Positions 1 to 64,000 of a stretch of 64,000 nt of DNA are shown here, piece after piece. The notes beneath the pieces were generated by a model that had not been told where the DNA came from, made no database searches, and saw only the letters and a list, made by a program, of their open reading frames with translations. The DNA lies in the UHGV virus genome UHGV-1372088; one strand, 5' to 3'. How positions within the stretch are numbered: the first letter of the stretch is position 1; every line of letters begins with the position of its first letter. The translations under genes were made by a program, and so were the position numbers. The stretch comes from a virus.

Positions 1-18
1 AAGATGGAGGTTGAATAG

Positions 19-357
19 ATGGCATTCATATCTCAACTGGGAACAATACCAAAGCGTAGCGGAAGAGTGCCAGGTTCTAAGTTCGTTTCGTTTAGAAAGA
101 CAAAATCTGGTGCTACTGGCGGGCTTATTACTAAGGACACTGGACTGCGCGGAACCAAAATAGACATTCAGATTGATGAGGATAATAAAACTATCCGCCT
201 CGGAAAGTTCGAAAACGGAGTGAAAGTAAATTCACGACAGGGGTCATTCAGTTGCTCGGTTAGCGTATTCAACGCTGTAGGCAAGACTAGAATATCCCTG
301 ACTGATGGCGGGGATGGGTGGTGGTACGGCAGTTATGCAGAAGGAGCCAACCAATGA
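19..357 (+). CDS. hypothetical protein (112 aa)
   Basis: Open frame in the supplied ORF track. No recognisable motifs. Co-oriented with downstream genes. Confidence 0.3.
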   Translation: MAFISQLGTIPKRSGRVPGSKFVSFRKTKSGATGGLITKDTGLRGTKIDIQIDEDNKTIRLGKFENGVKVNSRQGSFSCSVSVFNAVGKTRISLTDGGDGWWYGSYAEGANQ

Positions 358-659
358 CCAGCAAATTAACCAAAAAAGAGCAAGCCTGGGTTGATGAGAT
401 AAACGCGGGGCTGGCCCGTTGTCCATCCCCGAAGAAAATCGGCTTTTGCACTATCGGCGATCCAGTGATTGGCCTGTACGACCTCCGTCACGATGAAGAA
501 ATCTCGAACACCAACGATGATTTAATCCGCATAGTCGCTATGAAAGATCACCTCTTTCGCGAGCTCGTCAACGAATTGCGCGATGTGTCTCTCGAATACC
601 ATTCAACGCAGCAGCTGCGGGAGCGCATTGCCTCAACGCTACGGAAATATAGTCTGTAG
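354..659 (+). CDS. hypothetical protein (about 101 aa), start moved to internal Met (MTSKLTKK)
   Basis: ATGA overlap with the upstream ORF. No recognisable domain. Confidence 0.35.
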   Translation: MTSKLTKKEQAWVDEINAGLARCPSPKKIGFCTIGDPVIGLYDLRHDEEISNTNDDLIRIVAMKDHLFRELVNELRDVSLEYHSTQQLRERIASTLRKYSL

Positions 660-775
660 TCTGCCCTTTGTGATATGTATGTGAATACCTACAAAACTAA
701 AAGGCGTCGCTTTGATGCCTTTGCAAAAACAATATAATTACTAAACAAGTTAATTACTAAATAAGAGGAGTACAC

Positions 776-1075
776 ATGAAAGGTTTGGTTCGGATTTACA
801 ACTCCATCGACAGAGAGATTCTCCCCTACTTCTTGGTGGAGCTTGGCGGGACCACCGCGCCAGCTCTCACGGTTGACGAAAAGTCGCTCGTGTTGGAGAA
901 GATGGAAGCGAGAATTGCTGAAATTATCCCCGAACATTACTGCGATGGCATGAAGCCTGATGGTGACGGTGTTTTTTGGATTAATGGCGGTTGTCTGTAT
1001 GTCGAGGATGCGGAAGTGATCAGCGACAGCGATGCCACCCATCTTGAAAGGCTATTGTGTCTTTCTACTTTTTAA
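776..1075 (+). CDS. hypothetical protein (99 aa)
   Basis: Strong SD (AAGAGGAG) 7 nt upstream of the ATG at 776. A class-B-like promoter motif lies at 673-693. Confidence 0.45.
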   Translation: MKGLVRIYNSIDREILPYFLVELGGTTAPALTVDEKSLVLEKMEARIAEIIPEHYCDGMKPDGDGVFWINGGCLYVEDAEVISDSDATHLERLLCLSTF

Positions 1076-1267
1076 CATCATGTACGTAGACATTTACTTA
1101 GAAGGGTGTATTATGCCGCTCCTGTCCGTTATAGCGTCGCTTTTCCTTGTAGTGGATAGCGTCTTCATAGGCAGCTTCATAAATGCTCTTTTCCCGGTAA
1201 GTGGTCGAGTGATCGACATAGTTGTCGGTGTGTTTTTTTGCATTTCTATTTGGAAGCTGGCTGGCGC

Positions 1268-1606
1268 ATGAAAGGTTTATTGGCAGTATCGTTAATGTTG
1301 TTCTCGGCTCTCTCTATTGCGGATGAGCAAAGGGTTGAGCAGTGTGATATGAATATCCTGAAGATTGAAAATGGTGAGTTGGCACAAGCGGGTCACGCGA
1401 TGGGCCTGGCTATACTGACCTCAGACTCAACTCAGTTTTATGCGGTGATAGGTGATCGAATCATCAACTCCCCAATCCTAATGGATCACAAGGGTCAGAA
1501 GGCCGGTCAGAAAGCTGGCGCCGCATTCTTCATGCGAGACGGCAGCTTTGGCGTGATGTATGACGACTTTGGGTACGTGTTTGATAACTGCAAGAAGGTG
1601 GCGTGA
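1268..1606 (+). CDS. putative secreted protein with N-terminal signal peptide (MKGLLAVSLMLFSALSIADEQ)
   Basis: Internal Met followed by a hydrophobic h-region and an A-x-A-like cleavage site. Otherwise unknown. Confidence 0.4.
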   Translation: MKGLLAVSLMLFSALSIADEQRVEQCDMNILKIENGELAQAGHAMGLAILTSDSTQFYAVIGDRIINSPILMDHKGQKAGQKAGAAFFMRDGSFGVMYDDFGYVFDNCKKVA

Positions 1607-1818
1607 TGGATATCGGCAAAAGCATTGAGATGGAAAAGATAAGACCGTACTGGCGAGCCAAAGGCTTTACGCGCCCGGAGAACTTCTCCACCACGCTGGA
1701 GCGGGACGACTGCCAGATCGTGTATCGATACCGCTCATGGCAAATGATTGAGCATGGAGAGAAGAAAGCCAAGGTGAAGTCACACAGTCTCTACAATCTC
1801 TTGACCTCCATCACCTAA
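1603..1818 (+). CDS. hypothetical protein (71 aa)
   Basis: ATGA overlap with the upstream gene, which suggests translational coupling. Confidence 0.35.
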   Translation: MMDIGKSIEMEKIRPYWRAKGFTRPENFSTTLERDDCQIVYRYRSWQMIEHGEKKAKVKSHSLYNLLTSIT

Positions 1819-1837
1819 TTCTGACTTTGCCGCTTAC

Positions 1838-2070
1838 AGAGTAGATTGTCGCCTACAGAATAGATTGTACCGCTCACAGCATAGATAGTACCGTCTACAG
1901 CATAGATAAGAAGAAAGGCTCTCGGATAGAGAGCCTTTTTCGTCATCAGCACTTCATCCAGCCGCGCCACTTCACAGCTTTCAACTCAAAAAGTACCGCC
2001 TACAGAATAGATTTACCGCCTACAGAATAGATTATCGCCATTTTCACCGTCTACAGAATAGCTGCTACCG
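1838..2070. repeat. iteron cluster 1: about 7 copies of a 17-19 bp direct repeat (consensus tACCGCCTACAGAATAGAT)
   Basis: Direct repeats read in the sequence with roughly 20-22 bp periodicity. They are split by a bidirectional hairpin terminator at 1917-1941 (GGCTCTC...GAGAGCC plus T-run). Confidence 0.8.
1917..1941. terminator. bidirectional rho-independent terminator (A-run, hairpin, T-run)
   Basis: Stem GGCTCTC/GAGAGCC with a 5-nt loop, flanked by AAGAAA upstream and TTTTT downstream. Confidence 0.6.
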
Positions 2071-2071
2071 C

Positions 2072-3163
2072 CTACAGCGATCTGATTGTGGCGGCGATAG
2101 CATCTATCATCTTTAAGTTTTCTTCGGTGGGGTCACTCGCCAGCTCAGCAATACGCGCTCTAAGCCTTTCTTTTGCCAGACTTGTTTGATCTGTAGGCTT
2201 TTTGATCTCAGGCGGTATAGCATCCACTTCACTGACGGTCTTCAGCTTCGGATTGCGGTGATGGATGCTGAAAAACACTGACCGGTTTTTCTTTATTTCC
2301 GAGTAGGACAGGTAGCCGAGTTCCTCCAGCGTCTTCATTCCCTTCCTGACAAGCTGATTCTGTGAGTAGATGCTCTTGTTGCCGAAGTTCAGACGCGCTC
2401 TGAGACGCGCCAGGGATATGGGTATGGGGTTGGCTGGCAAGCTCTCAATAAACGTGTACAGCGCTTGTGCTGTCTCTTTACGGGGCAGCTTCTGAATGAC
2501 TTTCAGCTGCAACAGAACCTTATGGTCGAATTGGTACAGCTCTTTGAGACGCTTTTCGGCTTCAAACGAAATAATGCCAGTCTCTTCGTTGTAGTCGACG
2601 TTGTTCAGCAGATGAACCATCTTCATGACGATTTTGTTTGAGCCGTCTTCGTTCTTCGTCTCCAGAGTTTTCTGGAATGAGACGGTGGCGGACATAATTT
2701 TTCTGAGGCTGTTTAGCACCTTTTCTCGCAGCGTTTTTCTCAATCTTGACGAGGGATACCCGCAGTATTTGGCGAACTGCGTGATACTCATCTCCACGCG
2801 GCCAGACTCGTCGCCGAAATCAGCCAACCCTCGAACAATGCCGACCCACGTCTTGAAGTCTGAGTCCATATCCAGGCGGCTTCCTGTTATCTTTATGTCA
2901 GTGAAGCCCTCTGATTTGGCCGTTTCGAGCTGAATGAGCTCTTCAGTCGCGTCGATGACTGAACCTTTTTTGTTGTTGCGGTTGTTTGTCGACTTCAGTG
3001 TCGGCACGAAAAGACCGAGACGCATAAGCGCAATGGGTTGCACTGTATTCTGGTCGTTGGGCTTTAGGTTCCCTGTGTATTGATTTTGAACAATTTCTAA
3101 CTCTTCGATGAGATCGTCATCTATCTTGATGTTTTTCTTTGCTATTTTTTTTCTTTCTGCCAT
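2072..3163 (-). CDS. putative iteron-binding replication initiator (Rep-like), about 363 aa from MAERKK
   Basis: The only large minus-strand gene in this area. It is bracketed on both sides by arrays of the same 17-19 bp iteron and followed by a GATC cluster and DnaA box. The protein is basic/Lys-rich. The call rests on this plasmid-like context, not on sequence similarity. Confidence 0.5.
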   Translation of the reverse strand: MAERKKIAKKNIKIDDDLIEELEIVQNQYTGNLKPNDQNTVQPIALMRLGLFVPTLKSTNNRNNKKGSVIDATEELIQLETAKSEGFTDIKITGSRLDMDSDFKTWVGIVRGLADFGDESGRVEMSITQFAKYCGYPSSRLRKTLREKVLNSLRKIMSATVSFQKTLETKNEDGSNKIVMKMVHLLNNVDYNEETGIISFEAEKRLKELYQFDHKVLLQLKVIQKLPRKETAQALYTFIESLPANPIPISLARLRARLNFGNKSIYSQNQLVRKGMKTLEELGYLSYSEIKKNRSVFFSIHHRNPKLKTVSEVDAIPPEIKKPTDQTSLAKERLRARIAELASDPTEENLKMIDAIAATIRSL

Positions 3164-3185
3164 GTGGATATGCCTTGATAAATAT

Positions 3186-3292
3186 CGCCTACAGAATAGA
3201 TGAATCACCGCCTACAGAATAGACTTTGTCGCCCATAGTATAGCTTATATCGCCTACAGAATAGCTTTTACCGCTTACAGAATAGGTCGACA
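3186..3292. repeat. iteron cluster 2: about 5 copies of the same 17-19 bp repeat
   Basis: Repeats ATCGCCTACAGAATAGAT, TCACCGCCTACAGAATAGAC and similar read directly. They overlap the 5' end of the Rep-like gene, as expected for an autoregulated iteron replicon. Confidence 0.8.
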
Positions 3293-3329
3293 GGCGCTTA
3301 GACCAGACGTGGCGCGGCCTGTAGGGATT

Positions 3330-3410
3330 CCGGGATCTCTTTTGATCTCTGTGGGGATCTATTTGGGATCTAACTAATTGGATCTATCCGGTTGATATGT
3401 GGATAACTTC
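3330..3410. promoter_or_regulatory. origin-like element: 5 GATC sites within 51 bp followed by a perfect DnaA box (TGTGGATAA, i.e. TTATCCACA)
   Basis: GATC at 3334, 3344, 3356, 3367 and 3381. DnaA box at 3398-3406. This resembles oriC and the origins of iteron plasmids. Confidence 0.6.
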
Positions 3411-3508
3411 TCTCAGAAATATTTCACATCACGACTAGGCACATTCAACAAAGCCTAATCGAATTGTTTTATGATCTCCCTGGCCAACAAAAAACTAACG
3501 AGGCGACT

Positions 3509-4135
3509 ATGGGCGATTTGAAGCACCTCAAGTATGTGAAGCGTCTGGAGGATGGCTCTTTCTCCGTTATACCGACAAAGCAGGTCGAAACCCAAAAGGA
3601 TTTGTGCAGTCTGTGTGGCATTGAGTCTGTATGCCGCATTCGCATTGCTCGCGAGCGTATCAAGCAAGCTGGCGCGGAAGTATCAATGTCATCGTGCAAA
3701 CGCTACGTCCCTATCCTGACGTTCCGCAAACCGCACGTTGGACTGAATCTGACCTTCTTCAACACGATCCGCGCCGGGACTACATGGGCGTTTCGTCTGA
3801 ATAAGGGCAGCATCGTATGCCTGGCAGACGCAGAGACAGGAGAGCCTATCAGGTTCATGAGAGTGGAAAGCGTTCGCACCGGAGGTGTAGACAGTCTTCT
3901 CAACAAACACGCTCGATTCAACCATCTTGCCGTAGGTGGCAAAGGTGCGGAGTTCACGAGGAACTTCGTCAAGAAAGCCTATGGCCACTTCCTGAAGGAA
4001 GATGGGATGCTGACGGCGATATACCTGCGCAACATCAAATCTGACTTCGACTACCAGTACCACGACGCGACCGACGCTCTGTATATCGACGGAAAGCCAG
4101 CGCCTGATAACGTCATTTCCATCAGTAGATCCTGA
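3509..4135 (+). CDS. hypothetical protein, possible ASCH/PUA-like fold
   Basis: Start moved to MGDLKHLKY. Weak resemblance to the ASCH pattern (I-x-x-G-x-x-x-x-x-x-R around IRAGTTWAFR). The fold assignment is tentative. Confidence 0.35.
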   Translation: MGDLKHLKYVKRLEDGSFSVIPTKQVETQKDLCSLCGIESVCRIRIARERIKQAGAEVSMSSCKRYVPILTFRKPHVGLNLTFFNTIRAGTTWAFRLNKGSIVCLADAETGEPIRFMRVESVRTGGVDSLLNKHARFNHLAVGGKGAEFTRNFVKKAYGHFLKEDGMLTAIYLRNIKSDFDYQYHDATDALYIDGKPAPDNVISISRS

Positions 4136-4146
4136 TCACCCTCCCG

Positions 4147-4171
4147 CCGACTGCCTTAGTCGGTGTTTTTT
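4147..4171 (+). terminator. rho-independent terminator
   Basis: Stem CCGAC/GTCGG with a 7-nt loop, followed by TGTTTTTT. Confidence 0.6.
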
Positions 4172-4310
4172 GCCATGATGATATGTACTTGCTTACATAT
4201 CTTTTTAAAACGATAATCGCCCACCTGTAAGACACCAATCCGCCTTTCAATTCAGCTTTTACGCCGTATGCATATGCATATAATTAAGCGAAACAAAGGA
4301 GAAAATACAC

Positions 4311-5396
4311 ATGAGCAATCCTTTCGGACTGATCTCTGATCAGCACTACAACAACTGGAGCCAGTTCGGTCGAACCATCGGCCTCGACTACAACTCGCGG
4401 CTGAAAATCCAGCTTGAAACAACGCTTGAAGCAGCAAAAGCAATGAAGGCTGCGGGTTGCGAATATCTGTTTTGCGCAGGAGATACTTTCCACGTTCGCG
4501 GAACACTCCTTCCCTCTGTCCTGAACTACGTGACCGAAACGTACAAACAGATCATCAACGAGATTGGGCTGAAGGTCGTCATGCTGGCCGGCAACCACGA
4601 TTTAGAAACGAATGCGTCAGTCTACTCGTCAAATGCATCAAGCAGCCTGGCAGGCATTGGCGTTCACGTCGTCTGTGGCGCTCCATACAGCGTTAAGGTG
4701 GGCGATGCGACCATTCATCTGGTCAGCTGGCGCGAAAGCTACACAGAGCTTCTGGTGGACCTGAAACAAGTTCGCGCTGAAGCGGGTGATGGCATTCACG
4801 ATCTGATTATCCATGCGGGGATTAACAATGCGATCCCAACCATGCCAAACACCGGCATCGATGCAGAAGATCTGAAAGCGCTTGGATTCCGCAACGTCTA
4901 CGCCGGCCACTACCACAACCACCGCGAAATTCTGCCAGGCGTTATCTCTATCGGCGCACTGAACCACCAGCAATGGTCTGACGTGGGCAGCATCGCCGGC
5001 TACATGATTGTGAATGCAGACGGGACGTTTAAGCAGTACGAAACATCCTCGCCGAAATTCATCGCGCTGGAAGGCGAGATTAGCGAAGAGGATCTCAAAG
5101 GCAACTACGTCCGCTATCGCGCAGAAGTGGAATCGGACGAAGAGGCAGCGGAAATTCGCTCAGAGCTCGATGCGATTGGCGCGGCTGGTGTGGTCACTGC
5201 TTTTGTCCGCAAACGTGCGTTGGCGGTGTCTGGACCAAGTACGGCGGATACGCGGCGCATAGACAGTCTGGGTGAGTCCATCAGCTCATACTGCAAGGCG
5301 CAGCATGAAAAGACCAAAGACTTCGATCTGACCGCGCTGGATTCTCTGTGTAGAGAAATCCTGATGGAAGCCGAAAGCGCCGGAACATCGGATTGA
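4311..5396 (+). CDS. sbcD: SbcD/Mre11-like nuclease subunit (calcineurin-like metallophosphoesterase)
   Basis: Phosphoesterase motifs GDTFH, AGNHD and AGHYH. Lies directly upstream of an SbcC-like ATPase. Confidence 0.8.
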   Translation: MSNPFGLISDQHYNNWSQFGRTIGLDYNSRLKIQLETTLEAAKAMKAAGCEYLFCAGDTFHVRGTLLPSVLNYVTETYKQIINEIGLKVVMLAGNHDLETNASVYSSNASSSLAGIGVHVVCGAPYSVKVGDATIHLVSWRESYTELLVDLKQVRAEAGDGIHDLIIHAGINNAIPTMPNTGIDAEDLKALGFRNVYAGHYHNHREILPGVISIGALNHQQWSDVGSIAGYMIVNADGTFKQYETSSPKFIALEGEISEEDLKGNYVRYRAEVESDEEAAEIRSELDAIGAAGVVTAFVRKRALAVSGPSTADTRRIDSLGESISSYCKAQHEKTKDFDLTALDSLCREILMEAESAGTSD

Positions 5397-5598
5397 GGAT
5401 TTTAATTCCCGACAAGATCGCGCTGCAACGCTTGAATAGCGGGATGACTGTCTGTGTTCACAGAAAACACTTTGAAAGTGTCGTGAGAAAGAGTCTGGCC
5501 CGGTACGTGAAAACTGGCTTGATTGAGAAAGTGATTTTCACCTCTCACATCGAGTACCGCCGCGCAAAACTTTCTGAAAATACTAACCCGGAGCGGTT

Positions 5599-7515
5599 AT
5601 GAAATTTCTACAGCTTAAAATCGAAAACTTTATGGTCATCGGGGAAGCGACTGTCGATCTGGATGCTCGCGGACTCCTGCTGATCCAGGGCATCAATAGC
5701 GCGGACTCCAGTGCCGCCAGCAATGGCGCGGGTAAATCCACGCTGATGAACGCGCTGATGTGGTGCCTGTATGGCGAAACAGCCACGGGCTACAAAAGCG
5801 ATGACGTGCTTTCCAGCCACAACCCCAAAAACTGTCGCGTAACGGTGATGATTGAGGATGAAGGCCAGAAGTACGCCATTATCCGCCACCGCAACCACAA
5901 AGAGTTTAAGAACCGCTTGCTGGTGCGCAGCGAGGATGGCGATTTAACCAAGGGCAAAGATACGTTAACCCAGCAACTGGTTGAGCGTCTTATCGGTTCG
6001 TCAAAAGACGTCTTCATGGCGTCCATTTACGCCAGTCAGGAGGCGATGCCAGATCTGCCTGGCATGAGCGACAAGAACCTGAAGGAGATCGTCGAGGAAG
6101 CGGCCGGGGTCACTCGTTTAACTAAAGCGTATGCGGTGGCGCGTGAACGAGCCAACAACGCAGCGAGCCAGGTCAATATCATCCAGACGAAGATTGACGC
6201 CAAGCTGTCGGTCATCGATACCACGGAAGAGACGATAGGTCGTTTGCGTGAGTCGTCTGATCGGTGGGTGGAGACGACGAAGGAATCGGCCGATCGCGCA
6301 AGGATACTCAAAAATAATGCCGAAGTTGCGCTGACCGAGCATCAAATGTCACACAGTGACGACGATATCGAAATCGAACGCATTGAGCGCCGCATTCAGG
6401 AAGAACAGGCGAAGATGTCCGGCCGCGCGGAACACGATGCCAAGGTGTCGAAAGCCAACACCATTGTCGCGACGATGAGGGCTGACATCCGTAGCCTGGT
6501 GGCCGAGAAAGACCGCAAGGTTAAGCAGATCCAGCGTCACCAGAAGGACGCGGAGGTTGTCGACTCTAAAATCGGATCGCCATGTACGACGTGCGGTAAA
6601 CCATATTGCGAAGAAGACTTGGGAGCAGTCCGCGCCAGCCATAAGGCGTTGGCCAGACAGGTTCTCGAAGAAGCGAAAGATGTGGCCGCCAAACACAAAA
6701 CGCTGGCTGAAAATCTTGAAAAAGCTGAAGCCATTTACGATACGTTGGTTGCCGCCACTCCAGACGTTTCGGCGATCACTGCAACCATATCCAGCCTCAA
6801 TACTCAGCTGACCAAACTGAATGCGAGCAAGTCTGAAGAGAACATGCTGGCGTCCAGGGTGAAGCAAGCCGACGATGCGCTGAAGCAGATCATGGAAGCG
6901 AAGAACCCACATACGGCGAACATCACACAGCTGGAAAAGACGCTCTCAGAGACGCGCAAAACGTTCAAAGAGCTGAAGGAATCTATGAGTGAGGCCAAAG
7001 CACGCCATGAGCTGCTGGAACGCGCCAAAGCGGTTTACGCACCATCCGGTGTCCGCTCACACATCCTCGCATCGATTACGCCGTTCCTGAATGCCAAAAC
7101 GTCGGAATATCTGTCCACCCTTTCCGACGGAAACATCACGGCCGAATGGTCGACGATGGAGGAAACGAAGAAGGGCGAAGTTCGTGATCGCTTCAACATC
7201 GCGGTGGAGAAGACTGGCTTCAGTCGAGACTTCCGTGGTCTGTCTGGCGGCGAGAAGCGCAAGGTCCGTATCGCTTGTGCGCTGGCGCTTCAGGATCTGG
7301 TGGCCAACCGTGCGAGCAAAAACATCGAGCTATTCATCGGCGATGAAATAGACGATGCGCTGGACGCGGCAGGACTTGAGCGTCTGATGTCCATTCTGGA
7401 GATGAAGGCTCGTGAGCGCGGGACGGTGATGATCATTTCGCACAAAGAAATGAAGTCGTGGTTCCGCGAAACCATCACTCTTGAAGTGAAGGACGGGCGC
7501 AGCTATGTCCTGTAA
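5599..7515 (+). CDS. sbcC: SbcC/Rad50-like ATPase subunit
   Basis: N-terminal Walker A GAGKST. Long central coiled coil with a CxxC zinc hook (CTTCGKPYC). C-terminal ABC signature LSGGEKRKV and Walker B LFIGDEID. Confidence 0.8.
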   Translation: MKFLQLKIENFMVIGEATVDLDARGLLLIQGINSADSSAASNGAGKSTLMNALMWCLYGETATGYKSDDVLSSHNPKNCRVTVMIEDEGQKYAIIRHRNHKEFKNRLLVRSEDGDLTKGKDTLTQQLVERLIGSSKDVFMASIYASQEAMPDLPGMSDKNLKEIVEEAAGVTRLTKAYAVARERANNAASQVNIIQTKIDAKLSVIDTTEETIGRLRESSDRWVETTKESADRARILKNNAEVALTEHQMSHSDDDIEIERIERRIQEEQAKMSGRAEHDAKVSKANTIVATMRADIRSLVAEKDRKVKQIQRHQKDAEVVDSKIGSPCTTCGKPYCEEDLGAVRASHKALARQVLEEAKDVAAKHKTLAENLEKAEAIYDTLVAATPDVSAITATISSLNTQLTKLNASKSEENMLASRVKQADDALKQIMEAKNPHTANITQLEKTLSETRKTFKELKESMSEAKARHELLERAKAVYAPSGVRSHILASITPFLNAKTSEYLSTLSDGNITAEWSTMEETKKGEVRDRFNIAVEKTGFSRDFRGLSGGEKRKVRIACALALQDLVANRASKNIELFIGDEIDDALDAAGLERLMSILEMKARERGTVMIISHKEMKSWFRETITLEVKDGRSYVL

Positions 7516-8206
7516 GTTAACGCCGGCACAGTTTATCCAGGCGGTCAGTTTGACCGCTTCACTGATTAAGCTGATTAGCGCATCGAAGGAAACCATCATT
7601 GCTCACCGGTCAGTTGCGATTGAGATGGACATTTTTAATGTACCACTTGACGAAAATGACAGAGTAAAGGAGGCGATCCATAGAATGGCGCTGGAGCTGG
7701 CCGGTCTTACACGATATGAGCTAGGGCCGCTCGTTCCCATCAGTCATGGCATGGCGGTGTCGGATATGTCTGGCAGCATCGAGAATGACGTCATGATCCA
7801 GAACTTCTTCGCCGGGAAGATGGTCGAGATAAACGCTATATGCTCAGGCAACGACAGACCAGCTTTCAGTGGGTCCGCGCATTTAAACAATTCTCCTGAA
7901 TGCTACGGCTGTGTGGTGGCGATGTTTGACGAAAATAATCAATGTGTATTCTCTGCTAAAGGCGAAGTTATGAGGCTTATTGGTCAGCCCGAAATTATCG
8001 CCTGTGGTCTTACTGAATCTCAGACCCGGATGAACGCTTTCTCGGATTTTGTGAATGAGTACGTGAAGCGCGGCCAAATGGCTGGTCTGGCTGGTCTGGT
8101 GGATCTTGGTCAGACCGAGCCAATGAAAAACAGATCGGAAATAGAAATTGAACCTGCACGCCAGAAGACGGCGCAGGATATGTCACACCTTTGGGGAATG
8201 TTTTAA
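7505..8206 (+). CDS. hypothetical protein (233 aa)
   Basis: Start overlaps the sbcC stop. No recognisable motif. Confidence 0.45.
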   Translation: MSCKLTPAQFIQAVSLTASLIKLISASKETIIAHRSVAIEMDIFNVPLDENDRVKEAIHRMALELAGLTRYELGPLVPISHGMAVSDMSGSIENDVMIQNFFAGKMVEINAICSGNDRPAFSGSAHLNNSPECYGCVVAMFDENNQCVFSAKGEVMRLIGQPEIIACGLTESQTRMNAFSDFVNEYVKRGQMAGLAGLVDLGQTEPMKNRSEIEIEPARQKTAQDMSHLWGMF

Positions 8207-8779
8207 ATGGGAAAGAAAATCAGGATCGCCGGACTTGATCCGTCAATGTCGAACTTTGGCATTTCAGTCGGTACGCTCGACATTGACACCAACAAGGTGG
8301 ATATCGAGAAGTTTTATCTGGTGGAAACAAGCGCTGGTGGGAGCAAGAAACAGGTTCGCGTAAACAGTGACGATCTGCGTCGAGCCAATGAAATCTGGCG
8401 TACTTTGAAGCCAGTCATTGACGATGCGCAGCTTATCTTTGCCGAGCTGCCAGTGGGCAGCCAGTCATCAAGAGCCCAGACGTCATACGGCATTTGCCTT
8501 GGCGTACTGGCTTGCATCAACAAGCCACTCATTCAGTTAACCCCAACGGAGATTAAACAGTATGTCGGCGGAAAGAAAGACACTTCAAAGGCAGAAATCA
8601 TCGAGTGGGCTGTTTCTCAGCAACCAAATGCTCCTTGGCTTAAGAAAAAAACTAAAGGTGTCGAAACCCTCGTCAACAAGAACGAACACCTTGCCGACTC
8701 CGTTGCCGCAATCTACACAGGACTGACGACGGATCAGTATCAGAACGCGGCCAACATGATGCGGTCTTTCGCTTCATAA
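8207..8779 (+). CDS. RuvC-like Holliday junction resolvase
   Basis: N-terminal IAGLDPS...GISVG resembles RuvC ILGIDPGSRVTGYGV. Further acidic catalytic positions (ELPVG, LADSVAAIYTG) are collinear with RuvC. Confidence 0.55.
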   Translation: MGKKIRIAGLDPSMSNFGISVGTLDIDTNKVDIEKFYLVETSAGGSKKQVRVNSDDLRRANEIWRTLKPVIDDAQLIFAELPVGSQSSRAQTSYGICLGVLACINKPLIQLTPTEIKQYVGGKKDTSKAEIIEWAVSQQPNAPWLKKKTKGVETLVNKNEHLADSVAAIYTGLTTDQYQNAANMMRSFAS

Positions 8780-8783
8780 GTTG

Positions 8784-8799
8784 ATATGTATTTACATAC
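8784..8799. promoter_or_regulatory. class-B promoter-associated inverted repeat ATATGTATTTACATAC
   Basis: One of at least 10 copies of the TATGTA-N-TACATA motif in this window. Sits about 50 bp upstream of nrdA. Confidence 0.5.
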
Positions 8800-8847
8800 T
8801 TAATATCATGTGTCCCACATATAGCAAAAAACCAACGTGGGACACAC

Positions 8848-11172
8848 ATGATATACGTCATCAAGCGAGGCGGTAGCAAAGAGCCTCTCTCCGAAGAGAA
8901 GTACAATCGAGTGCTGATGTGGGGTGTCGAAGGCATTGATAATGTCAGCGCATCCAGCATCGCATTTGCCGCAGCAAACAGCATCGTCGACAACGTCACT
9001 ACCTCCGAATTACATGAGTCGCTGGTTAAAGCAGCCGCCGACTTAATTAGCGTCAAAACCCCCAACTACAGCCAGGTCGCAGCACGTCTTAACATGTTTA
9101 AGATCCGCAAAGACGCCTTTGACCAGTACGAATACCCGGACTTCTACGAGCATATTCTGAAGAACGTCGGCCGTCGTGTTTACGACAACGAAATCCTGCA
9201 CAAATACACCTGCGAAGAGATTGATGAGCTGGGCTCTTACATCGACCCGGAGCGTGACGACAAATTCGGCTACGCCGCGACCGTCCAGCTGCGTCAGAAG
9301 TATCTGGTTCAGAACCGCGTTGATGGCAGCGTATATGAGGCGCCGCAGCACATCTACATGCTGATCGGCATGTGTCTGTATCAGGATTGGGAAAATGGCG
9401 CGGCCGGCAAGTCTCGTCTGGAAATGGTGAAAGGGTTCTATGATGCGACCAGTACGTTCAAGCTGTCTCTACCTACTCCGATCATGGCTGGTGTTCGCAC
9501 ACCTACTCGTCAGTTCTCCAGTTGCGTTCTGATTGAAGCGGGAGACAGTCTCGACTCCATTAACGCTGCGAACAACGCTATCGTCAAATACGTTTCCCAA
9601 CGCGCAGGGATTGGCATTAACTTTGGCGCGATCCGTGCGCTGGGCAGTCCGATTCGCAATGGTGAAGCGCAGCATACTGGCGTGACCCCGTTCCTCAAGA
9701 TGTTCCAGGCGGCAGTTAAATCCTGTTCCCAGGGTGGCGTTCGCGGTGGCGCAGCGACGGGCTATTACCCGTTCTGGCATTACGAAGCTGAAAGTCTGCT
9801 GGTCCTAAAGAACAACCGTGGCATTGAGTCGAACCGCGTTCGCCATATTGACTACGGTGTGCAGCTGAACCGTCTGATGTATCAGCGTCTGATCCGTCGC
9901 GAAAATATCTCTCTATTCAGCCCACATGACGTGCCTGGCTTGCTCGATGCCTTCCATGCAGATCAGGATGAGTTTGAGCGTCTGTACACCAAATACGAAG
10001 CCGACGAATCCATCCGCAAGAAATCTGTGCCGGCAGTCGACCTGTTCTCTTCTCTGATGCAGGAACGCGCTTCCACCGGTCGCATTTACATCGCCCATGC
10101 GGACCACATGAATACGCACGGCGCTTTCGATCCAAATATCGCACCGGTTAAGCAGTCCAACTTGTGCGCTGAAATTGCTCTGCCCACCAAGCCAATGACG
10201 GCGCCGGGTAGCGACGATGGCGAGATCGCTCTGTGTACGCTGTCGGCGTTTAACCTTGGCGCTATCGAGTCTCTGGATGAACTGGAAGAGATCGCCTTAT
10301 ACGGCGTGACTGCGCTCGATTGTCTGCTGGATTATCAGGACTATCCGATGAGCGCGGCAGAGCAGTCTGCCAAGGCCCGTCGCAGCTTAGGTATTGGCGT
10401 GACCAACTTCGCTTACTGGCTGGCGAAGCATGGGGTGAATTACTCCGGCAAAGCGGGTAACAAGCTGACCCACGAAACGTTTGAAGCGGTCCAGTATTAC
10501 CTGCTGAAAGCGTCTAACAAGCTGGCGAAAGCCAAAGGCAAATGCGACTGGTTCAACGAAACTCGTTACGCCAATGGCGAGATGCCAATCGACACATACC
10601 GCAGCCAGCTGGATAAGCCGCAGTATGAGGCCAACTACCCTCTCCTTCTGGATTGGGAAGCGCTGCGCGTCGATATCGCCGTTCATGGTCTGCGTAACTC
10701 GACGCTGACCGCCCAGATGCCGTGCGAGACGTCCAGTCAGATCACCAACTCCACTAATGGCATTGAGCCGCCGCGCGGCGCGGTGTCCATCAAGTCGTCC
10801 AAGGACGGCACGATCCGAATGGTCGTTCCAGATTACGAGAACCTGTCCGCCGGCTATGAGTTCCTTTGGGATATGCCGTCCAACGAGGGGTATCTGATCA
10901 AGGTCGGCATTATGCAGAAATTCATCGACCAGTCCATTTCTGCCAACACCAACTACGACCCGAAAGCGTTCCCTGGCGGCAAGGTTCCGATGCAGACCAT
11001 GCTGCGTGATCTGATGCTGGCGTATGACCTTGGCGTCAAAACGCTGTACTACCACAACACCCGCGACGGCGCCGGTGAACGTGAAGAAGAGAAGATTACG
11101 CACCAGGCACATCTTCCATCCTCGACTGAGATTGTCGAAGAAGAGGAAGAGTGCGACTCCTGCAAAATCTAA
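8848..11172 (+). CDS. nrdA: ribonucleoside-diphosphate reductase alpha subunit (class Ia)
   Basis: 774 aa. N-terminal ATP-cone-like region. Active-site NLCAEI motif. C-terminal CDSCKI cysteine pair as in E. coli NrdA. Confidence 0.9.
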   Translation: MIYVIKRGGSKEPLSEEKYNRVLMWGVEGIDNVSASSIAFAAANSIVDNVTTSELHESLVKAAADLISVKTPNYSQVAARLNMFKIRKDAFDQYEYPDFYEHILKNVGRRVYDNEILHKYTCEEIDELGSYIDPERDDKFGYAATVQLRQKYLVQNRVDGSVYEAPQHIYMLIGMCLYQDWENGAAGKSRLEMVKGFYDATSTFKLSLPTPIMAGVRTPTRQFSSCVLIEAGDSLDSINAANNAIVKYVSQRAGIGINFGAIRALGSPIRNGEAQHTGVTPFLKMFQAAVKSCSQGGVRGGAATGYYPFWHYEAESLLVLKNNRGIESNRVRHIDYGVQLNRLMYQRLIRRENISLFSPHDVPGLLDAFHADQDEFERLYTKYEADESIRKKSVPAVDLFSSLMQERASTGRIYIAHADHMNTHGAFDPNIAPVKQSNLCAEIALPTKPMTAPGSDDGEIALCTLSAFNLGAIESLDELEEIALYGVTALDCLLDYQDYPMSAAEQSAKARRSLGIGVTNFAYWLAKHGVNYSGKAGNKLTHETFEAVQYYLLKASNKLAKAKGKCDWFNETRYANGEMPIDTYRSQLDKPQYEANYPLLLDWEALRVDIAVHGLRNSTLTAQMPCETSSQITNSTNGIEPPRGAVSIKSSKDGTIRMVVPDYENLSAGYEFLWDMPSNEGYLIKVGIMQKFIDQSISANTNYDPKAFPGGKVPMQTMLRDLMLAYDLGVKTLYYHNTRDGAGEREEEKITHQAHLPSSTEIVEEEEECDSCKI

Positions 11173-11179
11173 CGCAGAT

Positions 11180-11203
11180 GGTGGGCGAAAGCCCACCTTT
11201 TCA
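11180..11203 (+). terminator. rho-independent terminator
   Basis: GGTGGGC-GAAA-GCCCACC followed by TTTTCA. Confidence 0.6.
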
Positions 11204-11293
11204 ACTGCTTGATTGCCTTTCACTAGTAAATAAAATGTTTGCTAACTTACTAAACAAGATATTTCCTAACTTATTAAACAAGGTGTTTAAATA

Positions 11294-12436
11294 ATGTCTT
11301 ACTCAACCTTCCGGCTTGGCGCAAATGACGCCACCAAAGAGCCGATGTTTCTGGGCAACTCGGTCAACGTCGCTCGCTACGACGTCCAGAAATACCGTGA
11401 ATTTGAAAAGCTGATTGAGAAACAGCTGTCTTTCTTCTGGCGCCCGGAAGAGGTGGATATCAGCAAAGATCGCATCGACTTCAACACCAAACTTCAGGAA
11501 CATGAGCGGCACATCTTCACCAGCAACCTGCGTTACCAGACTCTGCTGGACAGCGTACAAGGTCGCAGCCCAAACGTGACACTGTTACCTCTGGCGTCCA
11601 TCCCGGAGCTGGAAACGTGGATTGAAACCTGGGCCTTCTCCGAGACTATTCACAGCCGCAGCTATACCCACATCATTCGCGGTATGGTTGACGATCCGAG
11701 TGAGATTTTCGACGGCATCGTAACGGACGAAGAGATTATTTCCCGCGCGTCGAGTGTGTCGGCTGAGTACGACAAGCTGTATCAAATGATCTGCGCTCGC
11801 GAGCATCTTGGGGAAGACGAATTTGAACGTCTGTATGCGTCTGAGTTCGACGGAAAGCCATACCCGATGGAACGCCAGCTGTTCCGTACTCTCGTCTCTG
11901 TGAATGCGCTGGAAGCGATCCGCTTCTATGTCAGCTTTGCCTGTACGTTCGCGTTTTCAGAGCGGAAGCTGCTGGACGGCAACGCGAAGATCATGCGTCT
12001 GATTGCGCGTGACGAGGCGCTGCATTGCGAAGGCACTGAGCGCATGTTGCGAAATATGCGAAGTGGTCGCGAAGGTTTGCTGTGGAAGCAGATCGCCGAA
12101 GAAGAAGAGCCATTTGTCTACCAGACAATGATGGACGTAGCCGAGCAGGAAATGCGCTGGGCCGACTATCTGTTCAAAGATGGTTCCATGATTGGCCTGA
12201 ATGCGAACATCCTGAAGCAGTACGTGAAATACCGTACCAACCTGGCCATGCGCCGACTCAACTTGCAGCCTCTCTTCCCCGAAGTCACCTTCGATCCGCT
12301 GCCGTGGATGAACAGCTATCTGTTCTCCGACAACGTGCAGGTCGCCCCGCAGGAAACCGAGATCTCCAGCTATCTGGTTGGCCAGGTTGACGCCACTGTC
12401 GCAGAAGATGCCTTTGGCGGATTCGAAGACCTGTAA
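11294..12436 (+). CDS. nrdB: ribonucleoside-diphosphate reductase beta subunit
   Basis: 380 aa, directly downstream of nrdA. Conserved di-iron/tyrosyl radical helices ([20 protein letters not shown]). Confidence 0.85.
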
Positions 12437-12509
12437 GCCGTAACATTTGTCTGTGTGGCCTGTCCTGGATGGGTCACAATACACACATCGAAAACAAAAC
12501 GAGAAACAC

Positions 12510-13337
12510 ATGAAAAAGGTTCACGAAATTATCGCCAGCGTTGTTGGGAACAAAACGAAGAAAAGCCAGGCGCTGACTTCATTCTCTGCTGAAGGTTTTA
12601 ACGATTTTTCGGCAATTATCGATATGGTCCATGAGTTTCACAAGCTGTTCCAGCACCCGATTATGGCAGCGCCAACGGCGGAGCTGATGGCTTTCCGGGC
12701 GGAGCTGATTGACGAAGAGGCCGGTGAGCGTGAAGGCTTGAAAGCCATTCGTGAAAGAAACATTGACCAGACTCTGGATGCGGCCGGCGACACACTGTAC
12801 GTAGCCGCTGGTGCATTCATCTCAATCGCTGGCGCCGGTCTGGGATTCGTCGACTCGAAGGAGTTCGATCGTGCTCGTGAAGAACACCTCCAGTTTATGA
12901 TGAAAAATGTCTCTCTCCCCAAACATCTTGGCATGGCATTCCAGGAAGCGGTCGATGTGGCCAAGAAGATTGCCTCTCTGGGTGACGTGAAGAGTGTTGA
13001 CGACCTTCGTCAGCCGTTCATCGAGCTCTACCGCGCATGTGATTACATCATGTCCATCGTTCGTCTGGGCGGAGTCGACCCGGTTGAGCTGGTTGAAGAG
13101 ATCCACAACAGCAACATGAGCAAGCTTTGGGCCTATGACGATGCGGTTCGCAAGGACCAAATTGCTCGCTGCAAATACGATCTGAGTGACTTAGGCTTCC
13201 GCGTGGCGCCAGGTCGTGATGCTTTCATCGGCTATCGTCTGTCTGATGGCAAGATCCTGAAATGCCCGGACTACAAAAAGGCGAACTTGGGGGAGTTTGT
13301 TGAGCAGATTGAAGATAAAGGCTACTTTGTGGATTGA
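12510..13337 (+). CDS. putative MazG-like nucleoside triphosphate pyrophosphohydrolase
   Basis: Start moved to MKKVHEII. EExGE-type acidic motif (LIDEEAGERE) followed by a second helix (LDAAGDTLYVAAGA). Sits among nucleotide-metabolism genes. Confidence 0.4.
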   Translation: MKKVHEIIASVVGNKTKKSQALTSFSAEGFNDFSAIIDMVHEFHKLFQHPIMAAPTAELMAFRAELIDEEAGEREGLKAIRERNIDQTLDAAGDTLYVAAGAFISIAGAGLGFVDSKEFDRAREEHLQFMMKNVSLPKHLGMAFQEAVDVAKKIASLGDVKSVDDLRQPFIELYRACDYIMSIVRLGGVDPVELVEEIHNSNMSKLWAYDDAVRKDQIARCKYDLSDLGFRVAPGRDAFIGYRLSDGKILKCPDYKKANLGEFVEQIEDKGYFVD

Positions 13338-13410
13338 CACTCGGTAGATATCGAAATATTATGTGTTCGCATATATAAGCACGATACTGCCTTGTCATGA
13401 TTAATTAATC

Positions 13411-13438
13411 GCTCCGCTAACCACGGAGCTTTTTTTTT
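13411..13438 (+). terminator. rho-independent terminator
   Basis: GCTCCG-CTAACCA-CGGAGC followed by a 9-T run. Confidence 0.7.
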
Positions 13439-13517
13439 GCTCGAAATACCCCTCCTTCCCCAACGTGAAATTATTGTTTATGATAGGTATGTAAATACAT
13501 ATCATGGCGGGAAAAAA

Positions 13518-14588
13518 ATGGACTTCGCACAACTTAATGACGCTGCCTACATTGGCGTAATCAACTCCGTACTGAGCCGGGGCATCGACAGCCAGAATCG
13601 CACCGGCGTAGAAACAACCGGGACATGCTTCATCCTGTCCGACTATGCGCTGGAGGCCGGCAACGTCCCGCTCATCTCCACCAAAGCCGTCAATCTGAAG
13701 CCGCTACTCGTTGAGCTTGAATGGTATCTGCGCGGCGAAGGCAATATCTCATTCCTGAAAGAGCATGGCGTGAAAATCTGGGACGCCTGGGCCGACGCTA
13801 ATGGCGATCTCGGACCCGTCTACGGTCGCCAGTGGCGTAAGTGGGAAGACACCCGGATCGTGAGCGCCGCGGACTATGCCGCTAACAAAGAAAAGTATGA
13901 CGAACGTGGCTACCACGTTGAAGGCGAGCTTGAGAATCGCGTCGTCATCTCTCGTGAAATCGACCAGCTGCAACGTATCGTTAATTCGCTGCGCGACAAC
14001 CCGACGGACCGCCGAATGCTTATGTCAGCGTGGAACGTGGGCCAGCTGGAAGATATGGCGCTGCAACCCTGCCACTTCGCCTTCTCCGTATGGAGTCGCG
14101 AGCTTGAGTTTGAAGATCGTCTCCGCATGGCCAACGATATCGCGGCGGAGCATGTGTTTCGCGGCATCTCTTCCAAGTACGTTCAGATGCTGGATGCGGT
14201 CGCCAAAACCGGCGAGATCAACGAGGAAACGCTGAACGAGCTGGAAATCCCAACCCGCATGTTGTGCTCTTCCGTTATTCAGCGGTCGGTTGACGTGTTC
14301 GTGGGTATGCCATTCAACATCGCAGGATACGGCATCCTGACTCACTTCCTCGCGCACATCACCAACCACATGCCTTCCATGATGTCGCATTACGGCTGTG
14401 ACGTTCATATCTACGCAGATCATGCGGAAGGTCTGAAGGAGTTTGGGCAGCGCGAAATCCCGGTCGACTCGAAGCCTATCGTTCTGTTCCCCGACACCTG
14501 GCGCGAGCTGAACGACTTCCGTTGGGAAGATGTCGTCATTGACGGCTATAAGCCGCTCCCCTGGATCAAGGTGCCGGTGGCGGTATGA
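13518..14588 (+). CDS. thyA: thymidylate synthase (ThyA family with insertions)
   Basis: Start moved to MDFAQ. N-terminal ...QNRTGVETTG... Active-site LQPCHFAFSVW (PCH motif). A class-B motif lies at 13487-13502 just upstream. Confidence 0.8.
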   Translation: MDFAQLNDAAYIGVINSVLSRGIDSQNRTGVETTGTCFILSDYALEAGNVPLISTKAVNLKPLLVELEWYLRGEGNISFLKEHGVKIWDAWADANGDLGPVYGRQWRKWEDTRIVSAADYAANKEKYDERGYHVEGELENRVVISREIDQLQRIVNSLRDNPTDRRMLMSAWNVGQLEDMALQPCHFAFSVWSRELEFEDRLRMANDIAAEHVFRGISSKYVQMLDAVAKTGEINEETLNELEIPTRMLCSSVIQRSVDVFVGMPFNIAGYGILTHFLAHITNHMPSMMSHYGCDVHIYADHAEGLKEFGQREIPVDSKPIVLFPDTWRELNDFRWEDVVIDGYKPLPWIKVPVAV

Positions 14589-15007
14589 GTGCAAGACGAA
14601 CACATATCCTCGTAGAACTTGATGGTGTGCTGGCAGACGGCCAGCACCGTTCGAAAGAGGAAATCCTGGACAACGTCAAATTCCTGATTCGCGGCGACAA
14701 ACTGAATCACGTCGTCTCTCGAATGCTGAAGGGTTTTGAGCGTACCGGAGTGGAGATTGTGATCGTCGCACCCAACAGGTCAAAGCTGTACGAAAAAGAA
14801 ACCAAGATGTGGCTGAAGGATGTCGGTGTTTCGTTTGATTATCTGATGATGGCCGGCGACCAGCCGTTCTTCACGAGAATGGTCGCCTCAGAAAAAGACG
14901 AACTTAGCGAAAGCGTCCTGTTTGCCGTCATCGGCTCATCCAATGCCGTCCTCAGCTACGGCAAAGAGCATCCCCACAAACCAACTCTATGTGAGATCCG
15001 AAAGTGA
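14585..15007 (+). CDS. hypothetical protein (140 aa), weak HAD-like N-terminal motif (ELDGVLAD)
   Basis: ATGA coupling to thyA. The motif is imperfect (E in place of the first Asp), so the function is uncertain. Confidence 0.35.
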   Translation: MSARRTHILVELDGVLADGQHRSKEEILDNVKFLIRGDKLNHVVSRMLKGFERTGVEIVIVAPNRSKLYEKETKMWLKDVGVSFDYLMMAGDQPFFTRMVASEKDELSESVLFAVIGSSNAVLSYGKEHPHKPTLCEIRK

Positions 15008-15495
15008 AAATGATTGCCGCCGTTGGGCGCGACTTTGAGATAGGCAAAAACAATGCGCTACCCTGGAAATGTCCGGCCGACTTGACCGTTTTTAAACAAC
15101 TGACTCTAGACCATACGGTCATTATGGGCGCGAATACCGCAAAAAGTCTGGGCCGCCCTCTTCCCGGCCGCCACAACATTGTGCTGACGCGCGATGCCAG
15201 TTCGCACATTGGCGATCTGGAAGGATTCGATACCGTTTCCTCAGCTAAAGAAGCCGCTCTCCTGTTTCCTGATGCGTGGGTTATCGGCGGTGCGCAAGTT
15301 TATGAGGCGATGCTTCCCTACGTCTCTGAGGTGTGGCTGTCCCACATCAGCGTTGAAACGAAAGCCCCGGATACCTTCTTCCCCGTCGACAAGATGATCG
15401 GGATGGGATTTAAGTTTTCGCATATCAGCTGTGAGCATATTGCTGAAAACGAAGGGTTGTCATTTAAACAAGTTGTTTACAAGGTTCCTAAATAA
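15004..15495 (+). CDS. folA: dihydrofolate reductase
   Basis: MIAAVGRDFEIGKNNALPW...VIMGANT...GRPLPGRHNIVLTR is collinear with E. coli DHFR motifs. Confidence 0.85.
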   Translation: MKMIAAVGRDFEIGKNNALPWKCPADLTVFKQLTLDHTVIMGANTAKSLGRPLPGRHNIVLTRDASSHIGDLEGFDTVSSAKEAALLFPDAWVIGGAQVYEAMLPYVSEVWLSHISVETKAPDTFFPVDKMIGMGFKFSHISCEHIAENEGLSFKQVVYKVPK

Positions 15496-16121
15496 TGAAA
15501 ATAGGAATTTGTGGCGCACAGGGGGTGGGGAAAACCACGCTGGCTCGCCAGTACGCGGAAGAGAACGGCATTCCCCTGCTTGAAACTAAGGTTGGGGATT
15601 ATCTCAGCCATTTAGGTATCGAGATCGGCAAGGAGTACGATCCGCTGAAGAGAATGCAGGTCCAGTTGGCCATTCTCGACTATCTGGATCGCTGCTACTC
15701 GATGGTCGACAGCTTCATCACCGACAGAACACCTCTCGACGTTGTCGCCTACTCCCAGGAGATGATGTTTAACCAGACCGACCCGGACGTTATTGCCGTC
15801 TTCGAAGAGATTCAAAAAAGAGCAGTTACTCTGTGCCTCCAATTTGGGCTGATTGTCCAGATTCGCCCAGGCATAGAGCTCAAGCCTGAAGACTATGAGC
15901 GTCGGCAACGCGCCGCACTCGACCGCGTAAGCGTCAACCGTATCGATACGCTGATCTCCGGCGGCATTGTCGACCTGATTCAGACGCACAAAGACAAAGT
16001 CACTGTCAAAACGATGCCGAAAAGCAGACTGGCCCTGCGTGAGCGGATCGACATTCTCAAAGACACCGTCGACGATCTTGAGAGGCGACTTATTGCCAGC
16101 GCCAGCGCCCTCACCCATTAA
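15495..16121 (+). CDS. P-loop NTPase, putative (deoxy)nucleotide kinase
   Basis: N-terminal Walker A ICGAQGVGKTTL. Its size and context among dNTP-synthesis genes suggest a kinase. Confidence 0.4.
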   Translation: MKIGICGAQGVGKTTLARQYAEENGIPLLETKVGDYLSHLGIEIGKEYDPLKRMQVQLAILDYLDRCYSMVDSFITDRTPLDVVAYSQEMMFNQTDPDVIAVFEEIQKRAVTLCLQFGLIVQIRPGIELKPEDYERRQRAALDRVSVNRIDTLISGGIVDLIQTHKDKVTVKTMPKSRLALRERIDILKDTVDDLERRLIASASALTH

Positions 16122-16178
16122 GTTGAACGCCTATCCAAAGTCGATAGCATTGAAGAAAATAAATAACGAGGATTACAC

Positions 16179-16589
16179 ATGGAACTCGATTTCGACAACG
16201 AACTTGATAGAAAGGTGAGCGAGACTGTCGCCCACGTCGCCACGCTGGTTGAAGAGCGGATTATGTCGCGGGAAAACGCCCACCACGCCATCAATGCGCT
16301 GTATATGGGTTGTTATGGTCTTAATGGCCACGAAGTCTCAGAATTGCTTTCAGACGCTCTTAACGAGTTTCGTGACGGCGCCCCATCCATGTTCCCGTTC
16401 GTGGTTAAAACCCCAAAAGGTGATGTGGTCGTTGTTCGCGTAAACACCGTCCATCCGGCCATGACGATGACCATGATCGGAAGCGAGGTCAATACGAAGT
16501 CTTTCACGTATGACTCAGCGAAAGAGGCGCTCTCCGGTGCGGCGAAGGTTGTTACGACTCTGCTGAAGAGCGGAGGTGTGAAGTGTTAG
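16179..16589 (+). CDS. hypothetical protein (136 aa)
   Basis: Good SD (AACGAGGA) before the ATG. No recognisable motifs. Confidence 0.4.
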   Translation: MELDFDNELDRKVSETVAHVATLVEERIMSRENAHHAINALYMGCYGLNGHEVSELLSDALNEFRDGAPSMFPFVVKTPKGDVVVVRVNTVHPAMTMTMIGSEVNTKSFTYDSAKEALSGAAKVVTTLLKSGGVKC

Positions 16590-17152
16590 TTACCGGTATC
16601 GACATCGAAACAACCGGTCTGGACTTTCGCAGTGGGCATAAGATCATTGAGATTGCCTTCTCCATGTACGATCTGAATACCCAGAAGAAGGTCGATGAGC
16701 TGGCGATGCGCTTTAACCCTCGCCGAAACATTGATGCCAAGGCCCAGGCGGTTCACAAGATTTCTCTCGATATGCTGGCCGGCTGCCCACTGTTTGAGGA
16801 TGAGGGTCAGGAGCTGATTGACCGCTTCGTTAGCAAAGCGGGTTTGCTGGTGGCGCACAACGGCGAATCGTTCGATATTCCGTTCATGAAGTATGAGCTG
16901 GCGCAATACGGCATCCATGTGCCGGACGTTCCTCTGATCGACACCATGCTCGACGGTCTATGGGCATGTGAGGACGGTAAGCGTCCGCGTCTGGAAGAGC
17001 TGGCATTCTCGTTAGGCTTTGTCTATGACCACAGTCAGTCGCACGGGGCGCTGTACGATACCGATCTCATGATGCAATGCTTCTTCAGGGCGCGTGAGAA
17101 GTATAATCTGTTCCCACTGCCGGCCTCTCTGTCGGCGGCAGCCGCCGCGTAA
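16583..17152 (+). CDS. DEDDh 3'-5' exonuclease (DnaQ/epsilon-like)
   Basis: Exo I GIDIETTG. Exo II LVAHNGESFDIPF. Exo III HGALYDTDL. Confidence 0.7.
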   Translation: MLVTGIDIETTGLDFRSGHKIIEIAFSMYDLNTQKKVDELAMRFNPRRNIDAKAQAVHKISLDMLAGCPLFEDEGQELIDRFVSKAGLLVAHNGESFDIPFMKYELAQYGIHVPDVPLIDTMLDGLWACEDGKRPRLEELAFSLGFVYDHSQSHGALYDTDLMMQCFFRAREKYNLFPLPASLSAAAAA

Positions 17153-17168
17153 ACAAGGAAACAAGGAA

Positions 17169-17203
17169 ACAAGATGTTTAGAGCGCCTTTAAACATCTTG
17201 TTT
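17169..17203. promoter_or_regulatory. extended palindromic operator (AACAAGATGTTTA / TAAACATCTTGTT), a class-A variant, upstream of the 17289 gene
   Basis: 13-bp perfect inverted repeat arms, preceded by (AAACAAGG)x3 direct repeats at 17151-17175. Confidence 0.5.
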
Positions 17204-17288
17204 GCCTAACAAGTCAGCTTTATCGCCTACCCACCACTGTCATAATCATCTCATCGAAAACGAAACTAATTAAAACGAGGATTCAGTC

Positions 17289-18086
17289 ATGACTATGACC
17301 GCACATGTAAACGACGACACCAATGATCTGCTGGCTATGCTGAACGAGCTTGAGACGCTGAGCGACCCGACTCCGTCTTCCGAAGCTAAGCCGGCCACCA
17401 CTGACCTGCTTGATGGTCTGGACCTGGACCTGTCCACCGAGGAACTCCTGTCCGACATGGACGCCATCTCTGCGGCGGTAGATGATGAGCTGGTTGCTGA
17501 AGCCGCGCTATCTGAAATTGAGAGCGCCGAAGTCATCGAAGCGTCACCTAAGAGTGATTACGTTGTCGATATTGAAGCGGAGAAAGTTAAGGCTGAAGCA
17601 GCAGCCGCCAAGGAAAAGAAGCCGAAAGTCAGCAAGCCAAAGGCACTCAGTGCGCCGCGCGAGAAGAAGGAACGCCCGGTCGCCGCTCGCAAGCGATTCG
17701 CAGTCGGCGAAATGACGGATGAGCAGTATGAGTCTGTCGGGATCTTCCGCGAGACGTTCGAAGAGGCGCTGGGGGTCGCGCCAGTGAAAGCGGCAGACAA
17801 AATCGTCAATCTTCTGGCGTGGTACTTCAACGACGTGACCTTGAGCGTATACACCGAGATTTGCTTGCGCAAAATCTGCGAGAGCAAACAGGCGAAAGTG
17901 GCTGAAATGCGCCTGGCCATGATGAGCAATCCATCTAAGCCGTATCCAGTCAGCACGGCAGGATCGCAGGCTGGCCAGATGCTGGCGGTATTCCCGGCGC
18001 TCAACATTGCGGAAAAGCAGGAGCCTGGCGTACTGGTCCTGAATGAAGATTCTCCGATTGTCGCTAAATTCAAAGCGACGATGTAA
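17289..18086 (+). CDS. hypothetical acidic protein with Lys/Ala-rich central segment (265 aa)
   Basis: Highly acidic N-terminus followed by a KEKKPKVSKPK basic stretch. Function unknown. Confidence 0.45.
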   Translation: MTMTAHVNDDTNDLLAMLNELETLSDPTPSSEAKPATTDLLDGLDLDLSTEELLSDMDAISAAVDDELVAEAALSEIESAEVIEASPKSDYVVDIEAEKVKAEAAAAKEKKPKVSKPKALSAPREKKERPVAARKRFAVGEMTDEQYESVGIFRETFEEALGVAPVKAADKIVNLLAWYFNDVTLSVYTEICLRKICESKQAKVAEMRLAMMSNPSKPYPVSTAGSQAGQMLAVFPALNIAEKQEPGVLVLNEDSPIVAKFKATM

Positions 18087-18108
18087 CCACCCTCTCGAAA
18101 CCACAAAA

Positions 18109-18140
18109 CGCGCCATGATCGATTGTGGCGCGTTTTCTTT
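18109..18140 (+). terminator. rho-independent terminator
   Basis: CGCGCCA-(10 nt)-TGGCGCG followed by TTTTCTTTT. Confidence 0.65.
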
Positions 18141-18320
18141 TCCATCCAGATAATCTCCCCACGAACCAACACAAAGCCATCAGGGTGAGTCCTGTCGCTC
18201 TCGGAGCGCATCGGCGCCCACTGTCTTCACGAGCTGTATCATTTGAATGCCTTTCATTGTTTGGTAAACTATGAAACAAGCAAACAAGTAAACAAGTAAA
18301 TTACGAAATAAGGGCGTTAA

Positions 18321-18545
18321 ATGCACAATCACACCAACGTAGTGCCGCAAGTGGAGACAGACTTTATCACCACGGCGCGTGACTTGATGACTGACAGGAG
18401 TAAGGCTGTGTCGCTTTTCACCTGGTCCAGCGAGGCGATCGTCAACAACAAACATTCTGATGAGCTGATACAGCTGATCGGTTATCTCATCAACGAAAAC
18501 TTCGCGCTGGACGTTCAGCTTAAGGGCCGCGCCCAAGCAAAATAA
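18321..18545 (+). CDS. hypothetical protein (74 aa)
   Basis: Preceded by AAACAAG x3 repeats. The ORF itself is unremarkable. Confidence 0.35.
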   Translation: MHNHTNVVPQVETDFITTARDLMTDRSKAVSLFTWSSEAIVNNKHSDELIQLIGYLINENFALDVQLKGRAQAK

Positions 18546-19122
18546 TCTCAGTTTGTAATGTATGTAGATGTTTACTTACCTACCACAGTCACGATAAAAT
18601 ACACATGCCCACCATCTGGTGGGTTAACTGTGAACCACAATCGTAAAAATCCCTTAGAGCAGTACGGGCAGGCAAAACGCAGACGGAGCGGTAGAAGTAT
18701 CTCCACTGTTCACAGTTATCAATATGACACTTAGATCTCGGGTGAAGAGACGGTCGGTTTAAGTGGCGCAGTAAGAAGCGGATCTCCATATGGGGTGAAG
18801 TGGGAAGCCCAGACGGGACTACGCTTAGGGCAAATTTGTTGGACATGTCAGGTAAAACTGGCGAGCGACGCAATGCGTAAAACGGTTTTGATTCGGGAAC
18901 AGTATCAAGCGGATCAACACTGGATGGAAGTCGCTCACTTGATTGCCGTGGCTGACGCCATAATCGCTTTTCTTCAAGAGTGATTATGAGGTCCGCCTGG
19001 CCACTCAAGGAGGTCGGTCAAATAACTTAGTTTGAGCTTTGATGGTTCAGTTGGAACCTAGCTTTGACGGTTATTTGCCTAGGAACTCCTTGGCCATAGG
19101 AACCCAAAAACCTTAAAACCTT

Positions 19123-19176
19123 ACAACCGTAAACGGTTGTAGAAACGTGAAACGTGAAACGTGAAACGTGAAACGT
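19123..19176 (+). repeat. hairpin (ACAACCGTAAACGGTTGT) followed by a tandem heptamer (GAAACGT)x5
   Basis: Read directly in the sequence. Lies in the 1-kb noncoding tract at 18.55-19.59 kb. Confidence 0.8.
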
Positions 19177-19199
19177 AAGGCCCAAGTCTCGCCCAGAAT

Positions 19200-19420
19200 T
19201 TAAAACCCAAAAACCAAGGTCAAAGTCAAAACCAGCCCCTTCGGGGAAAGCGCTCAGGCTTCGCCATCGCGCTTTGAAAAAAGGTGATCTGGGATGGTTG
19301 ATAAAGTCAAAACCCAAAGTCAAAACCCAAAGTCAAAACCAGCCCCTTCGGGGCAAGCACTCCGGCTCTGCCGTCGCGCTTAATTCAAAGATCATATCTG
19401 GGATGGTTGATAATCAATCG
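19200..19420 (+). ncRNA. two roughly 110-bp paralogous structured units (candidate small RNAs or regulatory elements)
   Basis: Each unit has AAAACCCAAAGTCAAAACC repeats, a CCCC-TTCG-GGGG hairpin (UUCG tetraloop on the + strand), a second AAAGCGC...GCGCTT stem, and a conserved ATCTGGGATGGTTGATAA tail. The two units are about 80-85% identical. Confidence 0.35.
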
Positions 19421-19456
19421 CCAGACCTCTCCTTCCTTCCTTCCGGCACATTTTAA

Positions 19457-19476
19457 ATATGTATTTACATACATAT
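19457..19476. promoter_or_regulatory. class-B inverted repeat ATATGTATTTACATACATAT
   Basis: Same motif family as at 8784, 13487, 41560, 43457 and 53056. Confidence 0.5.
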
Positions 19477-19592
19477 ATCATGTGTGTATGCTGTTTCTTA
19501 AGGACAAGCTCACAAAGTGAGTATCTCAAGGATGAGAACCCTTGCGGCTGGTAAACCCAGCCGCTTCCATTTGAAACTTATGGAAGAGACCT

Positions 19593-20093
19593 ATGTTCCG
19601 TTTCCTTTCAGAAATGCTTCTGCCGAAAGAAGTTATCGAGTCAGTCGTCCAGGTGAAGACTCGAAATCTTGAATCCAGAATTGCCATCCTTTTAGACCGT
19701 ATTCGCTCCGCTGAGATGAAGATTGAAAGCCAAGCCGATGCCATCGTTGCTCTGACCAATGTGTCTAAAGGGAGAGGCCAGCCAAACAAGGATCGTAATC
19801 GTAATGGAAAACTACCAGAGAAAAAGGCTCAAACCTCTAGCTTATCTGGTCGTCGGCCTATTGTCGGCTCCACTAGCTCTCGCTCCAGTGGCCGGTTTGT
19901 TACAGAGGGTAACGCCAGCACCGGAATTGCCGCGCCAGTTCACGCGCCAGTCGTTGAAGAGCGCAGCTACGGCAGCCACCACTCACACAACGACACCAGC
20001 CACCACCACAGTCACTCCCACCACAGTCACGACACTGGAGGGTATGACTCTGGATGCTCCGATTCGTCATCTTCGTCGTTCTCCTGCGATTGA
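19593..20093 (+). CDS. His/Ser-rich protein (166 aa)
   Basis: C-terminal HHSHNDTSHHHSHSHHSHD tract followed by a Ser/Cys-rich tail, so possibly metal binding. Confidence 0.45.
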   Translation: MFRFLSEMLLPKEVIESVVQVKTRNLESRIAILLDRIRSAEMKIESQADAIVALTNVSKGRGQPNKDRNRNGKLPEKKAQTSSLSGRRPIVGSTSSRSSGRFVTEGNASTGIAAPVHAPVVEERSYGSHHSHNDTSHHHSHSHHSHDTGGYDSGCSDSSSSSFSCD

Positions 20094-20136
20094 TGAAAGT
20101 CAGGAAACAACGAAACAACTTGTTTAATAAATAACG

Positions 20137-20574
20137 TTGGAAATAAAAATGTTTGGAATTTTTAAGAAGAAAGTTCGCAAAGCCGCTGTAGAAGTTAAGA
20201 AGATGGAAAACCGCGATGCGGTTGAAGCGACCGTCTGGGGCGCTTACGCGATCGCATATGCTGACGGCACCTGTGACGCGAAAGAAATCGGCGTTCTGGA
20301 AAAAACCATCTCCGCGCTGCCTTCCTTCTCCCCGTTTGCCGGTGAGATCGCCCAGATGAGCTCTAACATCCGCTCCCGCTACGAAGCATCCCCGCGTTCT
20401 GCTAACGCTGAAGCAATGCGCCAGCTGGCCGAAGTTGCTGGCACAACCGATGCAGTTGACGTTCTGTGCCTGTGCCTGGATATCGCCGACAACGACGGTA
20501 TCGATGAGAAAGAAGAGCAGATGCTGAAGAAGATCGCCCAGGCTCTGCAACTGTCTCTGGATCAGTATCTGTAA
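20137..20574 (+). CDS. TerB-like domain protein
   Basis: Two copies of the TerB signature A-x-ADG-x-x-D-x-x-E (AIAYADGTCDAKEIGVLEKTI and LDIADNDGIDEKEEQMLKKIAQAL). Confidence 0.5.
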   Translation: MEIKMFGIFKKKVRKAAVEVKKMENRDAVEATVWGAYAIAYADGTCDAKEIGVLEKTISALPSFSPFAGEIAQMSSNIRSRYEASPRSANAEAMRQLAEVAGTTDAVDVLCLCLDIADNDGIDEKEEQMLKKIAQALQLSLDQYL

Positions 20575-20745
20575 TGGTTAGGCTCGTCGTGGCCGCGCTG
20601 CTACTGACGATGGCCGTGCTGGTGGACTTCACCAGCCGGCTCCTGTCCGTAGTCTCTGATGGCGTACTTGTCTTCTCGGCAATTGTCATCATGATGCCCA
20701 TCCTCGCCAAAGTCATAACAAGCAAATAAGAAAACAACTGACGCC

Positions 20746-20762
20746 GTAAACAACTTGTTTAC
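20746..20762. promoter_or_regulatory. class-A palindromic operator GTAAACAACTTGTTTAC
   Basis: Perfect 8-bp inverted arms around a single central base. Other copies at 21721, 24093, 26554, 27533 and 29142. Confidence 0.6.
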
Positions 20763-20783
20763 TGCCTGCTCAAGTTTGCCAAA

Positions 20784-21242
20784 ATGACCACATCGAAACG
20801 AACAAATGAGAGAGAAGTTATGTGCCGTAAATGTGAAGAAAACAAAGCCAAAGTTTTAGAACGCGCTGATGAGATTGCCGATTTCGCAGTCCTCTTTGCC
20901 GGTGGGACTAAGTCCAATCAGGATTTCGCGCGTCTTATCGTTGGCTCAGAAGCGCTTCACGAAGGTGGGTATCTCAGTCCGTCCAACTTGCTGCTTCTGG
21001 TCGCCCACTACTACAGCAAGCTGAAGACGGTTTCCGCTGACAACCAGGCGCTGCGTGAAGCGATGGATATTCTGGCTAACAATGGTGGTGATGACTCTAT
21101 TCAAAAAGCCATTCAGCCTAAAGATGCTCTGCACCTGGTTGAATCTATCGTCAATACGTTCGAAGCCGCTCAGGTTCGAGCTATGGAAGGGGCCAACGCC
21201 CAGATCCGAGAGCTGAAGAACCGCTACGGATTGAACAAATAG
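20784..21242 (+). CDS. hypothetical protein (152 aa; true start may be the Met at 20820)
   Basis: No recognisable motif beyond a Cys-x2-Cys pair (CRKCEENK). Confidence 0.4.
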   Translation: MTTSKRTNEREVMCRKCEENKAKVLERADEIADFAVLFAGGTKSNQDFARLIVGSEALHEGGYLSPSNLLLLVAHYYSKLKTVSADNQALREAMDILANNGGDDSIQKAIQPKDALHLVESIVNTFEAAQVRAMEGANAQIRELKNRYGLNK

Positions 21243-21273
21243 CTATTCAAAAAGCTATTCAAACACCCATTCA

Positions 21274-21300
21274 ACGCAGCCATTAGGCTGCGTTTTTATT
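21274..21300 (+). terminator. rho-independent terminator
   Basis: ACGCAGCC-ATTA-GGCTGCGT followed by TTTTTATT. Confidence 0.65.
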
Positions 21301-21311
21301 CAGGTGGAAAT

Positions 21312-21692
21312 ATGCGCAAAGTTGAATGTCCATACTGCCTCAAGTTAGCTGATCTCGTTACCGGTGAGCGAATTTACCCACATCGGGCAGACCTACACAG
21401 TCTTCAATTTTACCTTTGCTCTGACTGCAACGCCTACGTCGGATGTCATAAGAGAAGCAACGGCGCACCATTGGGCCGCCTGGCCAATGCAGAGTTAAGA
21501 GCCGCCAAAAACAAGGCTCACTTCTTTTTTGACCGTATCTGGAAGCTGCGACACAAATCCCGTTCGGCGGCATATCAGTGGCTATCCAAAGAGCTGGGTA
21601 TACCGGCTAAGGATTGTCATATCGGCATGTTCGATATCGTGCTCTGCAACAGGACTGCTGCGATATGCAGCAACTACCTTTCGAACAAGTAA
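21312..21692 (+). CDS. zinc-ribbon protein (126 aa)
   Basis: CPYC...(26 aa)...CSDCNAYVGCH, a four-Cys zinc-ribbon arrangement. Confidence 0.45.
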   Translation: MRKVECPYCLKLADLVTGERIYPHRADLHSLQFYLCSDCNAYVGCHKRSNGAPLGRLANAELRAAKNKAHFFFDRIWKLRHKSRSAAYQWLSKELGIPAKDCHIGMFDIVLCNRTAAICSNYLSNK

Positions 21693-21720
21693 CGCAGAAA
21701 ACAACCAAACAAGGAACGCC

Positions 21721-21762
21721 GTAAACAACTTGTTTACTGCCTTCCTTGTTATTGGATAATGT
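21721..21762. promoter_or_regulatory. class-A operator/promoter: GTAAACAACTTGTTTAC...TTGGATAATG
   Basis: Palindrome overlapping a -35-like TTGTTT, with an extended -10 (TGgGATAAT family) about 19 bp downstream. The ATG of the 21792 gene lies 30 bp further on. Confidence 0.55.
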
Positions 21763-21791
21763 CTGCAACGGAAACTATTTAGGAATCAGCT

Positions 21792-23465
21792 ATGTCAACC
21801 GCAGTGTCAATACTCGAAAGCTCCGCCGGCGCCGTTGATTTCCGCAAGGAAATGAACGTCATCCATGACATCGTGGCAGAGTGTGAAAAAGAGATCGCCC
21901 TGATGAACCAGGTGCATGATTTCGTTTATTCACACGACCGCGTGTCGATGATCAACCGGCTCCAGGTACTGAGTCGCCGGCCAAATGATGAGAACCTCCG
22001 AAACGTCCACCAGCTTAACGCCGTCAATCTGGACTTCGTTAAGCAAAACATCTGGGCCGAATACTGGAGCAAGGTGACGGATATGACTGGCGCACTTCTC
22101 ATCATGCCGGCTGAACGCCGCGACCAGTGGCGCAGCCAGTTCACGTTAGGCGTTCAAAAGATGGCGAAGAGAGATCGCGGTGGATTCGAGCGCCAGGTGG
22201 AAGAGTTCGTCGGTGTTCCTGAGTTCACGGCTGACACAGTGATTCCTACCATGACCACGCTGCTAAATGACCGCCACAAATATCTGGCCGAGCGCGTCTA
22301 TGGTCTGTTTAAGGCATTAAGCCCAACGCACAAAACCAACAAAACATACGGCTTCAGCGAGAAGCTGATCATCTCCTACTGCGTGACCGACTTCTGGAAT
22401 AGCAGCATTAGCCTGAACTACCGCAAAGCGGACGTGATCGACGACCTGCGCGTCATGCTGCACTTCTTTGCACATAAGGAGTTCATCACCCTTAATAGTT
22501 GCTCTGAGATGCTCTCGGCGGCTTACAGAGCGCATAACTGCGAAACCGGTCAGTGGATGAATGTCGACGGCAACTTAATGCGTGTGAAGATTTTCAAAAA
22601 CGGCAATGCCCATTTTGAAATCCACCCGGATGTCGCGTGGAAGCTGAATGAAGTGCTGGCGCACAGTATGCCGGCCGCCATCCCGGCGCCGTGCCGGAAG
22701 GCGCCAACAACCAAGGCTCCGAAAGAGTTTGGCTACATCCAGAAAACGGTTTCGACGAGAACGCGAACGCTGATCCGCGACCGCCGACACAGTGGGGCCG
22801 ACGAACTTTTCTATTTCCCGGACTCGCATCTTCAGAAGGCTGAGATTCAGGACCTGGAGCGCACGTTGAGATTTATCGGCGGCGTGAAGATTAGAGGCAG
22901 CTGGAAGTTTCCATATGAGTGCGCCGCAACGCTCGATAGCATTGTGAGCCTGGGTGTCATTCCAGAGGTGAAGTCGCACCAGTTTTACCCAACGCCTGAG
23001 CCAATAGCGAAATACGTTTCGCAGATCCTGAAGTGCCAGCCCACCGACCAGATTCTTGACCCGGATGCTGGGCGGGGTGATCTGGTGGCGTTCCTCGATG
23101 TGCCGGAGGAAAACATAACGAGCGTGGAGATATCCCCGCTGTTCTGCGAGATTCTGGGCGCCAAGGGGTACAACGTCTACAACAAGGACTTTCTGGCCTG
23201 GTCGAAGGAGTTCGCCACCGCCCCTGGCTACGACAAGATAGCGATCAACCCGCCTTACTCAGAGGGCCGTGCCAAAGAGCATACGCTGGCGGCGCTGACC
23301 CATCTCAATGAAAAAGGAATTATGGTCGCAGTCCTGCCAGCCGGCTACAAACCGGAAGAGTGGATCGGCAATGAGTTCGTTTGTGCCAAATCAGGTCGTG
23401 ACTTCGCCAACGAGTTCGAGGACACCGGCATCACGGTAGCAGTATTCGTTTTCAAAAGAGCATAG
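21792..23465 (+). CDS. fusion protein: roughly 390-aa N-terminal domain of unknown function plus C-terminal gamma-type N6-adenine methyltransferase domain
   Basis: Motif X FYPTPEPIA, motif I ILDPDAGRGDL and motif IV INPPYS occur in that order (X-I-IV) within the last roughly 165 aa. Confidence 0.65.
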   Translation: MSTAVSILESSAGAVDFRKEMNVIHDIVAECEKEIALMNQVHDFVYSHDRVSMINRLQVLSRRPNDENLRNVHQLNAVNLDFVKQNIWAEYWSKVTDMTGALLIMPAERRDQWRSQFTLGVQKMAKRDRGGFERQVEEFVGVPEFTADTVIPTMTTLLNDRHKYLAERVYGLFKALSPTHKTNKTYGFSEKLIISYCVTDFWNSSISLNYRKADVIDDLRVMLHFFAHKEFITLNSCSEMLSAAYRAHNCETGQWMNVDGNLMRVKIFKNGNAHFEIHPDVAWKLNEVLAHSMPAAIPAPCRKAPTTKAPKEFGYIQKTVSTRTRTLIRDRRHSGADELFYFPDSHLQKAEIQDLERTLRFIGGVKIRGSWKFPYECAATLDSIVSLGVIPEVKSHQFYPTPEPIAKYVSQILKCQPTDQILDPDAGRGDLVAFLDVPEENITSVEISPLFCEILGAKGYNVYNKDFLAWSKEFATAPGYDKIAINPPYSEGRAKEHTLAALTHLNEKGIMVAVLPAGYKPEEWIGNEFVCAKSGRDFANEFEDTGITVAVFVFKRA

Positions 23466-23473
23466 AGGCGCAG

Positions 23474-23662
23474 ATGATTGAGTTAACGCTGAAGGAGTAC
23501 AACGCAATCCACACAGACTATCGGGGCGTATGGTCAACGGAGCGAACCGACTGGCCCGATTGGGAAAGCGTGAGAGAGCTATATATGGGCAAGCGAACCA
23601 TAATGAAGCACGGTAGTCTATTGATCGAAGGACTTCATTTTCAAATTAAAGAAGCGCCTTAA
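23474..23662 (+). CDS. hypothetical protein (62 aa)
   Basis: Short ORF directly after the MTase gene. Confidence 0.3.
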   Translation: MIELTLKEYNAIHTDYRGVWSTERTDWPDWESVRELYMGKRTIMKHGSLLIEGLHFQIKEAP

Positions 23663-23726
23663 ACAAATTGTTTTCTCCCTTTTCTGGTTTGTGACAATAA
23701 CGCCAACCAGAAAAGGAGAACCCCAG

Positions 23727-23960
23727 ATGACCCCTTCAAACACATATCTAACAGTCAGTCTGACAGGCACGAAGGAAGTCGCCCCAAACGACCTGGCGGC
23801 ACTTTATCGAGACTGGACGAACAATTATCTGTCCGTCGCCCGGTTCGCTGAGGATTACGGCGTCAGCGTCGCCCAGGCGGAAGTTACTATTGCAATGGGC
23901 CGTGCGGTCCACGATGCCCACGCCAACTGGCTTAAAGAGTTCGTTCGGTCCGCAGACTGA
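23727..23960 (+). CDS. hypothetical protein (77 aa)
   Basis: SD AAGGAG 8 nt before the ATG at 23727. Confidence 0.35.
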   Translation: MTPSNTYLTVSLTGTKEVAPNDLAALYRDWTNNYLSVARFAEDYGVSVAQAEVTIAMGRAVHDAHANWLKEFVRSAD

Positions 23961-24044
23961 AGCGAAAGGAAAAGTGGGGATCGATGCAATAGCGATCGCC
24001 CACCATAATTGGTACTATTCAATAACATACAACCGTCTAAAATC

Positions 24045-24070
24045 GCCGCCCGTTGAGGCGGCTTTTTGTT
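24045..24070 (+). terminator. rho-independent terminator
   Basis: GCCGCC-CGTTGA-GGCGGC followed by TTTTTGTT. Confidence 0.65.
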
Positions 24071-24167
24071 GCCTGTATTAGCCAGTCGTGCCGTAAACAA
24101 CTTGTTTAGTGCCTGTCTGGTTTTGAGAAAATGACTTCATTGAGACAATAGCAGCAAGGAAATAGAA

Positions 24168-24518
24168 ATGGAAATGAGCGAACAAAAGTCAGTAGAGAAG
24201 CGCAAGGTGAAAGCTGGCTGGTGGGTGGCGCTGGGACTGGCTGTCGCACTGCCAGTTGTCGCGGCCACCAAGTTGAGCATTTTTGTTGTGGCCCCTATCG
24301 GCGCCATGCCGGAAGGCAAGACGGTGATTATGTGGAAGTCTGGCCAGGTGGATATGAACTTCATCGAGAGCCCAGAGGGTATGTGTTTATCAAAACGCAG
24401 CTTCAGCGCCTGGTGCAGCTTAGGTGCGATGAATGTTGCGGTGGCTGGAAACAAGATCCTCATGCGTCTGCCGTATAGCGCAACCCTTTACAACGCTTCA
24501 GTCCGCAACCGTCTCTAA
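24168..24518 (+). CDS. membrane-anchored protein (116 aa) with one N-terminal TM helix
   Basis: Hydrophobic segment WWVALGLAVALPVVAA after a basic N-terminus. A class-A operator lies upstream at 24093. Confidence 0.4.
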   Translation: MEMSEQKSVEKRKVKAGWWVALGLAVALPVVAATKLSIFVVAPIGAMPEGKTVIMWKSGQVDMNFIESPEGMCLSKRSFSAWCSLGAMNVAVAGNKILMRLPYSATLYNASVRNRL

Positions 24519-24539
24519 CAACATCACTCTGGGAATATT

Positions 24540-24971
24540 ATGAAACGTATCTCCGCCGCATTACTGGCCACCACACTTCTCTCGGCTTGCGCAGAGCAGC
24601 CCGTTCAGTCCGTAGTAAGTGCGGCAACGCAGAAGACGAACGCCATGCGATACCCAGTATGCGAGTTCTATTCGAAAGACACAGGCTTCTTGCACACAGA
24701 TGCCTACGTTATCGATTATGGTGATTCGTTTGCCGTAATTTACGGAGAGGGTGAGGATAAAATACTGCGCAGCTTTAGAATACAGTCGGACGGGATAAAT
24801 TCGGATCTGACTGATCGCAATTCTATCTTCTCCAGATATGTGTCCGAGTACGACAGCAACATAATGACCTTTGACATTTACACAGTAAAAGATAAGCGCT
24901 TCGTTAGCCTGGACTGTGACAGAGACAAAGCGTACCCGGTGGCGGCGAAACCGTTCACCCCAATCAAATAA
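24540..24971 (+). CDS. lipoprotein (143 aa)
   Basis: Signal peptide with lipobox LLSAC (MKRISAALLATTLLSAC). Confidence 0.55.
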   Translation: MKRISAALLATTLLSACAEQPVQSVVSAATQKTNAMRYPVCEFYSKDTGFLHTDAYVIDYGDSFAVIYGEGEDKILRSFRIQSDGINSDLTDRNSIFSRYVSEYDSNIMTFDIYTVKDKRFVSLDCDRDKAYPVAAKPFTPIK

Positions 24972-25004
24972 CGTTTGACTTTACCTTGACCAAACAGATC
25001 AACT

Positions 25005-26560
25005 TACCCCGTAATCTATAAGAGTGAGTTGATCTGACAATCAAAACCCACCCAAACCCCTCGAATACCAGACGCAGCAAGCCTTCCAGCCAATTTTCAC
25101 CCATCAGACCTGCCATCTAAGACACGTCAATAAAAAGTCAAAGGGAATAGTAAAATCGACCCCAAAAATTGACTTTTATGACCCGCCAGTCTTATACCCG
25201 CCAAATCCACCACAGAACAGCCACCAGAAGAGAGTTACGATTCAACCCACGCAATCATGCAGCCCAAAAAGGGAAGCGCCCAAAACGCATTACAGAGCGT
25301 TTCACGGACCCACACCCAGAGAGAAGAATCGACCCAAGAGAGAACCAACAACCAAAAAAGACAAAACCTTCCATGATAGCCTATATCCCAATACCTGAAC
25401 ACAACCCACCGGAAGAACACACCCCACAAAATTCACAAGCCACCCCGCCAGACACCACCCACATCCCAGAGGCGACATGCCAATACACACCACCCAAACT
25501 CCCCAAGGCAAACACCACCCAACATTACCCAGGCCACAGAACACCACCCAAACTCCACAAGGCTACCGGCACCTGCCATTACCCACACCTCAGATTCCCA
25601 TTATTGAGGAAACCAGCAATACCAAGGCCCAGAGAGCAATTACCAAGGAAACAACATAATTGGAACGCAAGGAAACAACCAAACAACTAAGTCACTAAAC
25701 ATCACCACACGCCATTACCCAAACAACAAGGAAAACGAACGAACAAAGCCAGCCCTACATGCCATTACCCACACCCCAACGAAAGAAAACACCCAAGAGA
25801 GAACAACACAGAAACACCATAGAGAAACGATAAAGGAATCACAGATAAGGACCGCCCAATAAAAAGAACCAACACAGACAGACCAGAAGAGAAGGGCAGA
25901 GAGGAAGAAAGAGAAGGGCCGGAAGAAAAGACCGTATGGGAGGAAAGAAAGAGCCGTAGAGAAAGCGATAGATGGAAAGCCGTATAGAAAGGGAAAGGCT
26001 GGAAGGGGAGACAGAAGGGGAGAGAAAGGAACGACCTGAAGGAACGACCGGAAGAAAGGAAGTGTAAGAGGGTCGGAAGAAAAGGGCCGCGCCACGCTTT
26101 CCGTATAAATTACACGGCCAGGTTTCCCCTCCCTACCATCCGCCCCGACGGCCCACCATCCACACGGTCAGCCGTAGCCCATCCCTTCCGGTCCCGTCGG
26201 TCGCACCACTCCCTGTCCCGTCGGTCAGGTCCGGCCCGGAACCGCATTTCGGGAACGGGTGGAAGGTCGGTTATGGAAACGGCGAGAAACGGCCAGCTTT
26301 GCCTTCACCGAGAAACGGCTGGCTTTCGGTATATACCGCATCGGTCCGCCGGCCGGTTGTCGGTCAGGAAGAACCAGGCGGCTGCGCGGCGCCAGGACGG
26401 GAGTGTCCGTCGGGAAGTGGTCGGGACGTCCGTTGGCTGCCAGCGAACGAAGACCACCAGCATACGGATGTTCTGTCGGGGGACAACGTGGAACATTCGG
26501 TCTAAGCCGTCGGCGCGTGGGGAGACGTTCGGACCGTCGGGACCAGTGGTGCCGTAAACA
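25005..26560. other. non-coding tract of extreme strand asymmetry: C+A-rich and T-poor (about 25.0-25.85 kb), then polypurine and GGA-rich (25.85-26.10 kb), then GC-rich with GTCGG and GAAACGG repeats (26.10-26.56 kb)
   Basis: Composition read directly. Only low-complexity ORFs are present. Internal repeats include CACCACCCAAACTCC x2 and CCATTACCCACACC x3. Confidence 0.8.
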
Positions 26561-26594
26561 TCTTGTTTCCTGCCTGTCCAGTCCTGGGATAATG
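26554..26594. promoter_or_regulatory. class-A operator/promoter: GTAAACATCTTGTTTCC...TGGGATAATG
   Basis: Same architecture as the copies at 21721, 27533 and 29142. The ATG lies about 31 bp downstream. Confidence 0.55.
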
Positions 26595-26625
26595 GGTCTA
26601 CACCAACAAGAACGGAGTAAAGCAC

Positions 26626-26844
26626 ATGTACAAGCATTTAAATATCAGCATTACGCTATCGGACAATAGCATGACCCTTCGCAACGATGAGGCGCTAGGC
26701 AATTTGATTCGCTCGGCAGAAGTTATTACCAAGGTGTCAGATATGTTGGCTAAAGGCCACTGCTCCGGTGCCTTTGGGGTGCCTGTGGGGACTGAGAGTT
26801 TTGAACTAGCCTGGAACTGCTCTGTTTCTGAGTCGATTGTATAG
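26626..26844 (+). CDS. hypothetical protein (72 aa)
   Basis: First gene after the class-A promoter. Confidence 0.4.
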   Translation: MYKHLNISITLSDNSMTLRNDEALGNLIRSAEVITKVSDMLAKGHCSGAFGVPVGTESFELAWNCSVSESIV

Positions 26845-26852
26845 GGGGAGAT

Positions 26853-27065
26853 ATGAGCGTCCAAATGCCTGATTTATTGAATTACTGGACCGTCGATTCT
26901 GTCGCCGAGTGTATCGACGGCGTGGGCCAGGAACTGTCCCGTAAGCTGTGGTCATTCGTCACAGCAGATCATTCGCCGCTGGGCAAAGTGGCCTGGGAAA
27001 CGTTTACCGATGAAGAGAAGGCGGAGCTCGCCGCCGCTATCGCTAAAGAGTTCCCGGAGGAATGA
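26853..27065 (+). CDS. hypothetical acidic protein (70 aa)
   Basis: SD GGGGGAG before the ATG. Followed, with a 4-bp overlap, by a 123-aa ORF. Confidence 0.4.
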   Translation: MSVQMPDLLNYWTVDSVAECIDGVGQELSRKLWSFVTADHSPLGKVAWETFTDEEKAELAAAIAKEFPEE

Positions 27066-27433
27066 TGGGACTGACTACCAAGCCTCTGCTGGAGCCAACG
27101 AAGGCGTTGATGGGCGGCTGTAATGATTTACGGCTGGTCTTCCCATACGAGGGGAATCTCACGGCGGAGAAGAAGACGGAGATGGCCCGTAAGTTGTGCA
27201 GCTGGTGGAACAGTGACGCCGGTTGGGAGACGCTGAAGAAGAACGGTCGCTTTAGAACGGACATTCGCCTTGATATGGCTAACAGCCTTGGCTTCTTCGA
27301 TCGCTTCTGTGGTCGGTACAAGTCTGTCGAGGCGAAGACAGTGGTTCTGACGACCGGCGCGGAGATGGTGAGTTATGCCGGTGATAACTGCGGTGGGAGT
27401 ATTGAGCCGCACAACTTCGTGATCATCAAGTAA
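27062..27433 (+). CDS. hypothetical protein (123 aa)
   Basis: ATGA-coupled to the upstream gene, an arrangement seen in antitoxin/toxin pairs. Confidence 0.4.
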   Translation: MMGLTTKPLLEPTKALMGGCNDLRLVFPYEGNLTAEKKTEMARKLCSWWNSDAGWETLKKNGRFRTDIRLDMANSLGFFDRFCGRYKSVEAKTVVLTTGAEMVSYAGDNCGGSIEPHNFVIIK

Positions 27434-27532
27434 GCCCCGCCACCAGCAACGGTGGCTTTCTTCCATCCGCTGCCGTCGGCGCCCATAACGTCCCAAACAC
27501 CTTGTTTCCAGCCTCTCCTATTTCCTTGCGCC

Positions 27533-27573
27533 TTAAACAAGTTGTTTCCTGCCTCTCTTGTTCTGGGATAATG
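27533..27573. promoter_or_regulatory. class-A operator/promoter: TTAAACAAGTTGTTTCC...TGGGATAATG
   Basis: Directly read. A degenerate half copy lies at 27490-27510. Confidence 0.55.
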
Positions 27574-27602
27574 GCTTTACACCAACAAAGAGAGAGATAC
27601 AC

Positions 27603-27962
27603 ATGGAACGCTTCCACTACTTCACCACTCGCAACGCGGAAAAGACTTCTTTCACTGCGATCATCACCACGCCTGTCGATGGCCAGAACGAGTTTTACGT
27701 CGCCCACGACTTGTCTAACGTGCTGGCGATGGTCAACACGTATGGGGAAGGAGATTTCGGAACTATCCGCGTACACAATGCGGAGAAGCTCGCCCTGGTG
27801 GACTTTGACACCAGCATCGACTATCTGGCCAAAGACGCTGTGCGCATGTCAAAAGAGTACGACAATGGCGCCTCTGGTGACTTCGCTTTCAAGATGTCGG
27901 ACGACGCTCGTTTCGTTGAAGAAGAAGACGTGACTTTCTACATGGACCTGGATTCCATCTAA
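27603..27962 (+). CDS. hypothetical protein (120 aa), start moved to MERFHYF
   Basis: ATG positioned 30 bp after the extended -10, with SD GAGAGAGA. Confidence 0.4.
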   Translation: MERFHYFTTRNAEKTSFTAIITTPVDGQNEFYVAHDLSNVLAMVNTYGEGDFGTIRVHNAEKLALVDFDTSIDYLAKDAVRMSKEYDNGASGDFAFKMSDDARFVEEEDVTFYMDLDSI

Positions 27963-28154
27963 ACAAGGCGCTGGTGGACACCCACCAGCCTTTCCTTCCG
28001 CTCCCACGCCGACGGCCCAATGCATCCCATCCTTCCCTTCGGGGTGATGATAAGTATCCATTTACCTACACAAAACGCTATTGTGCCTGCCCAGCGCTGG
28101 TAATATACATCCCATCGAGAGAAGAGACTCTCACCCAAACAGAGGAACGAAACG

Positions 28155-28448
28155 ATGGCCAACATCTCTTTTATGCGTAAGCTGGAGCAACATGCTCGAC
28201 ACGATCGCGCTGGCTTCAGGATGAAGGGAAAGGAAGTCCTGCTTGCCATGTCAGTGAATGACTTCGCCATCGAAATGTTCCGTGAAACGCTCGTTGATCA
28301 GCTTGGTGAATCCAGACAGCGCCTGGTTGTAGAGCAACGCTCCCGCATCTCTGACGTGGGTTACAAGACAGTGCAACGTCTGTTCCCCAATGACCAACTG
28401 ACCGCAGCACACAACGCTGTGACCGCTTTAATGGCGACGCATCACTAG
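28155..28448 (+). CDS. hypothetical protein (97 aa)
   Basis: SD AGAGGAACGAAACG before the ATG. Confidence 0.4.
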   Translation: MANISFMRKLEQHARHDRAGFRMKGKEVLLAMSVNDFAIEMFRETLVDQLGESRQRLVVEQRSRISDVGYKTVQRLFPNDQLTAAHNAVTALMATHH

Positions 28449-28487
28449 TCGCTACTGAATAACCATGTGCTTTGCTGAATTTCCAGC

Positions 28488-28516
28488 AGCCCCGAAGAAA
28501 TGCGGGGCTTTTTTTA
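28488..28516 (+). terminator. rho-independent terminator
   Basis: AGCCCCG-AAGAAATG-CGGGGCT followed by TTTTTTT. Confidence 0.75.
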
Positions 28517-28572
28517 TTGTATGCATCAACATACAAGGTTAGTATTGTCGGGCTCAACAACATGGAGGATTT

Positions 28573-29007
28573 ATGAGCCTAACTCGTAACGATATGGTCT
28601 ATGACCTGTACTACGCTTCAAACACCGACCCAATGACCGCAGATCGCACCGCCACGCTGACCATTCAGCTGCGCGACGAAGCGGGAGCCACCAAACTGAC
28701 CACCCAGCTGTCCCGTACCATCGTCCGTGCGACCAAAGCGAAAGTCTACGCCGTAGGGCAGCAGATGATCGTTGCCGGCGATGACGCTCTGCTGGTGGCC
28801 ACCGAAGCATACCTGCGTAAAGATACCGCCAGTCTGACCGAAGATCTGATTTCCAAGGTGATGGACTTCATCGAGGGGAATATGGGCGCAGGAAGCACCT
28901 GGATGGGCGTCTACGGGATGAAAATCTTCTCAGGCGAACAACTTTCCGCACTGCTGCCGGCCAGCGTCCTGGATACCGACGGCACTGCGACCAAAGCCAC
29001 CGCTTAA
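28573..29007 (+). CDS. hypothetical protein (144 aa)
   Basis: SD GGAGGA before the ATG. Followed by a terminator at 29028. Confidence 0.45.
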   Translation: MSLTRNDMVYDLYYASNTDPMTADRTATLTIQLRDEAGATKLTTQLSRTIVRATKAKVYAVGQQMIVAGDDALLVATEAYLRKDTASLTEDLISKVMDFIEGNMGAGSTWMGVYGMKIFSGEQLSALLPASVLDTDGTATKATA

Positions 29008-29027
29008 TAGCCGTTAAGCAACCTGCC

Positions 29028-29056
29028 AAAGCCACGCAAGCCGTGGCTTTTTTCTT
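29028..29056 (+). terminator. rho-independent terminator
   Basis: AAAGCCACG-CAAG-CCGTGGCTTT followed by TTTTCTT. Confidence 0.7.
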
Positions 29057-29141
29057 GACACCATCCAGATACCCTCCGGCTACCGCCAGGCAAAATACCA
29101 CCCAAATCGCCTCCGGCACCGCGCACCTTGTTCATAACGCC

Positions 29142-29181
29142 GTAAACAACTTGTTTCCTGCCTATCTCAGTCTGGGATAAT
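29142..29181. promoter_or_regulatory. class-A operator/promoter: GTAAACAACTTGTTTCC...TGGGATAATC
   Basis: Directly read. Confidence 0.55.
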
Positions 29182-29218
29182 CATTCCATCAAAACGAAAC
29201 ACACAAAAATAAAAGGAA

Positions 29219-29497
29219 ATGCACATGAATCTCGTAAACCAAATCATCTCCCCGCTCGTCAGCTTCTTCGACCTTCCAGCTGCGGAACAAGCCGACTTCG
29301 ACTTTATCGAAGAAAGCGATCGCTCGTCACAAGCCTTCTTCCTGTATCAAGACAGCCACTGGTATGTGGGCGACTTCCTTAAAGACTCCGCACCGGAAGG
29401 ATGGGACGCCGCGATGGGAACTTCTGCTTTCTCCGCCGTGGTTATCAAGCTCACCGATGACTTCGAAGGCGTCCACGTCGCAACCGCTCTTAACTGA
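29219..29497 (+). CDS. hypothetical acidic protein (92 aa)
   Basis: Follows a class-A promoter. Confidence 0.4.
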   Translation: MHMNLVNQIISPLVSFFDLPAAEQADFDFIEESDRSSQAFFLYQDSHWYVGDFLKDSAPEGWDAAMGTSAFSAVVIKLTDDFEGVHVATALN

Positions 29498-29514
29498 TAC
29501 AGAAGGAATGCGCC

Positions 29515-29718
29515 GTGAGCGAAATTAATAATCCAGAAACTGAGGCGTTCTGTAAGGAGATCGCCCCACGATACAAAGCCGCTCGTTCCGCCGTCTCAGA
29601 CGACATGAGAACGCAGGTAAGAACAGAACTTGATACCTGGGCCAACGACCGCAAACTGAAGCGGTGGGAAGTGATCGTCGTCATCGACCGAATCCACCAA
29701 ATCGCCTCCACGCTGTAG
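29515..29718 (+). CDS. hypothetical protein (67 aa)
   Basis: Short ORF 18 bp after the preceding gene. Confidence 0.35.
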   Translation: MSEINNPETEAFCKEIAPRYKAARSAVSDDMRTQVRTELDTWANDRKLKRWEVIVVIDRIHQIASTL

Positions 29719-30225
29719 AGAACGAGCCACCGCTTCTGGTGGCCTAAATCACATCCGCCGCAGGGACGGTCCGGTAAAACGGTCAGGGTTCGCCGTAGGG
29801 GATCGCCCAGGAAACGGCTGAAGAAACGGGAGCACGGTTTTTTCGGGAAACGGCTGGCTTTTTACATGTACCGGGCGGCTAATCGTCGGTGGGGTGGTGC
29901 CGCTCTTGCGTCGGGAGGGGCGTCGGGAGCTTGGTCGCCGCTTGGGGGTGAGATAGCGGACCTCCATCCAGATGGCTGGAAAAATGCTTCGACTGCTAAT
30001 CAATCGCAGATCATTGGCGAGCGGATACAGTATCACGGATCGCCACGCTGTAAACCATGCCCGGAGAATAAGAGACGACGATAAAACGCAATATGAGCCA
30101 TTCTAAGCGCGTCAATTGCATGAGTGTTACCAGTGTATGGCGTGTCTCTTTTAAAGCGCTTACAGTCGATTCTATGCGTTATTTTGCATGGCAATTCTGC
30201 GATATCTGGCATATCGTTTACGCCA

Positions 30226-30251
30226 ACAAAAAAGCGCCCAATTGTGGGCGC
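30226..30251 (-). terminator. rho-independent terminator for minus-strand transcription
   Basis: Perfect hairpin GCGCCCA-ATTG-TGGGCGC preceded on the + strand by AAAAAA (a T-run on the minus strand). A near-identical copy lies at 30309-30331. Confidence 0.7.
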
Positions 30252-30308
30252 TGTGTGACGTTGTGAACGTGGGAATGTTGGGACGTGGAGCGATGGAAGC
30301 CAGAAACG

Positions 30309-30331
30309 AAAAAAGCGCCCATAGTGGGCGC
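30309..30331 (-). terminator. rho-independent terminator for minus-strand transcription (second tandem copy)
   Basis: GCGCCCA-TAG-TGGGCGC with a flanking A-run on the + strand. Confidence 0.7.
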
Positions 30332-30349
30332 TGAATTGCTTGTCTGTGG

Positions 30350-30544
30350 TTAGCTGTTTATCAGCTTGCCCATTATGTTGCACAACGTCATATAGCGTTT
30401 TTTCTTCTCAGTTAGATACCCATCGCAACAATCAAAGAAAGTTAAATTCATTGAATCCGCTTCATTCTTTAAAACGTCGTAAAGCTCTTTTTTAAACTCG
30501 TTATATTTGGCGCGACGTTCTGAAAGATATTTTTGTTTAGTCAT
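30350..30544 (-). CDS. hypothetical small Cys-containing protein (64 aa) in a low-GC island
   Basis: AT-rich codon usage unlike the rest of the window. Contains FFDCCDGY. Confidence 0.35.
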   Translation of the reverse strand: MTKQKYLSERRAKYNEFKKELYDVLKNEADSMNLTFFDCCDGYLTEKKKRYMTLCNIMGKLINS

Positions 30545-30565
30545 TTTGAAATGCTCAATTAAAAG

Positions 30566-30596
30566 GATTTAAAAACGCGCCCACTATGGAGCGCGT
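30566..30596 (-). terminator. rho-independent terminator (minus strand) between the two island genes
   Basis: AACGCGC-(10 nt)-GCGCGTT with a flanking A-run on the + strand. Confidence 0.55.
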
Positions 30597-30608
30597 TATA
30601 TTTACAAA

Positions 30609-31280
30609 TTACGCTGAAAAAGATTCTTTCAGATAATTGTAAAAATCGTTTTTAATAAAGCGATACTGTAAGGAGCCATTTTTGACAACTCCGCTTCCTT
30701 TCACTTTCTCAATCAAACCCAGACGTTCAAACAAGCAAGTCAACTGGTTAACTTGCGTATAGCCAGCGTCCAGCTTCAAAGTGCTGTTAGCGTCCGCGTC
30801 AATGATAGACTGTTTGACTGCATTCATTTCATTCAGCAGATGTTTAAGCGTGAAAACTTCCATTTCATCCGCGATCAAATCAGTCATAAGGAAGACACGC
30901 GAAGCGCTTTTATCAGCCAGTGAATATTGGCATTTTCCTTTTGCGATGGATGAAACTAAATAAACCAATTTTTCCAAGCTATAGGAGTTTTCCATTGCTT
31001 CACGGAATAACAGTTCTGGATCTTGTTTAGTCGCTTTAATGACAAAATAAAACACGCCAGAAAGTTTTGCATCATTCAACGCGCCAACAATGTGATTATT
31101 AAACCAGTTCATTTTGGTGAATGCAGCTTTAAGATCCGCAGTATCTTTCTTGGTCACGTTGCCATTGGCGCGTTTTGATTCCATTGCTTCGGATAAGATG
31201 GAATATACAGATTCCAGATCAGCGGAAACAACCATTGCAGCGGAAAGAATGGATGATTTAGAAATGTTAGAAGTAGTCAT
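30609..31280 (-). CDS. protein with C-terminal winged-helix DNA-binding domain (223 aa) in a low-GC island
   Basis: C-terminal TQVNQLTCLFERLGLIEKVKGSGVVKNGSLQYRF looks like a wHTH. GC is roughly 38-40% against roughly 50% for the genome. Own AT-rich upstream region with the direct repeat TTAATATATTCCGCTCGG x2 at 31508-31557. Confidence 0.5.
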   Translation of the reverse strand: MTTSNISKSSILSAAMVVSADLESVYSILSEAMESKRANGNVTKKDTADLKAAFTKMNWFNNHIVGALNDAKLSGVFYFVIKATKQDPELLFREAMENSYSLEKLVYLVSSIAKGKCQYSLADKSASRVFLMTDLIADEMEVFTLKHLLNEMNAVKQSIIDADANSTLKLDAGYTQVNQLTCLFERLGLIEKVKGSGVVKNGSLQYRFIKNDFYNYLKESFSA

Positions 31281-31642
31281 TATTTAATTCCTTATTTAAG
31301 TGTATCGCAATTGATACTGTTTTTTTTGTTTTCGCCATCGTTCTGGCTTGAGATAAGAATATGCTCAAGTGATGAAACTGGCAAGCGTTTTTTTAAAAAA
31401 AAAGAAAATAATTTTGTCTATATAGAAAATGAAAGTCTTAGGTTTTTTGCGTCATACTAGGAAGGTGTAGGTTTAATAAATTCCCTTCCGGTAGGTTGAC
31501 CCTTATATATTTAATATATTCCGCTCGGCCGCTCGTTAATATATTCCGCTCGGTAGCTCAGACAAATAAAAAGCGGCGAGAGTGACCATGAAAAATACCG
31601 ACCGCTCTTACCGCTCACACCCCTTATACTTTCGCTGGACGG

Positions 31643-32146
31643 TTAACCAACCACCTCGATGCTCGTCACCCAATCGAAGAACACTTCAACCTTGCCTTCC
31701 ATACCATTTAGGTTGTCCAACCCGACTGACCATCTGTTCAACCCGGCGACCCGCCCGGCATACTGGCGACCGGTGACGGTTGTGACCCTTATAGTTTGCT
31801 CGGCTAGTCCGGCCGCCTTACATACTTCGAAGTAGTCTGCCGATGGGGTAGGGTGTGGCGGCTGCTCCGATATCTTAATCGCCACCCTGCCTTCTGGGAG
31901 TACACTACGTTCCACAAAATGCCGACTCTCGATGGCGACAATATTAGTCACTGACGTGATATATCTACGTCCATCAAAGTCACCAAGATTTCCAATCTCA
32001 ACCTTGCCTGGGGCTCTCTTTAAATTGAGAATGTTATGAATCAACTCCTGACCTGACGCGAAATTAATCTGACACGGTCGCTTACTGTTTTTAAAGAAGG
32101 CGAGGTTGTCCATCACTTCGTCTATATATTCTTTGGTTAGTGACAT
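31643..32146 (-). CDS. hypothetical protein (167 aa)
   Basis: Last gene of the minus-strand helicase operon. Confidence 0.45.
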   Translation of the reverse strand: MSLTKEYIDEVMDNLAFFKNSKRPCQINFASGQELIHNILNLKRAPGKVEIGNLGDFDGRRYITSVTNIVAIESRHFVERSVLPEGRVAIKISEQPPHPTPSADYFEVCKAAGLAEQTIRVTTVTGRQYAGRVAGLNRWSVGLDNLNGMEGKVEVFFDWVTSIEVVG

Positions 32147-32238
32147 GGGTAAATTCTCTTATTCGCTTTTGATGGCTCTTATACTAACAACACTGAAACG
32201 GTTTTCACCAAAAGGAAAAAGGGCTCTCGCCCTTTCCT

Positions 32239-32520
32239 TTAGTCCAAATCATCCGGTTCGTACATCGACTCGATATCGGCAATCGTCAGACTGGACGACT
32301 TGATCAACTCAAGCCTTCGTTGTCTTCGCGCTCTCTCGATGCGAACACTGTTAACGGCTTTAGCCATATCCTCGGCGGTCATACACTCCAGAAGGAAGTT
32401 GAGCGTCTGCGCCTTACTCATAGATAGTCCGTTCTCGGCAAGGCTCGCTCGTATTTTTTCCAGTCTGGCGTTTGCTTGCTGTGAAAGCTTTACCTGACAG
32501 GCTATTGGTTTGTCCGACAT
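32239..32520 (-). CDS. hypothetical protein (93 aa), possible small DNA-binding protein
   Basis: Its start codon abuts the helicase stop (translational coupling). Basic C-terminal stretch RIERARRQRRLE. Confidence 0.4.
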   Translation of the reverse strand: MSDKPIACQVKLSQQANARLEKIRASLAENGLSMSKAQTLNFLLECMTAEDMAKAVNSVRIERARRQRRLELIKSSSLTIADIESMYEPDDLD

Positions 32521-34113
32521 TTACTGTTCCCCCCGTAATATCGAATCAAATTTAAATTGCTGGTTTGTTGGCTGTATGCCTTCTGCAAAACCAGGCGTAG
32601 ACTCCACTATCGTTTTTCTCTCCATTGAGTGCTGGAGTAGATTTTTATGAAAACCGTCTACAAAATCGGTTATGAAGCAGACATTGGCCTTTCCTTTTTT
32701 TGCTCGTAACCCGCGACCGACACGCTGACGAAACTCAACTTCGGCCTTCCCGCCACCGGCAATTATCACTGCTCCGACGCTCGGCACATCGACACCAACG
32801 TCGAGGATTGTCGAACCCACCAGCACATCAATCTCACCTACTGCCAGACTTTTTAGCTTCTTCTTGCGAACATCATGGCTGGACTTGCCGTTGATGAAGT
32901 CGCAGCGAATGCCTTGCTCACGCATCATTTCGACAAGGATCTGCCCGTGGCGTTCAATCCTAACAAGAGTCATGCAGTTCAACCCTTGCTTTTTGTAGCT
33001 TAAAGCACTAGAAACAATCAGTTTATTACGTGCGAGATTGTATGTAACCCCAAGTTGGTACGCTTTCTGGTAGGGGTCACGAACATTAAGACGAAAATTG
33101 ATGAATTTATCAGCTTTCTCTTTGTTCAGACGGATCTCATCTGGCACGTAGGTCGAATTGTGATATTGAAAATACGGTTTTGCAAGGATGCCGCGATCAA
33201 TTAGATACTTTTCAGTCACTTTGATCTCAATACGACCAGAAACAGCCATTAGGCGCATATTTGCCTCTGTACTGTCCTTCATGAAGGGGGTCGCTGTCAG
33301 TGCAAGTCGGTAGTCAGCGTTCTTGCACAACTTTGCAATATCGTTAAAGCTGTTCCCGGACGACTCATGCGCCTCTTCAAGTATGAGAAGAGTTACATTT
33401 TCGAGGAACTCACGCATTTTCTGACGCCTAGCCATCTGTTTTTTATATTTTGCCGGCTCCAGACTCTTGGATGGCTCGGCCAGCCAGCTGGAGATGGTCT
33501 GCACCGTGGCAACGTTGATGTATCGTGACGGTTTAAATTCGCCAGCTCCGACGACACCAACCTTCTGACCTTTTAAATTCGGCTCCCCATGTGCGGCGCG
33601 GTAGTCGATTGAATCCTGAAAGGCGTCTGCCATCTGGAACATGAGAAGACTTCGAGTGGTCAGGAATAGCGTCATACGGTTGATTCGCGCCGCCGCTTTA
33701 CATGCGACCTGTGACTTTCCGCCACCGGTAGCGATTTGCGCGATCATCCCACCAGACTTAACCATACGCTCAACCGTCTCATCCTGATAGGCGTAGTGCG
33801 GATTAGGTGGGAAGTTGTTGATGATCGGTTTGGCTTTCCCAAGCGGCTCAACCATTGGCTTGCGAAGGTAGGTGCATTCGATGCCTTTGTTTTTCAGGTT
33901 GTTGGCGATGGAACGCGCGAATCCAGCCGGGAAGGAGTTGGTGCTCCATGAGAACATGGTCGACGTACCCTGCCAGCCGCCACCGCCATACGGACTGTAA
34001 GCGCCTTCTTCGACCTGATAGCTCAGCATATCCTGAATCATCTTTCTAACGTCATCCCCAGCACCGCCGACGACAGCGTTCACGGCGTCACAAACAATTC
34101 TGACCATTGTCAA
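32521..34113 (-). CDS. superfamily-2 DNA/RNA helicase (DEAD/DEAH-like, ResIII-type)
   Basis: Motif I ATGGGKS. Motif II ILEEAH. Motif III LTATP. Motif VI QRVGRGLRAKK. An unassigned N-terminal extension of about 130 aa. Confidence 0.75.
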   Translation of the reverse strand: MTMVRIVCDAVNAVVGGAGDDVRKMIQDMLSYQVEEGAYSPYGGGGWQGTSTMFSWSTNSFPAGFARSIANNLKNKGIECTYLRKPMVEPLGKAKPIINNFPPNPHYAYQDETVERMVKSGGMIAQIATGGGKSQVACKAAARINRMTLFLTTRSLLMFQMADAFQDSIDYRAAHGEPNLKGQKVGVVGAGEFKPSRYINVATVQTISSWLAEPSKSLEPAKYKKQMARRQKMREFLENVTLLILEEAHESSGNSFNDIAKLCKNADYRLALTATPFMKDSTEANMRLMAVSGRIEIKVTEKYLIDRGILAKPYFQYHNSTYVPDEIRLNKEKADKFINFRLNVRDPYQKAYQLGVTYNLARNKLIVSSALSYKKQGLNCMTLVRIERHGQILVEMMREQGIRCDFINGKSSHDVRKKKLKSLAVGEIDVLVGSTILDVGVDVPSVGAVIIAGGGKAEVEFRQRVGRGLRAKKGKANVCFITDFVDGFHKNLLQHSMERKTIVESTPGFAEGIQPTNQQFKFDSILRGEQ

Positions 34114-34142
34114 TTTCCTTTTAGGTTTCTTTGTGTTAAAGC

Positions 34143-34170
34143 GTATGTATAATATGTAAATGGATACTTA
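34143..34170. promoter_or_regulatory. divergent promoter region with a class-B motif (TATGTATAATATGTAAATGGATAC)
   Basis: 74-bp gap between the minus-strand helicase operon and the plus-strand ParB-like operon. Contains TATAAT. Confidence 0.5.
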
Positions 34171-34187
34171 AAGGATTATATCAGGAT

Positions 34188-34880
34188 ATGGACATCGAAC
34201 TTAAATTTTTGACGGTTGGCGTCGGCTTGCTCCGGCCCAATCCGTGGAACACGAACACCGTTGGCGCGGCCAATTTTGAGAAGCTGAAAACCTCTATCGA
34301 CCGTCTGGGTTTCTTTAAGCCCGTGCTGGTTCGTGAAGTAGCCGGCGGCTTTTACGAAATCCTTGGTGGCGAACATCGCTGGCGAGCAGCTGTTGAACAA
34401 GGTCGCGAAACTATTGCCATTAACTCGGTGGGCAAGATTGATGACGTTCTGGCTAAGCAAATGTCGCTCGTTGACAACGAACGCTACGGCGAAGACGACG
34501 ATCTGGCACTGCAACGCCTAATCGAAGAGCTCCAGACCTCTCTGGATTACAACTTTTCTGAAATCATCCCAATCGACGACGAGCTGCTGGCCACCGTCTC
34601 TCGCGAAAGCGCTGCCGACTTCGAAAAACTCGAAGAGCTGCTGGCGGAATCTGACGAAGAGGAACTTCCGAAAGACCCGCGCGAGAAGAAAGAGCGTCTG
34701 GGTGTAGACCACCAGACCATGCGCTTCAAGGTCAGCTACGACGTGGCGGAGTCGGTCACCACCATCATCAACCGCATCATCGCGGAGCAGGAAATCAACA
34801 CAGGCAATGAGTCAGAAGACGCAGGGGAAGCGTTGGTGTGGCTTTGCGATCACTACAAGGACGTAACCGATGAAAAATGA
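34188..34880 (+). CDS. ParB/sulfiredoxin-like N-terminal domain protein
   Basis: LLRPNPWNTN...EILGGEHRWRAA matches the ParB-N box (GxxRxxA). Confidence 0.6.
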   Translation: MDIELKFLTVGVGLLRPNPWNTNTVGAANFEKLKTSIDRLGFFKPVLVREVAGGFYEILGGEHRWRAAVEQGRETIAINSVGKIDDVLAKQMSLVDNERYGEDDDLALQRLIEELQTSLDYNFSEIIPIDDELLATVSRESAADFEKLEELLAESDEEELPKDPREKKERLGVDHQTMRFKVSYDVAESVTTIINRIIAEQEINTGNESEDAGEALVWLCDHYKDVTDEK

Positions 34881-35541
34881 GTTCAAAATCGAGTATCTGG
34901 ACCCCAGGACACTCGTGCCTTACGAAGAAAACGCCAAAATCCACGATGAGCAGCAGATCGCGGACCTGGTTAAAGCCATTCAGAAGCGCGGGTTTGACCA
35001 GCCGATCACGGTAGATGCCAAAATGGTCATCATTACCGGCCACGGTCGTCGCGAGGCTGCAATTCAGGCCGGAATGAAGACGGTCCCGGTGATTGTCCGT
35101 CGCGATCTGTCCGAGGAAGAGACGCGAGCGAAGCGCCTTGAAGATAACCGGCTGGCCAGCACCGATTACGACTCCCTGAAGCTGCAACGTGAGCTGAAAG
35201 AGCTGATTGACGTCGAAATTGACGTATTCGGCTTCTCTGATCGTGAGCTTTCCGTGCTGGTCGAGGATATGACCCGCGATATGGACGTTGACAGCCTGGT
35301 CAGCGATCTGGCAACCGAATCTGAGCGCCAGCGCGAAGAGCACGAAGAGATTAGCTCGACGGTGGCCGCCGGCACTGCGCGTATTACCGACGTTCTGGGC
35401 TTCAAAGAGATCCCCATGAGCGAGGCAATCACTGTCGGAGACCTGATGGCCTACATGGAGGACCAGACCGGTGAGTTCGGCGTCAGCGCCTTCATTGCTT
35501 TTGCTCGCCAGATCAGCGCCGAGATGAATGCCGATGAGTAA
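34870..35541 (+). CDS. second ParB-like domain protein
   Basis: LVPYEENAKIH...IITGHGRREAA, a ParB-N-like box. Overlaps the upstream gene. Confidence 0.5.
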   Translation: MKNEFKIEYLDPRTLVPYEENAKIHDEQQIADLVKAIQKRGFDQPITVDAKMVIITGHGRREAAIQAGMKTVPVIVRRDLSEEETRAKRLEDNRLASTDYDSLKLQRELKELIDVEIDVFGFSDRELSVLVEDMTRDMDVDSLVSDLATESERQREEHEEISSTVAAGTARITDVLGFKEIPMSEAITVGDLMAYMEDQTGEFGVSAFIAFARQISAEMNADE

Positions 35542-36178
35542 TTACAACATCAACGTCGCATTCAAGACGCGCGTCAACAAGACCGTTCGAACGCTGGAGA
35601 TCGCCGAGTCCTTTGGGCTCGGCCTCGACGAAAAAGAGTGGGTTCTCTACGACAACCTGGAGCTGAACATCGACCAGGGCGACGTCGTGTACGTTACCGG
35701 TCAGTCCGGCTCCGGCAAATCCGTTGTTCTGCGTGAGCTGCAAAAGCTGATGGCGGCGGAAGGCAAGTCTGTTGCATCCATCGACCAGTTTACCTTTGAG
35801 GACGACAAGAACGTCATCGACCAGATCGGGAAGACCACCAGCGATGCGCTGGGGCTGCTTTCTATGGCTGGGCTGAATGATGCCTATCTGTTCGTCAGAA
35901 AGCCGTCAGAGATGTCTGATGGCCAGAAATACCGTCTCAAAATCGCAAAGCTGATTGAGTCCGGCGCTGATGTCTGGGTGGCCGATGAATTTGGCGCGGT
36001 TCTGGATCGTGTGACGGCGCAGGTTGTGGCATCAAACCTTCAACGAGCGGCAAGGAAAGTGGGGGCAACCGTCATTGTGGCGACGACCCACGAGGATTTG
36101 GTCAATGCGCTGCGGCCGTCAGTGCAGATCACCAAGCACTTCAAGGAACGAGTGAAGGTGGACTATGAAGTTAAGTGA
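35528..36178 (+). CDS. small ABC-type ATPase
   Basis: Walker A GQSGSGKS. ABC signature-like MSDGQKYRL. Walker B VWVADEFGAVLD. H-loop VATTHE. Confidence 0.55.
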   Translation: MPMSNYNINVAFKTRVNKTVRTLEIAESFGLGLDEKEWVLYDNLELNIDQGDVVYVTGQSGSGKSVVLRELQKLMAAEGKSVASIDQFTFEDDKNVIDQIGKTTSDALGLLSMAGLNDAYLFVRKPSEMSDGQKYRLKIAKLIESGADVWVADEFGAVLDRVTAQVVASNLQRAARKVGATVIVATTHEDLVNALRPSVQITKHFKERVKVDYEVK

Positions 36179-36716
36179 TTTGAAAGAGTTCCCAATTCTC
36201 GGCGCACGAGATCAGCGCGAGCTGGTGGACGAAGAGACGTGGAAGGCGTGGATGCGTTCAAAAGGGGCGTATGTGGCCAAGATTGCCCCGTACAACTCCC
36301 GCTTTGCCGTGATGTTTGGTGAAGAGAATTACGTCAACGTCTGCCGTGACCTGTTCTCGCTGGAGATGTCCCAACACATGGAGGGCGCCGGCGGTCTTGT
36401 CACGGTTCCCGGCATGGTCGATTTCGACTACATGCTGCATACCGTGTTCCTGCCGGAAAAATACGATGCGGTGGTTTACTGGCACGAGGCGCTACACCTG
36501 GCGCTGTTTGCGTGTGAAGTGTTCGGCATTAACCCGCTGGAGCAGGAAGCCGTGACCTATCTGCAAGGCCAGATTGTCAAGGATATGGTCTATGCCCGTG
36601 AGCAGTATGTCGCGGACAAGAAGCAGCCCAAGATGGAGGATGAGCCGCCACCGAAGAGTAACCGCAAGCCAAAGGTCGTTGAGACTGAAAAACTGAAGGT
36701 CTGGAGAAAGCAATAA
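36165..36716 (+). CDS. putative HExxH zinc metallopeptidase (183 aa)
   Basis: HEALH motif (VYWHEALHLALF) in a small protein. Confidence 0.4.
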   Translation: MKLSDLKEFPILGARDQRELVDEETWKAWMRSKGAYVAKIAPYNSRFAVMFGEENYVNVCRDLFSLEMSQHMEGAGGLVTVPGMVDFDYMLHTVFLPEKYDAVVYWHEALHLALFACEVFGINPLEQEAVTYLQGQIVKDMVYAREQYVADKKQPKMEDEPPPKSNRKPKVVETEKLKVWRKQ

Positions 36717-37609
36717 TGGACGTCACTATCACGAGGCATCTGCCTGAATCTTTCCCCAAGCACCTCGACTTTATGGAGCGGATCATCGTCACCAGAGGCA
36801 CGGTTGAGGACTGGCATTCACTGAAAGACCTTCACTACAAGACAGACGGTAAGCCGTTTGCGCCAAGTTATTACAAGGCGGAGTTGGATGGTCGGCTGAT
36901 CGGCGTGATGGTGATGGCATTTCCAAAACTGCTGCTGGCCCCGCGCCACCGCATGTTTCCCAAGCTGAAGCCGACCACCAATACGACGGTGGCTAATCAG
37001 TTCTGGGGGCGCAAGGTTAACTCCGAATTTGCGGTCGTCAGCCGTCTGGTTAACGACACGCAGTATCGCGGTCTGGGTCTGTCGTACCGGTTTATGAATC
37101 TGGCGTGTCGTATGCACAACCGCCCGATCCTCGAAATTCAGTCGTCCATGAGCAAATACAACCCATTTGCCATGAAAGCGGGTTTCCAGTTCATCAAACC
37201 AGAAAAGCCCAAGTCTTACGAAAGCGCTCTCAAAGTCTTTCAGCGCCATTTTCGCTCTGATCCTGGCGATAACGAGTCTGTGATGAAAGAACTCTTCACA
37301 ATGGCGGAGGGGCGCAGGAAACGCGCATTGCGAGACTTGGTTGCGGATTACCACAAAAATTCGAGTCTGGCGAAAGCTGGAAGGAACAGAGGCACGACTG
37401 TTCAGGACATTGCTGATTCGCTGGTGGATGAGGCGAGCATTGTGAAGCTGCTGAAAGAGATCCACACACTGAGCTTCACCAGTCCGCTGTATGGCGTGTA
37501 CCGAAACCCGGACTTTGGACGTGAGCTGCCCGACACACTGCCGCTTCTGGCATTTGATAACCAGCCGCTGGACGCGCCGCTGGACTTAACACTTTTGAAA
37601 GGACGCTGA
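36716..37609 (+). CDS. GNAT-like acetyltransferase domain protein (297 aa)
   Basis: Motif-A-like VVSRLVNDTQYRGLGLSYRFMN (R/Q-x-x-G-x-G/A). Confidence 0.35.
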   Translation: MDVTITRHLPESFPKHLDFMERIIVTRGTVEDWHSLKDLHYKTDGKPFAPSYYKAELDGRLIGVMVMAFPKLLLAPRHRMFPKLKPTTNTTVANQFWGRKVNSEFAVVSRLVNDTQYRGLGLSYRFMNLACRMHNRPILEIQSSMSKYNPFAMKAGFQFIKPEKPKSYESALKVFQRHFRSDPGDNESVMKELFTMAEGRRKRALRDLVADYHKNSSLAKAGRNRGTTVQDIADSLVDEASIVKLLKEIHTLSFTSPLYGVYRNPDFGRELPDTLPLLAFDNQPLDAPLDLTLLKGR

Positions 37610-37611
37610 AG

Positions 37612-37878
37612 ATGACCTTAACCGACAAACAAAAAGACATTATCAGAACACTGAGCTTGGGCCACGAAAGAGACGAGTTGCTTGATCTGGATGAGTTGCT
37701 TGAGTTGCTGCCCTACACAACAACCAAACAGAGCATTCAGTTTTCGATTCGTATCCTGATTAAGAAAGGTCTGGTCGAGAAGCATGGCATCCGTCAACGC
37801 GCGACGGACGGCCGCCAGCGTCGAGTTTTGGGGTTGACGGCTATCGGCCGAGCGAAAGTGAAGTTGATGCGGATCTAA
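37612..37878 (+). CDS. small winged-helix (MarR-like) DNA-binding protein (88 aa)
   Basis: IRILIKKGLVEKHG...GRQRRVLGLT looks like a recognition helix plus wing. Confidence 0.4.
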   Translation: MTLTDKQKDIIRTLSLGHERDELLDLDELLELLPYTTTKQSIQFSIRILIKKGLVEKHGIRQRATDGRQRRVLGLTAIGRAKVKLMRI

Positions 37879-38008
37879 CGTCGAACACCCCTATATGTTT
37901 TAAAGGATCTTAAAAGAAAGTTATTAAATATATACAGAGCTAGGTCTTTTTTATCGCGAAAACAGGATGTTTTAGGCGTAAAGGAACCATAAGGCTAAGG
38001 ATGGCAAG

Positions 38009-38641
38009 ATGAGTACCGAAGTAAAGAAAAAACTCACCCCAGCTCAATGGGTTGAAGTTGAAGTTAAATGGAAATCAGGTGAATACACCCTTTCGGCTCT
38101 GGAAGAAGAGTATGGGCTCAGAACCGAGACTTTCTCTCGTTACTTCAAGAAGAAAGGCATTTCCAAAGGCTCAGACTCTGTTTCGGACATGATCCGTGAG
38201 TCTTTGAAGTCCGATTCGGAACAGCGAGCGCTGGCGCGAGCAAAGCTGGTGGAGGACCGGAGAGACAGCTTCGATAAAATCTCCAACCAGATCGCCGGTT
38301 TGACCATGAAAGAGATTCACGCGGCCAGGAGTGAAAGTCGGCCGCTTTCGGTGATCGAGGATAACCTAAAGTCACTTCAACGCGCCTCAGCGATCATCGG
38401 CAAATGTTTCGACATCTCCAGTCGCGCTTTAGGTCTGGAACGAGAAGAAATGGCAGGCGATGAAATTCCGAATCTGGTCTTCGGTGAATTGACGCCGACG
38501 CAGGTTCAAGAGCTCAGGAAGATGGACGAAGGTAATTCTCTGTCTGACGATCTTGAAGAGCTCGAAGAGCTTGAGAAATCGCTCGGCGCAATCCCGGATG
38601 AGGACGACGAGAGTGAGGACGACGAGGAAGGGGAAGAGTAA
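38009..38641 (+). CDS. terminase small subunit (putative)
   Basis: N-terminal HTH-like region. Highly acidic C-terminal tail. Lies immediately upstream of TerL with an ATGG-type overlap. Confidence 0.55.
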   Translation: MSTEVKKKLTPAQWVEVEVKWKSGEYTLSALEEEYGLRTETFSRYFKKKGISKGSDSVSDMIRESLKSDSEQRALARAKLVEDRRDSFDKISNQIAGLTMKEIHAARSESRPLSVIEDNLKSLQRASAIIGKCFDISSRALGLEREEMAGDEIPNLVFGELTPTQVQELRKMDEGNSLSDDLEELEELEKSLGAIPDEDDESEDDEEGEE

Positions 38642-39897
38642 TGGCCCTTCCAAGTTCGTTAAGCCTGATTCAGCTGCATTCCGGGCAGATGAAGGTATTC
38701 AAGGCGCCGCACCGCTTTAAGGTGGTGTGTGCTGGTCGTCGTTGGGGGAAGTCGATGCTTTCCATCTCGATGATCATGCGAGCGGCGGCCAAGGACCGTA
38801 AGCAGCGAGTGTGGTACATCGCGCCATCCTACCAGATGGCGAGGCAGATCTTGTGGGACGCGCTGAATGAGGCGATACCGCGCAAGTGGATTATGAAAAA
38901 GAACGACACGACGATGACCATCGTGTTGAGGAACGGTAGCGAGATCTCGCTGAAGGGGGCGGATAAGCCCGACTCCCTGCGCGGTGTTGCATTGAACTTC
39001 GTCGTTCTCGATGAGTTTCAGGATATGAAGCCGGACACCTGGTACAAGGTACTTCGTCCGACGCTGTCCTCAACTCGCGGCGGTGCGCTCATCATCGGTA
39101 CGCCGAAAGGCTTCTCTGAGTTCCACAAGCTGTGGCAGATCGGTCAGGACGAGACGATGCAAGCGCGGGGCCAGTGGAAAAGCTGGCAGTTCGTGACGGC
39201 GGACTCTCCGTTCGTACCAGAGAGCGAAGTTGAAGCCGCGAAAAACGATATGGACCCGAAATCGTTCGCGCAGGAATACCTGGCGTCGTTCGAGAATATG
39301 TCCGGTCGTGTTTATTATCCGTTTGACCGTGATATCCACGTTAAGCCGCTGGCGTTCGACAGTCGTCTTCCAGTCTGGGTAGGTCAGGACTTCAACATCG
39401 ACCCAATGTCGTCTGTGATATTGCAGCCGCAGCCGAACGGGGATTTGTGGGCGATTGATGAGATCGTGCTGTTCTCTTCGAACACGGCAGAAGTCTGCGA
39501 TGAGCTGGAAAGACGCTACTGGCGGCAGAAGTCGCAAATTACCGTCTTCCCTGACCCGGCCGGTGCATATCGCCAGCACGCTCGCGGTGAATCGGATACC
39601 GACATTTTCAAAGAGAAAGGCTTTTTGAGAATCGATCACCCGAAAAAGCACCCGCCTATCGCTGACCGTGTGAACGCCGTAAACCGTCGTCTGATGACGG
39701 CATCCGGGGAGGTACGACTGTATATTGACCCGAAATGTAAGCACCTGATTGAGTCTCTGGAGAAGGTGATTTACAAGCCTGGCAGCCGTGATATCGATAA
39801 AACAGGCAATGTGGAGCACAGCGCCGACGCCCTGGGCTATCCGGTACACCGTAGATACCCGGTGAAAAATCGTGTTATTGTTGGCGGCAGTAGATAA
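38641..39897 (+). CDS. terminase large subunit
   Basis: Walker A VVCAGRRWGKS. Walker B VVLDEFQDM. C-terminal nuclease-like acidic residues. Sits upstream of the portal gene. Confidence 0.8.
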   Translation: MALPSSLSLIQLHSGQMKVFKAPHRFKVVCAGRRWGKSMLSISMIMRAAAKDRKQRVWYIAPSYQMARQILWDALNEAIPRKWIMKKNDTTMTIVLRNGSEISLKGADKPDSLRGVALNFVVLDEFQDMKPDTWYKVLRPTLSSTRGGALIIGTPKGFSEFHKLWQIGQDETMQARGQWKSWQFVTADSPFVPESEVEAAKNDMDPKSFAQEYLASFENMSGRVYYPFDRDIHVKPLAFDSRLPVWVGQDFNIDPMSSVILQPQPNGDLWAIDEIVLFSSNTAEVCDELERRYWRQKSQITVFPDPAGAYRQHARGESDTDIFKEKGFLRIDHPKKHPPIADRVNAVNRRLMTASGEVRLYIDPKCKHLIESLEKVIYKPGSRDIDKTGNVEHSADALGYPVHRRYPVKNRVIVGGSR

Positions 39898-39929
39898 GTA
39901 AACACATACATACATAGCAAGGATGCGAA

Positions 39930-41483
39930 ATGGGATTAACAAGTAAGGATATTCAGGCACTGGTGAAGCGCCGACACCCTGAATATGAATTGAGAAAGGC
40001 ACATTGGGACTTCATCGCCGCCACCTACGTCGGTGGCCGCGAGTGGTTCAAGCACAATATCTTCCGCTACTTCAAAGAAGGTGACGAAGAGTATCGCGAG
40101 CGCGTTGAACGTGCTTACCGCTTCAACCATTCGCGCGAAGTGGTCAATCTGATCAACAAATACCTCTTCAAAGAGGGGATCACCCGAACCGAGGATGATG
40201 CGCCGGAGGCAATTAAAAACTTCTGGCTGAAGGCAACACGCCAGGGCGTCACCATTGACGAGTTTATGGCGGAGCTGGACCTGCAATCATCCATCTACGG
40301 GCGGATTTGGATTGTTGTCGACAGCACATTGTCTGGTGACGTTGAGTCCGTGGCCGACCAGAAGAAGCAGAATGGTCGGGCATACGCTTATTGGGTTTCT
40401 CCGCAGCAGTTGCTCGACTGCGCGTATGACGACGACGGGCAGCTTATCTGGGCGCTTATCTGCGAAGTGGCGCGTGATGATGCAGATCCTTTCACATCGT
40501 CCGGCAAAGAGTTCCTGCGTTATCGTCTCTGGACCCGCGAGCAGTGGTATCTTTTCCGTGAGGAAGGTAAACGCGCTGGTGGATTGCCTAAAGTCGTTCT
40601 GGACGGCAGTGGCGATCATAATCTTGGCGTCGTGCCGGTCTTCCCGCTGGATTGTTCCGGGCAGGGTGAATCGCCGTACTTCAGCCCATCGCTGATTGAC
40701 GACATTGCGTATCTGGACCGGGCGGTAGCGAACTATCTGTCCAACCTTGATGCGATCATCCAGGACCAGACCTTCTCGCAGCTGGCCATACCGGTTCAGG
40801 CGATGTTGCCAGGCGATGAGAATCACGCAAAGGTGATGGAGATGGGGACCAAGCGCGTTTTCTCCTTTGACGGTGAGAATGGGGCGCAGCCGTTCTATCT
40901 GTCGCCAGATCCGAAGCAAGCCAGCATCATCATTCAGGCCATTCAGCAGATCATCAACGAAATCTACCATTCGGTGGGCGTCGCAGGTGAGCGCACCAAG
41001 CAGGATAATGCCGCCGGCATAGACAACTCTTCTGGCGCGGCGAAGATGTACGACTTCCAGCGCGTGAACTCGTTGCTGGTGGCGAAATCTGGCCGCCTGA
41101 AGCTGGCAGAAGCCCGTATGATTGAACTGGCGGCGAAATGGATGGGTGTTGGTGACATTGACACGGAACGGCTGCTGACATACCCGGAGAGCTTCGACAT
41201 TCGCGGTCTGACGGACGAGTTTGGCGTGGCGACCAATCTCCAGCTGCTGGGCGCACCGGATTCAGCCCGTCGTTACCAGATGGAGCTGTTGCTCGATAAG
41301 GTCTTCCCGAATCTGACCAAAGAGCGAAAAGCGGAAATCGACAGCGACCTGAAGAAGTACCCGCCGCAGCCGGTTGAGCCAGCACCAGCTGGCGGAGCGA
41401 AGAAGCCCGAGCCGACTACCTCTGCCACCAAGGAAGAGAGCGACAAGAAGGCCGAAAACGATAAGGTTCGCAAGAAAGATTAA
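39930..41483 (+). CDS. portal protein
   Basis: 517 aa, directly after TerL. Lys/Glu-rich C-terminal tail. Its position and size are typical of a portal. Confidence 0.7.
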   Translation: MGLTSKDIQALVKRRHPEYELRKAHWDFIAATYVGGREWFKHNIFRYFKEGDEEYRERVERAYRFNHSREVVNLINKYLFKEGITRTEDDAPEAIKNFWLKATRQGVTIDEFMAELDLQSSIYGRIWIVVDSTLSGDVESVADQKKQNGRAYAYWVSPQQLLDCAYDDDGQLIWALICEVARDDADPFTSSGKEFLRYRLWTREQWYLFREEGKRAGGLPKVVLDGSGDHNLGVVPVFPLDCSGQGESPYFSPSLIDDIAYLDRAVANYLSNLDAIIQDQTFSQLAIPVQAMLPGDENHAKVMEMGTKRVFSFDGENGAQPFYLSPDPKQASIIIQAIQQIINEIYHSVGVAGERTKQDNAAGIDNSSGAAKMYDFQRVNSLLVAKSGRLKLAEARMIELAAKWMGVGDIDTERLLTYPESFDIRGLTDEFGVATNLQLLGAPDSARRYQMELLLDKVFPNLTKERKAEIDSDLKKYPPQPVEPAPAGGAKKPEPTTSATKEESDKKAENDKVRKKD

Positions 41484-41489
41484 AAACAG

Positions 41490-41515
41490 CCCGTCTTTTG
41501 ACGGGTTTTTTATTT
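41490..41515 (+). terminator. rho-independent terminator
   Basis: CCCGTC-TTTT-GACGGG followed by TTTTTTATTTATTTT. Confidence 0.75.
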
Positions 41516-41674
41516 ATTTTCTTGCATTAGCCATTTTTATGTGATTCCATTACGCCATCGTATGTAAATGAATACATACTCCATCCGGTTCGAGAAACTG
41601 AACCAAGATAGCCTCAAGGATTGAGGGTTTGCCATCCGAGAAACTGGATAGCGGATAATACAAAAGGAATTGTT

Positions 41675-42550
41675 ATGCCTCTGTGGAAAATTCAACAACT
41701 GATGCACGGCTTTACCGGCTATATGGATGTAGCAGGGAAAGAGGAGCTGCCTGGCGGCGCTGGCGCCGATAAAGCGGAAGTTACCCCTGTAGAGCCTGGC
41801 CAGAAGAGCACCGATCATGCCGGTGAATTTGATAGCCTGTCTCAAGAAGAACTCATTGCTCGCCTGAAAGAAGAGCGTAAAAACTCTGCGGATCTGCTGA
41901 AGGAAAGCATGAAGCGCAAAGGTAACGAGCAGACTCTGAAAGAGAAGCTGGCTCAGTTTGGCGATGTCGATCCTGAACGTGTGAAAACGCTACTTCAGGC
42001 GGAAGCAGAGTCTGAAAAACAGCGTAAGGCTTCTGAAGAAGCTGAGCTGTTACGTCGCGGTGAGTTTGACGCGGTCAAAAAGCAAATGGTTGAAGCGCAT
42101 GACGCGGAAGTCGCAGACCTGCGAGCTCAACTCGAACTGGCCCAAAACGAAGCCAATTCACTGAAGCGCGGCCTGATTGAGAAAACCGTCGGCACCTCTT
42201 TCGGTGAATCCAATTTCTTGCGCGAAAAGGTTCTGATGACCCCGGCTAAAGCGCGAGTGATTTACGGTAGCCACTTTGAAGTTAATGAAGACGGTCAGGT
42301 TGTCGGTTATGACAAACCTGCTGGCGCGAAAGACCGCACCATCCTCGTTGACGGAAGCGGCAACCCTCTGAGCTTTGAACTGGCTATCGAGCGCGTATTA
42401 CGTGCAGATCCAGAGGCTGACGCTCTGCTGCGTAGCGAAGCGAAGCCTGGCGTTGGCTCTCAGACCAAAGCCACCACCAAAGTCACAACCGAAGCGCCTA
42501 AATCAGCACTGGATAAGCTGGCAATGGGCTTGGGTAAATTAGGTAAGTAA
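41675..42550 (+). CDS. scaffolding protein (putative)
   Basis: Start moved to MPLWKIQQ with SD AAGGAA. Charged, coiled-coil-like sequence. Lies between the portal and major capsid genes. Confidence 0.5.
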   Translation: MPLWKIQQLMHGFTGYMDVAGKEELPGGAGADKAEVTPVEPGQKSTDHAGEFDSLSQEELIARLKEERKNSADLLKESMKRKGNEQTLKEKLAQFGDVDPERVKTLLQAEAESEKQRKASEEAELLRRGEFDAVKKQMVEAHDAEVADLRAQLELAQNEANSLKRGLIEKTVGTSFGESNFLREKVLMTPAKARVIYGSHFEVNEDGQVVGYDKPAGAKDRTILVDGSGNPLSFELAIERVLRADPEADALLRSEAKPGVGSQTKATTKVTTEAPKSALDKLAMGLGKLGK

Positions 42551-42575
42551 TCTCTAAATATAAGGATATATTGAG

Positions 42576-43448
42576 ATGCCATTATTGCGGGAAGAAGCTG
42601 AAAAGCTGAGTAATAACGAACTTGAGCAGGGCGTTATCGAAACCATTATCGATCGCGAAGACCTGTTTGCGGTTCTGCCGTTCTTCAAAGTGAACAGCAA
42701 AGCCTATCTGTACAACCGTGAAGCAACCCTGTCCGAAGCCGGTTTCATCGACGTGAACGATGTGATCGCTGAAGGCGCAGCAACCTTCACCGAGCACACC
42801 GCGAAGCTGCGTATCATGGCTGGCGATGTGGACGTTGATAAGTTCCTGGCCTCCACTATGGCGGACACCAATAGCCAGATGGCTATTCAGATTTCTTCCA
42901 AAGTTAAAGGTCTGGCCCGCGCGTTCCGTCGTAACCTGATTCTGGGTGACGAAACCAAAGATCCGAAATCCTTCAATGGTATCGGCAAGCTGATGGCTGC
43001 TGACCAGGCGATCGCCGCCAATGCGTCCATGACCTTCTCCATGTTCGATGAACTGGTGGATGCGGTTAAAGACCTGGGCGCCGACTGTCTGATGATGCGC
43101 TCCGAGCACCTTCGTGCGTACCGCGCTCTGCTGCGTACCGTGAACGTCGGCCCGTCCGAAATCATGGTGGCCAACTTCGGTCGTCCGATGCTGACCCACA
43201 ACGGCGTTCCGATCATCATCAACGACTTCATCCCGGTTGTCGACGGCGCTGCTTCCATCTACGGTCTGCACATGTCCGAAGAGAACGGCCTGTCCGGTAT
43301 CTACGGCGGTGATAACGCTGGTATCGTTGTTGAGAATATCGGCACCGTTCAGAACAAAGACGCCATCCGTACCCGTGTTAAATGGTACTGCGGTCTGGTG
43401 AACAAGCACGACAAAGCGATCGCGGCGCTGACCGGCGTTAAGATTTAA
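42576..43448 (+). CDS. major capsid protein
   Basis: 290 aa, immediately after the scaffold-like gene, with SD AAGGA. A terminator follows. Confidence 0.65.
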   Translation: MPLLREEAEKLSNNELEQGVIETIIDREDLFAVLPFFKVNSKAYLYNREATLSEAGFIDVNDVIAEGAATFTEHTAKLRIMAGDVDVDKFLASTMADTNSQMAIQISSKVKGLARAFRRNLILGDETKDPKSFNGIGKLMAADQAIAANASMTFSMFDELVDAVKDLGADCLMMRSEHLRAYRALLRTVNVGPSEIMVANFGRPMLTHNGVPIIINDFIPVVDGAASIYGLHMSEENGLSGIYGGDNAGIVVENIGTVQNKDAIRTRVKWYCGLVNKHDKAIAALTGVKI

Positions 43449-43479
43449 TTGTCTGGTATGTAAATACATACATACCTAA

Positions 43480-43512
43480 AGGGGGTGGGCTTTCGCCCGC
43501 CCTTTTTTTTTT
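43480..43512 (+). terminator. rho-independent terminator
   Basis: GGGGGTGGGC-TTTC-GCCCGCCC followed by a 10-T run. Confidence 0.75.
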
Positions 43513-43532
43513 GAAGAAAACGGGAGAATCAA

Positions 43533-43976
43533 GTGCCAGAGCAAAAGATGCAGATCACGTCAGAACCTTTTGACGATTACACCGGGTCGATGTTTCGTAC
43601 ATCGTTCACCAACTCCATCTCAGACAGCCCAATGTCCGAGCGAGCCCAGGGCGCACTGAAGGCTTGTTTCAAGTCTAAGCCATACGTCGATGCAGCCGCT
43701 GTAATTCACGTCCAGAGCGTAACGGTTGCCCCGAAGACGGCGACTGTGGTGGTGGGTGATACGGTTCAGTTGGCAGGCTCTATTAAGCCTGATGACGCCA
43801 CCGACCGCTCTTACCATTGGGTTACTGAAGATTCCGGCATTGCGACCGTCGATGTGTCTGGCCTGGTGACGGGTATCGCTGAAGGCAGTGTGAAGATTCG
43901 TCTGGTAGCCAATGACGGCTCTGTATTCGGCGAAGCGGCTATCACCGTAAACAATCCAGAGACAGTCCAGGTTTAA
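43533..43976 (+). CDS. Ig-like (Big_2) domain protein, probable capsid decoration protein
   Basis: VTVAPKTATVVVGDTVQLAGSIKPDDATD...WVTEDSGIATVDVSGLVTGIAEGSVKI fits the Big_2 pattern. Confidence 0.5.
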   Translation: MPEQKMQITSEPFDDYTGSMFRTSFTNSISDSPMSERAQGALKACFKSKPYVDAAAVIHVQSVTVAPKTATVVVGDTVQLAGSIKPDDATDRSYHWVTEDSGIATVDVSGLVTGIAEGSVKIRLVANDGSVFGEAAITVNNPETVQV

Positions 43977-44017
43977 CCAAAAGGGCGTCATATGGCGCCC
44001 ATATTCAGGGATAGAAA

Positions 44018-44449
44018 ATGAAAAGTGCAAAAGTGAAGTTGCTGGAATCGACCTTTAAGGGATACACCGGTCTGCTTTGTGGCGTTCAGTTCGAAGATGG
44101 TGTTTCTGTCGAAGAGCTACCGTTTGTGGATCAGCAGCGTATCTGCGCGTCGATGCGTGCGGAAACCATCGAAGGGCGCAACGTGAGCGCGTCAGGGCAG
44201 TTCTCAGAGCGTCACAACGTCTCGCTTGAAGATGTGCTTGCCAACGAGCCCAAAGCGCCCGACGTCGCTCCTATGCAGCGTGGCGTGGTAGAGCCAGAAG
44301 TACCAAAGTTCACCCGCGAAGAGCTGGAGTCGCTGGCGGACGAGCAGGGGATCTCCGGTCTGCGTGTAGTCGGTAACCGCCTGGGCGTTAAAGCGAAGGG
44401 TATCGTTGAGATGATCGACGGCATCATGAAAGCACAAGGCGGCGTCTGA
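44018..44449 (+). CDS. head-associated hypothetical protein (143 aa)
   Basis: Position within the head module. Confidence 0.4.
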   Translation: MKSAKVKLLESTFKGYTGLLCGVQFEDGVSVEELPFVDQQRICASMRAETIEGRNVSASGQFSERHNVSLEDVLANEPKAPDVAPMQRGVVEPEVPKFTREELESLADEQGISGLRVVGNRLGVKAKGIVEMIDGIMKAQGGV

Positions 44450-45279
44450 TGGCTATGTTAGGGGCGTTCGAAAGCAACCAGACGGTCAATATGACCTTCT
44501 CTGTCGATATGCTGACGGTCGATACTCTGACCTACTCAGTGTTTGATAACGCAGGAAACACCTTGTTATCTGAACAACCCGCCACGCTGGATTCTGATTA
44601 CTCGGTTCAGGTGGCGATCCCGGCGGAAGTGAATCAAATCGGGGATGCGGACCGGGCATTACGTCGCGTGAAACTGAAGGCCACCACCGGAACCACTACG
44701 GTCGAGTTCGAAAATGTTTACGTCCTGTTGAACAACTTTGAACTGGCCGTTTTTGAGCAGTCCTTTGCCACGCTCGATGACGCGGCAATGTACGCTATCG
44801 ATATGGTTAAAGGTGATGTGATCCTGAATATGAGCCGGGTCCAGCTGCGTCGTTTGCTGATTGAAGCGACCGTCAGGCTGAAGCAGATGCCTTTCTCCAT
44901 CCGCCGCATCTTTGGCGTCGATTACGACGACTACGACCGACCGATGAACATGCTGAATGTTCATAACGTCTATTGGGGTCAGGAGGGCCAGTATCGTATG
45001 GACCTGATTGACTGGAGCAAAATGTCACCAGAGCTGTATGCAGGATTGCCGGATGATTTCAAGAAGACGTTGCTGGTGGCTACAGTCAACGAGGTTGCCG
45101 AGATTGCTTCAACCACCGATTCACAGTCCGCTCGTGATGAGGGCATCGTATCCGAGTCCATTGGGGAAACGACCATTGCTTATCGTCAGGGTAAGGCAGC
45201 GAATCTTACCGTCAATCGCACAACGTGGCGGCTGCTGGTGAAGTATCTCAATAACCGAACAGTTGTTCGTCGCTCGTAA
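44449..45279 (+). CDS. head-tail connector/adaptor candidate (276 aa)
   Basis: ATGG overlap with the upstream gene. Call based on position only. Confidence 0.35.
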   Translation: MAMLGAFESNQTVNMTFSVDMLTVDTLTYSVFDNAGNTLLSEQPATLDSDYSVQVAIPAEVNQIGDADRALRRVKLKATTGTTTVEFENVYVLLNNFELAVFEQSFATLDDAAMYAIDMVKGDVILNMSRVQLRRLLIEATVRLKQMPFSIRRIFGVDYDDYDRPMNMLNVHNVYWGQEGQYRMDLIDWSKMSPELYAGLPDDFKKTLLVATVNEVAEIASTTDSQSARDEGIVSESIGETTIAYRQGKAANLTVNRTTWRLLVKYLNNRTVVRRS

Positions 45280-45304
45280 TCGCAGGGAGGCGCAGGGAGG
45301 CGCA

Positions 45305-45652
45305 ATGAACGTAGCGTGGCAGTTGGAAGGCTCTCTTTACCGAAAGAGCAAAGAGCTGGATGTGTACGGGGAGTCGCAGTTGAGGTTTGTCGGCCGCATA
45401 AAGTTGGGCATGGTTCGTTTCGCCGATTCGGTCGAGAAGTCATCCGTCCGCGCGGATAGTTCGGCCAGCCGTGGAAAGGCGGAGCAGGAAGAGTTTGATG
45501 CGGTAATGGTCACGCCGCTCGAATCGAAGGTTCAGCAGGGCGACATTATGCTGGTGGATGGCGTGAAGCTGCGCGTCGACATGATCCACAAGCGATTCGG
45601 GTTACGAGGGAGGCCGGGTCATCTCGAAGTGGGAGCGTCAATATGGGTTTAG
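45305..45652 (+). CDS. head-tail joining protein candidate (start moved to MNVAWQ, SD GGAGG)
   Basis: Position only. Confidence 0.35.
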   Translation: MNVAWQLEGSLYRKSKELDVYGESQLRFVGRIKLGMVRFADSVEKSSVRADSSASRGKAEQEEFDAVMVTPLESKVQQGDIMLVDGVKLRVDMIHKRFGLRGRPGHLEVGASIWV

Positions 45653-46131
45653 AGTACAACGTAGGCAAGCTGGGCCGTCTGGCCGATCGCCTGACGAACT
45701 CCCAGAAAGCCTACAAGCGAAGCCTGATTAACGACATGACCAAGCTGGCCGTAACCGCGCAGAGGCTCGCAAGAGCCCTGGCGCCATACGAAACCGGATC
45801 GCTGGAGAACAGCATTTACGCGCGGGTTAACCGAAGCGACCTTGCCAGTCTGTCAATCGAGTTGGTTGTGATGAAAGACAGAGATAGGGTGGGTTCTCTA
45901 AATGGCGGCCGCCGGTACACTGGTGATGCAAAGGTCGGCGATTACGCAGAGTACATGGAGTCTGGCCGATACAGTCTGGGGGCTCGTTCCAGGCTTAAAC
46001 AGGGTGGGAATGCGCTTAGCAGGAAGGTTGGCCGACGTTTCATGGACAGGACTGCCGAGTTTATCCGAAATGAAATGAGGCGGATCATCGCCGACAGCGC
46101 ACAGAAGGCCGGCTTCGGCCGAAGGAGATAA
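45643..46131 (+). CDS. tail completion/neck protein candidate (162 aa)
   Basis: Overlapping start. Position only. Confidence 0.35.
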   Translation: MGLEYNVGKLGRLADRLTNSQKAYKRSLINDMTKLAVTAQRLARALAPYETGSLENSIYARVNRSDLASLSIELVVMKDRDRVGSLNGGRRYTGDAKVGDYAEYMESGRYSLGARSRLKQGGNALSRKVGRRFMDRTAEFIRNEMRRIIADSAQKAGFGRRR

Positions 46132-46132
46132 C

Positions 46133-46507
46133 GTGATCATAGAACAGTTCGCGACATTGCTGGAAAAGAAGGGTGTTGGCAAGGTGGGAAAGACCATCTT
46201 CGCTAATGCGATGGGGGCGGAGGTAAAGTCTGGCGTCATGGTGGTGACTACAGGCATTGAGATTGATGGGGATCTGCACGACTTCTATCAGGACAATATG
46301 ATTGTGGTAGTCCGGGACGCCAGTATCGGCGCTGCAATGAAGCGAGCTGACCTGATTATGGCCGCTTTGCCGATGTGGGATGAGGAAGAGGCCGGTGTTC
46401 GTTTTCGTTACGTCAGGCCGCTGAATTTGCCGACTTTATTCCCAAGGAACGATGCATCTCTGTTTGAGGTGGGAATTTCCGTTGAGTTTGCCGCCCATTT
46501 GTTGTAA
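46133..46507 (+). CDS. tail terminator candidate (gpU-like position)
   Basis: 124 aa, directly upstream of the tube gene. Confidence 0.35.
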   Translation: MIIEQFATLLEKKGVGKVGKTIFANAMGAEVKSGVMVVTTGIEIDGDLHDFYQDNMIVVVRDASIGAAMKRADLIMAALPMWDEEEAGVRFRYVRPLNLPTLFPRNDASLFEVGISVEFAAHLL

Positions 46508-46585
46508 TGGTTTTATAAGTATGTGTATACTTACCGTGCTTTAGATTAAGCACCCACAATTAAAGGTAAAAGGAGTTTACCGACA

Positions 46586-47077
46586 ATGGCTAATACCCAT
46601 GTAAAGAATATCAAGTTAGGCGCCTGTGCTGTTTCTTTCGGCGGCACCGATCTTGGCTACACCAAAGGCGGTGTTGAGGTAGAGATTTCCACCGAGACGC
46701 TGAAAGTCACCGTCGACCAGCAGGGCCAGACCACTCTGTCCGAGCTGGTTCAGGGTCGTAACGTCAAAGTTACCGTTCCGCTGGCCGAAAGCGTTCTGGA
46801 GAACATCGTCAACCTGATGCCTGGCTCTACCATTAGCACGGATAAGAAATCCATCTCCATCACCACCGCTCAGAGCGTGAATCTGATCGACGTGGCGCAG
46901 CAGCTGGTTCTTACCCCGCAGGATGGCACCGACTTCATTCTGACCCTGCCGAAAGCGGCCACCGCCGGCAACTTCACTATGGCGTATAAGTTCGATGACG
47001 TCCGCGTGTTCTCTGTCGAGTTCAATGCGTACCCGGATGACGCTGGTGTTTTGGGTAGCCTCACCAGCCCAAAGTAA
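46586..47077 (+). CDS. major tail tube protein (gpV N-domain-like, 163 aa)
   Basis: Position, size and strong SD (AAAGGAG). Followed in the -1 frame by a Big_2 domain, as in lambda gpV. Confidence 0.6.
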   Translation: MANTHVKNIKLGACAVSFGGTDLGYTKGGVEVEISTETLKVTVDQQGQTTLSELVQGRNVKVTVPLAESVLENIVNLMPGSTISTDKKSISITTAQSVNLIDVAQQLVLTPQDGTDFILTLPKAATAGNFTMAYKFDDVRVFSVEFNAYPDDAGVLGSLTSPK

Positions 47078-47331
47078 GTGTGACGGGTGTGACTGTGGCG
47101 CCGGCAACTGCGTCGGTCAGGGTCGGTGCAACGACCACGCTGGCCAAAACAGTTTCCCCGTCTAACGCTGACGATCAAACCGGCACCTGGACATCCAGTA
47201 ACCCTGCCATCGCAACCGTTGATACCAAGGGCGTTGTGAGAGGGGTTGCCGCCGGTAATGCAACGGTGACGTTTGTTACGAAAGATGGTGGCTTCTCTGC
47301 CAAGTCTACCGTGACTGTGACGGCATCTTAA
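47059..47331 (+). CDS. Big_2 Ig-like domain in the -1 frame relative to the tube gene (candidate frameshift extension, 83-90 aa)
   Basis: Frame opens at 47059. Slippery heptamer C_CCA_AAG at 47068-47074, immediately before the tube stop codon. The domain reads VTVAPATASVRVGATTTLAKTVSP...ATVTFVTKDGGFSAKSTVTV. Confidence 0.5.
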   Translation, partial: PHQPKVSVTGVTVAPATASVRVGATTTLAKTVSPSNADDQTGTWTSSNPAIATVDTKGVVRGVAAGNATVTFVTKDGGFSAKSTVTVTAS

Positions 47332-47375
47332 TCAAATCAAGGCCCAGAAATGGGCCTCTTTAACGAGATAAAAGT

Positions 47376-47693
47376 ATGGCTAAGTTACTAAATCTGGACA
47401 CGCTGGTTCCCGCCGTTAAGCAGGTTCAAATCGGCGGAAAGCAATATCCGATTGTAGAGATGAGTGTAGGTCTGTTCGCGGAAATTAAGCGCTTCGAAGG
47501 TAGCGAAATTGAATCCATGAGCATTGCTGATCAGGTTGCTGCGTATGCGGTTCTGGTTCAGAAGCTGATTCCCTCTCTGCCGCAGAATGTGTTGGACGAT
47601 CTCTCCGTTATCAACCTTCAGCAAATTTTCACCTTCGCACTGAACGTTGCGGATGAAACGAACGAAGCCGCCGCTGGCGACGAAGTAAAGTAG
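47376..47693 (+). CDS. tail assembly chaperone (gpG-like)
   Basis: 105 aa acidic protein between the tube and tape measure genes. Confidence 0.5.
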   Translation: MAKLLNLDTLVPAVKQVQIGGKQYPIVEMSVGLFAEIKRFEGSEIESMSIADQVAAYAVLVQKLIPSLPQNVLDDLSVINLQQIFTFALNVADETNEAAAGDEVK

Positions 47694-48043
47694 AAACCCG
47701 CGATGAATCCGATGAGGTGGTTTTGTCCATCGACTTCGGGTTCTATTTCAGTCGTGTAGCTGCTTATTACTCCTTGCCACCGAAACAACTACTGGAAATA
47801 CCGCTTGAGACATTCTGGATGATGAGTCGAAACATCGAACGAATCCAGTCAGAGCGCGACTTGAGAGATTTTCAGGTCGCCAGGGTCGCTCAGGCCGGTG
47901 TTGAAGATGCTAAGGCGTTCATGGAGGGTTTGCAGCTAAGGATTGGAAGACCTGTCATCACTGATAGGGTGTACAACCCAGAACGAGTCAAAGCAGACCC
48001 TGACGCCAAAGCGCAATTAATGGCAGTCTTTGGAAAAGGATAG
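47657..48043 (+). CDS. gpT-like ORF in the -1 frame, overlapping the 3' end of the G-like gene
   Basis: Frame opens at 47657, which is 37 nt before the G-like stop. An independent GTG start at 47717 is also possible. No canonical slippery heptamer was seen. Confidence 0.35.
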   Translation, partial: NERSRRWRRSKVETRDESDEVVLSIDFGFYFSRVAAYYSLPPKQLLEIPLETFWMMSRNIERIQSERDLRDFQVARVAQAGVEDAKAFMEGLQLRIGRPVITDRVYNPERVKADPDAKAQLMAVFGKG

Positions 48044-48046
48044 GGA

Positions 48047-51000
48047 ATGTCCGACAATATCGTAGATTTTAAGCTGATCCTCAATGATAAGGAGTTCGAG
48101 GTATCAGCTAAAAATGCCGGGAAGTTACTCAAACAGCTGAGTGTGGATGCGGGTTTAGCGTCCAAGAAAATCTCCAACCTTGATGTTTCTGTCAACTCTC
48201 TGACGCGAAACATCAAAATCTTCACCGTAGCAGTGGGTAAAGCGGCCTCGGAACTCCAGGATTTGGGAGTCGGGGCCGAACTCGCTGGCAATGCGCTTCG
48301 TGATATTCGTACTCACATTGCCGCAATCAGTCGCAGCTTAACAGTATTCAACGACCGCGTTGGCAAAACCACAACCGCACTGAAAGGTATGGCGAGTGAG
48401 CTGCGCAAGGTTCAGTCTGAACTTTCCGACTTCAGTGATTATGCCAACCACGCAGGCAAGTCTACGCGCGACCTGACCGCGAACGTAGACGATCTCAATA
48501 AGAAAGCCTCCACCACAAATCGTCGCTTAAACAATACGACAAAGGCACTGGCCGGCTGGAAGGACTCTGGTGACAAGGCGAAGGACGCGCTGAAAGAAAT
48601 CATCAGCCAGATGGATACGCTCATTGACCGTCAGAAAGAGCTGAAGGGTTTGGGACGTGCTGATGTTGGCGGGCCAGGTCGCGGCGGTAGTGGCGGTAGT
48701 GGCGGTCGTGGCGGTAGTGGCGGCGGTCGCCACCATAGCAGTTCTTTTGGCGGCGTAAGAGGGACCATCTTTGCTTTAGGCGAAGTGGGTGATGCAGCCC
48801 GAAACGTCAGAGATATGCTGTTTGGCTGGCAAGCGCCCATCATCGAGGCAGCAGCTGAAATGCAGAAGATGCAGATGCTTCTGCAAGGTATAAACAAGGA
48901 TGCAGCCGATCCATTTGCCGCAGCGGCGAAGGATATGGACTACATCATCGCCACCGCTAAAAGTGCGCCTTTTGCGATTGGCGAGTTGACGGGCTCATTC
49001 GTCAAATTCAAGTCGGCAGGATTAGATCCGACGAATGGCTCGTGGAAGACGCTGATCGACTCCGTTGCCCGATTCGGCGGCAGTAGTGAAACGCTTGACC
49101 GCGCAGCCGTCGCTATCCAGCAGATGGCAGGTAAAGGCGTCATCTCGATGGAAGAGCTGCGTCAGCAGCTGGGTGAGGCTGTTCCTACCGCAATGAAGGC
49201 GATGGCGGACGGCATGGGCGTTACTGTAGCCGAGCTTACAAAGCAGATCTCTACCGGCACAGTGAATGCTCAGGAAGGTTTGCGTCTCATGTTCGTTGGT
49301 ATGGATGCCATGAACCGTGGCGCCGCGAAGAGCATGATGGTCACCTACATTGGCGCCCTGGCTCAGATGAAGACCGCCTTCATTCAGTTCTCTAAGACGG
49401 TTGGCGATTCCGGCTATCTCGAAGCTATGTCAAAGAGTCTCAACGAGATCACCGCGTTGATGAATAGCACAGATGGCAGGATGTTTGCCGCGTCTCTGGG
49501 CCAAAACCTGGCGACCGCGATCACGTCTCTGACGTCTATGGCCAGGTGGCTTGTCCAGAATCGAGAGCTGATTATCAATCTCGGCGCAGCTATTGCGGCG
49601 TTCGTAGGCTTCAGGTTGCTTCGCTCTGGGATCTTGGAGGTGATTAGCGTCGGCAGCCAGATGGTGTCTGTGCTCGGTAAAAGCGTAACCGGATTACAGG
49701 CTCCATTTAATCTCCTGTCAGCCTCAGTGACCAGATTTAGTCGAGCGTCAAGGCTTGGACTTGGGACTATCCCAGCTCTCCTGTTCTCGATCAGGGGTGG
49801 TCTGACGGCAGTTAAGGTGGCGTTTGCTTCTCTGTCTGCGTTCATCGTCTCCAACCCGATTGGGGCCGCATTGCTTGCGATATCGACTGCCGTAGGCGTT
49901 ATCGTTTGGGCGATGGGGAAGCTGAGAGATAAGACCGCGCAGACCGTAGAAGAGCTCAAGAAGATGCCTGAGGCGATGACGCAGATCCAGCGCACTCAGA
50001 TTCTGCTCGATGTCAAGAAGCGAAACGCGGAGATTGAGCGTGACGAGAATCTTCTTCAGTCAATCAAATCAGGCAAGCTCTCGGCGGACGCTCTGCCGGC
50101 AGACATCGCAACGGGCAGACAGCTGACTGTTAAAGATGTCGAAAACAGAGTTAAAACAAACAAGGCGATAAATGGCGACTACACTGGCCTGGTCACGAAA
50201 AGCGACGAGATAAAGGCCAAGGAGACGGCATCAGGCGTAACTAAGGCGGTGTTCGAAGACATTGAGAAGCGGCTCAATGTCGGTATGGCTAAATTCGCGG
50301 CAGGTCAGATGCGAGAGAATGAGGCCAAAAGGATCGCTTTGGACGCCGACAAATCTCTCTCCAAGGAAGAGAAGGATAAGCGCCGGGATGAGATAAACCG
50401 CTCAGAGGCAAACGCTCAAGCCGACCTCTACAAGAAGGCCGCTGACGAGATGGAAGCGCGGGTTAAAAGTGTCGCCACACAGGTTAAAAACTTGGATGAG
50501 GCGCTGAGTAAACCTGGCCTGAGTGAAGATCAGAGAAAAATCCTGACCGCTCAAAAGTACGGTTACGCGAGCAACTATGAAGAGTCGAAGCAGCAGCTCG
50601 ACGACATGCGCAACAAGGAAAAAGATACCCGAAACAGTCGCCACGGTATCCCTGACGCCAGCGGCGAATATTCCAGCGCATCCGGGGCTAAAGCCGATCA
50701 CCAGGTTTACGTAGCCAGAGTTAAGAACGACTTCAAGAACGGCGCAACGAGCATCATCGGCGAAGATGGCCAGATCGCCAAGGATGTTTTGGGTAATGAC
50801 ATCGAGGGCATTAACCAGTTCAGAGCCAACGAGACTATCATCTCCAAATACGGCTCAAACGTAACCGGGGAACAGCGTAAGAAAGCCGAGGAAGCGTTGA
50901 CGGCTGCCATTTTGCGAGACACCCAGATCCGCACAAAGGCAGCCGAAACGGCAAGCAAGAAAGAAGAAAGTGCTAACAACAAGGCGCAAAAGGCGGCCGA

Positions 51001-52672
51001 GCGTAAGCAGAGGGAACTTCAGAAAGAGGCTGATGGCTACAACAAGACGCTGAACTCTTCTGAGCAGATGATCTCCATGATGGAGACGGGCTCTAAGAGA
51101 ACCGTTTCGTTTGCCCAGAACGTCGAGAAGACGTCCGTGTCGCTTGAGAAGCTGGCTAACTCTTCCCCTACCGAGCTCATCACGCAGGAGATGATCGACA
51201 AGGCGAAAGAGTATCTGGAGACAATGAAGACGCTGTCTCCTGACTATCTGAAGCGACTGGAGAAGAAGGCCGCCAAGAAAGATTTGGACGATGTCGCGCC
51301 AAATGCAGCCGGTATCATTAGTTCCGGGCTTGATGGTTCGCAATCCAGAGACGAGCAGGTTGAGGCGTTCAGGACCAAGTATGACGAAAGTCTGAACGCG
51401 CTTGAGAGCCGTCGCAAGCAGTACATGAGTCAGTTGAAAGACGACCCAAGTATGCAGGTTTACGTTGAAGAGTCGACCAAGCGGATCAATCAGCTGATTA
51501 AATCTGGCAACGTCGCGCTCATCAAAGAAACCGGCACCGCCACGCAGAAGCTGGCGCTGGAGTATGGCGATCTGGCTACGCAGATTGAAAGCGTTTGGGC
51601 GGATACCTTCTCTGGTTTGACCGACACGCTGACCGAGTTCTTCTCGACGGGCAAGGCGAGCTTCAGTGACTTCGCCTCGTCGATTATGAAGGACATCACC
51701 AAAATGATCGTGAAGAGCCAGATCACACTGCCTCTCATGAACATGTTGGGGATGGGCTCGGGACAGACGGCCATGCAGCAGACGGGCCAAGGCAATCTGA
51801 TGTCGTCCCTTGCTAACCAGGGCGTCTCTCTGTTTTCTGGCGCAGCAACGAATGGCGGCGGCACCAACGTTGTTAATGGCGACGGTAACGTGGCCACCAA
51901 CAGCAAAACGGCCTCGCAGTCCGTTGGTAAGTTAGGCTCGACAACCGCATCGACGACGGAGGGTGTGAGCTCTCTTGGGACGGCGGTGGTCGGAGTCGGC
52001 GGTGCGTTAAGCAATGTGAGCACGGCGGTAGGTTCCCAGACCAAGGCGATCATGTCGAACATCTTCAGCATGAAGGGGCTACAGACCGCCTCCAATGCGC
52101 TGATGTTCACCTTCGCCGCAATGTCAGCCAGTTCCTCGTCCAAAACGAGCAAGTGGTTGGGCTTCGCGGGTACGGTAGCTTCTGGGGTCGCCTCGATATA
52201 TGCCGGTGGTGGATTCAGTGGCGGCGGTTCTGGTGAATCTCCTGGCGGCGGAACGGCGATTCAGAATGCCGGGGCAAACTATAAATTCGCCAAGGGCGGG
52301 ATTATGGGGCCGGATGGTGCTCTGCCGCTGCACAAGTATGCCAAGGGCGGGATTGCAACGTCGCCTCAGCTGGCGCTTTTCGGCGAGGGCTCTCATAACG
52401 AGGCATATGTCCCGCTGCCGGACGGCCGGTCCATTCCTGTCACGATGTCCGCCGAAAAGACAGCTGGTCTTGGCGCTGGTGCTGGTGTGGTGGCCCCTGT
52501 TTCCATCTCCATCAACGTTCAGGCTGACGGTGTCTCTTCTGCAAGCGGCGCTGACTCGACCCAGGGGTGGAAGGATGCAGCTGAGAAGATGAAGGCGATC
52601 GCGCTCGACACCATCCGTCAGGAGAAGCGACCTGGCGGATCGCTTAACGCAAACACTACGGGCAACCGTTAA
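48047..52672 (+). CDS. tape measure protein (1541 aa)
   Basis: Largest protein in the tail module. Gly-rich GGSGGSGGRGGSGGG tract. Long coiled-coil middle region. Hydrophobic segments in the middle. Confidence 0.8.
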   Translation: MSDNIVDFKLILNDKEFEVSAKNAGKLLKQLSVDAGLASKKISNLDVSVNSLTRNIKIFTVAVGKAASELQDLGVGAELAGNALRDIRTHIAAISRSLTVFNDRVGKTTTALKGMASELRKVQSELSDFSDYANHAGKSTRDLTANVDDLNKKASTTNRRLNNTTKALAGWKDSGDKAKDALKEIISQMDTLIDRQKELKGLGRADVGGPGRGGSGGSGGRGGSGGGRHHSSSFGGVRGTIFALGEVGDAARNVRDMLFGWQAPIIEAAAEMQKMQMLLQGINKDAADPFAAAAKDMDYIIATAKSAPFAIGELTGSFVKFKSAGLDPTNGSWKTLIDSVARFGGSSETLDRAAVAIQQMAGKGVISMEELRQQLGEAVPTAMKAMADGMGVTVAELTKQISTGTVNAQEGLRLMFVGMDAMNRGAAKSMMVTYIGALAQMKTAFIQFSKTVGDSGYLEAMSKSLNEITALMNSTDGRMFAASLGQNLATAITSLTSMARWLVQNRELIINLGAAIAAFVGFRLLRSGILEVISVGSQMVSVLGKSVTGLQAPFNLLSASVTRFSRASRLGLGTIPALLFSIRGGLTAVKVAFASLSAFIVSNPIGAALLAISTAVGVIVWAMGKLRDKTAQTVEELKKMPEAMTQIQRTQILLDVKKRNAEIERDENLLQSIKSGKLSADALPADIATGRQLTVKDVENRVKTNKAINGDYTGLVTKSDEIKAKETASGVTKAVFEDIEKRLNVGMAKFAAGQMRENEAKRIALDADKSLSKEEKDKRRDEINRSEANAQADLYKKAADEMEARVKSVATQVKNLDEALSKPGLSEDQRKILTAQKYGYASNYEESKQQLDDMRNKEKDTRNSRHGIPDASGEYSSASGAKADHQVYVARVKNDFKNGATSIIGEDGQIAKDVLGNDIEGINQFRANETIISKYGSNVTGEQRKKAEEALTAAILRDTQIRTKAAETASKKEESANNKAQKAAERKQRELQKEADGYNKTLNSSEQMISMMETGSKRTVSFAQNVEKTSVSLEKLANSSPTELITQEMIDKAKEYLETMKTLSPDYLKRLEKKAAKKDLDDVAPNAAGIISSGLDGSQSRDEQVEAFRTKYDESLNALESRRKQYMSQLKDDPSMQVYVEESTKRINQLIKSGNVALIKETGTATQKLALEYGDLATQIESVWADTFSGLTDTLTEFFSTGKASFSDFASSIMKDITKMIVKSQITLPLMNMLGMGSGQTAMQQTGQGNLMSSLANQGVSLFSGAATNGGGTNVVNGDGNVATNSKTASQSVGKLGSTTASTTEGVSSLGTAVVGVGGALSNVSTAVGSQTKAIMSNIFSMKGLQTASNALMFTFAAMSASSSSKTSKWLGFAGTVASGVASIYAGGGFSGGGSGESPGGGTAIQNAGANYKFAKGGIMGPDGALPLHKYAKGGIATSPQLALFGEGSHNEAYVPLPDGRSIPVTMSAEKTAGLGAGAGVVAPVSISINVQADGVSSASGADSTQGWKDAAEKMKAIALDTIRQEKRPGGSLNANTTGNR

Positions 52673-52711
52673 CAACCAAAGTGCCGCAGAGATGCGGCAC
52701 ACAACTCAAGG

Positions 52712-53056
52712 ATGAGGAAAATGGCCAGAGAAACATTTGGGTGGAACCCTGATTCGCAATCGAAAAAGACCATAAAGCCGAACGTGACCGTACTGAAGTT
52801 CGGTGACGACTATGAGCAACGCCAGACCATTGGTCTCAACCGCGTGAAGGAAGAGTGGAGCCTGACGTTCCAAAGGCAGCGATCGGAAGTTGAGAAAATG
52901 GACGTTTTCCTGACGAAGAGAGCTGGCGTGGAATCGTTCTACTGGAAGACGCCGCGCAACCAGACAATCATTGTGGTTTGCGACACCCACGATGTTGAGT
53001 ACGACAGAGGGGCGGCGAAGTTGACCTGCACATTCAGACAGGTTTTTGAGTCTTGA
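52712..53056 (+). CDS. minor tail protein, lambda gpM-like
   Basis: KFGDDYEQRQTIGLN matches lambda M RFGDGYSQRAPAGLN. 114 aa. Confidence 0.65.
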   Translation: MRKMARETFGWNPDSQSKKTIKPNVTVLKFGDDYEQRQTIGLNRVKEEWSLTFQRQRSEVEKMDVFLTKRAGVESFYWKTPRNQTIIVVCDTHDVEYDRGAAKLTCTFRQVFES

Positions 53057-53075
53057 TATGTATGTGCTTACATAT
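53056..53075. promoter_or_regulatory. class-B inverted repeat ATATGTATGTGCTTACATAT
   Basis: Lies between the M-like and L-like genes. Confidence 0.45.
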
Positions 53076-53113
53076 TAACATGGATCAAATTAAGGCTTAA
53101 CTCACGGAAGATT

Positions 53114-53815
53114 ATGGGAATCAAAAAGGAAATACAAAGCCTGTCACCTTCGTCGGTGATAGAGCTTTTCATTTTGGATATGTCCGTTACCACCTCTGGC
53201 GGTAAGCGGTATTTCCACGCAGGTACGAACGAGATCCGCGACAGCATCGTCTGGCAGGGCGTGGTTTACGAGCCCTGGCCACTCAAAGCGACCGGGTTCG
53301 ATATCTCCGGGCAGGGCACTCTGCCTTCACCGAAAATGTCCATCGCGAACTTTGGCGGAAGCATTTCAGCTGAAGTCCAGGCTAACGATGATTTGGTCGG
53401 CTGTACCGTCATTCGTAAACGCACACTGGCTCGCTTCCTCGATGCGGTCAACTTCTCAAGTGGCGTCAATCCAACCGCCGATCCATCTCAGTTCTTCCCG
53501 GACGAAAGCTGGTTCGTCGAGCAAAAGACGCTGGAGACTTTCGAGGTCGTCGAGTTCGAGCTGTCCAGCGTATTCGAACTGATGGGCGTGAAGCTGCCGT
53601 ATCGCCAGATCATCAAGAACACCTGCCCGTGGAAATATCGCGGCACAGAGTGTGGTTACACGGGTCCGTACTTCGACAAAGACGATAAGCAGACCTCCAT
53701 TTCTGGATCTGACTACTGCACTAAACGTCTCGACTCCTGCCGCGCCCGTAAAAACTACTTTGCGAACGGCATTATCCACTTCGGCGGTTTTCCGGGGGCC
53801 ACTCGTGTCTCTTGA
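53114..53815 (+). CDS. minor tail protein, lambda gpL-like
   Basis: 233 aa with a C-terminal Cys cluster (CPWKYRGTECGYTG...C...C) like the gpL Fe-S site. Confidence 0.6.
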   Translation: MGIKKEIQSLSPSSVIELFILDMSVTTSGGKRYFHAGTNEIRDSIVWQGVVYEPWPLKATGFDISGQGTLPSPKMSIANFGGSISAEVQANDDLVGCTVIRKRTLARFLDAVNFSSGVNPTADPSQFFPDESWFVEQKTLETFEVVEFELSSVFELMGVKLPYRQIIKNTCPWKYRGTECGYTGPYFDKDDKQTSISGSDYCTKRLDSCRARKNYFANGIIHFGGFPGATRVS

Positions 53816-54608
53816 TAGCAAGTTCATCATTGGTGAGGCGCTATCTGGCGCCTTTATGTCCTGTGCTGCCAAAAACTACCCGAATGAAGCGTGTGGCTTT
53901 GTCGTTTCTGGCGCGGGTGGGAAGTATCTCTTCGTTGAAGCCAGAAACACGTCAGAAGACCCACAGGAGCGTTTCGTTATGCACCCTGACGACGTTATGG
54001 CTGCGGAGGATAAAGGGGATGTGGTGGCTGTGTGGCACTCTCACACTGACCAACCCGCGACACCATCAGAAGCGGATCTGGCTGGCTGCGAAGCGACGCA
54101 GCTGCCCTGGGTTATTACCGCCATTCACAAAAACTACGACGACAGCATTGATGTCGATTTCGTCTTTTCAAGTCCCGTCGTTTTCCATCCCACAGGATTC
54201 GAGATGCCTTACACCGGCCGCATTTATGCGTTCGGCGTTTTCGACTGCTGGACCCTGTGTCGCGACTATCTTGGCCGCGAATTTGGAATCAGTCTGAACC
54301 TCCACGAAAAGTTTCGCATCCCCAACTGGAGCGAAGGCGATGTGGACATTCTCGGCGACAACTTCGCTGGTGAAGGTCTGGTTCGCCTGGCGAATGGTGA
54401 GGAACCTCAGAAGGGCGACATCTTCTTCATGCAGTACGGAAAGATGCCGGATCACTGCGCCGTCTACATCGGTGACGACCAAATTCTCCATCACCACAAG
54501 GACCGTCTCAGCTGCCGAGCCGTCTTTGGTGGGATGTACAAAAAGCATGTGACGCACCACCTGCGCCACCGGAATCTACTTTCAGGGAAAGAGAAATGTC
54601 TGAATTAG
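53805..54608 (+). CDS. tail tip protein, lambda gpK-like (JAB/MPN plus NlpC/P60 domains)
   Basis: JAMM motif HSHTDQPATPSEADL. Downstream Cys/His (CWTLCRD...HH). A GTG start overlaps the gpL-like stop; an alternative ATG lies at 53856. Confidence 0.6.
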   Translation: MSLDSKFIIGEALSGAFMSCAAKNYPNEACGFVVSGAGGKYLFVEARNTSEDPQERFVMHPDDVMAAEDKGDVVAVWHSHTDQPATPSEADLAGCEATQLPWVITAIHKNYDDSIDVDFVFSSPVVFHPTGFEMPYTGRIYAFGVFDCWTLCRDYLGREFGISLNLHEKFRIPNWSEGDVDILGDNFAGEGLVRLANGEEPQKGDIFFMQYGKMPDHCAVYIGDDQILHHHKDRLSCRAVFGGMYKKHVTHHLRHRNLLSGKEKCLN

Positions 54609-55183
54609 TTCACGTTCAATTGGGCGGTGCGCTGGCGACCAACTTCGGTCGCCATTGGCATTTAAACGTCCGAAACGCCAAACAAGCCTTTGATTTGATC
54701 GACGCCAATAAGCCTGGGTTTAAGGCGTGGATTCGCAAACACGCGAAGTCGATTAGCAAGTACCACATCCAGATTACAAACAAGCAGGGCCACAAGTATT
54801 CAATGGATGAAACCGAGTTTCAGATGATGGGTGAAAGCGACAACATCGCCAAAATCCGCATCACGCCAGTTCCGCATGGTAGTGGCGGGAAGGGCTTTGC
54901 GTGGTTTGAAACCGTTGTTGGGGCTGCACTTTTGGTTGCCTCGATTTTCATTCCAGCGCTGGCCCCTTTAGGCATAGCTCTCCTGATGGCCGGCGTCCAG
55001 GGGCTTCTCTCCCCACAAGCGAAGAAAGCACAGGGGCCGGCTAACAACTCTGATGCGACCTACTTTGACGGCCCACAAAACACGACGAATCAGGGCAACC
55101 CGGTTCAGCTTAATTACGGTGAAGAAATTCTCGTCGGATCTCAGACCGTGTCCTCATCAATCACCATTGAACAGACCGCATAA
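54596..55183 (+). CDS. tail assembly protein, lambda gpI-like
   Basis: 195 aa with a hydrophobic C-terminal segment. Sits between the K-like and J-like genes. Confidence 0.5.
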   Translation: MSELVHVQLGGALATNFGRHWHLNVRNAKQAFDLIDANKPGFKAWIRKHAKSISKYHIQITNKQGHKYSMDETEFQMMGESDNIAKIRITPVPHGSGGKGFAWFETVVGAALLVASIFIPALAPLGIALLMAGVQGLLSPQAKKAQGPANNSDATYFDGPQNTTNQGNPVQLNYGEEILVGSQTVSSSITIEQTA

Positions 55184-55191
55184 GGGCGTAC

Positions 55192-58100
55192 ATGGAACAG
55201 TTCAAAAAAAGAAAACTGCCTGAAATTATCGCAGGTGCTGGCGGCAAGAAGTCGTCCGGCTCGTCAAGGACACCGGTAGAGGCGGACGACACCGTTAACT
55301 CGAATGTCAAAGTATCCATTCTGGACTTGCTGGGTGAGGGCGTTATTGGCGGTCTGAAGGACGGCGCGAAGTCGATCTTCCTTAACGACCTGCCATTGCA
55401 GAACTCTGACGACACTTACAACCACTCAGGCGTAACCTGGTGGTTCCGTGATGGCTCTCAGGACCAGAGCATCATCGAAGGCTTCGACTACACCGAAACG
55501 CCTAAAACCATCGGCTTGCAGGTCAAGAAAACGAGCGCCGTTACGATGGCGGTCGACAGTGACAGCGCTGACCGCTTCCGCGTCATTCTGAAATTCCCAT
55601 CGCTGAAATCTGTCGACAAAAAGACGGGTGACACCAGCGGTACTTCTGTCACGTACAAATTCCAGGTGAGCAGTGCCGGCGGCGCATTTGTTGACGTGGC
55701 GCCAGAGGGCGAGTCCTCCGGGACCGTTACGCTGACCGCGAAGAAGGCCGGCGTTTATTATCGAAGCTACATACTCAACCTGCCGAAGCCGGGCTCTAAG
55801 TATCAGGTTCGTGTTGTTCGTGTTACCGACGACAACAAAGACACGACCTACCTTGCCAACGATATCTATGTGGATACCGTCGGGGAGATCATCAACACCA
55901 ACATGAACTACCCGAACTCTGCGCTGGTCGGCCTTCGCGTCAACTCAGAGCAGTTCGGCTCGTCCATGCCGTCTCGTTCGTACCTGATTAGCGGTATGAA
56001 GATCCGCGTCCCGTCAAACTACGATGAAGTCACCAACGAATACCGAGGGACATGGGACGGTTCGTTCAAACTGATGTCGTCCAGTAACCCGGCATGGATT
56101 CTGTATGACCTCGTGACCAATAAGCGCTATGGTCTGGGTGAGTTCGTCAGAGAGTCAATGTTTGACCTTGGCCAGCTTTATCAGATCGGCCGGTACTGCG
56201 ATGCGCTGGTTGACGACGGCTTTGGTGGCAAAGAGAAACGATTCGCCATCAACACGCAGATCACCACGCTTCAGGACGCCTATCGCTGCGTTCAGGATAT
56301 TGCTGGTGCTTTCCGTGGGATGGTTTATTGGGCCGGCGGCATGGTTCATGTGACGCAGGATAGCCCGTCAGACCCGATCGCCATCTACTCAAACTCCAAC
56401 GTAATTGATGGTCGATTCTCCTACAAAGGCTCTGCCCGTAAGGATCGCCCTTCTGTCGCGCTTATCACCTACAACAACAAAGAAGACAATTACAAGCAGA
56501 ATATTGAGTATGTCGAAGACTTAGAAGCCATTGAGCGCTACGGGATACGCAAGACGGAGTCTGTAGCGTTTGGTTGTACTTCTCGTGGCATGGCTCATCG
56601 TGTGGGCTTGTGGACGCTTTATACAGGGCGTATGGAGTCGGACGTTATCACGTTCCAGACAGGGATGGACTCAGCATTCCTCGTTCCGGGCGACGTCATC
56701 CTGATTCACGACAAGTTCCGCGCCGGCCGTCGTAATTCTGGTCGTGTTGTCGCATCCACCGCAAACAGCATTACACTGGACTCTACGGTCGACATGACCA
56801 AGGCTGGCACCATCACCTTCATTAACGCTGAAGGCCGGATGATTAGCCGCGACATCCTTGAATCTGGCGTAGTGAGCAAAGTCACCTTTAAAGATGCAGT
56901 GAACGAGGCCGACCGCCCGGTTGCTGATGGCATCTGGGTGATTTCTCAAAGCGATCTGAAACCGCTTCAGGCTCGCGTAGTTGGTGTTACCCAGGGTGAA
57001 GACGGCGTTGGTAGCACGATCACCTGTATCCAGAATAACCCGTCCAAATATGCTGCCATTGATGACGGCGCCGTGCTCATCCCGCAAAACACGACCGTCC
57101 TTGATCCGACATTCTCGAAACCCGAGAACCTGAAGATCACTGAAGGAACATACCTGTCCTCTCCGGGCAACCTAAACGTATCGCTGACGGCGACATGGGA
57201 AGGTAAATCCGCAGAGTATTGGGTTAGCTGGCGCCGATCCGATGCCGGTAATGTGTCCAACTGGCAGACGGCCAAAGTTAACGAAGAGCAGTTCGAAGTT
57301 AAGCCGGTCGCGGAGAGCGGCAAATACGACTTCCAGGTGTACGGCGTTTCCGTCTCCGGGCGTAAGACCGAAATCCTCAGCACAACGTATCAGGTTCTGG
57401 GAACCATGACGCCTCCGGGCGCTCCATCGTCTCTGACTGCCGTTGGCGACTACCGCCAGATTATCCTTGGCTGGTCTAACCCGTCGTCCGTCGATTTGGA
57501 TCACATCCAGATTTACGCCTCGAAGACCAACGACGTCACCAAGGCGACTCTGCTGGCTAAATCCACGACCACCAACTTCACCCACAGCGGTCTGGAAGAT
57601 TCGGTAACGTGGTACTACTGGATTCGCTCGGCCAACAAACGCGGCATGACCAGTGACTGGAGCTCGAAGCTCGGTACGTCGGCAATGACGCGCGATGTAT
57701 TGTCGTTCCTGCAAAACAAGATCACCGAATCCGAGCTCGCCAAAGACCTTCTGGCTGATATCGACAGCAAGGCGGTTGCTGCTGAGGTTGATGCTTCCAT
57801 TGAAGACGCGAAGTCCGAAGCTACCGCGCAGGTTGAGGCCGCCAAGAAAGAGGCGTCCAGCGCCTTAAGCGCAGCCCAGGTCACGCTGAACAACGCCATC
57901 AATCAGGAAGCGACTGACCGCAATAATGCTGTTGCTGACGAAGCTAAGCAGCGCTCCCAGGCTATTTCGGCAGAAGCTGATGCGCGTACCAAGGCTATCT
58001 CCGATGAGGCTATCGCTCGCGCTGACGCAATTACAAAAGAGTCCGACACTCGCACGAGGGCAATGGCCGACGAAGTCACCGCCCGAAACAAGGCTGTCGC

Positions 58101-61100
58101 TGACGAAGCCGCCGCCCGGACAAAGGCTGTGTCTGACGAGGCTGTCGCTCGCGCCAAGGCTGTGTCTGATGAGGTGGCGGCCAGAACCAAAGCTGTCGCA
58201 GATGAGGCCACCGCTCGCGCCAAGGCGATATCTGACGAAGCCGCCGCACGCGCTACGGCAATTAGCGATTCGGTGGCGGTTGAGGCTACCGCTCGCGCGA
58301 AGGCTATCGCAGACTCCGCGTCGTCTCTCAGCGACAAAATTGAAAAAGAGGTCACCGATCGCGTCAAGGCTGTTTCCGATCTGGACACCAAAACCGCAAA
58401 CGCGATCTCGTCCGAATCATCAAGCCGCATCGCTGCCATTTCTGATGAGGCAAAGACTCGCGCTGACGCTATTCTTCAGGAGAAGAACAGCCGCCAGGCG
58501 GAAATTAAAAATGTGTCCGCTCAAATGCAGACCGCCAACGAGTCTCTGGCGCAGCAGATTTCACAGGTCGCAGCGGGAACAGGCGAGCAGTTCGACAGTC
58601 TCAAGATCTGGTATTTCGATGCACAGACAACTGAAGGGTGGAGCGGCAACAAGAGCGCTATTCTGTCTGCTGACGGGTGGATTCGCTCAGGCAATGGCGT
58701 GGATGCATGGCTGACATCGCCAGCAGGTCTTGCTATCGCCGGCGCATCCTATCGCTTCATGAAGATGCGTATCCGAAAAGTGGGTAATCCAGTTTGGGAA
58801 GGTGCAATTCGCTGGATCACCAAAAGCGGCGATAGCTTCAACAACACCAATTTCATCACGGTAAGCGAACCGGAGTACAACGCCCAGGGTGTTGCTACGC
58901 TGACGGCAAGCGATATCAAGTGGAATAACGATACCGTTCACCAGATTCGTCTTGATCTTTCCATCTCGACCGATGATTCAAACTACATCGAAGTCGACTG
59001 GATCGCCGTCGGCCGACCAACTCCGGGCGCCGGCATGGCCGCTCTGCAAGATGAGAAGACCGCCCGTACCAACGCTGATGCAGCAGAAGCAGCCAGCCGC
59101 TCAACTCTGGCAACACAGCTGCGTGGCTCTTATGACGGGACTGACATTACAAAGCTGAGCTCTGGCCTCATCTTCCAGGAGCAGCAAGCGCGTGTAACTG
59201 CCGATAAAGTAGAGGCGACCGCACGTCAGTCACTGGAAACCAAAGTGAATGACAGCGTATCGAGTATCAACAAGTCGCTCGATACGCTGAACACGAAAGA
59301 CCAGGCGATGGCGTCAGACATCACCGGCCTTAAATCTTCTTTAGACGACAAAGCTGATGCGTCGGCCGTTCAGACACTCAAGGCGACGGTCGAGCAGCAG
59401 GGCTCGAATATCTCTACTCAGGGACAGTCGATCACCAAGCTTCAAGGCGATCTGAATACCACCAACACCAATGTTGGGAAGAAAGCCGACCAGACGGCCA
59501 TGACCGCGTTACAGGGAACTGTGACCCAGCAGGGCAAGGATATCGCGGCAGCCAACAGCAGCATCTCCACCCTGAAGTCTTCTCTGGACACTACGAACGA
59601 TGCGGTGGCCAAGAAAGCTGATGCGACGGCGGTCAGCGATCTGTCTTCTCGCGTAAGCGCGACAGAAGGTAGCGTGTCCAGTCAGGGCGACAGCATTGTC
59701 CAGCTGAATAACTCACTGAGCAACGCTCTGGCGGACTCTGACGCTTCAGCCAAGACTCCGAACAACCTGATCGTCAACCCATCGTTTGAGCGTGGTATGG
59801 ACGGTTATATTGGCGCATCCAGTCTCAGTACGGTCGTTACTGTTCAGATACCGCATGTCGGCACAAAAGCACTGAAAATTGACCCAGGTAGCTCCGTATC
59901 TCCGGGCCAGTACATCGATTTTGTCAAAGGCCGTACTTATGAGATCGGCGTCTGGGTTAAACAGGTTTCTGGAACAACAGATAATGGGCAGGGCAACAAC
60001 AAGCTGCGAGTGGGTAATAGTGCTGGAGCGCCAGTGTTTGAGGTCCCGTTCGCAAACCTCACCATTGACTGGACGAAAGTTAGCAAACGATGGAAGGCTA
60101 CCGAGACGGGAAGTCTGCCCGTTACGCTGAGCAACTATCTGACCGCCGGCAACCGCTACTTCGATGACTTCTACGTTATCGACGTAACCGACGCCGTGAA
60201 CATCGATGCGAGCGCCTCCGCGATTTCTTCGTTGCAGAGTACCGTCACGCAACAAGGTAAAGACATTTCGTCGCAGTCCACCAGCATCGCTGGCCTGAAC
60301 AACAGCCTGAACACAACCAACGAAAACGTCGCGAAGAAGGCTGATTCCTCTGCGGTCCAGACGTTGCAAAATACTGTGACGCAGCAGGGCAAGGATATCT
60401 CTGCCGCCAATAGCGACATCACCAATCTGAAAGGCAGTCTGGATGCGACAAACGATAAAGTCGCTACCAAGGCTGACGCTTCAGCAATGAGTGATCTGGC
60501 GTCTCGCGTATCCCAGAATGAGAAAGGCATTGCCACGCAATCCGACTCTCTGACCAAATTGAGTAACAAGGTGTCCAGCATTGACGTCGGCGGTGTGAAC
60601 CTCATCACCAACGGCGATATGAGTGCGGCGCCGGTATCTCTGCTTTCCACTACGACCAGCTTTAAATCGTTCGATCGTACCGTGACTGCCGATGTCCGTG
60701 GCATGTCAGTGGTGACGCCTCGCTCAATAACGCTGTCCGTATGGTTTAAAGAGCTGTCCTCTGGGTTCGGGACGACGAAGCCGTTCACCAGTGTTGTGAT
60801 TGGTAAAAGCGCTGCCGGCGATAATTGGGGCGTTCGTTTCTATGCCAGCAACGGAAGTGTGTCGCAGAAAGGGGATATGTTCGTCTGGACCGGTACGATT
60901 AACCTGAAAGCCGGCGACACGCTGTTCAATGACCCGACGACGATCCGCTTCATTCTGGAAGATAAAACCCAGAAGACTGGCGCCATCTTCTACCGCGTTA
61001 AGTTGGAAAACGGCAACATCGCAACCGACTGGTCCGCAAGCCCGGACGAAGTGAAGTCAGGTCTGGATGCCAATGCGTCTGCACTGAATGCACTAACGAC

Positions 61101-64000
61101 GCGCGTTGCCTCAACCGAGGGTAATGTTGAATCTCAGGGCAACAGCATCACTTCTCTGAAGAACGACCTGGCGACAACCAACGCCAACGTTTCGAAGAAA
61201 GCTGACTCGTCCGCTGTAGCGACAATCCAGAGCACGGTAACGCAGCAGGGCAAGGACATTGCATCCTCCGCGTCCGACATCTCATCGCTGAAGAATAGTC
61301 TCGCCACAACGGACAGCAACGTCGCGAAGAAGGCGGACGCCTCAGCACTGCAAACTCTGCAAAACACGGTAACACAGCAGGGTAAAGATCTGACCAGCGT
61401 TGGCAATCGTGCAACGGCGCTGGAGAACAGCCTCAAAACGACGAACGACAATGTTGCGACCAAGGCCGATGCCTCCGCGCTGTCAACGCTTCAGAATACC
61501 GTATCACAGCACGGTGATTCCATTGCGTCTCAGAGCGACTCAATAACCAGTCTGAAAAACAGCGTCGGTTCTTTGGTTAACATGGGCGACAATCTGGTTC
61601 AGGACTCCAGCTTTGACAACGGCGGGCAAACGTTCAGGACTCAGCAAAATTCTGGAACATCTGGAAGTATTGTTGCGTTTGGCGCGTTTGGTGAAAACTC
61701 GGCCGGTGTGCGTATGGTTAAAGTCAACGGTACGTCGCCTGGTCTGTTCGCTAACGGCAAACTGCCAGTTCCGGTAAATGGCGCGAGAAAATACCGTTAC
61801 ATTGTTCGCGCGAAGGGTGTTTCCGGGGCAATGAATATGCTGCTGCGCCGCTGGAATTTTAACGGCAATACGGAAGGGGCGTATGAAGACAAGAACAATA
61901 CGCTGACAACCGACTGGCAAACCATCACCTGGGACACATCCTTCTCGCCGAAAGACGGCGTTGACGGTCAGTCCTTTGGCATCTACTGCCATCCGAACAA
62001 TGGCGAGATCTGGATTGATTCATTCCAGGTGTTCGACATTACCGATGCGACCAACAATGAGACGACGGCCAGCGCGTTAAGCAATCTGTCGACGACCGTT
62101 TCCAGGCAGGGTGAAACCGTCACCTCTCAGGGTACGGCGATCACCAAGTTGCAGAATGACCTCAGCTCCACCAAGACCGATCTGGCTAAGAAAGCGGATG
62201 CATCGGCGCTTCAGACACTGCAAAGCACCGTGACCGATCAGGGTAAGACGCTGACCAGCCAGGGTGATGCGATCACGGCGCTGAATAACACCGTTAATAC
62301 GGTGAAAGGTGATGTGGCAAAGAAAGCCGACTCCTCTGCGCTTCAGAATCTTCAGAGCACCGTAACACAGCAGGGTAAAGACATCTCCACCAATGCCAGC
62401 AACATCACGGCGCTGACTGGAAACCTTGCCACCACAAACGCTGCCGTCGCAACGAAAGCTGATGCTTCTGCGTTGAACAACCTCACAACGAGAGTGACCC
62501 AGAACGAGAAGAACATCTCTTCTCAAAGTGACGCCGTAACGAAGCTGTCCAACACGGTAAGCAACATCGCGGTAGGTAGCGCAAACCTGATTCCGAACTC
62601 CGGCACAATGGAGGGATGGTCTGACGTCATTAGCGACACCTATCGTGGCAACAAGGTCTTCTCGTTCACGAGAAAAGCCAACAGCTCAAGCTACGTTCAG
62701 TCGAACGAGATTGTGCTGGCCGGCCCGGTGGACTCCGACAGCTACGTCTACAGCTTCTGGGCGAAAGCCGCGAAGGATGGCACTGTCATCAACGCCTACT
62801 TCTACAACCCAAGCAACACGACCGGTTCTGAAACAAGCCAGGGTGTTAAGGGTAGCAGTTCTGATGGCTCTGCGGCGATCACACTGACCACCTCATGGGC
62901 GCGTTATTGGGTTAAGTGGACTCATTCTCCGACAACCGGAACGAAGCGCTTCATTCCGGCGCGACTGAACAATTCCTCAACTGCCGACCAGACTGTCTTC
63001 ATCAGCTCGCCGCAGCTGGAAACCGGCAACGTCGTAACCGACTGGAAAGCGGCAGACAGTGATTTCGCCTCAGCCTCCGCGCTCAGTACGCTGACCAGCC
63101 GTGTAACCTCGGATGAAGGCGTTATTTCATCTCAGGGTTCGGCAATCGCCGATCTGAAAAACAGTCTGGCGACAACAAACTCGACCGTTGCAACAAAGGC
63201 GGACGCTTCAGCGTTGAGTTCGCTTCAGAACACCGTAACCAAGCAGGGTACGGACCTGAAGTCGGCGTCTGATTCCATCACGACGCTGAAGAACAGCATC
63301 GCGGCGACTGATGCCAATGTTGCCAAGAAAGCGGACGCATCCGCTCTCCAGACGCTCCAGAGCACCGTCTCTACGCAAGGGGATAAGATTGCCAGTCAGG
63401 GTAATTCTATCACCAGCCTGGGCAACTCACTGGACACCGTGAAGGGCGATGTTGCGAAGAAGGCGGACACTACGGCTTTGAATAACCTTTCTACTCGGGT
63501 TAGCAATGCCGAAGATAAGATCAGCAGCAGCAGTGACGCCATCACTTCGCTGAACAGCTCGCTGAATCAGCAGTCTAAGCGCGGCGCAAACATCCTGCCA
63601 GACGGGACGTTCGAGAGCTATTCGAGCGGGTACAATATCACCAATGGTCGCGTCATCGTGACTGCTGACGATTCTCACGGCGGAAACAAATGCATCCGTG
63701 TGACACGTCCGAACGACTACACTAATTATACAGATAACAGTGACAACCACATCTTCAGCGGCTTCCAGGTTCGCGACAACGCGGTATTCTATGTTGAGTG
63801 CTGGGTTAAGCTGGACGCCAAGAGCACGACGATGGATGGCTCGGTGCAGATTGCGGTCGGCATGTCGTTGCAGTATCAGGATAACTCCTGGCAGTGGCCG
63901 GCACTCATTAAGTCGGCAAAAGATCTGTCCGCAGACACCTGGACGAAAGTCAGTGGCTATCTGAAGAGCAGCAAGAGCGGTATCAAACAGGCGATGGTGC
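55192..64000 (+). CDS. central tail fiber / host specificity protein, lambda gpJ-like N-terminus, with a very long modular C-terminal extension (partial, continues beyond the window)
   Basis: N-terminal ...GGKKSSGSSRTP...VSILDLLGEGVIGG...VTWWFRDGSQDQ is collinear with the gpJ N-terminus. The frame stays open for more than 2,930 codons to the window end. Contains an FN3-like region, a hendecad Ala-rich coiled coil, roughly 40-aa repeats and beta-sandwich modules. Confidence 0.75.
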   Translation, partial: MEQFKKRKLPEIIAGAGGKKSSGSSRTPVEADDTVNSNVKVSILDLLGEGVIGGLKDGAKSIFLNDLPLQNSDDTYNHSGVTWWFRDGSQDQSIIEGFDYTETPKTIGLQVKKTSAVTMAVDSDSADRFRVILKFPSLKSVDKKTGDTSGTSVTYKFQVSSAGGAFVDVAPEGESSGTVTLTAKKAGVYYRSYILNLPKPGSKYQVRVVRVTDDNKDTTYLANDIYVDTVGEIINTNMNYPNSALVGLRVNSEQFGSSMPSRSYLISGMKIRVPSNYDEVTNEYRGTWDGSFKLMSSSNPAWILYDLVTNKRYGLGEFVRESMFDLGQLYQIGRYCDALVDDGFGGKEKRFAINTQITTLQDAYRCVQDIAGAFRGMVYWAGGMVHVTQDSPSDPIAIYSNSNVIDGRFSYKGSARKDRPSVALITYNNKEDNYKQNIEYVEDLEAIERYGIRKTESVAFGCTSRGMAHRVGLWTLYTGRMESDVITFQTGMDSAFLVPGDVILIHDKFRAGRRNSGRVVASTANSITLDSTVDMTKAGTITFINAEGRMISRDILESGVVSKVTFKDAVNEADRPVADGIWVISQSDLKPLQARVVGVTQGEDGVGSTITCIQNNPSKYAAIDDGAVLIPQNTTVLDPTFSKPENLKITEGTYLSSPGNLNVSLTATWEGKSAEYWVSWRRSDAGNVSNWQTAKVNEEQFEVKPVAESGKYDFQVYGVSVSGRKTEILSTTYQVLGTMTPPGAPSSLTAVGDYRQIILGWSNPSSVDLDHIQIYASKTNDVTKATLLAKSTTTNFTHSGLEDSVTWYYWIRSANKRGMTSDWSSKLGTSAMTRDVLSFLQNKITESELAKDLLADIDSKAVAAEVDASIEDAKSEATAQVEAAKKEASSALSAAQVTLNNAINQEATDRNNAVADEAKQRSQAISAEADARTKAISDEAIARADAITKESDTRTRAMADEVTARNKAVADEAAARTKAVSDEAVARAKAVSDEVAARTKAVADEATARAKAISDEAAARATAISDSVAVEATARAKAIADSASSLSDKIEKEVTDRVKAVSDLDTKTANAISSESSSRIAAISDEAKTRADAILQEKNSRQAEIKNVSAQMQTANESLAQQISQVAAGTGEQFDSLKIWYFDAQTTEGWSGNKSAILSADGWIRSGNGVDAWLTSPAGLAIAGASYRFMKMRIRKVGNPVWEGAIRWITKSGDSFNNTNFITVSEPEYNAQGVATLTASDIKWNNDTVHQIRLDLSISTDDSNYIEVDWIAVGRPTPGAGMAALQDEKTARTNADAAEAASRSTLATQLRGSYDGTDITKLSSGLIFQEQQARVTADKVEATARQSLETKVNDSVSSINKSLDTLNTKDQAMASDITGLKSSLDDKADASAVQTLKATVEQQGSNISTQGQSITKLQGDLNTTNTNVGKKADQTAMTALQGTVTQQGKDIAAANSSISTLKSSLDTTNDAVAKKADATAVSDLSSRVSATEGSVSSQGDSIVQLNNSLSNALADSDASAKTPNNLIVNPSFERGMDGYIGASSLSTVVTVQIPHVGTKALKIDPGSSVSPGQYIDFVKGRTYEIGVWVKQVSGTTDNGQGNNKLRVGNSAGAPVFEVPFANLTIDWTKVSKRWKATETGSLPVTLSNYLTAGNRYFDDFYVIDVTDAVNIDASASAISSLQSTVTQQGKDISSQSTSIAGLNNSLNTTNENVAKKADSSAVQTLQNTVTQQGKDISAANSDITNLKGSLDATNDKVATKADASAMSDLASRVSQNEKGIATQSDSLTKLSNKVSSIDVGGVNLITNGDMSAAPVSLLSTTTSFKSFDRTVTADVRGMSVVTPRSITLSVWFKELSSGFGTTKPFTSVVIGKSAAGDNWGVRFYASNGSVSQKGDMFVWTGTINLKAGDTLFNDPTTIRFILEDKTQKTGAIFYRVKLENGNIATDWSASPDEVKSGLDANASALNALTTRVASTEGNVESQGNSITSLKNDLATTNANVSKKADSSAVATIQSTVTQQGKDIASSASDISSLKNSLATTDSNVAKKADASALQTLQNTVTQQGKDLTSVGNRATALENSLKTTNDNVATKADASALSTLQNTVSQHGDSIASQSDSITSLKNSVGSLVNMGDNLVQDSSFDNGGQTFRTQQNSGTSGSIVAFGAFGENSAGVRMVKVNGTSPGLFANGKLPVPVNGARKYRYIVRAKGVSGAMNMLLRRWNFNGNTEGAYEDKNNTLTTDWQTITWDTSFSPKDGVDGQSFGIYCHPNNGEIWIDSFQVFDITDATNNETTASALSNLSTTVSRQGETVTSQGTAITKLQNDLSSTKTDLAKKADASALQTLQSTVTDQGKTLTSQGDAITALNNTVNTVKGDVAKKADSSALQNLQSTVTQQGKDISTNASNITALTGNLATTNAAVATKADASALNNLTTRVTQNEKNISSQSDAVTKLSNTVSNIAVGSANLIPNSGTMEGWSDVISDTYRGNKVFSFTRKANSSSYVQSNEIVLAGPVDSDSYVYSFWAKAAKDGTVINAYFYNPSNTTGSETSQGVKGSSSDGSAAITLTTSWARYWVKWTHSPTTGTKRFIPARLNNSSTADQTVFISSPQLETGNVVTDWKAADSDFASASALSTLTSRVTSDEGVISSQGSAIADLKNSLATTNSTVATKADASALSSLQNTVTKQGTDLKSASDSITTLKNSIAATDANVAKKADASALQTLQSTVSTQGDKIASQGNSITSLGNSLDTVKGDVAKKADTTALNNLSTRVSNAEDKISSSSDAITSLNSSLNQQSKRGANILPDGTFESYSSGYNITNGRVIVTADDSHGGNKCIRVTRPNDYTNYTDNSDNHIFSGFQVRDNAVFYVECWVKLDAKSTTMDGSVQIAVGMSLQYQDNSWQWPALIKSAKDLSADTWTKVSGYLKSSKSGIKQAMV

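What the first reader, a model, noticed from the sequence alone, without database searches (positions are those of the whole stretch)
1838..3410. Plasmid-type iteron replicon (iterons, rep, iterons, GATC cluster, DnaA box), suggesting a phage-plasmid lifestyle
About 12 copies of a 17-19 bp iteron flank a minus-strand basic protein gene. Five GATC sites within 51 bp and a consensus DnaA box (TTATCCACA) follow. This is the architecture of theta-replicating iteron plasmids (F, P1, pSC101-type), not of a lytic phage origin. The same element also carries ParB-like genes and a full set of dNTP-synthesis genes, as described for SSU5/pHCM2-like phage-plasmids, together with complete virion genes. The element may therefore persist as a low-copy plasmid prophage.
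Basis: partly seen in the sequence, partly recalled or inferred. Interest (0 to 1): 0.65.

Follow-up and report, generated by a model that had tools for sequence, protein, structure and literature searches.

The report
P1-type plasmid replicon in phage-plasmid
This stretch is a complete plasmid replication unit laid out like the plasmid replicon of phage P1, sitting in a Klebsiella virus that lives as a plasmid; it is a known kind of system, but this version has a rare, untyped initiator and repeat sequence.

Summary
Twelve direct 20-bp iterons plus one half-iteron flank a minus-strand repA (2072-3163). Beyond the upstream iterons lie five GATC sites in 51 bp and the only perfect DnaA box in the 64-kb window.

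The layout matches the annotated P1 plasmid replicon part for part: DnaA box, Dam sites, five iterons at about 21-bp spacing, repA, then a second iteron array. RepA is 44% identical to P1 RepA over nearly all of that protein (E 2e-81). The non-iteron origin core aligns to P1 oriR at DNA level, including a 19/19 identical GC-rich spacer. The predicted fold matches RctB, RepE and pi initiators.

The window also carries terminase, portal, capsid and tape-measure genes. It is 99.8% identical here to a circular 110-kb K. pneumoniae plasmid, LR890700.1. The phage-plasmid reading is therefore supported.

What is new is modest. Three plasmids with 98-99% identical backbones carry a different allele at this locus (RepA 61%, iteron core differing at 4 of 17 positions). 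The divergence has sharp edges at 1821/1822 and about 3377. The window's allele has no replicon type in the MOB-suite typing PLSDB gives, matches no NCBI-named protein above 64%, and is rare.

Verdict: a new member of a known kind. Function and incompatibility are inferred, not tested.

The parts
1828..1908 (+). Distal downstream iteron sub-array: 4 direct iterons starting at 1828, 1847, 1868 and 1889. Inferred copy-control (incA-like) sites.
   Evidence: The copies at 1868 and 1889 carry CAGCATAGAT, intermediate between the window core and the sister-plasmid core.
1914..1938 (.). GC-rich hairpin with T-runs on both strands. It looks like a bidirectional terminator for repA (minus strand) and for the convergent plus-strand small ORFs, and it splits the downstream iterons into two groups.
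   Evidence: terminator-like site, 10-pair stem; I1.
1994..2077 (+). Proximal downstream iteron sub-array: 3 full iterons starting at 1994, 2014 and 2045, plus a half-iteron at 2066-2077 that overlaps the repA stop codon.
2072..3163 (-). repA: a 363-aa basic initiator of the P1 RepA / RepFIB-like Rep_3 family.
   Evidence: Pfam Rep3_N E 3e-9. phrog_775 E 9e-118. 44% identity to P1 RepA, E 2e-81. Predicted fold matches RctB, RepE and pi.
3163..3171 (-). One-mismatch DnaA box (ATATCCACA) abutting the repA ATG.
   Evidence: The same position carries nTATCCACA in P1, the sister plasmid and loci L013, L015 and L016.
3183..3288 (+). Origin iterons (incC-like): 5 direct copies with start-to-start spacing of 23, 21, 21 and 21 bp. 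The repA promoter is presumed to lie among them.
   Evidence: P1 incC has 5 copies spaced 22, 21, 21 and 21 bp. Only weak sigma-70 candidates were found.
3303..3321 (+). GC-rich spacer CCAGACGTGGCGCGGCCTG, identical 19/19 to the same position of P1 oriR.
3334..3384 (.). Five GATC (Dam) sites in short repeats within a stretch that is about 65% A+T. Inferred unwinding and methylation-sensing element.
   Evidence: Aligns with the 5 annotated Dam sites of P1 oriR.
3398..3406 (-). Consensus DnaA box TTATCCACA at the outer end of the origin.
   Evidence: It corresponds to the second of the two tandem P1 boxes; the first has decayed here.

Best explanation
Window 1828-3406 is the plasmid-prophage replicon of an SSU5-supergroup Klebsiella phage-plasmid, and it is built like the P1 oriR-repA-incA replicon.

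Proposed mechanism, inferred by homology to P1. RepA monomers bind the five same-face iterons at 3183-3288. Host DnaA binds the box at 3398-3406 and perhaps the weaker box at 3163-3171. Together they open the A+T-rich GATC repeat stretch at 3334-3384 so that the host helicase can load for theta replication. Dam methylation and hemimethylation of the five GATC sites would limit re-firing after each round.

Copy number would be held low in three ways: RepA repressing its own promoter among the origin iterons; titration of RepA by the downstream iterons at 1828-2077; and RepA-mediated pairing (handcuffing) of those iterons with the origin.

Shown here: all sequence parts, their order, their homology to P1, and the existence of a circular plasmid form in public data. 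Inferred: every biochemical step.

The repA-plus-iteron block is a separate specificity allele that has been exchanged on an otherwise 98-99% identical backbone. The part of the origin that contacts host factors stays conserved.
For: The part-for-part layout matches the annotated P1 record against the window.

The origin core aligns to P1 oriR: the GC-rich spacer is 19/19 identical, and ATTGGATCTATCC and TGTGGATAA are shared.

RepA is 44% identical to P1 RepA over P1 residues 21-283 of 286, 49% to SSU5 RepA, and 61% to the RepA of Klebsiella and E. coli phage-plasmids. It has the Rep3_N domain. The best matches of its predicted fold are iteron initiators: RctB 7.6e-8, RepE 2.6e-5, pi 9e-3.

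The same architecture, 5 upstream plus about 8-9 or more downstream iterons, is seen in pJN2-26, pCAV1099-111 and SSU5. It is also seen in contigs whose RepA is 83-85% identical and which keep the CAGAATAGAT iteron core.

The region is 99.8% identical to circular plasmid LR890700.1.

The annotation of sister plasmid CP037443.1, read for all but about 1.1 kb of the record, lists no other initiator.

Virion genes are present in the window.

The cassette edges are sharp. Identity to the sister plasmid is 97% over 582-1821 and 100% from about 3377 onward. In between, RepA is 61% identical and the iteron core differs at 4 of 17 positions.
Against: There are no functional data.

No convincing sigma-70 promoter was found among the origin iterons: the standard scan found none, and the best relaxed candidates match 7 of 12 positions.

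There is one consensus DnaA box where P1 has a tandem pair.

All downstream iterons point the same way and are split by a terminator hairpin, whereas P1 incA has 6 in one orientation and 3 in the other. The control geometry may therefore differ.

No par operon is adjacent as it is in P1.

The structure model is of only moderate confidence (mean pLDDT 70.6), and TM-scores to solved initiators are 0.4-0.5 when normalised by target length.
Confidence: 0.87

Rival explanations
1. The locus is mainly the origin for lytic (vegetative) phage replication, not for plasmid maintenance.
For: The element is a phage with its own replication genes. The sister plasmid encodes a DNA polymerase III alpha subunit, a primase and a DnaB-like helicase. 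Iteron origins with an initiator gene also occur in lytic modules of other phages (general knowledge).
Against: The homology is specifically to P1 RepA and oriR, which the P1 record annotates as the origin of plasmid replication. The same RepA family is found in at least 5,000 plasmid records, at least 2,739 of them predicted conjugative, mostly annotated RepB family or RepFIB. A second control array of iterons and a Dam-site cluster are features of copy-number-limited replication. Near-identical DNA is assembled as a circular plasmid.
Confidence: 0.06
2. The replicon is a decaying or inactive remnant, and the element is maintained by another origin or by integration.
For: PLSDB lists no MOB-suite replicon type for LR890700.1. 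One origin iteron (3227) is degenerate, with 5 mismatches in 17. One of the two tandem DnaA boxes has decayed.
Against: repA is intact and its family-invariant residues are conserved. Eleven of the twelve iterons are within 3 mismatches of the core. The architecture is preserved in independent contigs whose RepA is 83-99% identical. The annotation of the sister plasmid, read for all but about 1.1 kb, lists no second initiator.
Confidence: 0.05
3. The repeats are only operator sites for a DNA-binding transcription regulator, with no origin function.
For: In this family the origin iterons also act as operators for autorepression (note on repA in the P1 record).
Against: The protein is a full-length homologue of an experimentally established initiator. 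The repeats are joined to a DnaA box and Dam-site module that is homologous to P1 oriR.
Confidence: 0.02

Closest known systems
Phage P1 plasmid replicon (oriR with incC, repA, incA; IncY)
   Same: The order and orientation of the parts are the same: DnaA box, 5 Dam GATC sites, GC-rich spacer, 5 iterons at about 21-bp spacing, repA, and a downstream iteron array abutting the repA stop. RepA is 44% identical over essentially the whole P1 protein. The GC-rich spacer is 19/19 identical, and the GATC repeats and DnaA box align. Both belong to a phage that lives as a plasmid.
   Different: The iteron sequences differ: P1 has TCCCTCCAGCACACAT, the window has ACCGCCTACAGAATAGAT. The window has 7 downstream iterons plus a half-iteron, all direct and split by a terminator hairpin; P1 has 9, with 6 in one orientation and 3 in the other. 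The window has one consensus DnaA box at the outer end, not two. RepA is 363 aa against 286 aa, with an unmatched N-terminal stretch of about 30 aa and a C-terminal two-helix tail of about 55 aa. No parAB operon lies downstream. The phage backbone is unrelated, siphovirus-like SSU5 type rather than P1 type.
Replicons of SSU5-supergroup phage-plasmids of Klebsiella, E. coli and Salmonella (SSU5, pJN2-26, pCAV1099-111; IncpKPHS1 plasmids; PMC7969092, PMC6735626)
   Same: The gene neighbourhood is the same: small convergent ORFs on one side, and a 208-aa ORF of unknown function followed by SbcCD-like genes on the other. The arrangement of 5 upstream and about 8-9 or more downstream iterons is the same. 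The RepA C-terminal tail is shared. The backbone is 98-99% identical to CP037443.1, CP110757.1 and CP056499.1.
   Different: RepA is only 61% identical to RepA of the three sister plasmids and of the pJN2-26-type phage-plasmids, and 49% to SSU5 RepA. The iteron core differs from the sister consensus at 4 of 17 positions: CCGCCTACAGAATAGAT against CCGCTGACAGCATACAT. Megablast finds no match for the rep-iteron block in these plasmids. PLSDB lists no MOB-suite replicon type for LR890700.1, whereas it lists rep_cluster_2470 or rep_cluster_711 for the relatives.
F plasmid RepE, R6K pi, pPS10 RepA and Vibrio RctB (structurally characterised iteron initiators)
   Same: The predicted two-winged-helix fold matches these proteins best. 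The general iteron logic is shared.
   Different: phmmer finds no sequence match to any PDB chain at E below 0.01. The origin layouts of F oriS, pSC101 and R6K were not compared here; from general knowledge they lack the P1-type Dam-site cluster. The relationship is at superfamily level only.

Membership tests
P1 RepA / RepFIB-like iteron replicon | Initiator homologous to P1 RepA over its full length, with a Rep_3 WH1 domain | tested here: met
   BLASTP gives 44% identity over P1 residues 21-283 of 286, E 2e-81. Pfam PF01051 scores 37.8 bits against a cut-off of 22.4. phrog_775 E 9e-118.
P1 RepA / RepFIB-like iteron replicon | Two winged-helix domains (WH1 and WH2), as in RepE and pi | tested here: met
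   AlphaFold2 model, mean pLDDT 70.6, core residues 70-305 mostly 75-90. The top Foldseek PDB matches are RctB domains 2-3, RepE, a Rep-DUE complex and pi. Confidence is moderate, with TM-scores of 0.4-0.5 normalised by target length.
P1 RepA / RepFIB-like iteron replicon | Five direct iterons at about two helical turns immediately upstream of repA (incC/origin array) | tested here: met
   3183-3288, with spacing 23, 21, 21 and 21 bp. P1 spacing is 22, 21, 21 and 21 bp.
P1 RepA / RepFIB-like iteron replicon | Second array of the same iterons downstream of repA (incA-type control locus) | tested here: met
   Seven full iterons and one half-iteron at 1828-2077. Number, orientation and spacing differ from P1. 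Control function was not tested.
P1 RepA / RepFIB-like iteron replicon | Cluster of Dam GATC repeats and DnaA box(es) at the outer end of the origin | tested here: met
   Five GATC sites at 3334-3384 and a perfect DnaA box at 3398-3406. The stretch aligns with P1 oriR.
P1 RepA / RepFIB-like iteron replicon | repA promoter embedded in the origin iterons (autorepression) | tested here: inconclusive
   The standard scan found no sigma-70 match. The best relaxed candidates match 7 of 12 positions and lie within the iterons.
P1 RepA / RepFIB-like iteron replicon | Autonomous low-copy theta replication that depends on RepA, DnaA, Dam and DnaK/DnaJ/GrpE | not testable with these tools
   Needs cloning and host mutants.
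P1 plasmid maintenance region (P1 proper, IncY) | parAB-parS operon directly downstream of incA, and P1 iteron sequence | tested here: not met
   Downstream of the iterons are convergent small ORFs, phrog_804 and phrog_2077, of unknown function. The iteron sequence differs. The window is therefore not IncY or P1 itself.
IncpKPHS1 group / MOB-suite rep_cluster_2470 replicon type (SSU5-like Klebsiella plasmids) | For IncpKPHS1, repA more than 96% identical in nucleotides to the reference (PMC6735626). For rep_cluster_2470, membership of the MOB-suite cluster assigned to the sister plasmids. | tested here: not met
   Megablast of 1800-3450 finds no rep match except in LR890700.1. RepA is 61% identical to RepA of the rep_cluster_2470 sister plasmid. 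PLSDB lists no MOB-suite replicon type for LR890700.1. pKPHS1 itself was not fetched; no annotated plasmid RepA seen in PLSDB exceeds 61%.
SSU5-supergroup phage-plasmid | Complete siphovirus-type virion module together with a plasmid replicon on one circular extrachromosomal element | tested here: met
   Terminase, portal, major head and tape-measure genes hit PHROGs. The sister plasmid annotation lists the full head and tail module. LR890700.1 is a circular plasmid record. RepA is 49% identical to SSU5 RepA. Virion production was not tested.

The most novel reading that the evidence does not exclude
The repA-plus-iteron block (1822 to about 3376) may be an exchangeable specificity cassette. 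Recombination at the edge of the distal iteron array and inside the conserved GATC/DnaA origin core would have put a new initiator-iteron pair onto a 98-99% identical phage-plasmid backbone. That would create a new incompatibility type, so that near-identical phage-plasmids can share one cell or escape iteron-based interference. PLSDB lists no MOB-suite replicon type for this allele, so plasmid typing with that scheme may miss it.
Probability: 0.5. Interest if true: 0.4.

Novelty: new member of a known kind. Interest (0 to 1): 0.3.

Why it matters
SSU5-like phage-plasmids are common in clinical Klebsiella, and phage-plasmids can carry resistance genes (PMC9600943, PMC7969092).

The replicon type decides which of these elements can coexist in one cell and whether typing tools detect them. 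PLSDB lists no MOB-suite replicon type for this allele, and no NCBI-named protein matches it closely.

The sharp-edged replacement on a near-identical backbone is a clear example of replicon swapping. Something similar was noted for P1-like elements, where IncY and p0111 replicases sit at the same position (PMC7969092).

The mechanism itself adds nothing beyond the P1 paradigm.

Tried and rejected
- Megablast of 1800-3450 and of 3450-28000 against the phage collection found no backbone or replicon match. Close relatives are deposited as plasmids, not as phages.
- phmmer of RepA against PDB sequences found nothing at E below 0.01. Fold comparison was needed instead.
- NCBIfam has no family hit for RepA.
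- Rfam found no RNA family in 1400-3700, so there is no sign of antisense-RNA control.
- The standard sigma-70 scan found no promoter in 1700-3600. A relaxed scan gave only weak candidates.
- I tested whether the 208-aa ORF next to the origin is a homologue of P1 UpfA. It is not.
- The scan of GTDB species-representative genomes found no RepA above 52% identity.
- I considered that the GATC cluster alone proves an origin. It does not: chance is about 4% per window. Its weight comes from its position and its homology to P1.
- I considered filing the replicon under IncpKPHS1 or rep_cluster_2470. Rejected, because RepA is only 61% identical to the rep_cluster_2470 sister and the iterons differ.
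- I considered that the motif GTGGCGCGGC, which recurs inverted at 1961-1970, is functional. It is absent from the sister plasmid, so this is unresolved and probably chance.
Full report
**Observation**

Reading 1-5000 and running the repeat finder shows 12 direct copies of a 20-nt unit with consensus TACCGCCTACAGAATAGATT. All are in the same orientation, in three groups:
- four at 1828-1908;
- three at 1994-2064;
- five at 3183-3288.

A thirteenth, half-length copy (TACCGCCTACAG, 2066-2077) overlaps the stop codon of the gene between the groups.

The 16-nt core with up to three mismatches occurs 12 times in the whole 64-kb window, 11 of them here. The expectation is 0.38, and none of 100 shuffles reached 12.

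The gene is on the minus strand at 2072-3163. It encodes 363 aa from an ATG and has pI 9.45.

Beyond the five upstream iterons there are, in order:
- a GC-rich 19-mer at 3303-3321;
- five GATC sites at 3334, 3344, 3356, 3367 and 3381;
- the only perfect DnaA box of the window, TTATCCACA on the minus strand at 3398-3406.

A one-mismatch box, ATATCCACA at 3163-3171, touches the repA start codon.

The GATC cluster alone is only modestly improbable, about 4% per 64 kb given 299 sites. It is, however, the only cluster of four or more in the window. The true span is 1828-3406.

**What it is**

The protein has the Rep3_N (WH1) domain above Pfam's cut-off and matches phrog_775 at E 9e-118.

tblastn against phage records gives these identities:
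- 44% to P1 and P7 RepA;
- 49% to SSU5 RepA;
- 61% to the RepA of Klebsiella and E. coli phage-plasmids (vB_KpnS_p4727, ST13-OXA48phi12.3, pJN2-26, PhiR41_1).

The direct comparison with P1 RepA covers P1 residues 21-283 of 286, with E 2e-81.

Sequence search against PDB chains found nothing. An AlphaFold2 model built on 27 homologues has mean pLDDT 70.6, with the core mostly 75-90. Its best PDB matches are iteron initiators with two winged-helix domains: RctB domains 2-3, RepE, a Rep-DUE complex, pi, and the pPS10 RepA WH1 domain.

**Comparison with P1**

The P1 record annotates, on one strand and in this order:
- tandem DnaA boxes;
- five Dam sites;
- five incC iterons spaced 22, 21, 21 and 21 bp, with the repA promoter inside them;
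- repA;
- nine incA iterons, the last abutting the end of repA.

The window has the same parts in the same order and orientation. Its origin iterons are spaced 23, 21, 21 and 21 bp.

The non-iteron core is homologous at DNA level. CCAGACGTGGCGCGGCCTG is identical 19/19. The GATC repeats align. ATTGGATCTATCC and TGTGGATAA are shared.

The iterons themselves occupy the same positions but differ in sequence: P1 has TCCCTCCAGCACACAT and the window has ACCGCCTACAGAATAGAT.

Differences from P1:
- one consensus outer DnaA box instead of two, the first having decayed;
- seven and a half downstream iterons, all direct and split by a terminator-like hairpin at 1914-1938, against nine in P1 with 6 in one orientation and 3 in the other;
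- a longer RepA, with an N-terminal stretch of about 30 aa that P1 RepA does not match and a two-helix C-terminal tail of about 55 aa that is shared with many RepFIB-like proteins;
- no par operon downstream, only convergent small ORFs of unknown function.

**Context**

The region is 99.8% identical to LR890700.1, a circular 110,279-bp K. pneumoniae plasmid with no annotation. PLSDB lists no MOB-suite replicon type for it.

Window 3450-28000 is 98.4-98.9% identical to the Klebsiella plasmids CP037443.1, CP110757.1 and CP056499.1. Their annotation lists terminase, portal, major capsid, tape measure and tail proteins, two ParB-like proteins, nrdAB and thymidylate synthase.

PHROGs confirm the following in the window itself:
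- terminase at 38641-39897;
- portal at 39930-41483;
- major head protein at 42576-43448;
- tape-measure protein at 48047-52672;
- two ParB-like proteins at 34188-35541.

The ParB-like proteins fall below NCBIfam's ParB cut-off. They are followed by an ABC-type ATPase, not a ParA.

The half of the sister plasmid that lies outside the window encodes a Dam-family methylase, a DNA polymerase III alpha subunit, a primase, a helicase, a RelE-type toxin-antitoxin pair, an integrase and a 'plasmid stability protein'. The CP037443.1 annotation, read for all but about 1.1 kb of the record, lists no second initiator.

The literature places such elements in the SSU5 supergroup of phage-plasmids (PMC7969092). 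It also describes the IncpKPHS1 group of SSU5-like Klebsiella plasmids as iteron-regulated (PMC6735626). The phage-plasmid interpretation is therefore supported by sequence and by the deposited plasmid form. Virion production is not shown.

**The one less ordinary point**

Against sister plasmid CP037443.1, identity runs as follows:
- 97% over window 582-1821;
- 100% from about 3377 onward;
- divergent in between, at 50-75% DNA identity and 61% RepA identity.

The left edge, at 1821/1822, is the start of the distal iteron array. The right edge lies between the fourth and fifth GATC.

The sister's iteron core is CCGCTGACAGCATACAT. It differs from the window's CCGCCTACAGAATAGAT at 4 of 17 positions.

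Two distal iterons of the window, at 1868 and 1889, are intermediate between the two types.

The relatives pJN2-26 and pCAV1099-111 carry the sister-type core, with five upstream and about 8 to 9 or more downstream copies. SSU5 has yet another core.

In the 5.8-billion-protein collection the window's RepA has one 99% cluster (21 members, found only in Logan assemblies), two clusters at 83-85%, and one partial protein at 92% over about half the length. Identity then drops to 64% or less, where the NCBI-named RepB-family proteins begin.

The 83-85% contigs keep the CAGAATAGAT core and the same layout, including the DnaA boxes and five GATC sites. No species-representative genome in GTDB has a RepA above 52%.

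The window therefore carries a rare initiator-iteron lineage, with no MOB-suite replicon type listed in PLSDB, that replaced the common one on the same backbone. The module that contacts host factors, the last GATC site and the DnaA box, is kept.

A comparable pair of alternative replicases at one position is reported for P1-like elements, IncY and p0111 (PMC7969092).

**Mechanism, inferred from P1 and general iteron biology**

This paragraph rests on the P1 record notes, on PMC6090056 for chaperones, titration, handcuffing and autorepression, and on established P1 literature recalled from memory.

- RepA monomers bind the five origin iterons.
- DnaA binds its box or boxes.
- The A+T-rich GATC repeats melt.
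- The host helicase loads and theta replication starts.
- Dam methylation and sequestration of the hemimethylated sites would time re-initiation.
- The downstream iterons would titrate RepA and pair with the origin to hold the copy number low.
- RepA would repress its own promoter.

The promoter could not be located with confidence. No antisense-RNA family was found.

**Rivals**

- A lytic-phase origin. This is unlikely because the homology is to the plasmid origin of P1 and to thousands of plasmid replicons.
- An inactive relic. This is unlikely because the ORF is intact, the iterons are conserved, the architecture is preserved in independent contigs, and no other initiator is annotated in the sister plasmid.
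- Operator sites only. This is unlikely given the attached module homologous to P1 oriR.

**Verdict**

The closest known system is the P1 oriR-repA-incA replicon, as found in SSU5-supergroup phage-plasmids. This is a new member of that kind, with a distinct initiator-iteron allele, and not a new mechanism. Interest is modest. It lies in the cassette exchange and in the likely new incompatibility type, both of which can be tested with simple cloning and incompatibility assays.

Noticed in passing
L007 (MZ779062.1, Klebsiella phage pJN2-26), locus 1294-1313 and 2564-2583: The record labels two 20-bp direct repeats flanking repA as phage attachment sites attR and attL. They coincide with RepA iterons of the upstream and downstream arrays, so this is probably a mis-annotation.
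   Followed up: partly
L006 (SSU5, JQ965645.1), locus 765-984 and 1140-1396: SSU5 appears to have its DnaA-like box, GATC cluster and iteron set duplicated 375 bp apart upstream of repA (families D9, D1 and D7). That would make two tandem origin cores.
   Followed up: no
window 34188-36178: Two adjacent proteins with the ParB N-terminal domain (phrog_723, phrog_930) score below NCBIfam's ParB cut-off. They are followed by an ABC-type ATPase rather than a ParA. Whether this trio is a partition system is unclear.
   Followed up: partly
window 3509-4135: A 208-aa ORF of unknown function (phrog_2105) sits directly outside the DnaA box. An ORF of similar size (208-215 aa) sits in the same place in the sister plasmid, SSU5, pJN2-26 and pCAV1099-111. 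It is not homologous to P1 UpfA, which occupies that position in P1.
   Followed up: partly
window 1-581: The two leftmost small ORFs have no counterpart within 5 kb of repA in sister plasmid CP037443.1. ORFs of matching sizes (101 and 112 aa) occupy the corresponding positions in contig L015, which carries the same rep allele. This may be a second variable spot next to the replicon.
   Followed up: no
window 1961-1970 and 3309-3318: The GC-rich motif GTGGCGCGGC of the origin core recurs, inverted, between the two downstream iteron sub-arrays (I9). It is absent at that place in the sister plasmid and may be chance.
   Followed up: partly
L012 (CP037443.1 2500-50000), outside the part matching the window: The sister plasmid encodes its own Dam-family methylase, a type I restriction-modification system, a RelE-type toxin-antitoxin pair, an integrase, a DNA polymerase III alpha subunit, a primase and a DnaB-like helicase. 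An element-encoded Dam could bear on the GATC-dependent origin.
   Followed up: no
window 1868-1908: Two distal iterons carry CAGCATAGAT, a hybrid between the window-type core (CAGAATAGAT) and the sister-type core (CAGCATACAT). This could be a trace of the recombination or of shared ancestry.
   Followed up: partly

What the first reader, a model, noticed from the sequence alone, without database searches (positions are those of the whole stretch)
20746..29181. Dispersed palindromic operator GTAAACAACTTGTTTAC coupled to an extended -10 TGgGATAAT: a repressor-controlled early regulon
At least six near-identical copies of the 17-bp perfect palindrome (8-bp arms AAACAAC/GTTGTTT) lie upstream of operons of small accessory genes, at 20746, 21721, 24093, 26554, 27533 and 29142. 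A longer 13-bp-arm variant lies at 17169-17203. Three copies are followed about 19 bp later by the identical TGGGATAAT extended -10, and a fourth by TTGGATAAT. Half-site direct repeats (AAACAAG / AAACAAC) also occur at 11228-11285, 17151-17175, 18268-18300, 20098-20125, 21693-21720 and 25625-25690. The arrangement looks like a multi-site operator system for a single dimeric repressor sitting on the -35 of each early promoter. This is analogous to the dispersed C1 operators of phage P1 and fits a repressed (phage-plasmid) state for this element.
Basis: seen in the sequence. Interest (0 to 1): 0.75.

Follow-up and report, generated by a model that had tools for sequence, protein, structure and literature searches.

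The report
Shared operator on phage-plasmid early promoters
A 17-base palindrome repeated in front of many early and accessory genes of a Klebsiella SSU5-type phage-plasmid is a conserved, detachable add-on to strong promoters, most likely the landing site of one element-encoded repressor that switches these genes off together.

Summary
GTAAACAACTTGTTTAC-like sites occur at 14 positions (0.1 expected) and are almost all intergenic. The window is a ~110 kb Klebsiella SSU5/pHCM2-type phage-plasmid. Seven sites (20746-29142) sit exactly 17 nt upstream of a -10 hexamer that is mostly TGn-extended (motif centre about -38). In 77 related loci and in phage SSU5 the same motif is part of a conserved cassette: terminator, O_up, extended -10, 11 nt, O_down (+6..+22), SD, ATG. 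O_up is the reverse complement of O_down and the two lie 51 bp apart. Lineages keep both operators or only one. Two distant relatives keep the promoter cores but have lost the motif. There is no RNA covariation, and motif position is fixed to the -10, not to the start codon. This fits a DNA operator for a repressor. It does not fit a core promoter element, an activator site or an RNA element. The binder is unresolved. The best candidate is the 223-aa protein at 30609..31280(-), a confident winged-helix model with an invariant recognition helix that changes only in the motif-less relatives. The MarR-like 88-aa protein, the 93-aa protein and the FljA-like protein fit worse. A ParG-like partition protein encoded outside the window remains a rival. 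A second, independent dispersed palindrome (TATGTA-N6-TACATA, 11 sites) was also found.

The parts
20746..20785 (+). Promoter cassette 1: O_up GTAAACAACTTGTTTAC (20746-20762), 14 nt, TGcCAAAAT (20777-20785). Drives gene 20820..21242.
21699..21760 (+). Promoter cassette 2: two half-site octamers (21699-21714), O_up 21721-21737, and TTGGATAAT at 21752-21760. Drives the DUF4942 methylase-like gene 21792..23465.
23659..23698 (+). Promoter cassette 3: O_up TTAAACAAATTGTTTTC plus TGTGACAAT. Its TAA is the stop codon of the upstream gene. Drives 23727..23960.
24093..24132 (+). Promoter cassette 4: O_up plus TGAGAAAAT, preceded by the terminator at 24045-24062. Drives 24168..24518 and 24540..24971.
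26554..26593 (+). Promoter cassette 5: O_up GTAAACATCTTGTTTCC plus TGGGATAAT. Drives 26626..26844 and the genes after it.
27493..27572 (+). Promoter cassette 6: a weaker copy at 27493-27509, O_up at 27533-27549 and TGGGATAAT at 27564-27572, preceded by the terminator at 27439-27456. Drives 27603..27962.
29142..29181 (+). Promoter cassette 7: O_up plus TGGGATAAT, preceded by the terminator at 29028-29050. Drives 29225..29497.
17151..17246 (+). AAACAAGG x3 array running into two mutually inverted 17-mers (17165-17181 and 17189-17205), then TGTCATAAT at 17238-17246, which is 32 nt downstream of the second 17-mer. Upstream of gene 17289..18086.
733..757 (+). TATAAT (733-738) followed 2 nt later by CTAAACAAGTTAATTAC, so the site covers the predicted transcription start. 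Gene 776..1075.
11226..11290 (+). Three 24-bp-spaced degenerate copies directly in front of nrdB (ATG at 11294). SSU5 also has two copies before its nrdB.
15464..15480 (+). TTAAACAAGTTGTTTAC inside the last codons of the DHFR gene, 14 nt before the next ATG (15495). No -10 at the canonical offset.
18274..18304 (+). AAACAAG x3 at an 8-bp period plus a degenerate inverted arm, 16 nt before ATG 18321.
20104..20127 (+). GAAACAAC x2 running into the palindrome CGAAACAACTTGTTTAA, in front of the TerB-like gene (ATG 20149).
37958..37974 (+). Variant GAAAACAGGATGTTTTA between the 88-aa wHTH gene and terS (38009). SSU5 has two good copies at the same place.
30609..31280 (-). p223, the best candidate binder: an N-terminal helical region plus a C-terminal winged helix. 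The family is found only in SSU5-type elements.
31356..31384 (-). Predicted motif-free sigma-70 promoter of p223: TTGCCA (31384-31379), 17 nt, TATTCT (31361-31356), with an A/T-rich tract upstream.
   Evidence: read from the sequence
32239..32520 (-). p93. Looks ribbon-helix-helix by sequence pattern only. Considered as the binder and disfavoured.
31643..32146 (-). FljA-like protein (PF03614). Fast-evolving. Considered as the binder and disfavoured.
37612..37878 (+). p88, a small winged-helix protein. Considered as the binder and disfavoured.

Best explanation
The 17-bp quasi-palindrome (G/T-W-AAACAA-N-TTGTTT-W-C) is a DNA operator attached to a family of strong, -35-poor, extended -10 sigma-70 promoters in SSU5-type phage-plasmids. 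The ancestral unit is a self-contained cassette: an upstream terminator, then O_up (17-mer at -46..-30, centre about -38), a 'tgcct' spacer, TGnGATAAT, 11 nt of A/C-rich initial transcript, O_down (+6..+22, centre about +14), then the Shine-Dalgarno sequence and ATG. O_up and O_down are mirror images 51 bp (about five helical turns) apart, bracketing the -10 and the transcription start. I infer that one sequence-specific protein encoded by the element binds these sites as a dimer or higher oligomer. It would occlude RNA polymerase from either position, and where both sites are present the two complexes may bridge. In this way about 25 transcription units of small accessory, anti-defence and nucleotide-metabolism genes, plus the entry to the late terS operon, would be held off together and released together. 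In this window the lineage has kept only O_up at seven promoters (20746-29142). It has additional stand-alone copies and 8-bp half-site arrays directly in front of ribosome-binding sites inside operons, which probably act as roadblocks or cooperative auxiliary sites. The most likely binder is the 223-aa winged-helix protein at 30609..31280(-). It is transcribed from its own motif-free promoter on the strand opposite the regulated genes, as expected for a maintenance repressor of the carrier state. Shown here: the sites, their geometry, their conservation, their detachability, and the fold of p223. Inferred: binding, repression, the oligomeric state, and when in the life cycle it acts.
For: 1. 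Enrichment and placement. There are 14 positions against 0.1 expected, and 16-17 of 20 are intergenic (p = 5e-11). No Rfam family matches.
2. Exact geometry. All seven window promoters have 17 nt between the motif and the -10 hexamer. In 122 non-redundant contexts from 77 related loci, extended -10 hexamers occur only at offsets -19 or +32 from the motif, and second motif copies occur only at +/-51 bp. Of 207 +-strand extended -10 matches, 133 (64%) carry the motif at an exact offset, against 1 of 47 on the - strand.
3. Mirror symmetry. The reverse complement of O_down equals O_up over about 19 nt.
4. Positional flexibility and turnover. Upstream of the same gene, different lineages keep both sites, only O_down, or (in this window) only O_up. 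SSU5 has about 22 sites, mostly of the O_down type.
5. Detachability. The Moellerella and Pectobacterium relatives keep the 'tgcct', extended -10 and 'catcgaaac' promoter cores but show no motif enrichment (19 vs 10.4 and 21 vs 13.5 expected, with no cassette context).
6. Not an RNA helix. There are 87 pair-breaking single changes against 1 compensatory change, and hairpin energies are only -0.7 to -3.7 kcal/mol. Position is fixed to the -10 while distance to the ATG varies from 10 to 19 nt.
7. Lineage specificity. Multi-copy cassettes are found only in SSU5-like contigs. Other viral contigs have only one to three scattered copies with no cassette context.
Against: There is no binding, transcription-start or expression data. 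No paper in the searchable library describes this motif or SSU5 regulation. The link between p223 and the motif rests on one co-variation event, because the two motif-less relatives belong to one clade, and on general plausibility. The 8-bp tandem direct repeats of the half-site, used alongside the inverted arrangement, are more typical of ribbon-helix-helix proteins than of winged-helix dimers. The half-site centres are only about 8 bp apart. Several window sites (15464, 18288, 20111, 11274) have no recognisable promoter, so simple promoter occlusion does not explain them. A site also lies directly upstream of the partition ATPase gene parA in SSU5 and in the close relative CP056499.1. That gene should be expressed in the carrier state. 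A second dispersed palindrome covers the main early and late operons, so this motif may not be the master lysogeny operator.
Confidence: 0.6

Rival explanations
1. Same operator role, different binder. The sites are bound by the small ParG/omega-like centromere-binding protein of the element's type Ib partition system. This is phrog_5111, encoded just after parA and outside the window (CP056499.1 1744..2184, SSU5_034). The dispersed sites would then double as a global silencing network, and possibly as centromere-like sites, as with omega of inc18 plasmids, KorB of RK2 or the dispersed SopB sites of N15.
For: Half-sites occur both as inverted pairs and as 8-bp tandem direct arrays. That is the ParG, MetJ and omega style of site (my knowledge of those systems). 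A motif copy lies directly upstream of parA in SSU5, and 1.5 copies lie there in the Klebsiella lineage. The protein shows a strand-helix-helix sequence pattern, and its putative DNA-contacting strand I(K/R)SRTxS(L/M) is invariant. Its family is also specific to the group.
Against: The putative DNA-contact strand is identical in the two relatives that lack the motif regulon. The sequences upstream of parA in those two relatives share no common motif-like site. The RHH fold was not verified: there is no Pfam, PDB or BLAST support. There is no repeat array typical of a centromere next to parA. pMT1 lacks this ParA/partner pair yet keeps intact cassettes, although that is weak evidence because pMT1 is evolutionarily young.
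Confidence: 0.15
2. The motif is an activator or promoter-specificity element. A phage factor, comparable to T4 MotA at middle promoters or to a class II activator, binds it to switch these promoters on at a given stage of infection.
For: The motif replaces a poor -35 at a fixed distance from the -10. The element has a T4-like replication gene set. TTGTTTAC loosely resembles a MotA box (from memory only).
Against: Forty-six non-redundant promoters carry the motif only downstream of the start, at +6..+22, where activators do not work. The -10 elements are near-consensus and TG-extended, so they should fire unaided. Motif-less relatives keep the same promoter cores. The same gene can have the site at either position.
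Confidence: 0.08
3. The motif acts in RNA, as a 5'-UTR translational operator or processing site bound by an RNA-binding regulator. The FljA-like protein at 31643..32146 is one possibility, since FljA blocks fliC mRNA translation. A T4 RegA-like system is another.
For: Many copies lie 10-25 nt upstream of start codons inside transcripts. Half-sites are strand-biased toward the coding strand. A Flag1_repress (PF03614) homologue is encoded nearby. FljA acts on fliC mRNA translation (PMC2652032).
Against: The O_up copies lie upstream of the transcription start and are just as well conserved. Position is fixed to the -10, not to the ATG. There are no compensatory changes and the hairpin is negligible. 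The FljA-like protein is only about 25% identical between lineages that share the same motif, and only 83% identical to the plasmid that is otherwise 98.5% identical. No Rfam family matches. No RegA-like Pfam hit was found among the roughly 50 window proteins scanned.
Confidence: 0.06
4. A host transcription factor of the Enterobacteriaceae binds the motif, so that the element reads a host signal.
For: The motif is nearly invariant across elements from Klebsiella, Salmonella, Escherichia, Enterobacter and Yersinia. It is absent from relatives in Morganellaceae and Pectobacteriaceae hosts. That pattern would also fit a difference in host factors.
Against: I could not match the sequence to any E. 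coli or Salmonella regulator consensus I know. TyrR, NadR, KdgR, PurR, Cra and CpxR boxes all differ in spacing or orientation (from memory, not tested). No chromosomal regulon was examined.
Confidence: 0.07
5. The palindrome has no function of its own. It is carried along because one promoter cassette has been copied many times.
For: The whole cassette, including its non-palindromic parts (gcc, tgcct, aacaccaacaa), is repeated.
Against: The palindrome is the best-conserved part of the cassette across elements whose genes are only 60-75% identical. It is retained in two mirror-image copies. It also occurs outside cassettes. It is lost as a unit in two relatives while the promoter core stays.
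Confidence: 0.04

Closest known systems
Phage P1 C1 repressor and its dispersed operators
   Same: This is also a phage-plasmid. It also has many (about 20-27) 17-bp operators scattered over the genome, overlapping promoters of separate transcription units, presumably so that one protein silences them in the plasmid state.
   Different: P1 operators are asymmetric (ATTGCTCTAATAAATTT) and bound by C1 monomers (my knowledge). Here the site is a palindrome, often present as a mirror-image pair bracketing the promoter, plus 8-bp half-site arrays. The candidate protein has no detectable relation to any annotated family, and a second palindrome family coexists with this one.
Omega (inc18 plasmids) and ParG (TP228): ribbon-helix-helix global and partition repressors
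   Same: Short 7-8 bp sub-sites are used in both direct and inverted orientation, upstream of several promoters of a plasmid, including the partition operon.
   Different: The RHH fold of the candidate proteins (p93 and the parA partner) is not verified. Most sites here are single 17-bp palindromes at fixed promoter positions, not long arrays.
KorA/KorB global regulon of RK2, and the dispersed SopB centromeres of phage-plasmid N15
   Same: Palindromic operators are dispersed across a replicon, some centred near -39/-40 of promoters. Plasmid-maintenance proteins double as global repressors.
   Different: Those binders are ParB-family or KorA HTH proteins. The two ParB_N proteins in this window (34188 and 34870) have no link to the motif, and nothing here shows centromere activity.
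Twin-operator repression loops (gal OE/OI, lac O1/O2, deo)
   Same: Two operators flank the promoter core and are separated by an integral number of helical turns (51 bp here).
   Different: The spacing here is much shorter, the two sites are exact mirror images, and either site alone is kept in many promoters.
Lambdoid 17-bp operators (cI/Cro)
   Same: A 17-bp pseudo-palindrome with an uninformative central base that overlaps promoter elements.
   Different: Lambdoid operators are clustered at one or two control regions and vary between immunity types. This motif is dispersed and nearly invariant across the group.

Membership tests
Extended -10 sigma-70 promoter | A TGn motif immediately upstream of a TATAAT-like hexamer, with the -35 dispensable. 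| tested here: met
   TGn is present at 6 of the 7 window cassettes. The hexamers are GATAAT x4, GACAAT, GAAAAT and CAAAAT. The -35 positions match TTGACA poorly, and the standard scan finds only 21733. Transcription starts were not measured.
Repressor operator (generic) | A site overlapping or flanking the core promoter that can be removed without destroying the promoter. | tested here: met
   Positions are about -38 and/or +14. Lineages keep either one. Two relatives keep the promoter cores without the motif. Actual repression was not tested.
Repressor operator (generic) | Specific binding by a protein, with reduced transcription. | not testable with these tools
   This needs EMSA or footprinting and reporter assays.
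P1 C1-operator system | An asymmetric 17-bp operator with consensus ATTGCTCTAATAAATTT. | tested here: not met
   The motif here is palindromic and has a different sequence.
P1 C1-operator system | A C1-family repressor protein. | tested here: inconclusive
   No Pfam, NCBIfam or PDB match was found for any candidate. I did not compare directly with the P1 C1 sequence.
P1 C1-operator system | Many operators dispersed over a phage-plasmid genome at separate promoters. | tested here: met
   There are 27 sites in the complete close relative and about 22 in SSU5.
RHH (omega/ParG/MetJ-type) repeat operators | 7-8 bp sub-sites in contiguous direct and/or inverted orientation. | tested here: met
   There are 8-bp arrays at 17151, 18274 and 20104, and inverted pairs elsewhere.
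RHH (omega/ParG/MetJ-type) repeat operators | A ribbon-helix-helix binding protein. | tested here: inconclusive
   p93 and the parA partner show the sequence pattern only. There are no profile, PDB or BLAST hits.
KorB/ParB-type global operators or centromeres | Binding by a ParB-family HTH protein, with partition activity at the sites. | not tested
   ParB_N proteins lie at 34188 and 34870, but nothing links them to the motif.
Translational operator (T4 RegA-type or FljA-type) | A site in the mRNA, positioned relative to the SD/AUG and recognised as RNA. | tested here: not met
   Position is fixed to the -10, and half the cassette sites lie upstream of the start. There is no covariation.
Structured RNA or intrinsic terminator | A stable helix with compensatory changes, or a GC-rich stem followed by a U tract. 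| tested here: not met
   Folding energy is -0.7 to -3.7 kcal/mol, with 87 pair-breaking changes against 1 compensatory change. There is no Rfam hit. Real terminators lie upstream as separate hairpins.
Winged-helix DNA-binding proteins (PadR/ArsR/MarR/RTP-like), for p223 | An H1-S1-H2-H3-wing topology that superposes on known members. | tested here: met

The most novel reading that the evidence does not exclude
SSU5-type phage-plasmids use a portable regulatory cartridge: a terminator, two mirror-image operators 51 bp apart, an extended -10 and an A/C-rich leader. With it they plug newly acquired accessory and anti-defence genes into one common switch. That switch is run by a previously uncharacterised winged-helix family (p223, phrog_1513) that exists only in these elements. 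A second, lineage-variable palindrome (TATGTA-N6-TACATA here, TARGTA-N6-TACYTA elsewhere) forms a separate, immunity-like layer over the replication and late operons. Together they would make a two-tier control circuit for a clinically widespread plasmid-prophage family that includes Klebsiella plasmids, S. Typhi pHCM2 and Y. pestis pMT1, and whose lysis-lysogeny control is so far undescribed.
Probability: 0.3. Interest if true: 0.7.

Novelty: new variant of a known kind. Interest (0 to 1): 0.55.

Why it matters
SSU5/pHCM2/pKpn-type phage-plasmids are common. About 800 PLSDB plasmids carry the candidate regulator, including Klebsiella, E. coli, Salmonella and Enterobacter plasmids and Y. pestis pMT1. 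They can carry resistance genes. I found no description of how they control the choice between plasmid carriage and lytic growth. This work defines a testable cis-regulatory code: an exact operator, its positions, and about 25 target units. It also gives a short list of binders, with one favoured protein of unknown family. That makes the control circuit directly accessible to EMSA, reporter and knockout experiments. The detachable twin-operator cassette is also a compact natural part for building tightly repressed promoters, and it shows how mobile elements wire newly acquired genes into an existing switch.

Tried and rejected
1. Known RNA families: an Rfam scan of the whole window found nothing.
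2. RNA hairpin or translational operator: rejected on geometry, lack of covariation and weak folding.
3. FljA-like protein as binder: attractive because FljA acts on a 5'UTR, but it evolves too fast for an invariant motif. A homologue search gave only 2 hits.
4. p88 (the 'MarR-like' protein): its recognition helix is conserved even in the relatives without the motif.
5. p93: the residues predicted to face DNA differ among lineages that share the motif. It has no homologue in the motif-less relatives, and a profile search against the PDB was uninformative.
6. The 'regulator' annotated in relatives is a gp32-like single-strand DNA-binding protein.
7. Single-sequence AF2 of p223 failed (pLDDT 41). 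It was redone with a 24-sequence alignment.
8. Full-length fold searches of p223 gave only domain-level winged-helix matches. The N-terminal helical part matched generic helical bundles.
BLAST found no similarity.
10. The apparent AACAAG repeats upstream of Moellerella parA are not shared by Pectobacterium, so I take them as coincidental.
11. Literature searches for SSU5 or pHCM2 regulation, and for the motif string itself, found nothing relevant. One of these searches was badly framed and wasted.
12. Host-factor consensus matching was done from memory only and gave no match.

Full report
**What the window is.** The window is 99.1% identical to Klebsiella pneumoniae plasmid LR890700.1 and about 98.5% identical to CP110757.1 and CP056499.1. 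These are plasmids of 104-112 kb. The annotated relative, together with my own Pfam and PHROG scans, shows the following genes: a RepB initiator, sbcCD-like genes, nrdAB, thymidylate synthase, DHFR, and many small ORFs on the + strand (3.4-30.3 kb). A short - strand block (30.3-34.1 kb) holds a helicase and three or four small proteins. After that come ParB_N genes, terminase, portal, capsid and tape measure on the + strand. The terminase/portal region is 76% identical at the DNA level to Salmonella phage SSU5. This is therefore an SSU5/pHCM2-supergroup phage-plasmid.

**Two kinds of site in the window.**
- *Class A* has seven sites: 20746, 21721, 23659, 24093, 26554, 27533 and 29142. They share a longer module: gcc, the 17-mer, tgcct, 9 nt, TGnGATAAT-like, a 25-40 nt A/C-rich leader ('catcgaaaacgaaac' or 'acaccaacaa'), then SD and ATG. 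Three of them are preceded by intrinsic-terminator-like hairpins (24045, 27439, 29028). If the -10 is placed at -12..-7, the 17-mer spans -46..-30, centred at about -38. The -35 hexamer is poor, so these are extended -10 promoters.
- *Class B* sites (11274, 15464, 18288, 20111, 17165) lie 14-25 nt in front of start codons inside operons. They are often preceded by one or two extra half-site octamers and have no -10 at either canonical offset. At 741 a perfect TATAAT sits 2 nt upstream, so that site covers the predicted start.

**Comparative evidence.** SSU5 itself has about 22 copies (consensus GAAAACAAnTTGTTTAn). Most of them lie downstream of a GATAAT -10, with exactly 11 nt between, followed by the SD and ATG. 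I fetched 77 loci around homologues of the DUF4942 methylase-like gene, at 60-93% protein identity. Every locus has 2-17 core matches (5-17 in nearly all), where shuffling of one 21.7-kb locus (L007) gives about 0.9.

In 153 non-redundant contexts the informative positions form G-W-AAACAA-N-TTGTTT-W-C with an uninformative centre. The contexts reveal a canonical cassette: a terminator hairpin; O_up (ccTTAAACAAnTTGTTTTCtrcct); a spacer; TGnGATAAT; aacaccaacaa; O_down (aaGAAAACAAnTTGTTTAa); then SD and ATG.

The geometry is exact. Extended -10 hexamers occur only at offset -19 (26 contexts) or +32 (33 contexts) from the motif. Second motif copies occur only at +/-51 bp, apart from two stray matches (-50, +37). 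The reverse complement of O_down equals O_up over about 19 nt, so the two sites are mirror images bracketing the -10 and the start.

Working the other way, I started from all +-strand extended -10 matches in these loci. Of 207, 133 (64%) carry the motif at one or both exact offsets, against 1 of 47 on the - strand.

Upstream of the same orthologous gene, some lineages have both sites, some have only O_down, and this window's lineage has only O_up. In the complete genome of the close relative there are 27 sites. All but a few chance matches in coding sequence lie in the early/accessory arm, before parA, or before terS. None lies in the structural gene block.

**Is it DNA or RNA, and is it core promoter or add-on?**
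- Rfam finds nothing.
- I took sites defined only by their distance from a -10 and scored the six palindrome pairs. There are 87 single changes that break a pair and 1 compensatory double change. The RNA hairpins are worth only -0.7 to -3.7 kcal/mol.
- The motif is fixed relative to the -10, while its distance to the ATG varies from 10 to 19 nt. The O_up copies lie upstream of the start.
- Two more distant relatives, Moellerella wisconsensis pNX2019-MW3 and Pectobacterium carotovorum Drgb1, keep the gene order and the recognisable promoter cores (tgcct, extended -10, catcgaaac). They show no enrichment of the motif (19 vs 10.4 and 21 vs 13.5 expected) and no cassette-type copy.

The palindrome is therefore a detachable regulatory add-on that acts on DNA and works from either side of the promoter core. 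That is how a repressor operator behaves. An activator site does not fit, because 46 contexts have only the +14 site. A core promoter element and an RNA element do not fit either.

An exact-match scan of IMG/VR found the motif in multiple copies, with cassette context, only in SSU5-like contigs. About 30 unrelated low-GC contigs had only one to three scattered copies with no cassette context. The system is specific to this group.

**Who binds?** This is inference.
- *p223 (30609..31280, -)* has no Pfam, NCBIfam or PDB relative. It is phrog_1513, of unknown function. Its family comprises 107 clusters, nearly all from enterobacterial hosts and many on contigs of about 105-113 kb, and about 815 PLSDB plasmids including pMT1. 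Modelled with a 24-sequence alignment, AF2 gives pLDDT 90 and pTM 0.83: a long N-terminal helical region followed by H-S-H-H-wing-H. The C-terminal 80-100 residues superpose on the winged helices of RosR, YgaV, PadR, CadC, MarR, TubR, RTP and LmrR. The predicted recognition helix (175-186) carries invariant T175, Q176, N178, Q179 and L180 across lineages that are otherwise 43-55% identical. In the two motif-less relatives the protein drops to 32% identity and the helix reads GFTQTNQA. Its gene has its own promoter with a proper -35 (TTGCCA, 17 nt, TATTCT here; TTGATT...GATAAT in SSU5) and no motif. It is transcribed against the regulated genes.
- *p88 (37612..37878)* is 72% identical to SSU5_130. 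Its recognition helix is also conserved in the motif-less relatives, so it probably recognises something else, perhaps the conserved element before terS.
- *p93 (32239..32520)* looks like a ribbon-helix-helix protein by pattern. The three strand residues that would face DNA differ among motif-bearing lineages: A-Q-K, H-Q-Q and S-H-K.
- *The FljA-like protein (PF03614)* is about 25% identical between lineages and only 83% identical to the nearly identical plasmid.
- *A rival outside the window.* The element has a type Ib ParA followed by a small protein (phrog_5111) with a ParG-like sequence pattern and an invariant putative DNA-contact strand. A motif copy lies directly upstream of parA. The 8-bp direct/inverted sub-site architecture fits such proteins well. 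However, the strand is unchanged in the motif-less relatives, whose parA upstream regions share no motif-like site. The fold could not be verified.
- pMT1 lacks this ParA pair, uses a different ParAB system, and still has seven intact sites. That is uninformative because pMT1 is young.

My estimates: p223 about 0.4, the partition partner about 0.15, p93, p88 and the FljA-like protein together about 0.15, and a host or unrecognised factor for the remainder.

**Mechanism proposed.** The binder occupies O_up (blocking the upstream edge of RNA polymerase on a promoter that has no good -35) and/or O_down (blocking polymerase binding or promoter escape at +6..+22). With both sites present, on the same face of the helix and 51 bp apart, the two complexes may bridge across the -10. 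Terminators in front of many cassettes make each small gene set an insulated unit. The stand-alone class B sites and octamer arrays may act as roadblocks or as cooperative loading sites, but this part is the weakest. Whether the switch holds genes off in the carrier state (P1 C1-like) or shuts off early genes later in infection cannot be decided from sequence. The opposite-strand, motif-free promoter of p223 favours the first option.

**Relation to known systems.** The system works like the P1 C1 operator network, but it fails the tests for membership: the operator has a different sequence, it is symmetric, and no C1 relative is detectable. The sub-site architecture resembles omega and ParG operators. 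The -38/-39 placement and the global reach resemble KorB/KorA of RK2. The paired sites resemble small repression loops. No paper in the searchable library mentions this motif or SSU5-group transcriptional control. I rate it a new variant of a known kind.

**A second regulon, found in passing.** TATGTA-N6-TACATA with up to 1 mismatch occurs 11 times, against 0.02 expected. All but one copy, which overlaps the first codons of a small tentative ORF (18558..18734), lie between genes. They sit in front of the sbcD-like gene, nrdA, thyA, the helicase/ParB divergent region, and several late genes: portal, capsid-region and tail genes. SSU5 and the Moellerella relative carry the same 18-bp palindrome as TA[A/G]GTA-N6-TAC[C/T]TA, with 12 and 17 sites; counts were also made for Pectobacterium, pMT1 and several viral loci, but their pair types are mixed or too few to classify. 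Both arms therefore changed in concert in this window's lineage, which is the signature of a dimeric protein with altered specificity. This family covers the main early and late operons and persists in at least one relative (Moellerella) that lacks the first motif. The finding's motif is therefore only one tier of the element's control, and it may not be the master lysogeny operator.

Noticed in passing
window 674-691, 4182-4199, 8785-8802, 13484-13501, 18561-18578, 19458-19475, 34153-34170, 39895-39912, 41561-41578, 43457-43474, 53057-53074: A second dispersed 18-bp palindrome, TATGTA-N6-TACATA. There are 11 sites against 0.02 expected; all but one (18561, which overlaps the first codons of a small tentative ORF) lie between genes. 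They sit in front of the main early operons (sbcD-like, nrdA, thyA), the helicase/ParB divergent region and several late operons. SSU5 and Moellerella use TA[AG]GTA-N6-TAC[CT]TA at equivalent places, so both arms changed together in this lineage. This looks like an immunity-type operator or a promoter code. The binder is unknown; the fast-evolving FljA-like protein and p93 are candidates.
   Followed up: partly
window 24972-26272: A stretch of about 1.3 kb with no convincing ORF. It is strongly A/C-rich and G-poor on the + strand (AT skew 0.31) and has internal repeats: 'gccattaccc', and a 29-nt unit x2.9 at 25487-25563. There is no Rfam match. It also contains three AAACAAC half-sites (25649, 25673, 25681).
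   Followed up: no
window 18984-19276 and 19303-19340: A gene-poor stretch (a 290-nt gene-free gap plus the start of a small tentative ORF, 19274..19456) containing several short tandem arrays: AAAACCTT x3.4 (19107-19133), GAAACGT x5 (19142-19176) and AAAGTCAAAACCC x2.9 (19303-19340). They look like iterons or binding arrays and are unrelated to the finding's motif.
   Followed up: no
window 31511-31559 and 31440-31500 (- strand, between the FljA-like gene and p223): Two 25-nt direct repeats (core GAGCGGAATATATTAA) followed by a non-coding block, AAATATATAAGGGT...GGGAATTTATT...ACACCTTC, that is also conserved in SSU5. This may be a control region or a small RNA upstream of the p223 promoter.
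   Followed up: partly
window 29842-29853 and 26248-26258; L203 43429-43540: A 'TTCGGGAA(A)CGG' element at the end of the early arm. In the Moellerella relative it forms four 33-bp tandem repeats about 0.57 kb downstream of the p223 homologue.
   Followed up: no
window 37920-37947: An element conserved upstream of terS: GAGCTAGGTCT (37937-37947), preceded by an A/T-rich sequence resembling TATAAATA. It occurs twice in the Moellerella relative. It may be the late promoter, and a plausible target of the adjacent 88-aa winged-helix protein.
   Followed up: partly
window 30233-30252 and 30314-30332 (- strand): Two near-identical terminator hairpins, AGCGCCCAC-loop-GGGCGCT followed by a T run, within or beside small tentative - strand ORFs (30033..30383, 30350..30544) downstream of p223, in the zone where - strand and + strand transcription converge.
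   Followed up: no
CP056499.1 (L002 1744-2852, L003 3136-4098 and 15991-16236), outside the window: The complete element also encodes a type Ib ParA with a small ParG-like partner (phrog_5111), a T4 gp32-like single-strand DNA-binding protein annotated as 'regulator', and an Acb2/Tad1-hairpin anti-defence protein.
   Followed up: partly
window 23659-23662, 26554-26557, 17150-17152: The TAA inside the motif doubles as the stop codon of the upstream gene at three sites, so operator and coding sequence overlap.
   Followed up: no

Follow-up and report, generated by a model that had tools for sequence, protein, structure and literature searches.

A conserved, non-coding and strand-oriented tract of SSU5-type phage-plasmids is a candidate lytic-phase control element

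Introduction

Phage-plasmids of the SSU5 type occur widely in Klebsiella, Salmonella and E. coli, clinical isolates included, and some of them carry resistance genes. What, in such an element, is the function of a long gap without genes in which one strand almost dispenses with T? The question arises at positions 24972-26625 of the 64,000-nucleotide sequence UHGV-1372088 (the whole of which is called the window here), from a Klebsiella SSU5-type phage-plasmid. Some 95 kb of phage genes are nearly all transcribed one way in these elements, and the tract is their largest conserved non-coding feature, which existing records leave blank or cover with spurious ORFs (gp108-110 in SSU5, CYRAN_103/104 in the E. 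coli phage-plasmid Cyrano) that disagree in place and strand. The tract may bear on the switch from plasmid maintenance to lytic growth. A sequence-only reading had described it as non-coding and had offered a structured or protein-titrating RNA, a replication or recombination site, or a spacer as candidate roles; we followed up each of these by composition, comparative, folding and expression analyses.

Results

Three segments of extreme composition and no gene

Base counts bore out the three consecutive segments that had been delimited from the sequence alone, together with their coordinates. Between 25200 and 25880 the base fractions of the + strand are A 0.42, C 0.34, G 0.14 and T 0.09, with A+C reaching 0.76 where the window as a whole averages 0.51 (sd 0.04, 300-nt windows); the purine segment that follows (25881-26085) has A+G at 0.84 and T at 0.06; and GC rises to 0.64 in 26086-26560 compared with 0.52 window-wide. 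The near-absence of T extends over about 900 bp, and a complete relative of 111 kb has no A+C outlier other than the tract. The repeated motifs that had been noticed are also present, GCCATTACCCA in three exact copies against 0.77 expected window-wide, alongside 54-nt repeats of the CACCACCCAAACTCC type and GAAACGG and YGTCGG repeats. The purine segment does hold the ten or more GGA triplets that had been pointed out, but its 14 copies compare with 14.4 ± 2.5 expected from composition and are therefore not a separate signal.

No open frame spans the tract, each frame being interrupted by two to five stops, and 35 of the 37 distinct indels seen within clades are not multiples of three. With indels out of frame and the length of the stop-free stretch differing among relatives from 77 to 227 aa, no reading frame is conserved that could represent a low-complexity protein gene. 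Both the non-coding status of the tract and the view that coding does not explain its strand asymmetry are thus upheld. The features discussed below are collected in Table 1.

Table 1. Features of the tract and of the adjoining operon (window positions)
Feature	Position	Strand	Description or basis
Left boundary block	24972..25036	+	Directly after the stop of the upstream gene (24540-24971); TTGAC...GTCAA-type repeat; 13-bp-arm hairpin 24995-25007 / 25024-25036; two inverted repeats (I2, I5)
Invariant TCTATAAG	25015-25022	+	Enclosed by the boundary hairpin; GTTGATC after it
C-rich, G-poor leader	25037..25168	+	Alignment; ATCAAC..GTCAA repeats 25126-25142
Promoter-like block P2	25169..25199	+	TTGACT 25169-25174, 18-nt variable spacer, TATACC; directed into the A/C segment
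CTTATACCC	25191-25199	+	Conserved; holds TATACC of P2
A/C-rich, T- and G-poor segment	25200..25880	+	Composition; conserved in 34/36 loci
Oriented motif (T)GCCATTACCCA(CAC), three copies	25575-25585, 25711-25721, 25761-25771	+	
Purine segment with G clusters	25881..26085	+	A+G 0.84; hypervariable
Junction block TGTAAG.GGG...CGC...CCGTATAAATT	26062..26115	+	Hairpin and A/U-rich tail, terminator-like; conserved in all clades
GC-rich iteron module 1	26086..26560	+	G(R)GAAACGG units at 26251, 26275, 26285, 26311
Module 1 conserved core CGAGAAACGGCTGGCTTTCGGTATATACCG	~26283-26340	+	
Extended -10 promoter TGGGATAAT of the downstream operon	26585..26593	+	
Operon of eight small genes	26626..29718	+	ORFs; bracketed by the iteron modules
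Iteron module 2	29740..29960	+	GGAAACGG units at 29810, 29822, 29846; core CGGGAAACGGCTGGCTTTTTACATGTACCG as in module 1; three CGTCGG repeats 29884-29926

The layout is conserved while the sequence drifts

Megablast and blastn searches with the tract against plasmids and phages returned only four close relatives, and further relatives were therefore gathered through the flanking anchor gene. The three-part layout lies upstream of this same gene in 34 of 36 distinct relatives, phage SSU5 and Cyrano among them, and these Klebsiella, Salmonella and E. coli elements retain its boundaries, the order of its segments, its motifs and the promoter-like block despite a nucleotide identity between clades of only about 50%, near saturation. 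The comparison that was to tell conserved DNA from junk thus came out on the side of conservation. In close relatives the A/C segment shows the same degree of conservation as coding DNA; its substitutions are mostly transitions, as elsewhere, and a comparison of substitution types, meant to tell selection from mutation bias, showed A<->C changes to be only mildly enriched (19% versus 12-13%). The purine segment retains its purine richness although it is hypervariable, both in sequence and in length, from one close relative to the next; it has 17.7% variable columns and 26 gap columns compared with 1.3-3.2% in flanking genes, with A<->G exchanges making up 51 of 76 substitutions and indels occurring in 11-13-nt units. 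A mosaic boundary coincides with the purine/GC part: the downstream operon is 89-90% identical in close relatives, versus 97-99% for the DNA left of the tract. One relative (L037) has an IS in place of the tract, which is therefore dispensable for carriage.

Near-saturated divergence between clades, ordinary transitions and the loss in L037 are what would be expected of a non-functional spacer that owes its skew to local strand-biased mutation. We consider such a spacer very improbable, as a single mutation bias cannot yield an A/C-rich and then an A/G-rich stretch on one strand, and as both the retained layout and the coding-like conservation of the A/C segment speak against it. A spacer between gene cassettes, which had also been proposed, is compatible with the mosaic boundary and with the end of upstream transcription at the left edge of the tract.

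The + strand RNA is structure-free and is silent in a lysogen

Folded as + strand RNA, the A/C segment has a minimum free energy of -0.07 to -0.10 kcal/mol/nt where the background has -0.304 ± 0.040 (z ∼5-5.8); for the complement, z is 0.8-1.9. In its lack of structure the + strand lies 4-6 sd beyond any other part of the window. Since this strand is written in pair-free alphabets, A/C and then A/G, its RNA cannot fold. Nowhere in the window is RNA less foldable than in the A/C and purine parts, and no segment on either strand was more stable than its shuffles (z +1.0 to +1.3), so that this is not a stably structured RNA; the long structured RNA that had been envisaged is not supported. Rfam 15 covariance models at gathering score gave no match over the whole window, and a permissive scan returned noise only (c-di-GMP-II on the - strand, 22 bits versus a cut-off of 53.5). 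The suggestion of a CsrA or Hfq sponge is not supported either: GGA is at expectation in a structure-free RNA that has no Rfam match, no GGA-in-hairpin-loop units occur in the tract, ARNx4 runs number 1-2 where 2-4.5 are expected (z -0.6 to -1.0), and in the Cyrano lysogen the segment gives no signal.

This last result comes from published RNA-seq of the uninduced lysogen of Cyrano, a relative, under five conditions, with reads public as GSE154648. The upstream gene is active, and the signal falls from 57-590 FPKM at CYRAN_102 to 0-2 FPKM over the homologous 111-nt gap and 0 FPKM in the A/C segment, which thus lies more than 200-fold below the upstream gene; RNA of the segment was undetectable in all five conditions. 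The tract therefore does not encode an abundant RNA in the plasmid state of this relative, and the profile fits a repressed, insulated lytic function. CYRAN_43, at 723 times background in Cyrano, was considered as a lead and set aside because the gene adjoins the integrase, outside the tract.

A boundary element and a promoter-like block precede the A/C segment

Within the left boundary block, TTTCTATAAGAG...GTTGATC is invariant in an alignment of 14 clade representatives. No + strand intrinsic terminator was found between the upstream gene and the tract. The leader carries in most clades a CATAAGAAAACAA promoter/leader motif, degenerate in the window's lineage, which has six sites in a complete relative, on the + strand only and mostly 20-60 nt upstream of gene starts. 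In the promoter-like block P2 the hexamer regions are conserved while the spacer varies (TTGAC-N17/18-CTTATACCC) in every clade, and neither the window nor the 111-kb relative has a second instance of the pattern; a consensus scan did not call it because the -10 hexamer lacks the usual final T. Downstream, 2-5 copies of the GCCATTACCCA motif occur per tract in all clades, always on the + strand; each of the three copies in the window has GRRAAAC about 10 nt after it. Near-DnaA boxes TTACCCACA sit inside this motif, but a DnaA-box reading was rejected, there being one mismatch from consensus at an invariant position and a conserved GCCA prefix that favours other recognition. RfaH ops elements were dismissed too, since CGGTAG-like motifs are confined to the SSU5 clade, the window having CCGTAG (by eye), and the motif is hence not conserved.

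Rho is loaded onto RNA that is C-rich, G-poor and free of ribosomes over about 80 nt. The A/C segment would give C-rich, G-poor, unstructured, untranslated RNA over at least that length, its mean C/G ratio over 680 nt (2.56) exceeding the 99th percentile of the background (2.13), and no other C>G (rut-like) stretch of the window is as strong or as long. The tract could thus be a pure transcriptional insulator, in which a very large rut zone and the left boundary element block transcription from the upstream gene array, the downstream operon restarts from its conserved extended -10 promoter and the iterons are unrelated regulatory sites of that operon. An RNA free of structure in a tract free of ORFs, the lack of an intrinsic terminator and the abrupt loss of signal at the left edge in Cyrano, with the segment itself silent, are all consistent with this. 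We nevertheless regard it as rather unlikely that insulation is the whole function. A rut site needs about 100 nt compared with the 700-900 found here; insulation has no need of U depletion, of a purine segment, of oriented GCCATTACCCA motifs or of a conserved promoter-like block where the zone begins; the Cyrano signal is gone within ∼110 nt, so that most of the A/C segment would never be transcribed; and the C/G ratio in other clades is only ∼1.8.

An R-loop-prone purine segment ends at a terminator-like junction

The purine segment is the most favourable window for RNA:DNA hybrid over duplex in the 64 kb (z -4.7), a score from a nearest-neighbour heuristic with provisional parameters that largely restates purine richness; by the same heuristic, the minima in relatives fall within the tract or in module 2. 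G clusters occupy this position in 11 of 13 lineages. A DNA-level role had been suggested earlier, and part of that suggestion is still compatible with the data: a replication-type site agrees with an R-loop-prone segment followed by iterons, but canonical G-quadruplex or H-DNA is not specifically supported, purine runs being interrupted and G-run spacing unconserved. The junction block forms a strong intrinsic terminator in Cyrano (10 bp + T5, z -3.1) and in L010 (z -2.8); in the window the hairpin has -16.3 kcal/mol (z -1.3), and it is weak in the L002 and SSU5 clades. Covariation analysis with RNAalifold gave no common-register structure.

A conserved promoter-like start and terminator-like end would also suit a lytic-phase, trans-acting decoy RNA of ∼0.9 kb, A/C and then A/G, that titrates a host single-stranded-RNA-binding protein. 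Such a decoy would account for pair-free alphabets being confined to the + strand and for a composition retained while sequence drifts; its repeated oriented motifs could be protein sites, and its poverty in U would make RNase E sites scarce. It is nonetheless unlikely, given an RNA that is undetectable in the Cyrano lysogen in any of the five conditions, CsrA (GGA) and Hfq (ARN) signatures that are not enriched, the lack of an Rfam match, and iteron arrays whose presence and duplication it leaves unexplained. That a structure-free ∼0.9-kb RNA made only in lytic growth traps a host single-strand-RNA machine in trans seems to us quite unlikely; in the most attractive version, which is a possibility, Rho hexamers that had loaded at the C-rich part would stall once they reached the purine part, causing genome-wide antitermination.

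Iteron modules bracket an operon, away from the plasmid replicon

The GC-rich segment is an array of one-way GGGAAACGG iteron-like units, and a second array lies ∼3.3 kb downstream, so that the two bracket the eight-gene operon. Module 1 has seven YGTCGG repeats in a single orientation; a ∼55-bp core is common to modules 1 and 2 in five clades, and a counterpart of module 2 lies at the equivalent place in every clade examined. Phasing is 21-23 bp in SSU5-like clades (lag-22 z up to 4.6), which fits protein sites on double-stranded DNA, and irregular in the window's lineage. Iteron clusters are absent elsewhere on the 111-kb relative, and a scan of genome contigs for phased iteron pairs gave chance or CRISPR-like matches in unrelated taxa. 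No AT-rich unwinding element was found beside the tract iterons, the surrounding DNA being 60-65% GC. Every clade has the operon promoter, TGnGATAAT, 30-40 nt before the anchor gene. The eight genes of the operon match only PHROGs of unknown function, the proteins gave no match in Pfam or NCBIfam, and no DNA-binding or initiator domain is recognisable in them; the last (67 aa) was considered as an iteron binder on a weak winged-helix hint and rejected, its predicted structure being a three-helix bundle without a fold match.

Plasmid-state replication is served by another locus. In the relative NZ_CP055187 a Rep_3 gene (L041 26321-27433) is flanked by 21-bp-phased ACCGCTGACAGCATA iterons, unrelated to GGGAAACGG, with a DnaA box and GATC clusters, ∼28 kb from the tract. 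The distance of the rep gene, the dissimilar iterons and the lack of an AT-rich element led us to reject the tract as a RepA/Rep_3 plasmid origin. Whole-plasmid GC skew rises monotonically, with no origin or terminus signal. A UvsW/XPB-type helicase, named UvsW by Cyrano's curators, is encoded ∼6 kb from the tract, and some relatives encode RNase HI, which was not found within this window.

The arrays might instead mark some other set of double-stranded DNA sites, be it a pac region, a recombination or cassette-exchange site, or a ParB-like or repressor platform, the strand composition being a by-product. Phased, oriented repeats in two clusters, the mosaic boundary, and two ParB_N proteins, an ABC ATPase and a FljA-like repressor encoded within 5-9 kb agree with this, yet we judge it improbable: duplex binding fails to explain 900 bp of strand-specific, pair-free composition, the terminase genes are ∼12 kb away, and palindromes are the norm for ParB sites. 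TerL belongs to the T4/P74-26 type, compatible with more than one packaging mode; we found no literature on SSU5 virion ends.

Discussion

Our data indicate that the tract is very probably a conserved, non-coding, strand-oriented control module of SSU5-type phage-plasmids, and with the same high probability that its order is a boundary element stopping upstream transcription, a promoter-like block, a pair-free unit of ∼0.9 kb, a terminator-like hairpin and one-way GGGAAACGG iterons. Most likely it is a previously undescribed lytic-phase control element, possibly a transcription-primed replication origin. As to mechanism, we tentatively propose, as our preferred reading, that the unit, silent in lysogeny and insulated, is a transcription-activated (R-loop type) lytic origin, a possibility that falls well short of being probable.

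Purine-rich RNA makes the most stable RNA:DNA hybrids, and origins that use such transcripts include those of ColE1, T4 (oriF/oriG), mtDNA and EBV (oriLyt); P1 oriL and lambda ori require repressor-controlled transcription. In the proposed scheme the unit would be silent and insulated in the plasmid or lysogenic state, as is seen in the relative Cyrano, and induction would fire the promoter-like block. The naked A/C-rich transcript would then enter the purine/G-cluster segment, the predicted site of the most stable hybrid, where a persistent R-loop could form, ending at the junction hairpin, to be turned into a primer by RNase H. The adjoining iteron arrays would recruit a putative phage initiator or helicase loader, making the tract the lytic replication origin and the second iteron cluster a cis partner, comparable to P4 ori/crr.

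Several observations favour an origin: a non-coding layout that persists in 34/36 loci at ∼50% identity; a structure-free state restricted to the + strand (z 4-6); P2 hexamers conserved around a variable spacer; ∼22-bp-phased iterons in two clusters around the operon and nowhere else on the 111-kb relative; the most R-loop-prone 200 nt of the 64 kb, with G clusters in 11/13 lineages; a terminator-like junction; silence of the A/C segment and loss of the upstream signal in the Cyrano lysogen; dispensability for carriage; a plasmid-state replicon that is elsewhere and has unrelated iterons; and a UvsW/XPB-type helicase nearby. There is also a precedent, in that RNA-based origins are found in the extrachromosomal prophages of cluster A mycobacteriophages (PMC7157519). 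The proposal is weakened by the lack of an AT-rich unwinding element and of an initiator domain among the eight bracketed proteins, by a P2 -10 hexamer without the conserved final T, by a hairpin that lacks a common register and is weak in two clades, SSU5 and L002, by the loss of strict 22-bp phasing in the window's own lineage and by the failure to find RNase HI in the window. Furthermore, Rho suppresses R-loops, and C-rich, G-poor untranslated RNA is ideal for it. The provisional hybrid parameters, whose z of -4.7 mostly mirrors purine content, and expression values that stem from an uninduced relative likewise lower our confidence.

If the tract is a lytic origin, it would offer a handle on induction and copy-number amplification, and extrachromosomal prophages would then have yielded a second case of initiation based on RNA. 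An insulator or decoy function would show that the absence of secondary structure can itself be selected for, by way of pair-free two-letter alphabets. A Rho-trapping RNA, if true, would be the first inhibitor of Rho made of RNA, and decoy RNAs would gain a new design principle. Whichever reading applies, LF82/Cyrano or SSU5 make the tract experimentally tractable.

Comparison with known systems sets these readings in context. CsrB/RsmZ and Hfq (ARN)n sponges share purine richness and many GGA triplets with the tract, in which, however, GGA and ARN stand at the level expected from composition, hairpin-loop GGA units and Rfam matches are lacking and the RNA is absent in the Cyrano lysogen. Rho-dependent terminators such as lambda tR1 are alike in their C-rich, G-poor, unstructured, untranslated RNA, and in the relative upstream transcription is lost, but the tract is about ten times longer than a rut site needs, is depleted in U, is followed by a purine block and has its own promoter-like start. 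Iteron replicons (P1 oriR/incA, F, RepFIB) also have ∼22-bp-phased direct repeats in two clusters that bracket genes, whereas the genes bracketed here include no Rep and the true Rep_3 replicon is ∼28 kb away. In P4 ori/crr, as here, one kind of short oriented repeat forms two cis clusters separated by a few kb, bound in P4 by the alpha primase-helicase; P4 has no skewed non-coding transcript, and no such protein has been linked to the tract iterons.

Compared with RNA-primed or R-loop origins (ColE1 RNA II, T4 oriF/oriG, mtDNA LSP-CSB, EBV oriLyt and cluster A mycobacteriophages), the tract, with its putative origin role, has a far longer unit (∼0.9 kb), no evident antisense regulator and iterons after the unit; ColE1 RNA II needs a precise fold, whereas the composition of the tract keeps its RNA free of structure. 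Lysogens express the mycobacteriophage RNAs (PMC7157519); the tract, by contrast, is silent in the plasmid state, for which a separate Rep_3 replicon is used. What the tract has in common with these origins is a promoter (here promoter-like) some hundred nucleotides upstream and a non-coding transcript (here predicted) running into a G/purine-rich zone of high hybrid stability; with T4 it shares a UvsW-type helicase encoded nearby, and with the cluster A mycobacteriophages a prophage that, like the SSU5-type element, is extrachromosomal (PMC7157519).

A non-coding tract of three extreme compositions

A gap of ~1.65 kb separates a 143-aa gene, whose stop is at 24971, from a 72-aa gene (the anchor gene) that starts at 26626 and heads an operon of eight small genes (the anchor operon). 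It passes through three successive extreme compositions, as the sequence-only reading had claimed and base counts confirm (see the table), in a window with a GC content of 52%. Elsewhere in the 64 kb, 300-nt windows average 0.508 ± 0.039 for A+C and never exceed 0.63, and their T fraction of 0.224 ± 0.039 never drops below 0.133; within the tract A+C climbs to 0.79 and T falls to 0.06. It is also the sole A+C outlier of NZ_CP055187, a complete 111-kb relative. The repeats reported earlier are present, GCCATTACCCA occurring in three exact copies against 0.77 expected over the whole window. The GGA triplets are likewise there (14), but not in excess, composition alone predicting 14.4 ± 2.5.

The tract is non-coding. 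Each + frame contains 2–5 stops, 35 of the 37 distinct within-clade indels of the A/C span have lengths not divisible by three and the longest run without a stop is anything from 77 to 227 aa depending on the relative, in agreement with the earlier view that no credible ORF is present. Public records place small 'hypothetical protein' ORFs here in phage SSU5 (L038 3693–4855, SSU5_108–110) and in Cyrano, a phage-plasmid of Escherichia coli LF82 (L166 34382–35632, CYRAN_103 and CYRAN_104). These disagree in position and strand and are almost certainly spurious.

Features of the tract and its surroundings (window positions unless a relative is named)
Feature	Position	Sequence or composition	Remarks
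Left boundary block	Directly after upstream stop codon	TTGAC/GTCAA repeats; invariant TTTCTATAAGAG...GTTGATC	
Promoter/leader motif		CATAAGAAAACAA(C)	One copy in most clades; often continues into palindrome AAACAAnTTGTTT
Promoter-like block	25169–25199	TTGAC-N17/18-CTTATACCC	Rightward; hexamers conserved, spacer variable, every clade
A/C segment	25200–25880	A 0.42, C 0.34, G 0.14, T 0.09; A+C 0.76	2–5 oriented (T)GCCATTACCCA copies, GRRAAAC ~10 nt after each
Purine segment	25881–26085	A+G 0.84, T 0.06	G clusters inside
Junction block		TRTAAG.GGG...CGC...CCGTAnnnATTCAA	
Junction hairpin	26062–26115	Followed by UAUAAAUU	−16.3 kcal/mol, z −1.3
GC segment (iteron module 1)	26086–26560	GC 0.64; (A/T)TTTTC-GGGAAACGG-CYRG units	
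Chi sequence	26454–26461 (−)	GCTGGTGG	In GC segment; CCACCAGC at corresponding place in L002 clade
Extended −10 promoter		TGnGATAAT	Conserved; serves anchor operon
Iteron module 2	29740–29960; L038 7897–7975; L002 9202–9260		Same orientation as module 1; directly past operon's last gene
Two terminators	~30225–30335	Hairpin plus T-run	Past module 2, where + and − strand genes converge
FljA-like/phage 'transcriptional repressor' family protein	31643–32143 (−)		Just past convergent terminators, like helicase
UvsW/XPB-type SF2 helicase	32521–34110 (−)		~6 kb from tract
Two ParB_N-domain proteins and ABC-type ATPase	34188–36178 (+)		Operon immediately upstream of terminase genes; separate from ParA-like partition gene elsewhere on element
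Iterons around repA	L041 26060–26330 and 27450–27560; NZ_CP055187 ~88.0–89.6 kb	ACCGCTGACAGCATA	DnaA box, GATC clusters

The + strand, read as RNA, lacks structure

No base pair is possible within an A/C or an A/G alphabet; of their complements, G/U can pair and C/U cannot. RNA of the + strand over 25200–26100 folds at −0.07 to −0.13 kcal/mol/nt (z 4.3–5.8), against a background of −0.304 ± 0.040 in 414 windows, the least structured of which lies at −0.173. The complement of the A/C part folds near normally (z 0.8–1.9), and the mean for the A/C core over 36 loci is −0.153 (+ strand) versus −0.299 (− strand). With the + strand this unstructured and no tract segment folding more stably than its shuffles, the long structured RNA proposed earlier is not supported. 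A CsrA or Hfq sponge, also proposed, finds no support in motif content, which does not rise above composition, and the tract belongs to no Rfam family, a search giving no match. All motifs and the promoter-like block are oriented like the flanking genes; the + strand is therefore the strand under selection, and the selected property is absence of structure.

The preferred substrate of the termination factor Rho is ribosome-free, unstructured RNA that is rich in C and poor in G. No other stretch of this kind in the window is as long as the A/C segment, whose C/G ratio averages 2.56 where the background 99th percentile is 2.13. Purine-rich RNA, for its part, forms the most stable RNA:DNA hybrids. 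By a nearest-neighbour heuristic (hybrid minus duplex), no part of the 64 kb scores as extremely as the purine segment read as a + strand transcript (z −4.7); the corresponding minimum in relatives lies within the tract or at iteron module 2.

Promoter-like elements, junction and iteron arrays

The anatomy was derived from an alignment of 14 clade representatives together with motif counts. The −10 of the promoter-like block, TATACC, is without the usual final T, which is why a consensus scan left the block uncalled. On NZ_CP055187 CATAAGAAAACAA(C) occurs on the + strand only, at six places (5748, 7120, 53140, 57315, 84985 and 107721), mostly 20–60 nt before gene starts (parA-like, primase, anchor gene, TerB-like gene and others); at the tract position it has been lost in the window's lineage. 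Together with AAACAAnTTGTTT, this motif resembles a family of phage promoters or leaders that carry an operator. In the L005 and L008 clades, a repeated GCCATTA(T/C)CCACAC motif contains a perfect DnaA box, TTATCCACA, from which the window's counterpart, TTACCCACA, is one mismatch away. G clusters recur at the purine-segment position in 11 of 13 lineages.

On the + strand, Cyrano's junction block makes a strong intrinsic terminator (10 pairs, T5, z −3.1), with a comparable one in the L010 clade (z −2.8); the hairpin is weak in the SSU5 and L002 clades, and RNAalifold found no common-register structure across clades. Junction stems differ in sequence between clades, a difference that hints at covariation without proving it. 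The terminator, if real, would bound a 0.8–0.9-kb non-coding unit ending just before the iterons.

Units of the GC segment are phased at 21–23 bp in SSU5-like clades (lag-22 autocorrelation z up to 4.6), SSU5 itself having six at spacings of 22, 22, 21, 31 and 22 bp; in the window they are irregularly spaced, with seven YGTCGG repeats in addition. A second cluster, sharing a ~55-bp core with the first, lies 3.3–3.6 kb downstream in every clade examined, and the complete relative carries these two clusters and no others. They therefore bracket the operon of eight small genes, none of which has a recognisable function. The tract could also be another kind of double-stranded DNA site array, for packaging (pac), recombination or regulator binding; set beside the selection on the + strand, we regard this as improbable.

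Composition is conserved where sequence is not

The window DNA matches non-mobilizable Klebsiella plasmids of ~110 kb, and homologues of the anchor gene in Salmonella phage SSU5, several Klebsiella phages and 35 IMG/VR contigs identify it as an SSU5-type phage-plasmid. The tract is found at >94% identity in four plasmids only, nucleotide searches with it returning no matches beyond these, and aligned identity between clades is only ~50%. The equivalent slot in almost all relatives is nevertheless a 1.4–1.8-kb gap, unannotated or doubtfully annotated, with the same three-part composition: by explicit criteria, 34 of 36 distinct loci have all three segments in the correct order. One exception, L020, shows a partial pattern; in the other, the natural SSU5-like element L037 (2638–3800), an IS3-family element replaces the entire tract including iteron module 1. 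This natural loss shows that the element can be carried without the tract, as would hold for a functionless spacer, but given the conservation of the pattern elsewhere we consider a spacer very improbable indeed.

Among five close relatives, the A/C segment has 2.5% variable columns and the neighbouring genes 1.3–3.2%, whereas the purine segment has 17.7% plus 26 gap columns. A<->G exchanges account for 51 of the 76 substitutions in the purine segment, and indels there have unit lengths of 11–13 nt; its sequence drifts while its purine content is kept. Identity falls from 97–99% left of the purine segment (21792–25880) to 89–90% in the downstream operon (compared over 25881–29718), indicating a recombination (mosaic) boundary at the purine/GC part. 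An excess of A<->C transversions, meant to separate selection from mutation bias, was weakly positive (19% versus 12–13%) and is not relied on.

The A/C segment is silent in the Cyrano lysogen

Cyrano is SSU5-like, ciprofloxacin-inducible and makes virions (PMC9928086); its tract lies at record positions ~94,300–95,700. In the authors' strand-aware re-analysis of GSE154648 (ten samples, five conditions), CYRAN_103, which covers the promoter-like block and the first part of the A/C segment, has 0 FPKM in both LB replicates and is low in all ten samples (at most ~14 FPKM, under 3 in most). CYRAN_102, immediately upstream, stands at 57 in LB on the FPKM+5 scale and reaches ~590 FPKM; on the same FPKM+5 scale CYRAN_104, covering the junction and iterons, is at ~14 and the median of the whole element at 9.8. 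In the plasmid state, then, tract RNA does not accumulate, and upstream transcription disappears inside the 111 nt containing the left boundary block. CYRAN_43 (L165 40268–40822, − strand), a 184-aa hypothetical protein expressed ~700-fold (723 times) above prophage background in LF82 lysogens (PMC9928086), was a lead that was refuted, as it adjoins the integrase, outside the tract. In the Klebsiella relative NZ_CP055187, the corresponding place beside the integrase (68714–69205) holds a gene of comparable length on the matching strand.

The low signal speaks against an abundant sponge RNA in the lysogen. A decoy RNA acting in trans during the lytic phase we think unlikely, the CsrA and Hfq motif content being that expected from composition. 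The expression data agree with either an insulator or a lytic-phase unit under repression. A pure Rho-type insulator would account for the C-rich, G-poor segment and the loss of upstream transcription; the purine segment and iteron arrays lie outside its terms, and we find it rather doubtful.

A possible lytic origin

The tract is ruled out as the plasmid-state origin, since NZ_CP055187 has a Rep_3 replicon whose repA lies ~28 kb away with its own 21-bp-phased iterons on both sides. (The repA gene is absent from PLSDB's gene table.) RNA-based origins occur in extrachromosomal mycobacteriophage prophages (PMC7157519). Tentatively, as a possibility well short of a probability, we propose that the tract functions as a transcription-activated lytic origin. 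This unit would be silent and insulated during lysogeny and active in the lytic phase, when its structure-free transcript would form a persistent hybrid at the purine segment, beside the iteron arrays, the second cluster serving as a cis partner. Anatomy, conservation, strand property and silence in a lysogen are the observations on which this model is built; firing on induction, an R-loop, priming and initiator binding we infer. Against it, there is no unwinding element, and R-loops are antagonised by Rho.

T4 UvsW aligns to the nearby helicase over nearly its full length (E = 3e-10), curators named the Cyrano homologue UvsW, and the Cyrano lysogen expresses this helicase and the adjoining small gene. 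Relatives encode RNase HI upstream of the TerB-like gene (NZ_CP055187 106481–106981; CYRAN_82); no homologue is detectable in the window by tblastn (equivalent region 17800–20200), and the gene is thus variable within the group.

We found no description of the tract region in the phage-plasmid literature searched, and database records leave it blank or give it spurious ORFs. Its ingredients are each known already: iterons, rut-like RNA and R-loop-prone purine tracts. Their combination is not: ~0.9 kb that uses one pair-free alphabet and then another, kept by composition throughout the phage-plasmid group and accompanied by duplicated iteron arrays.
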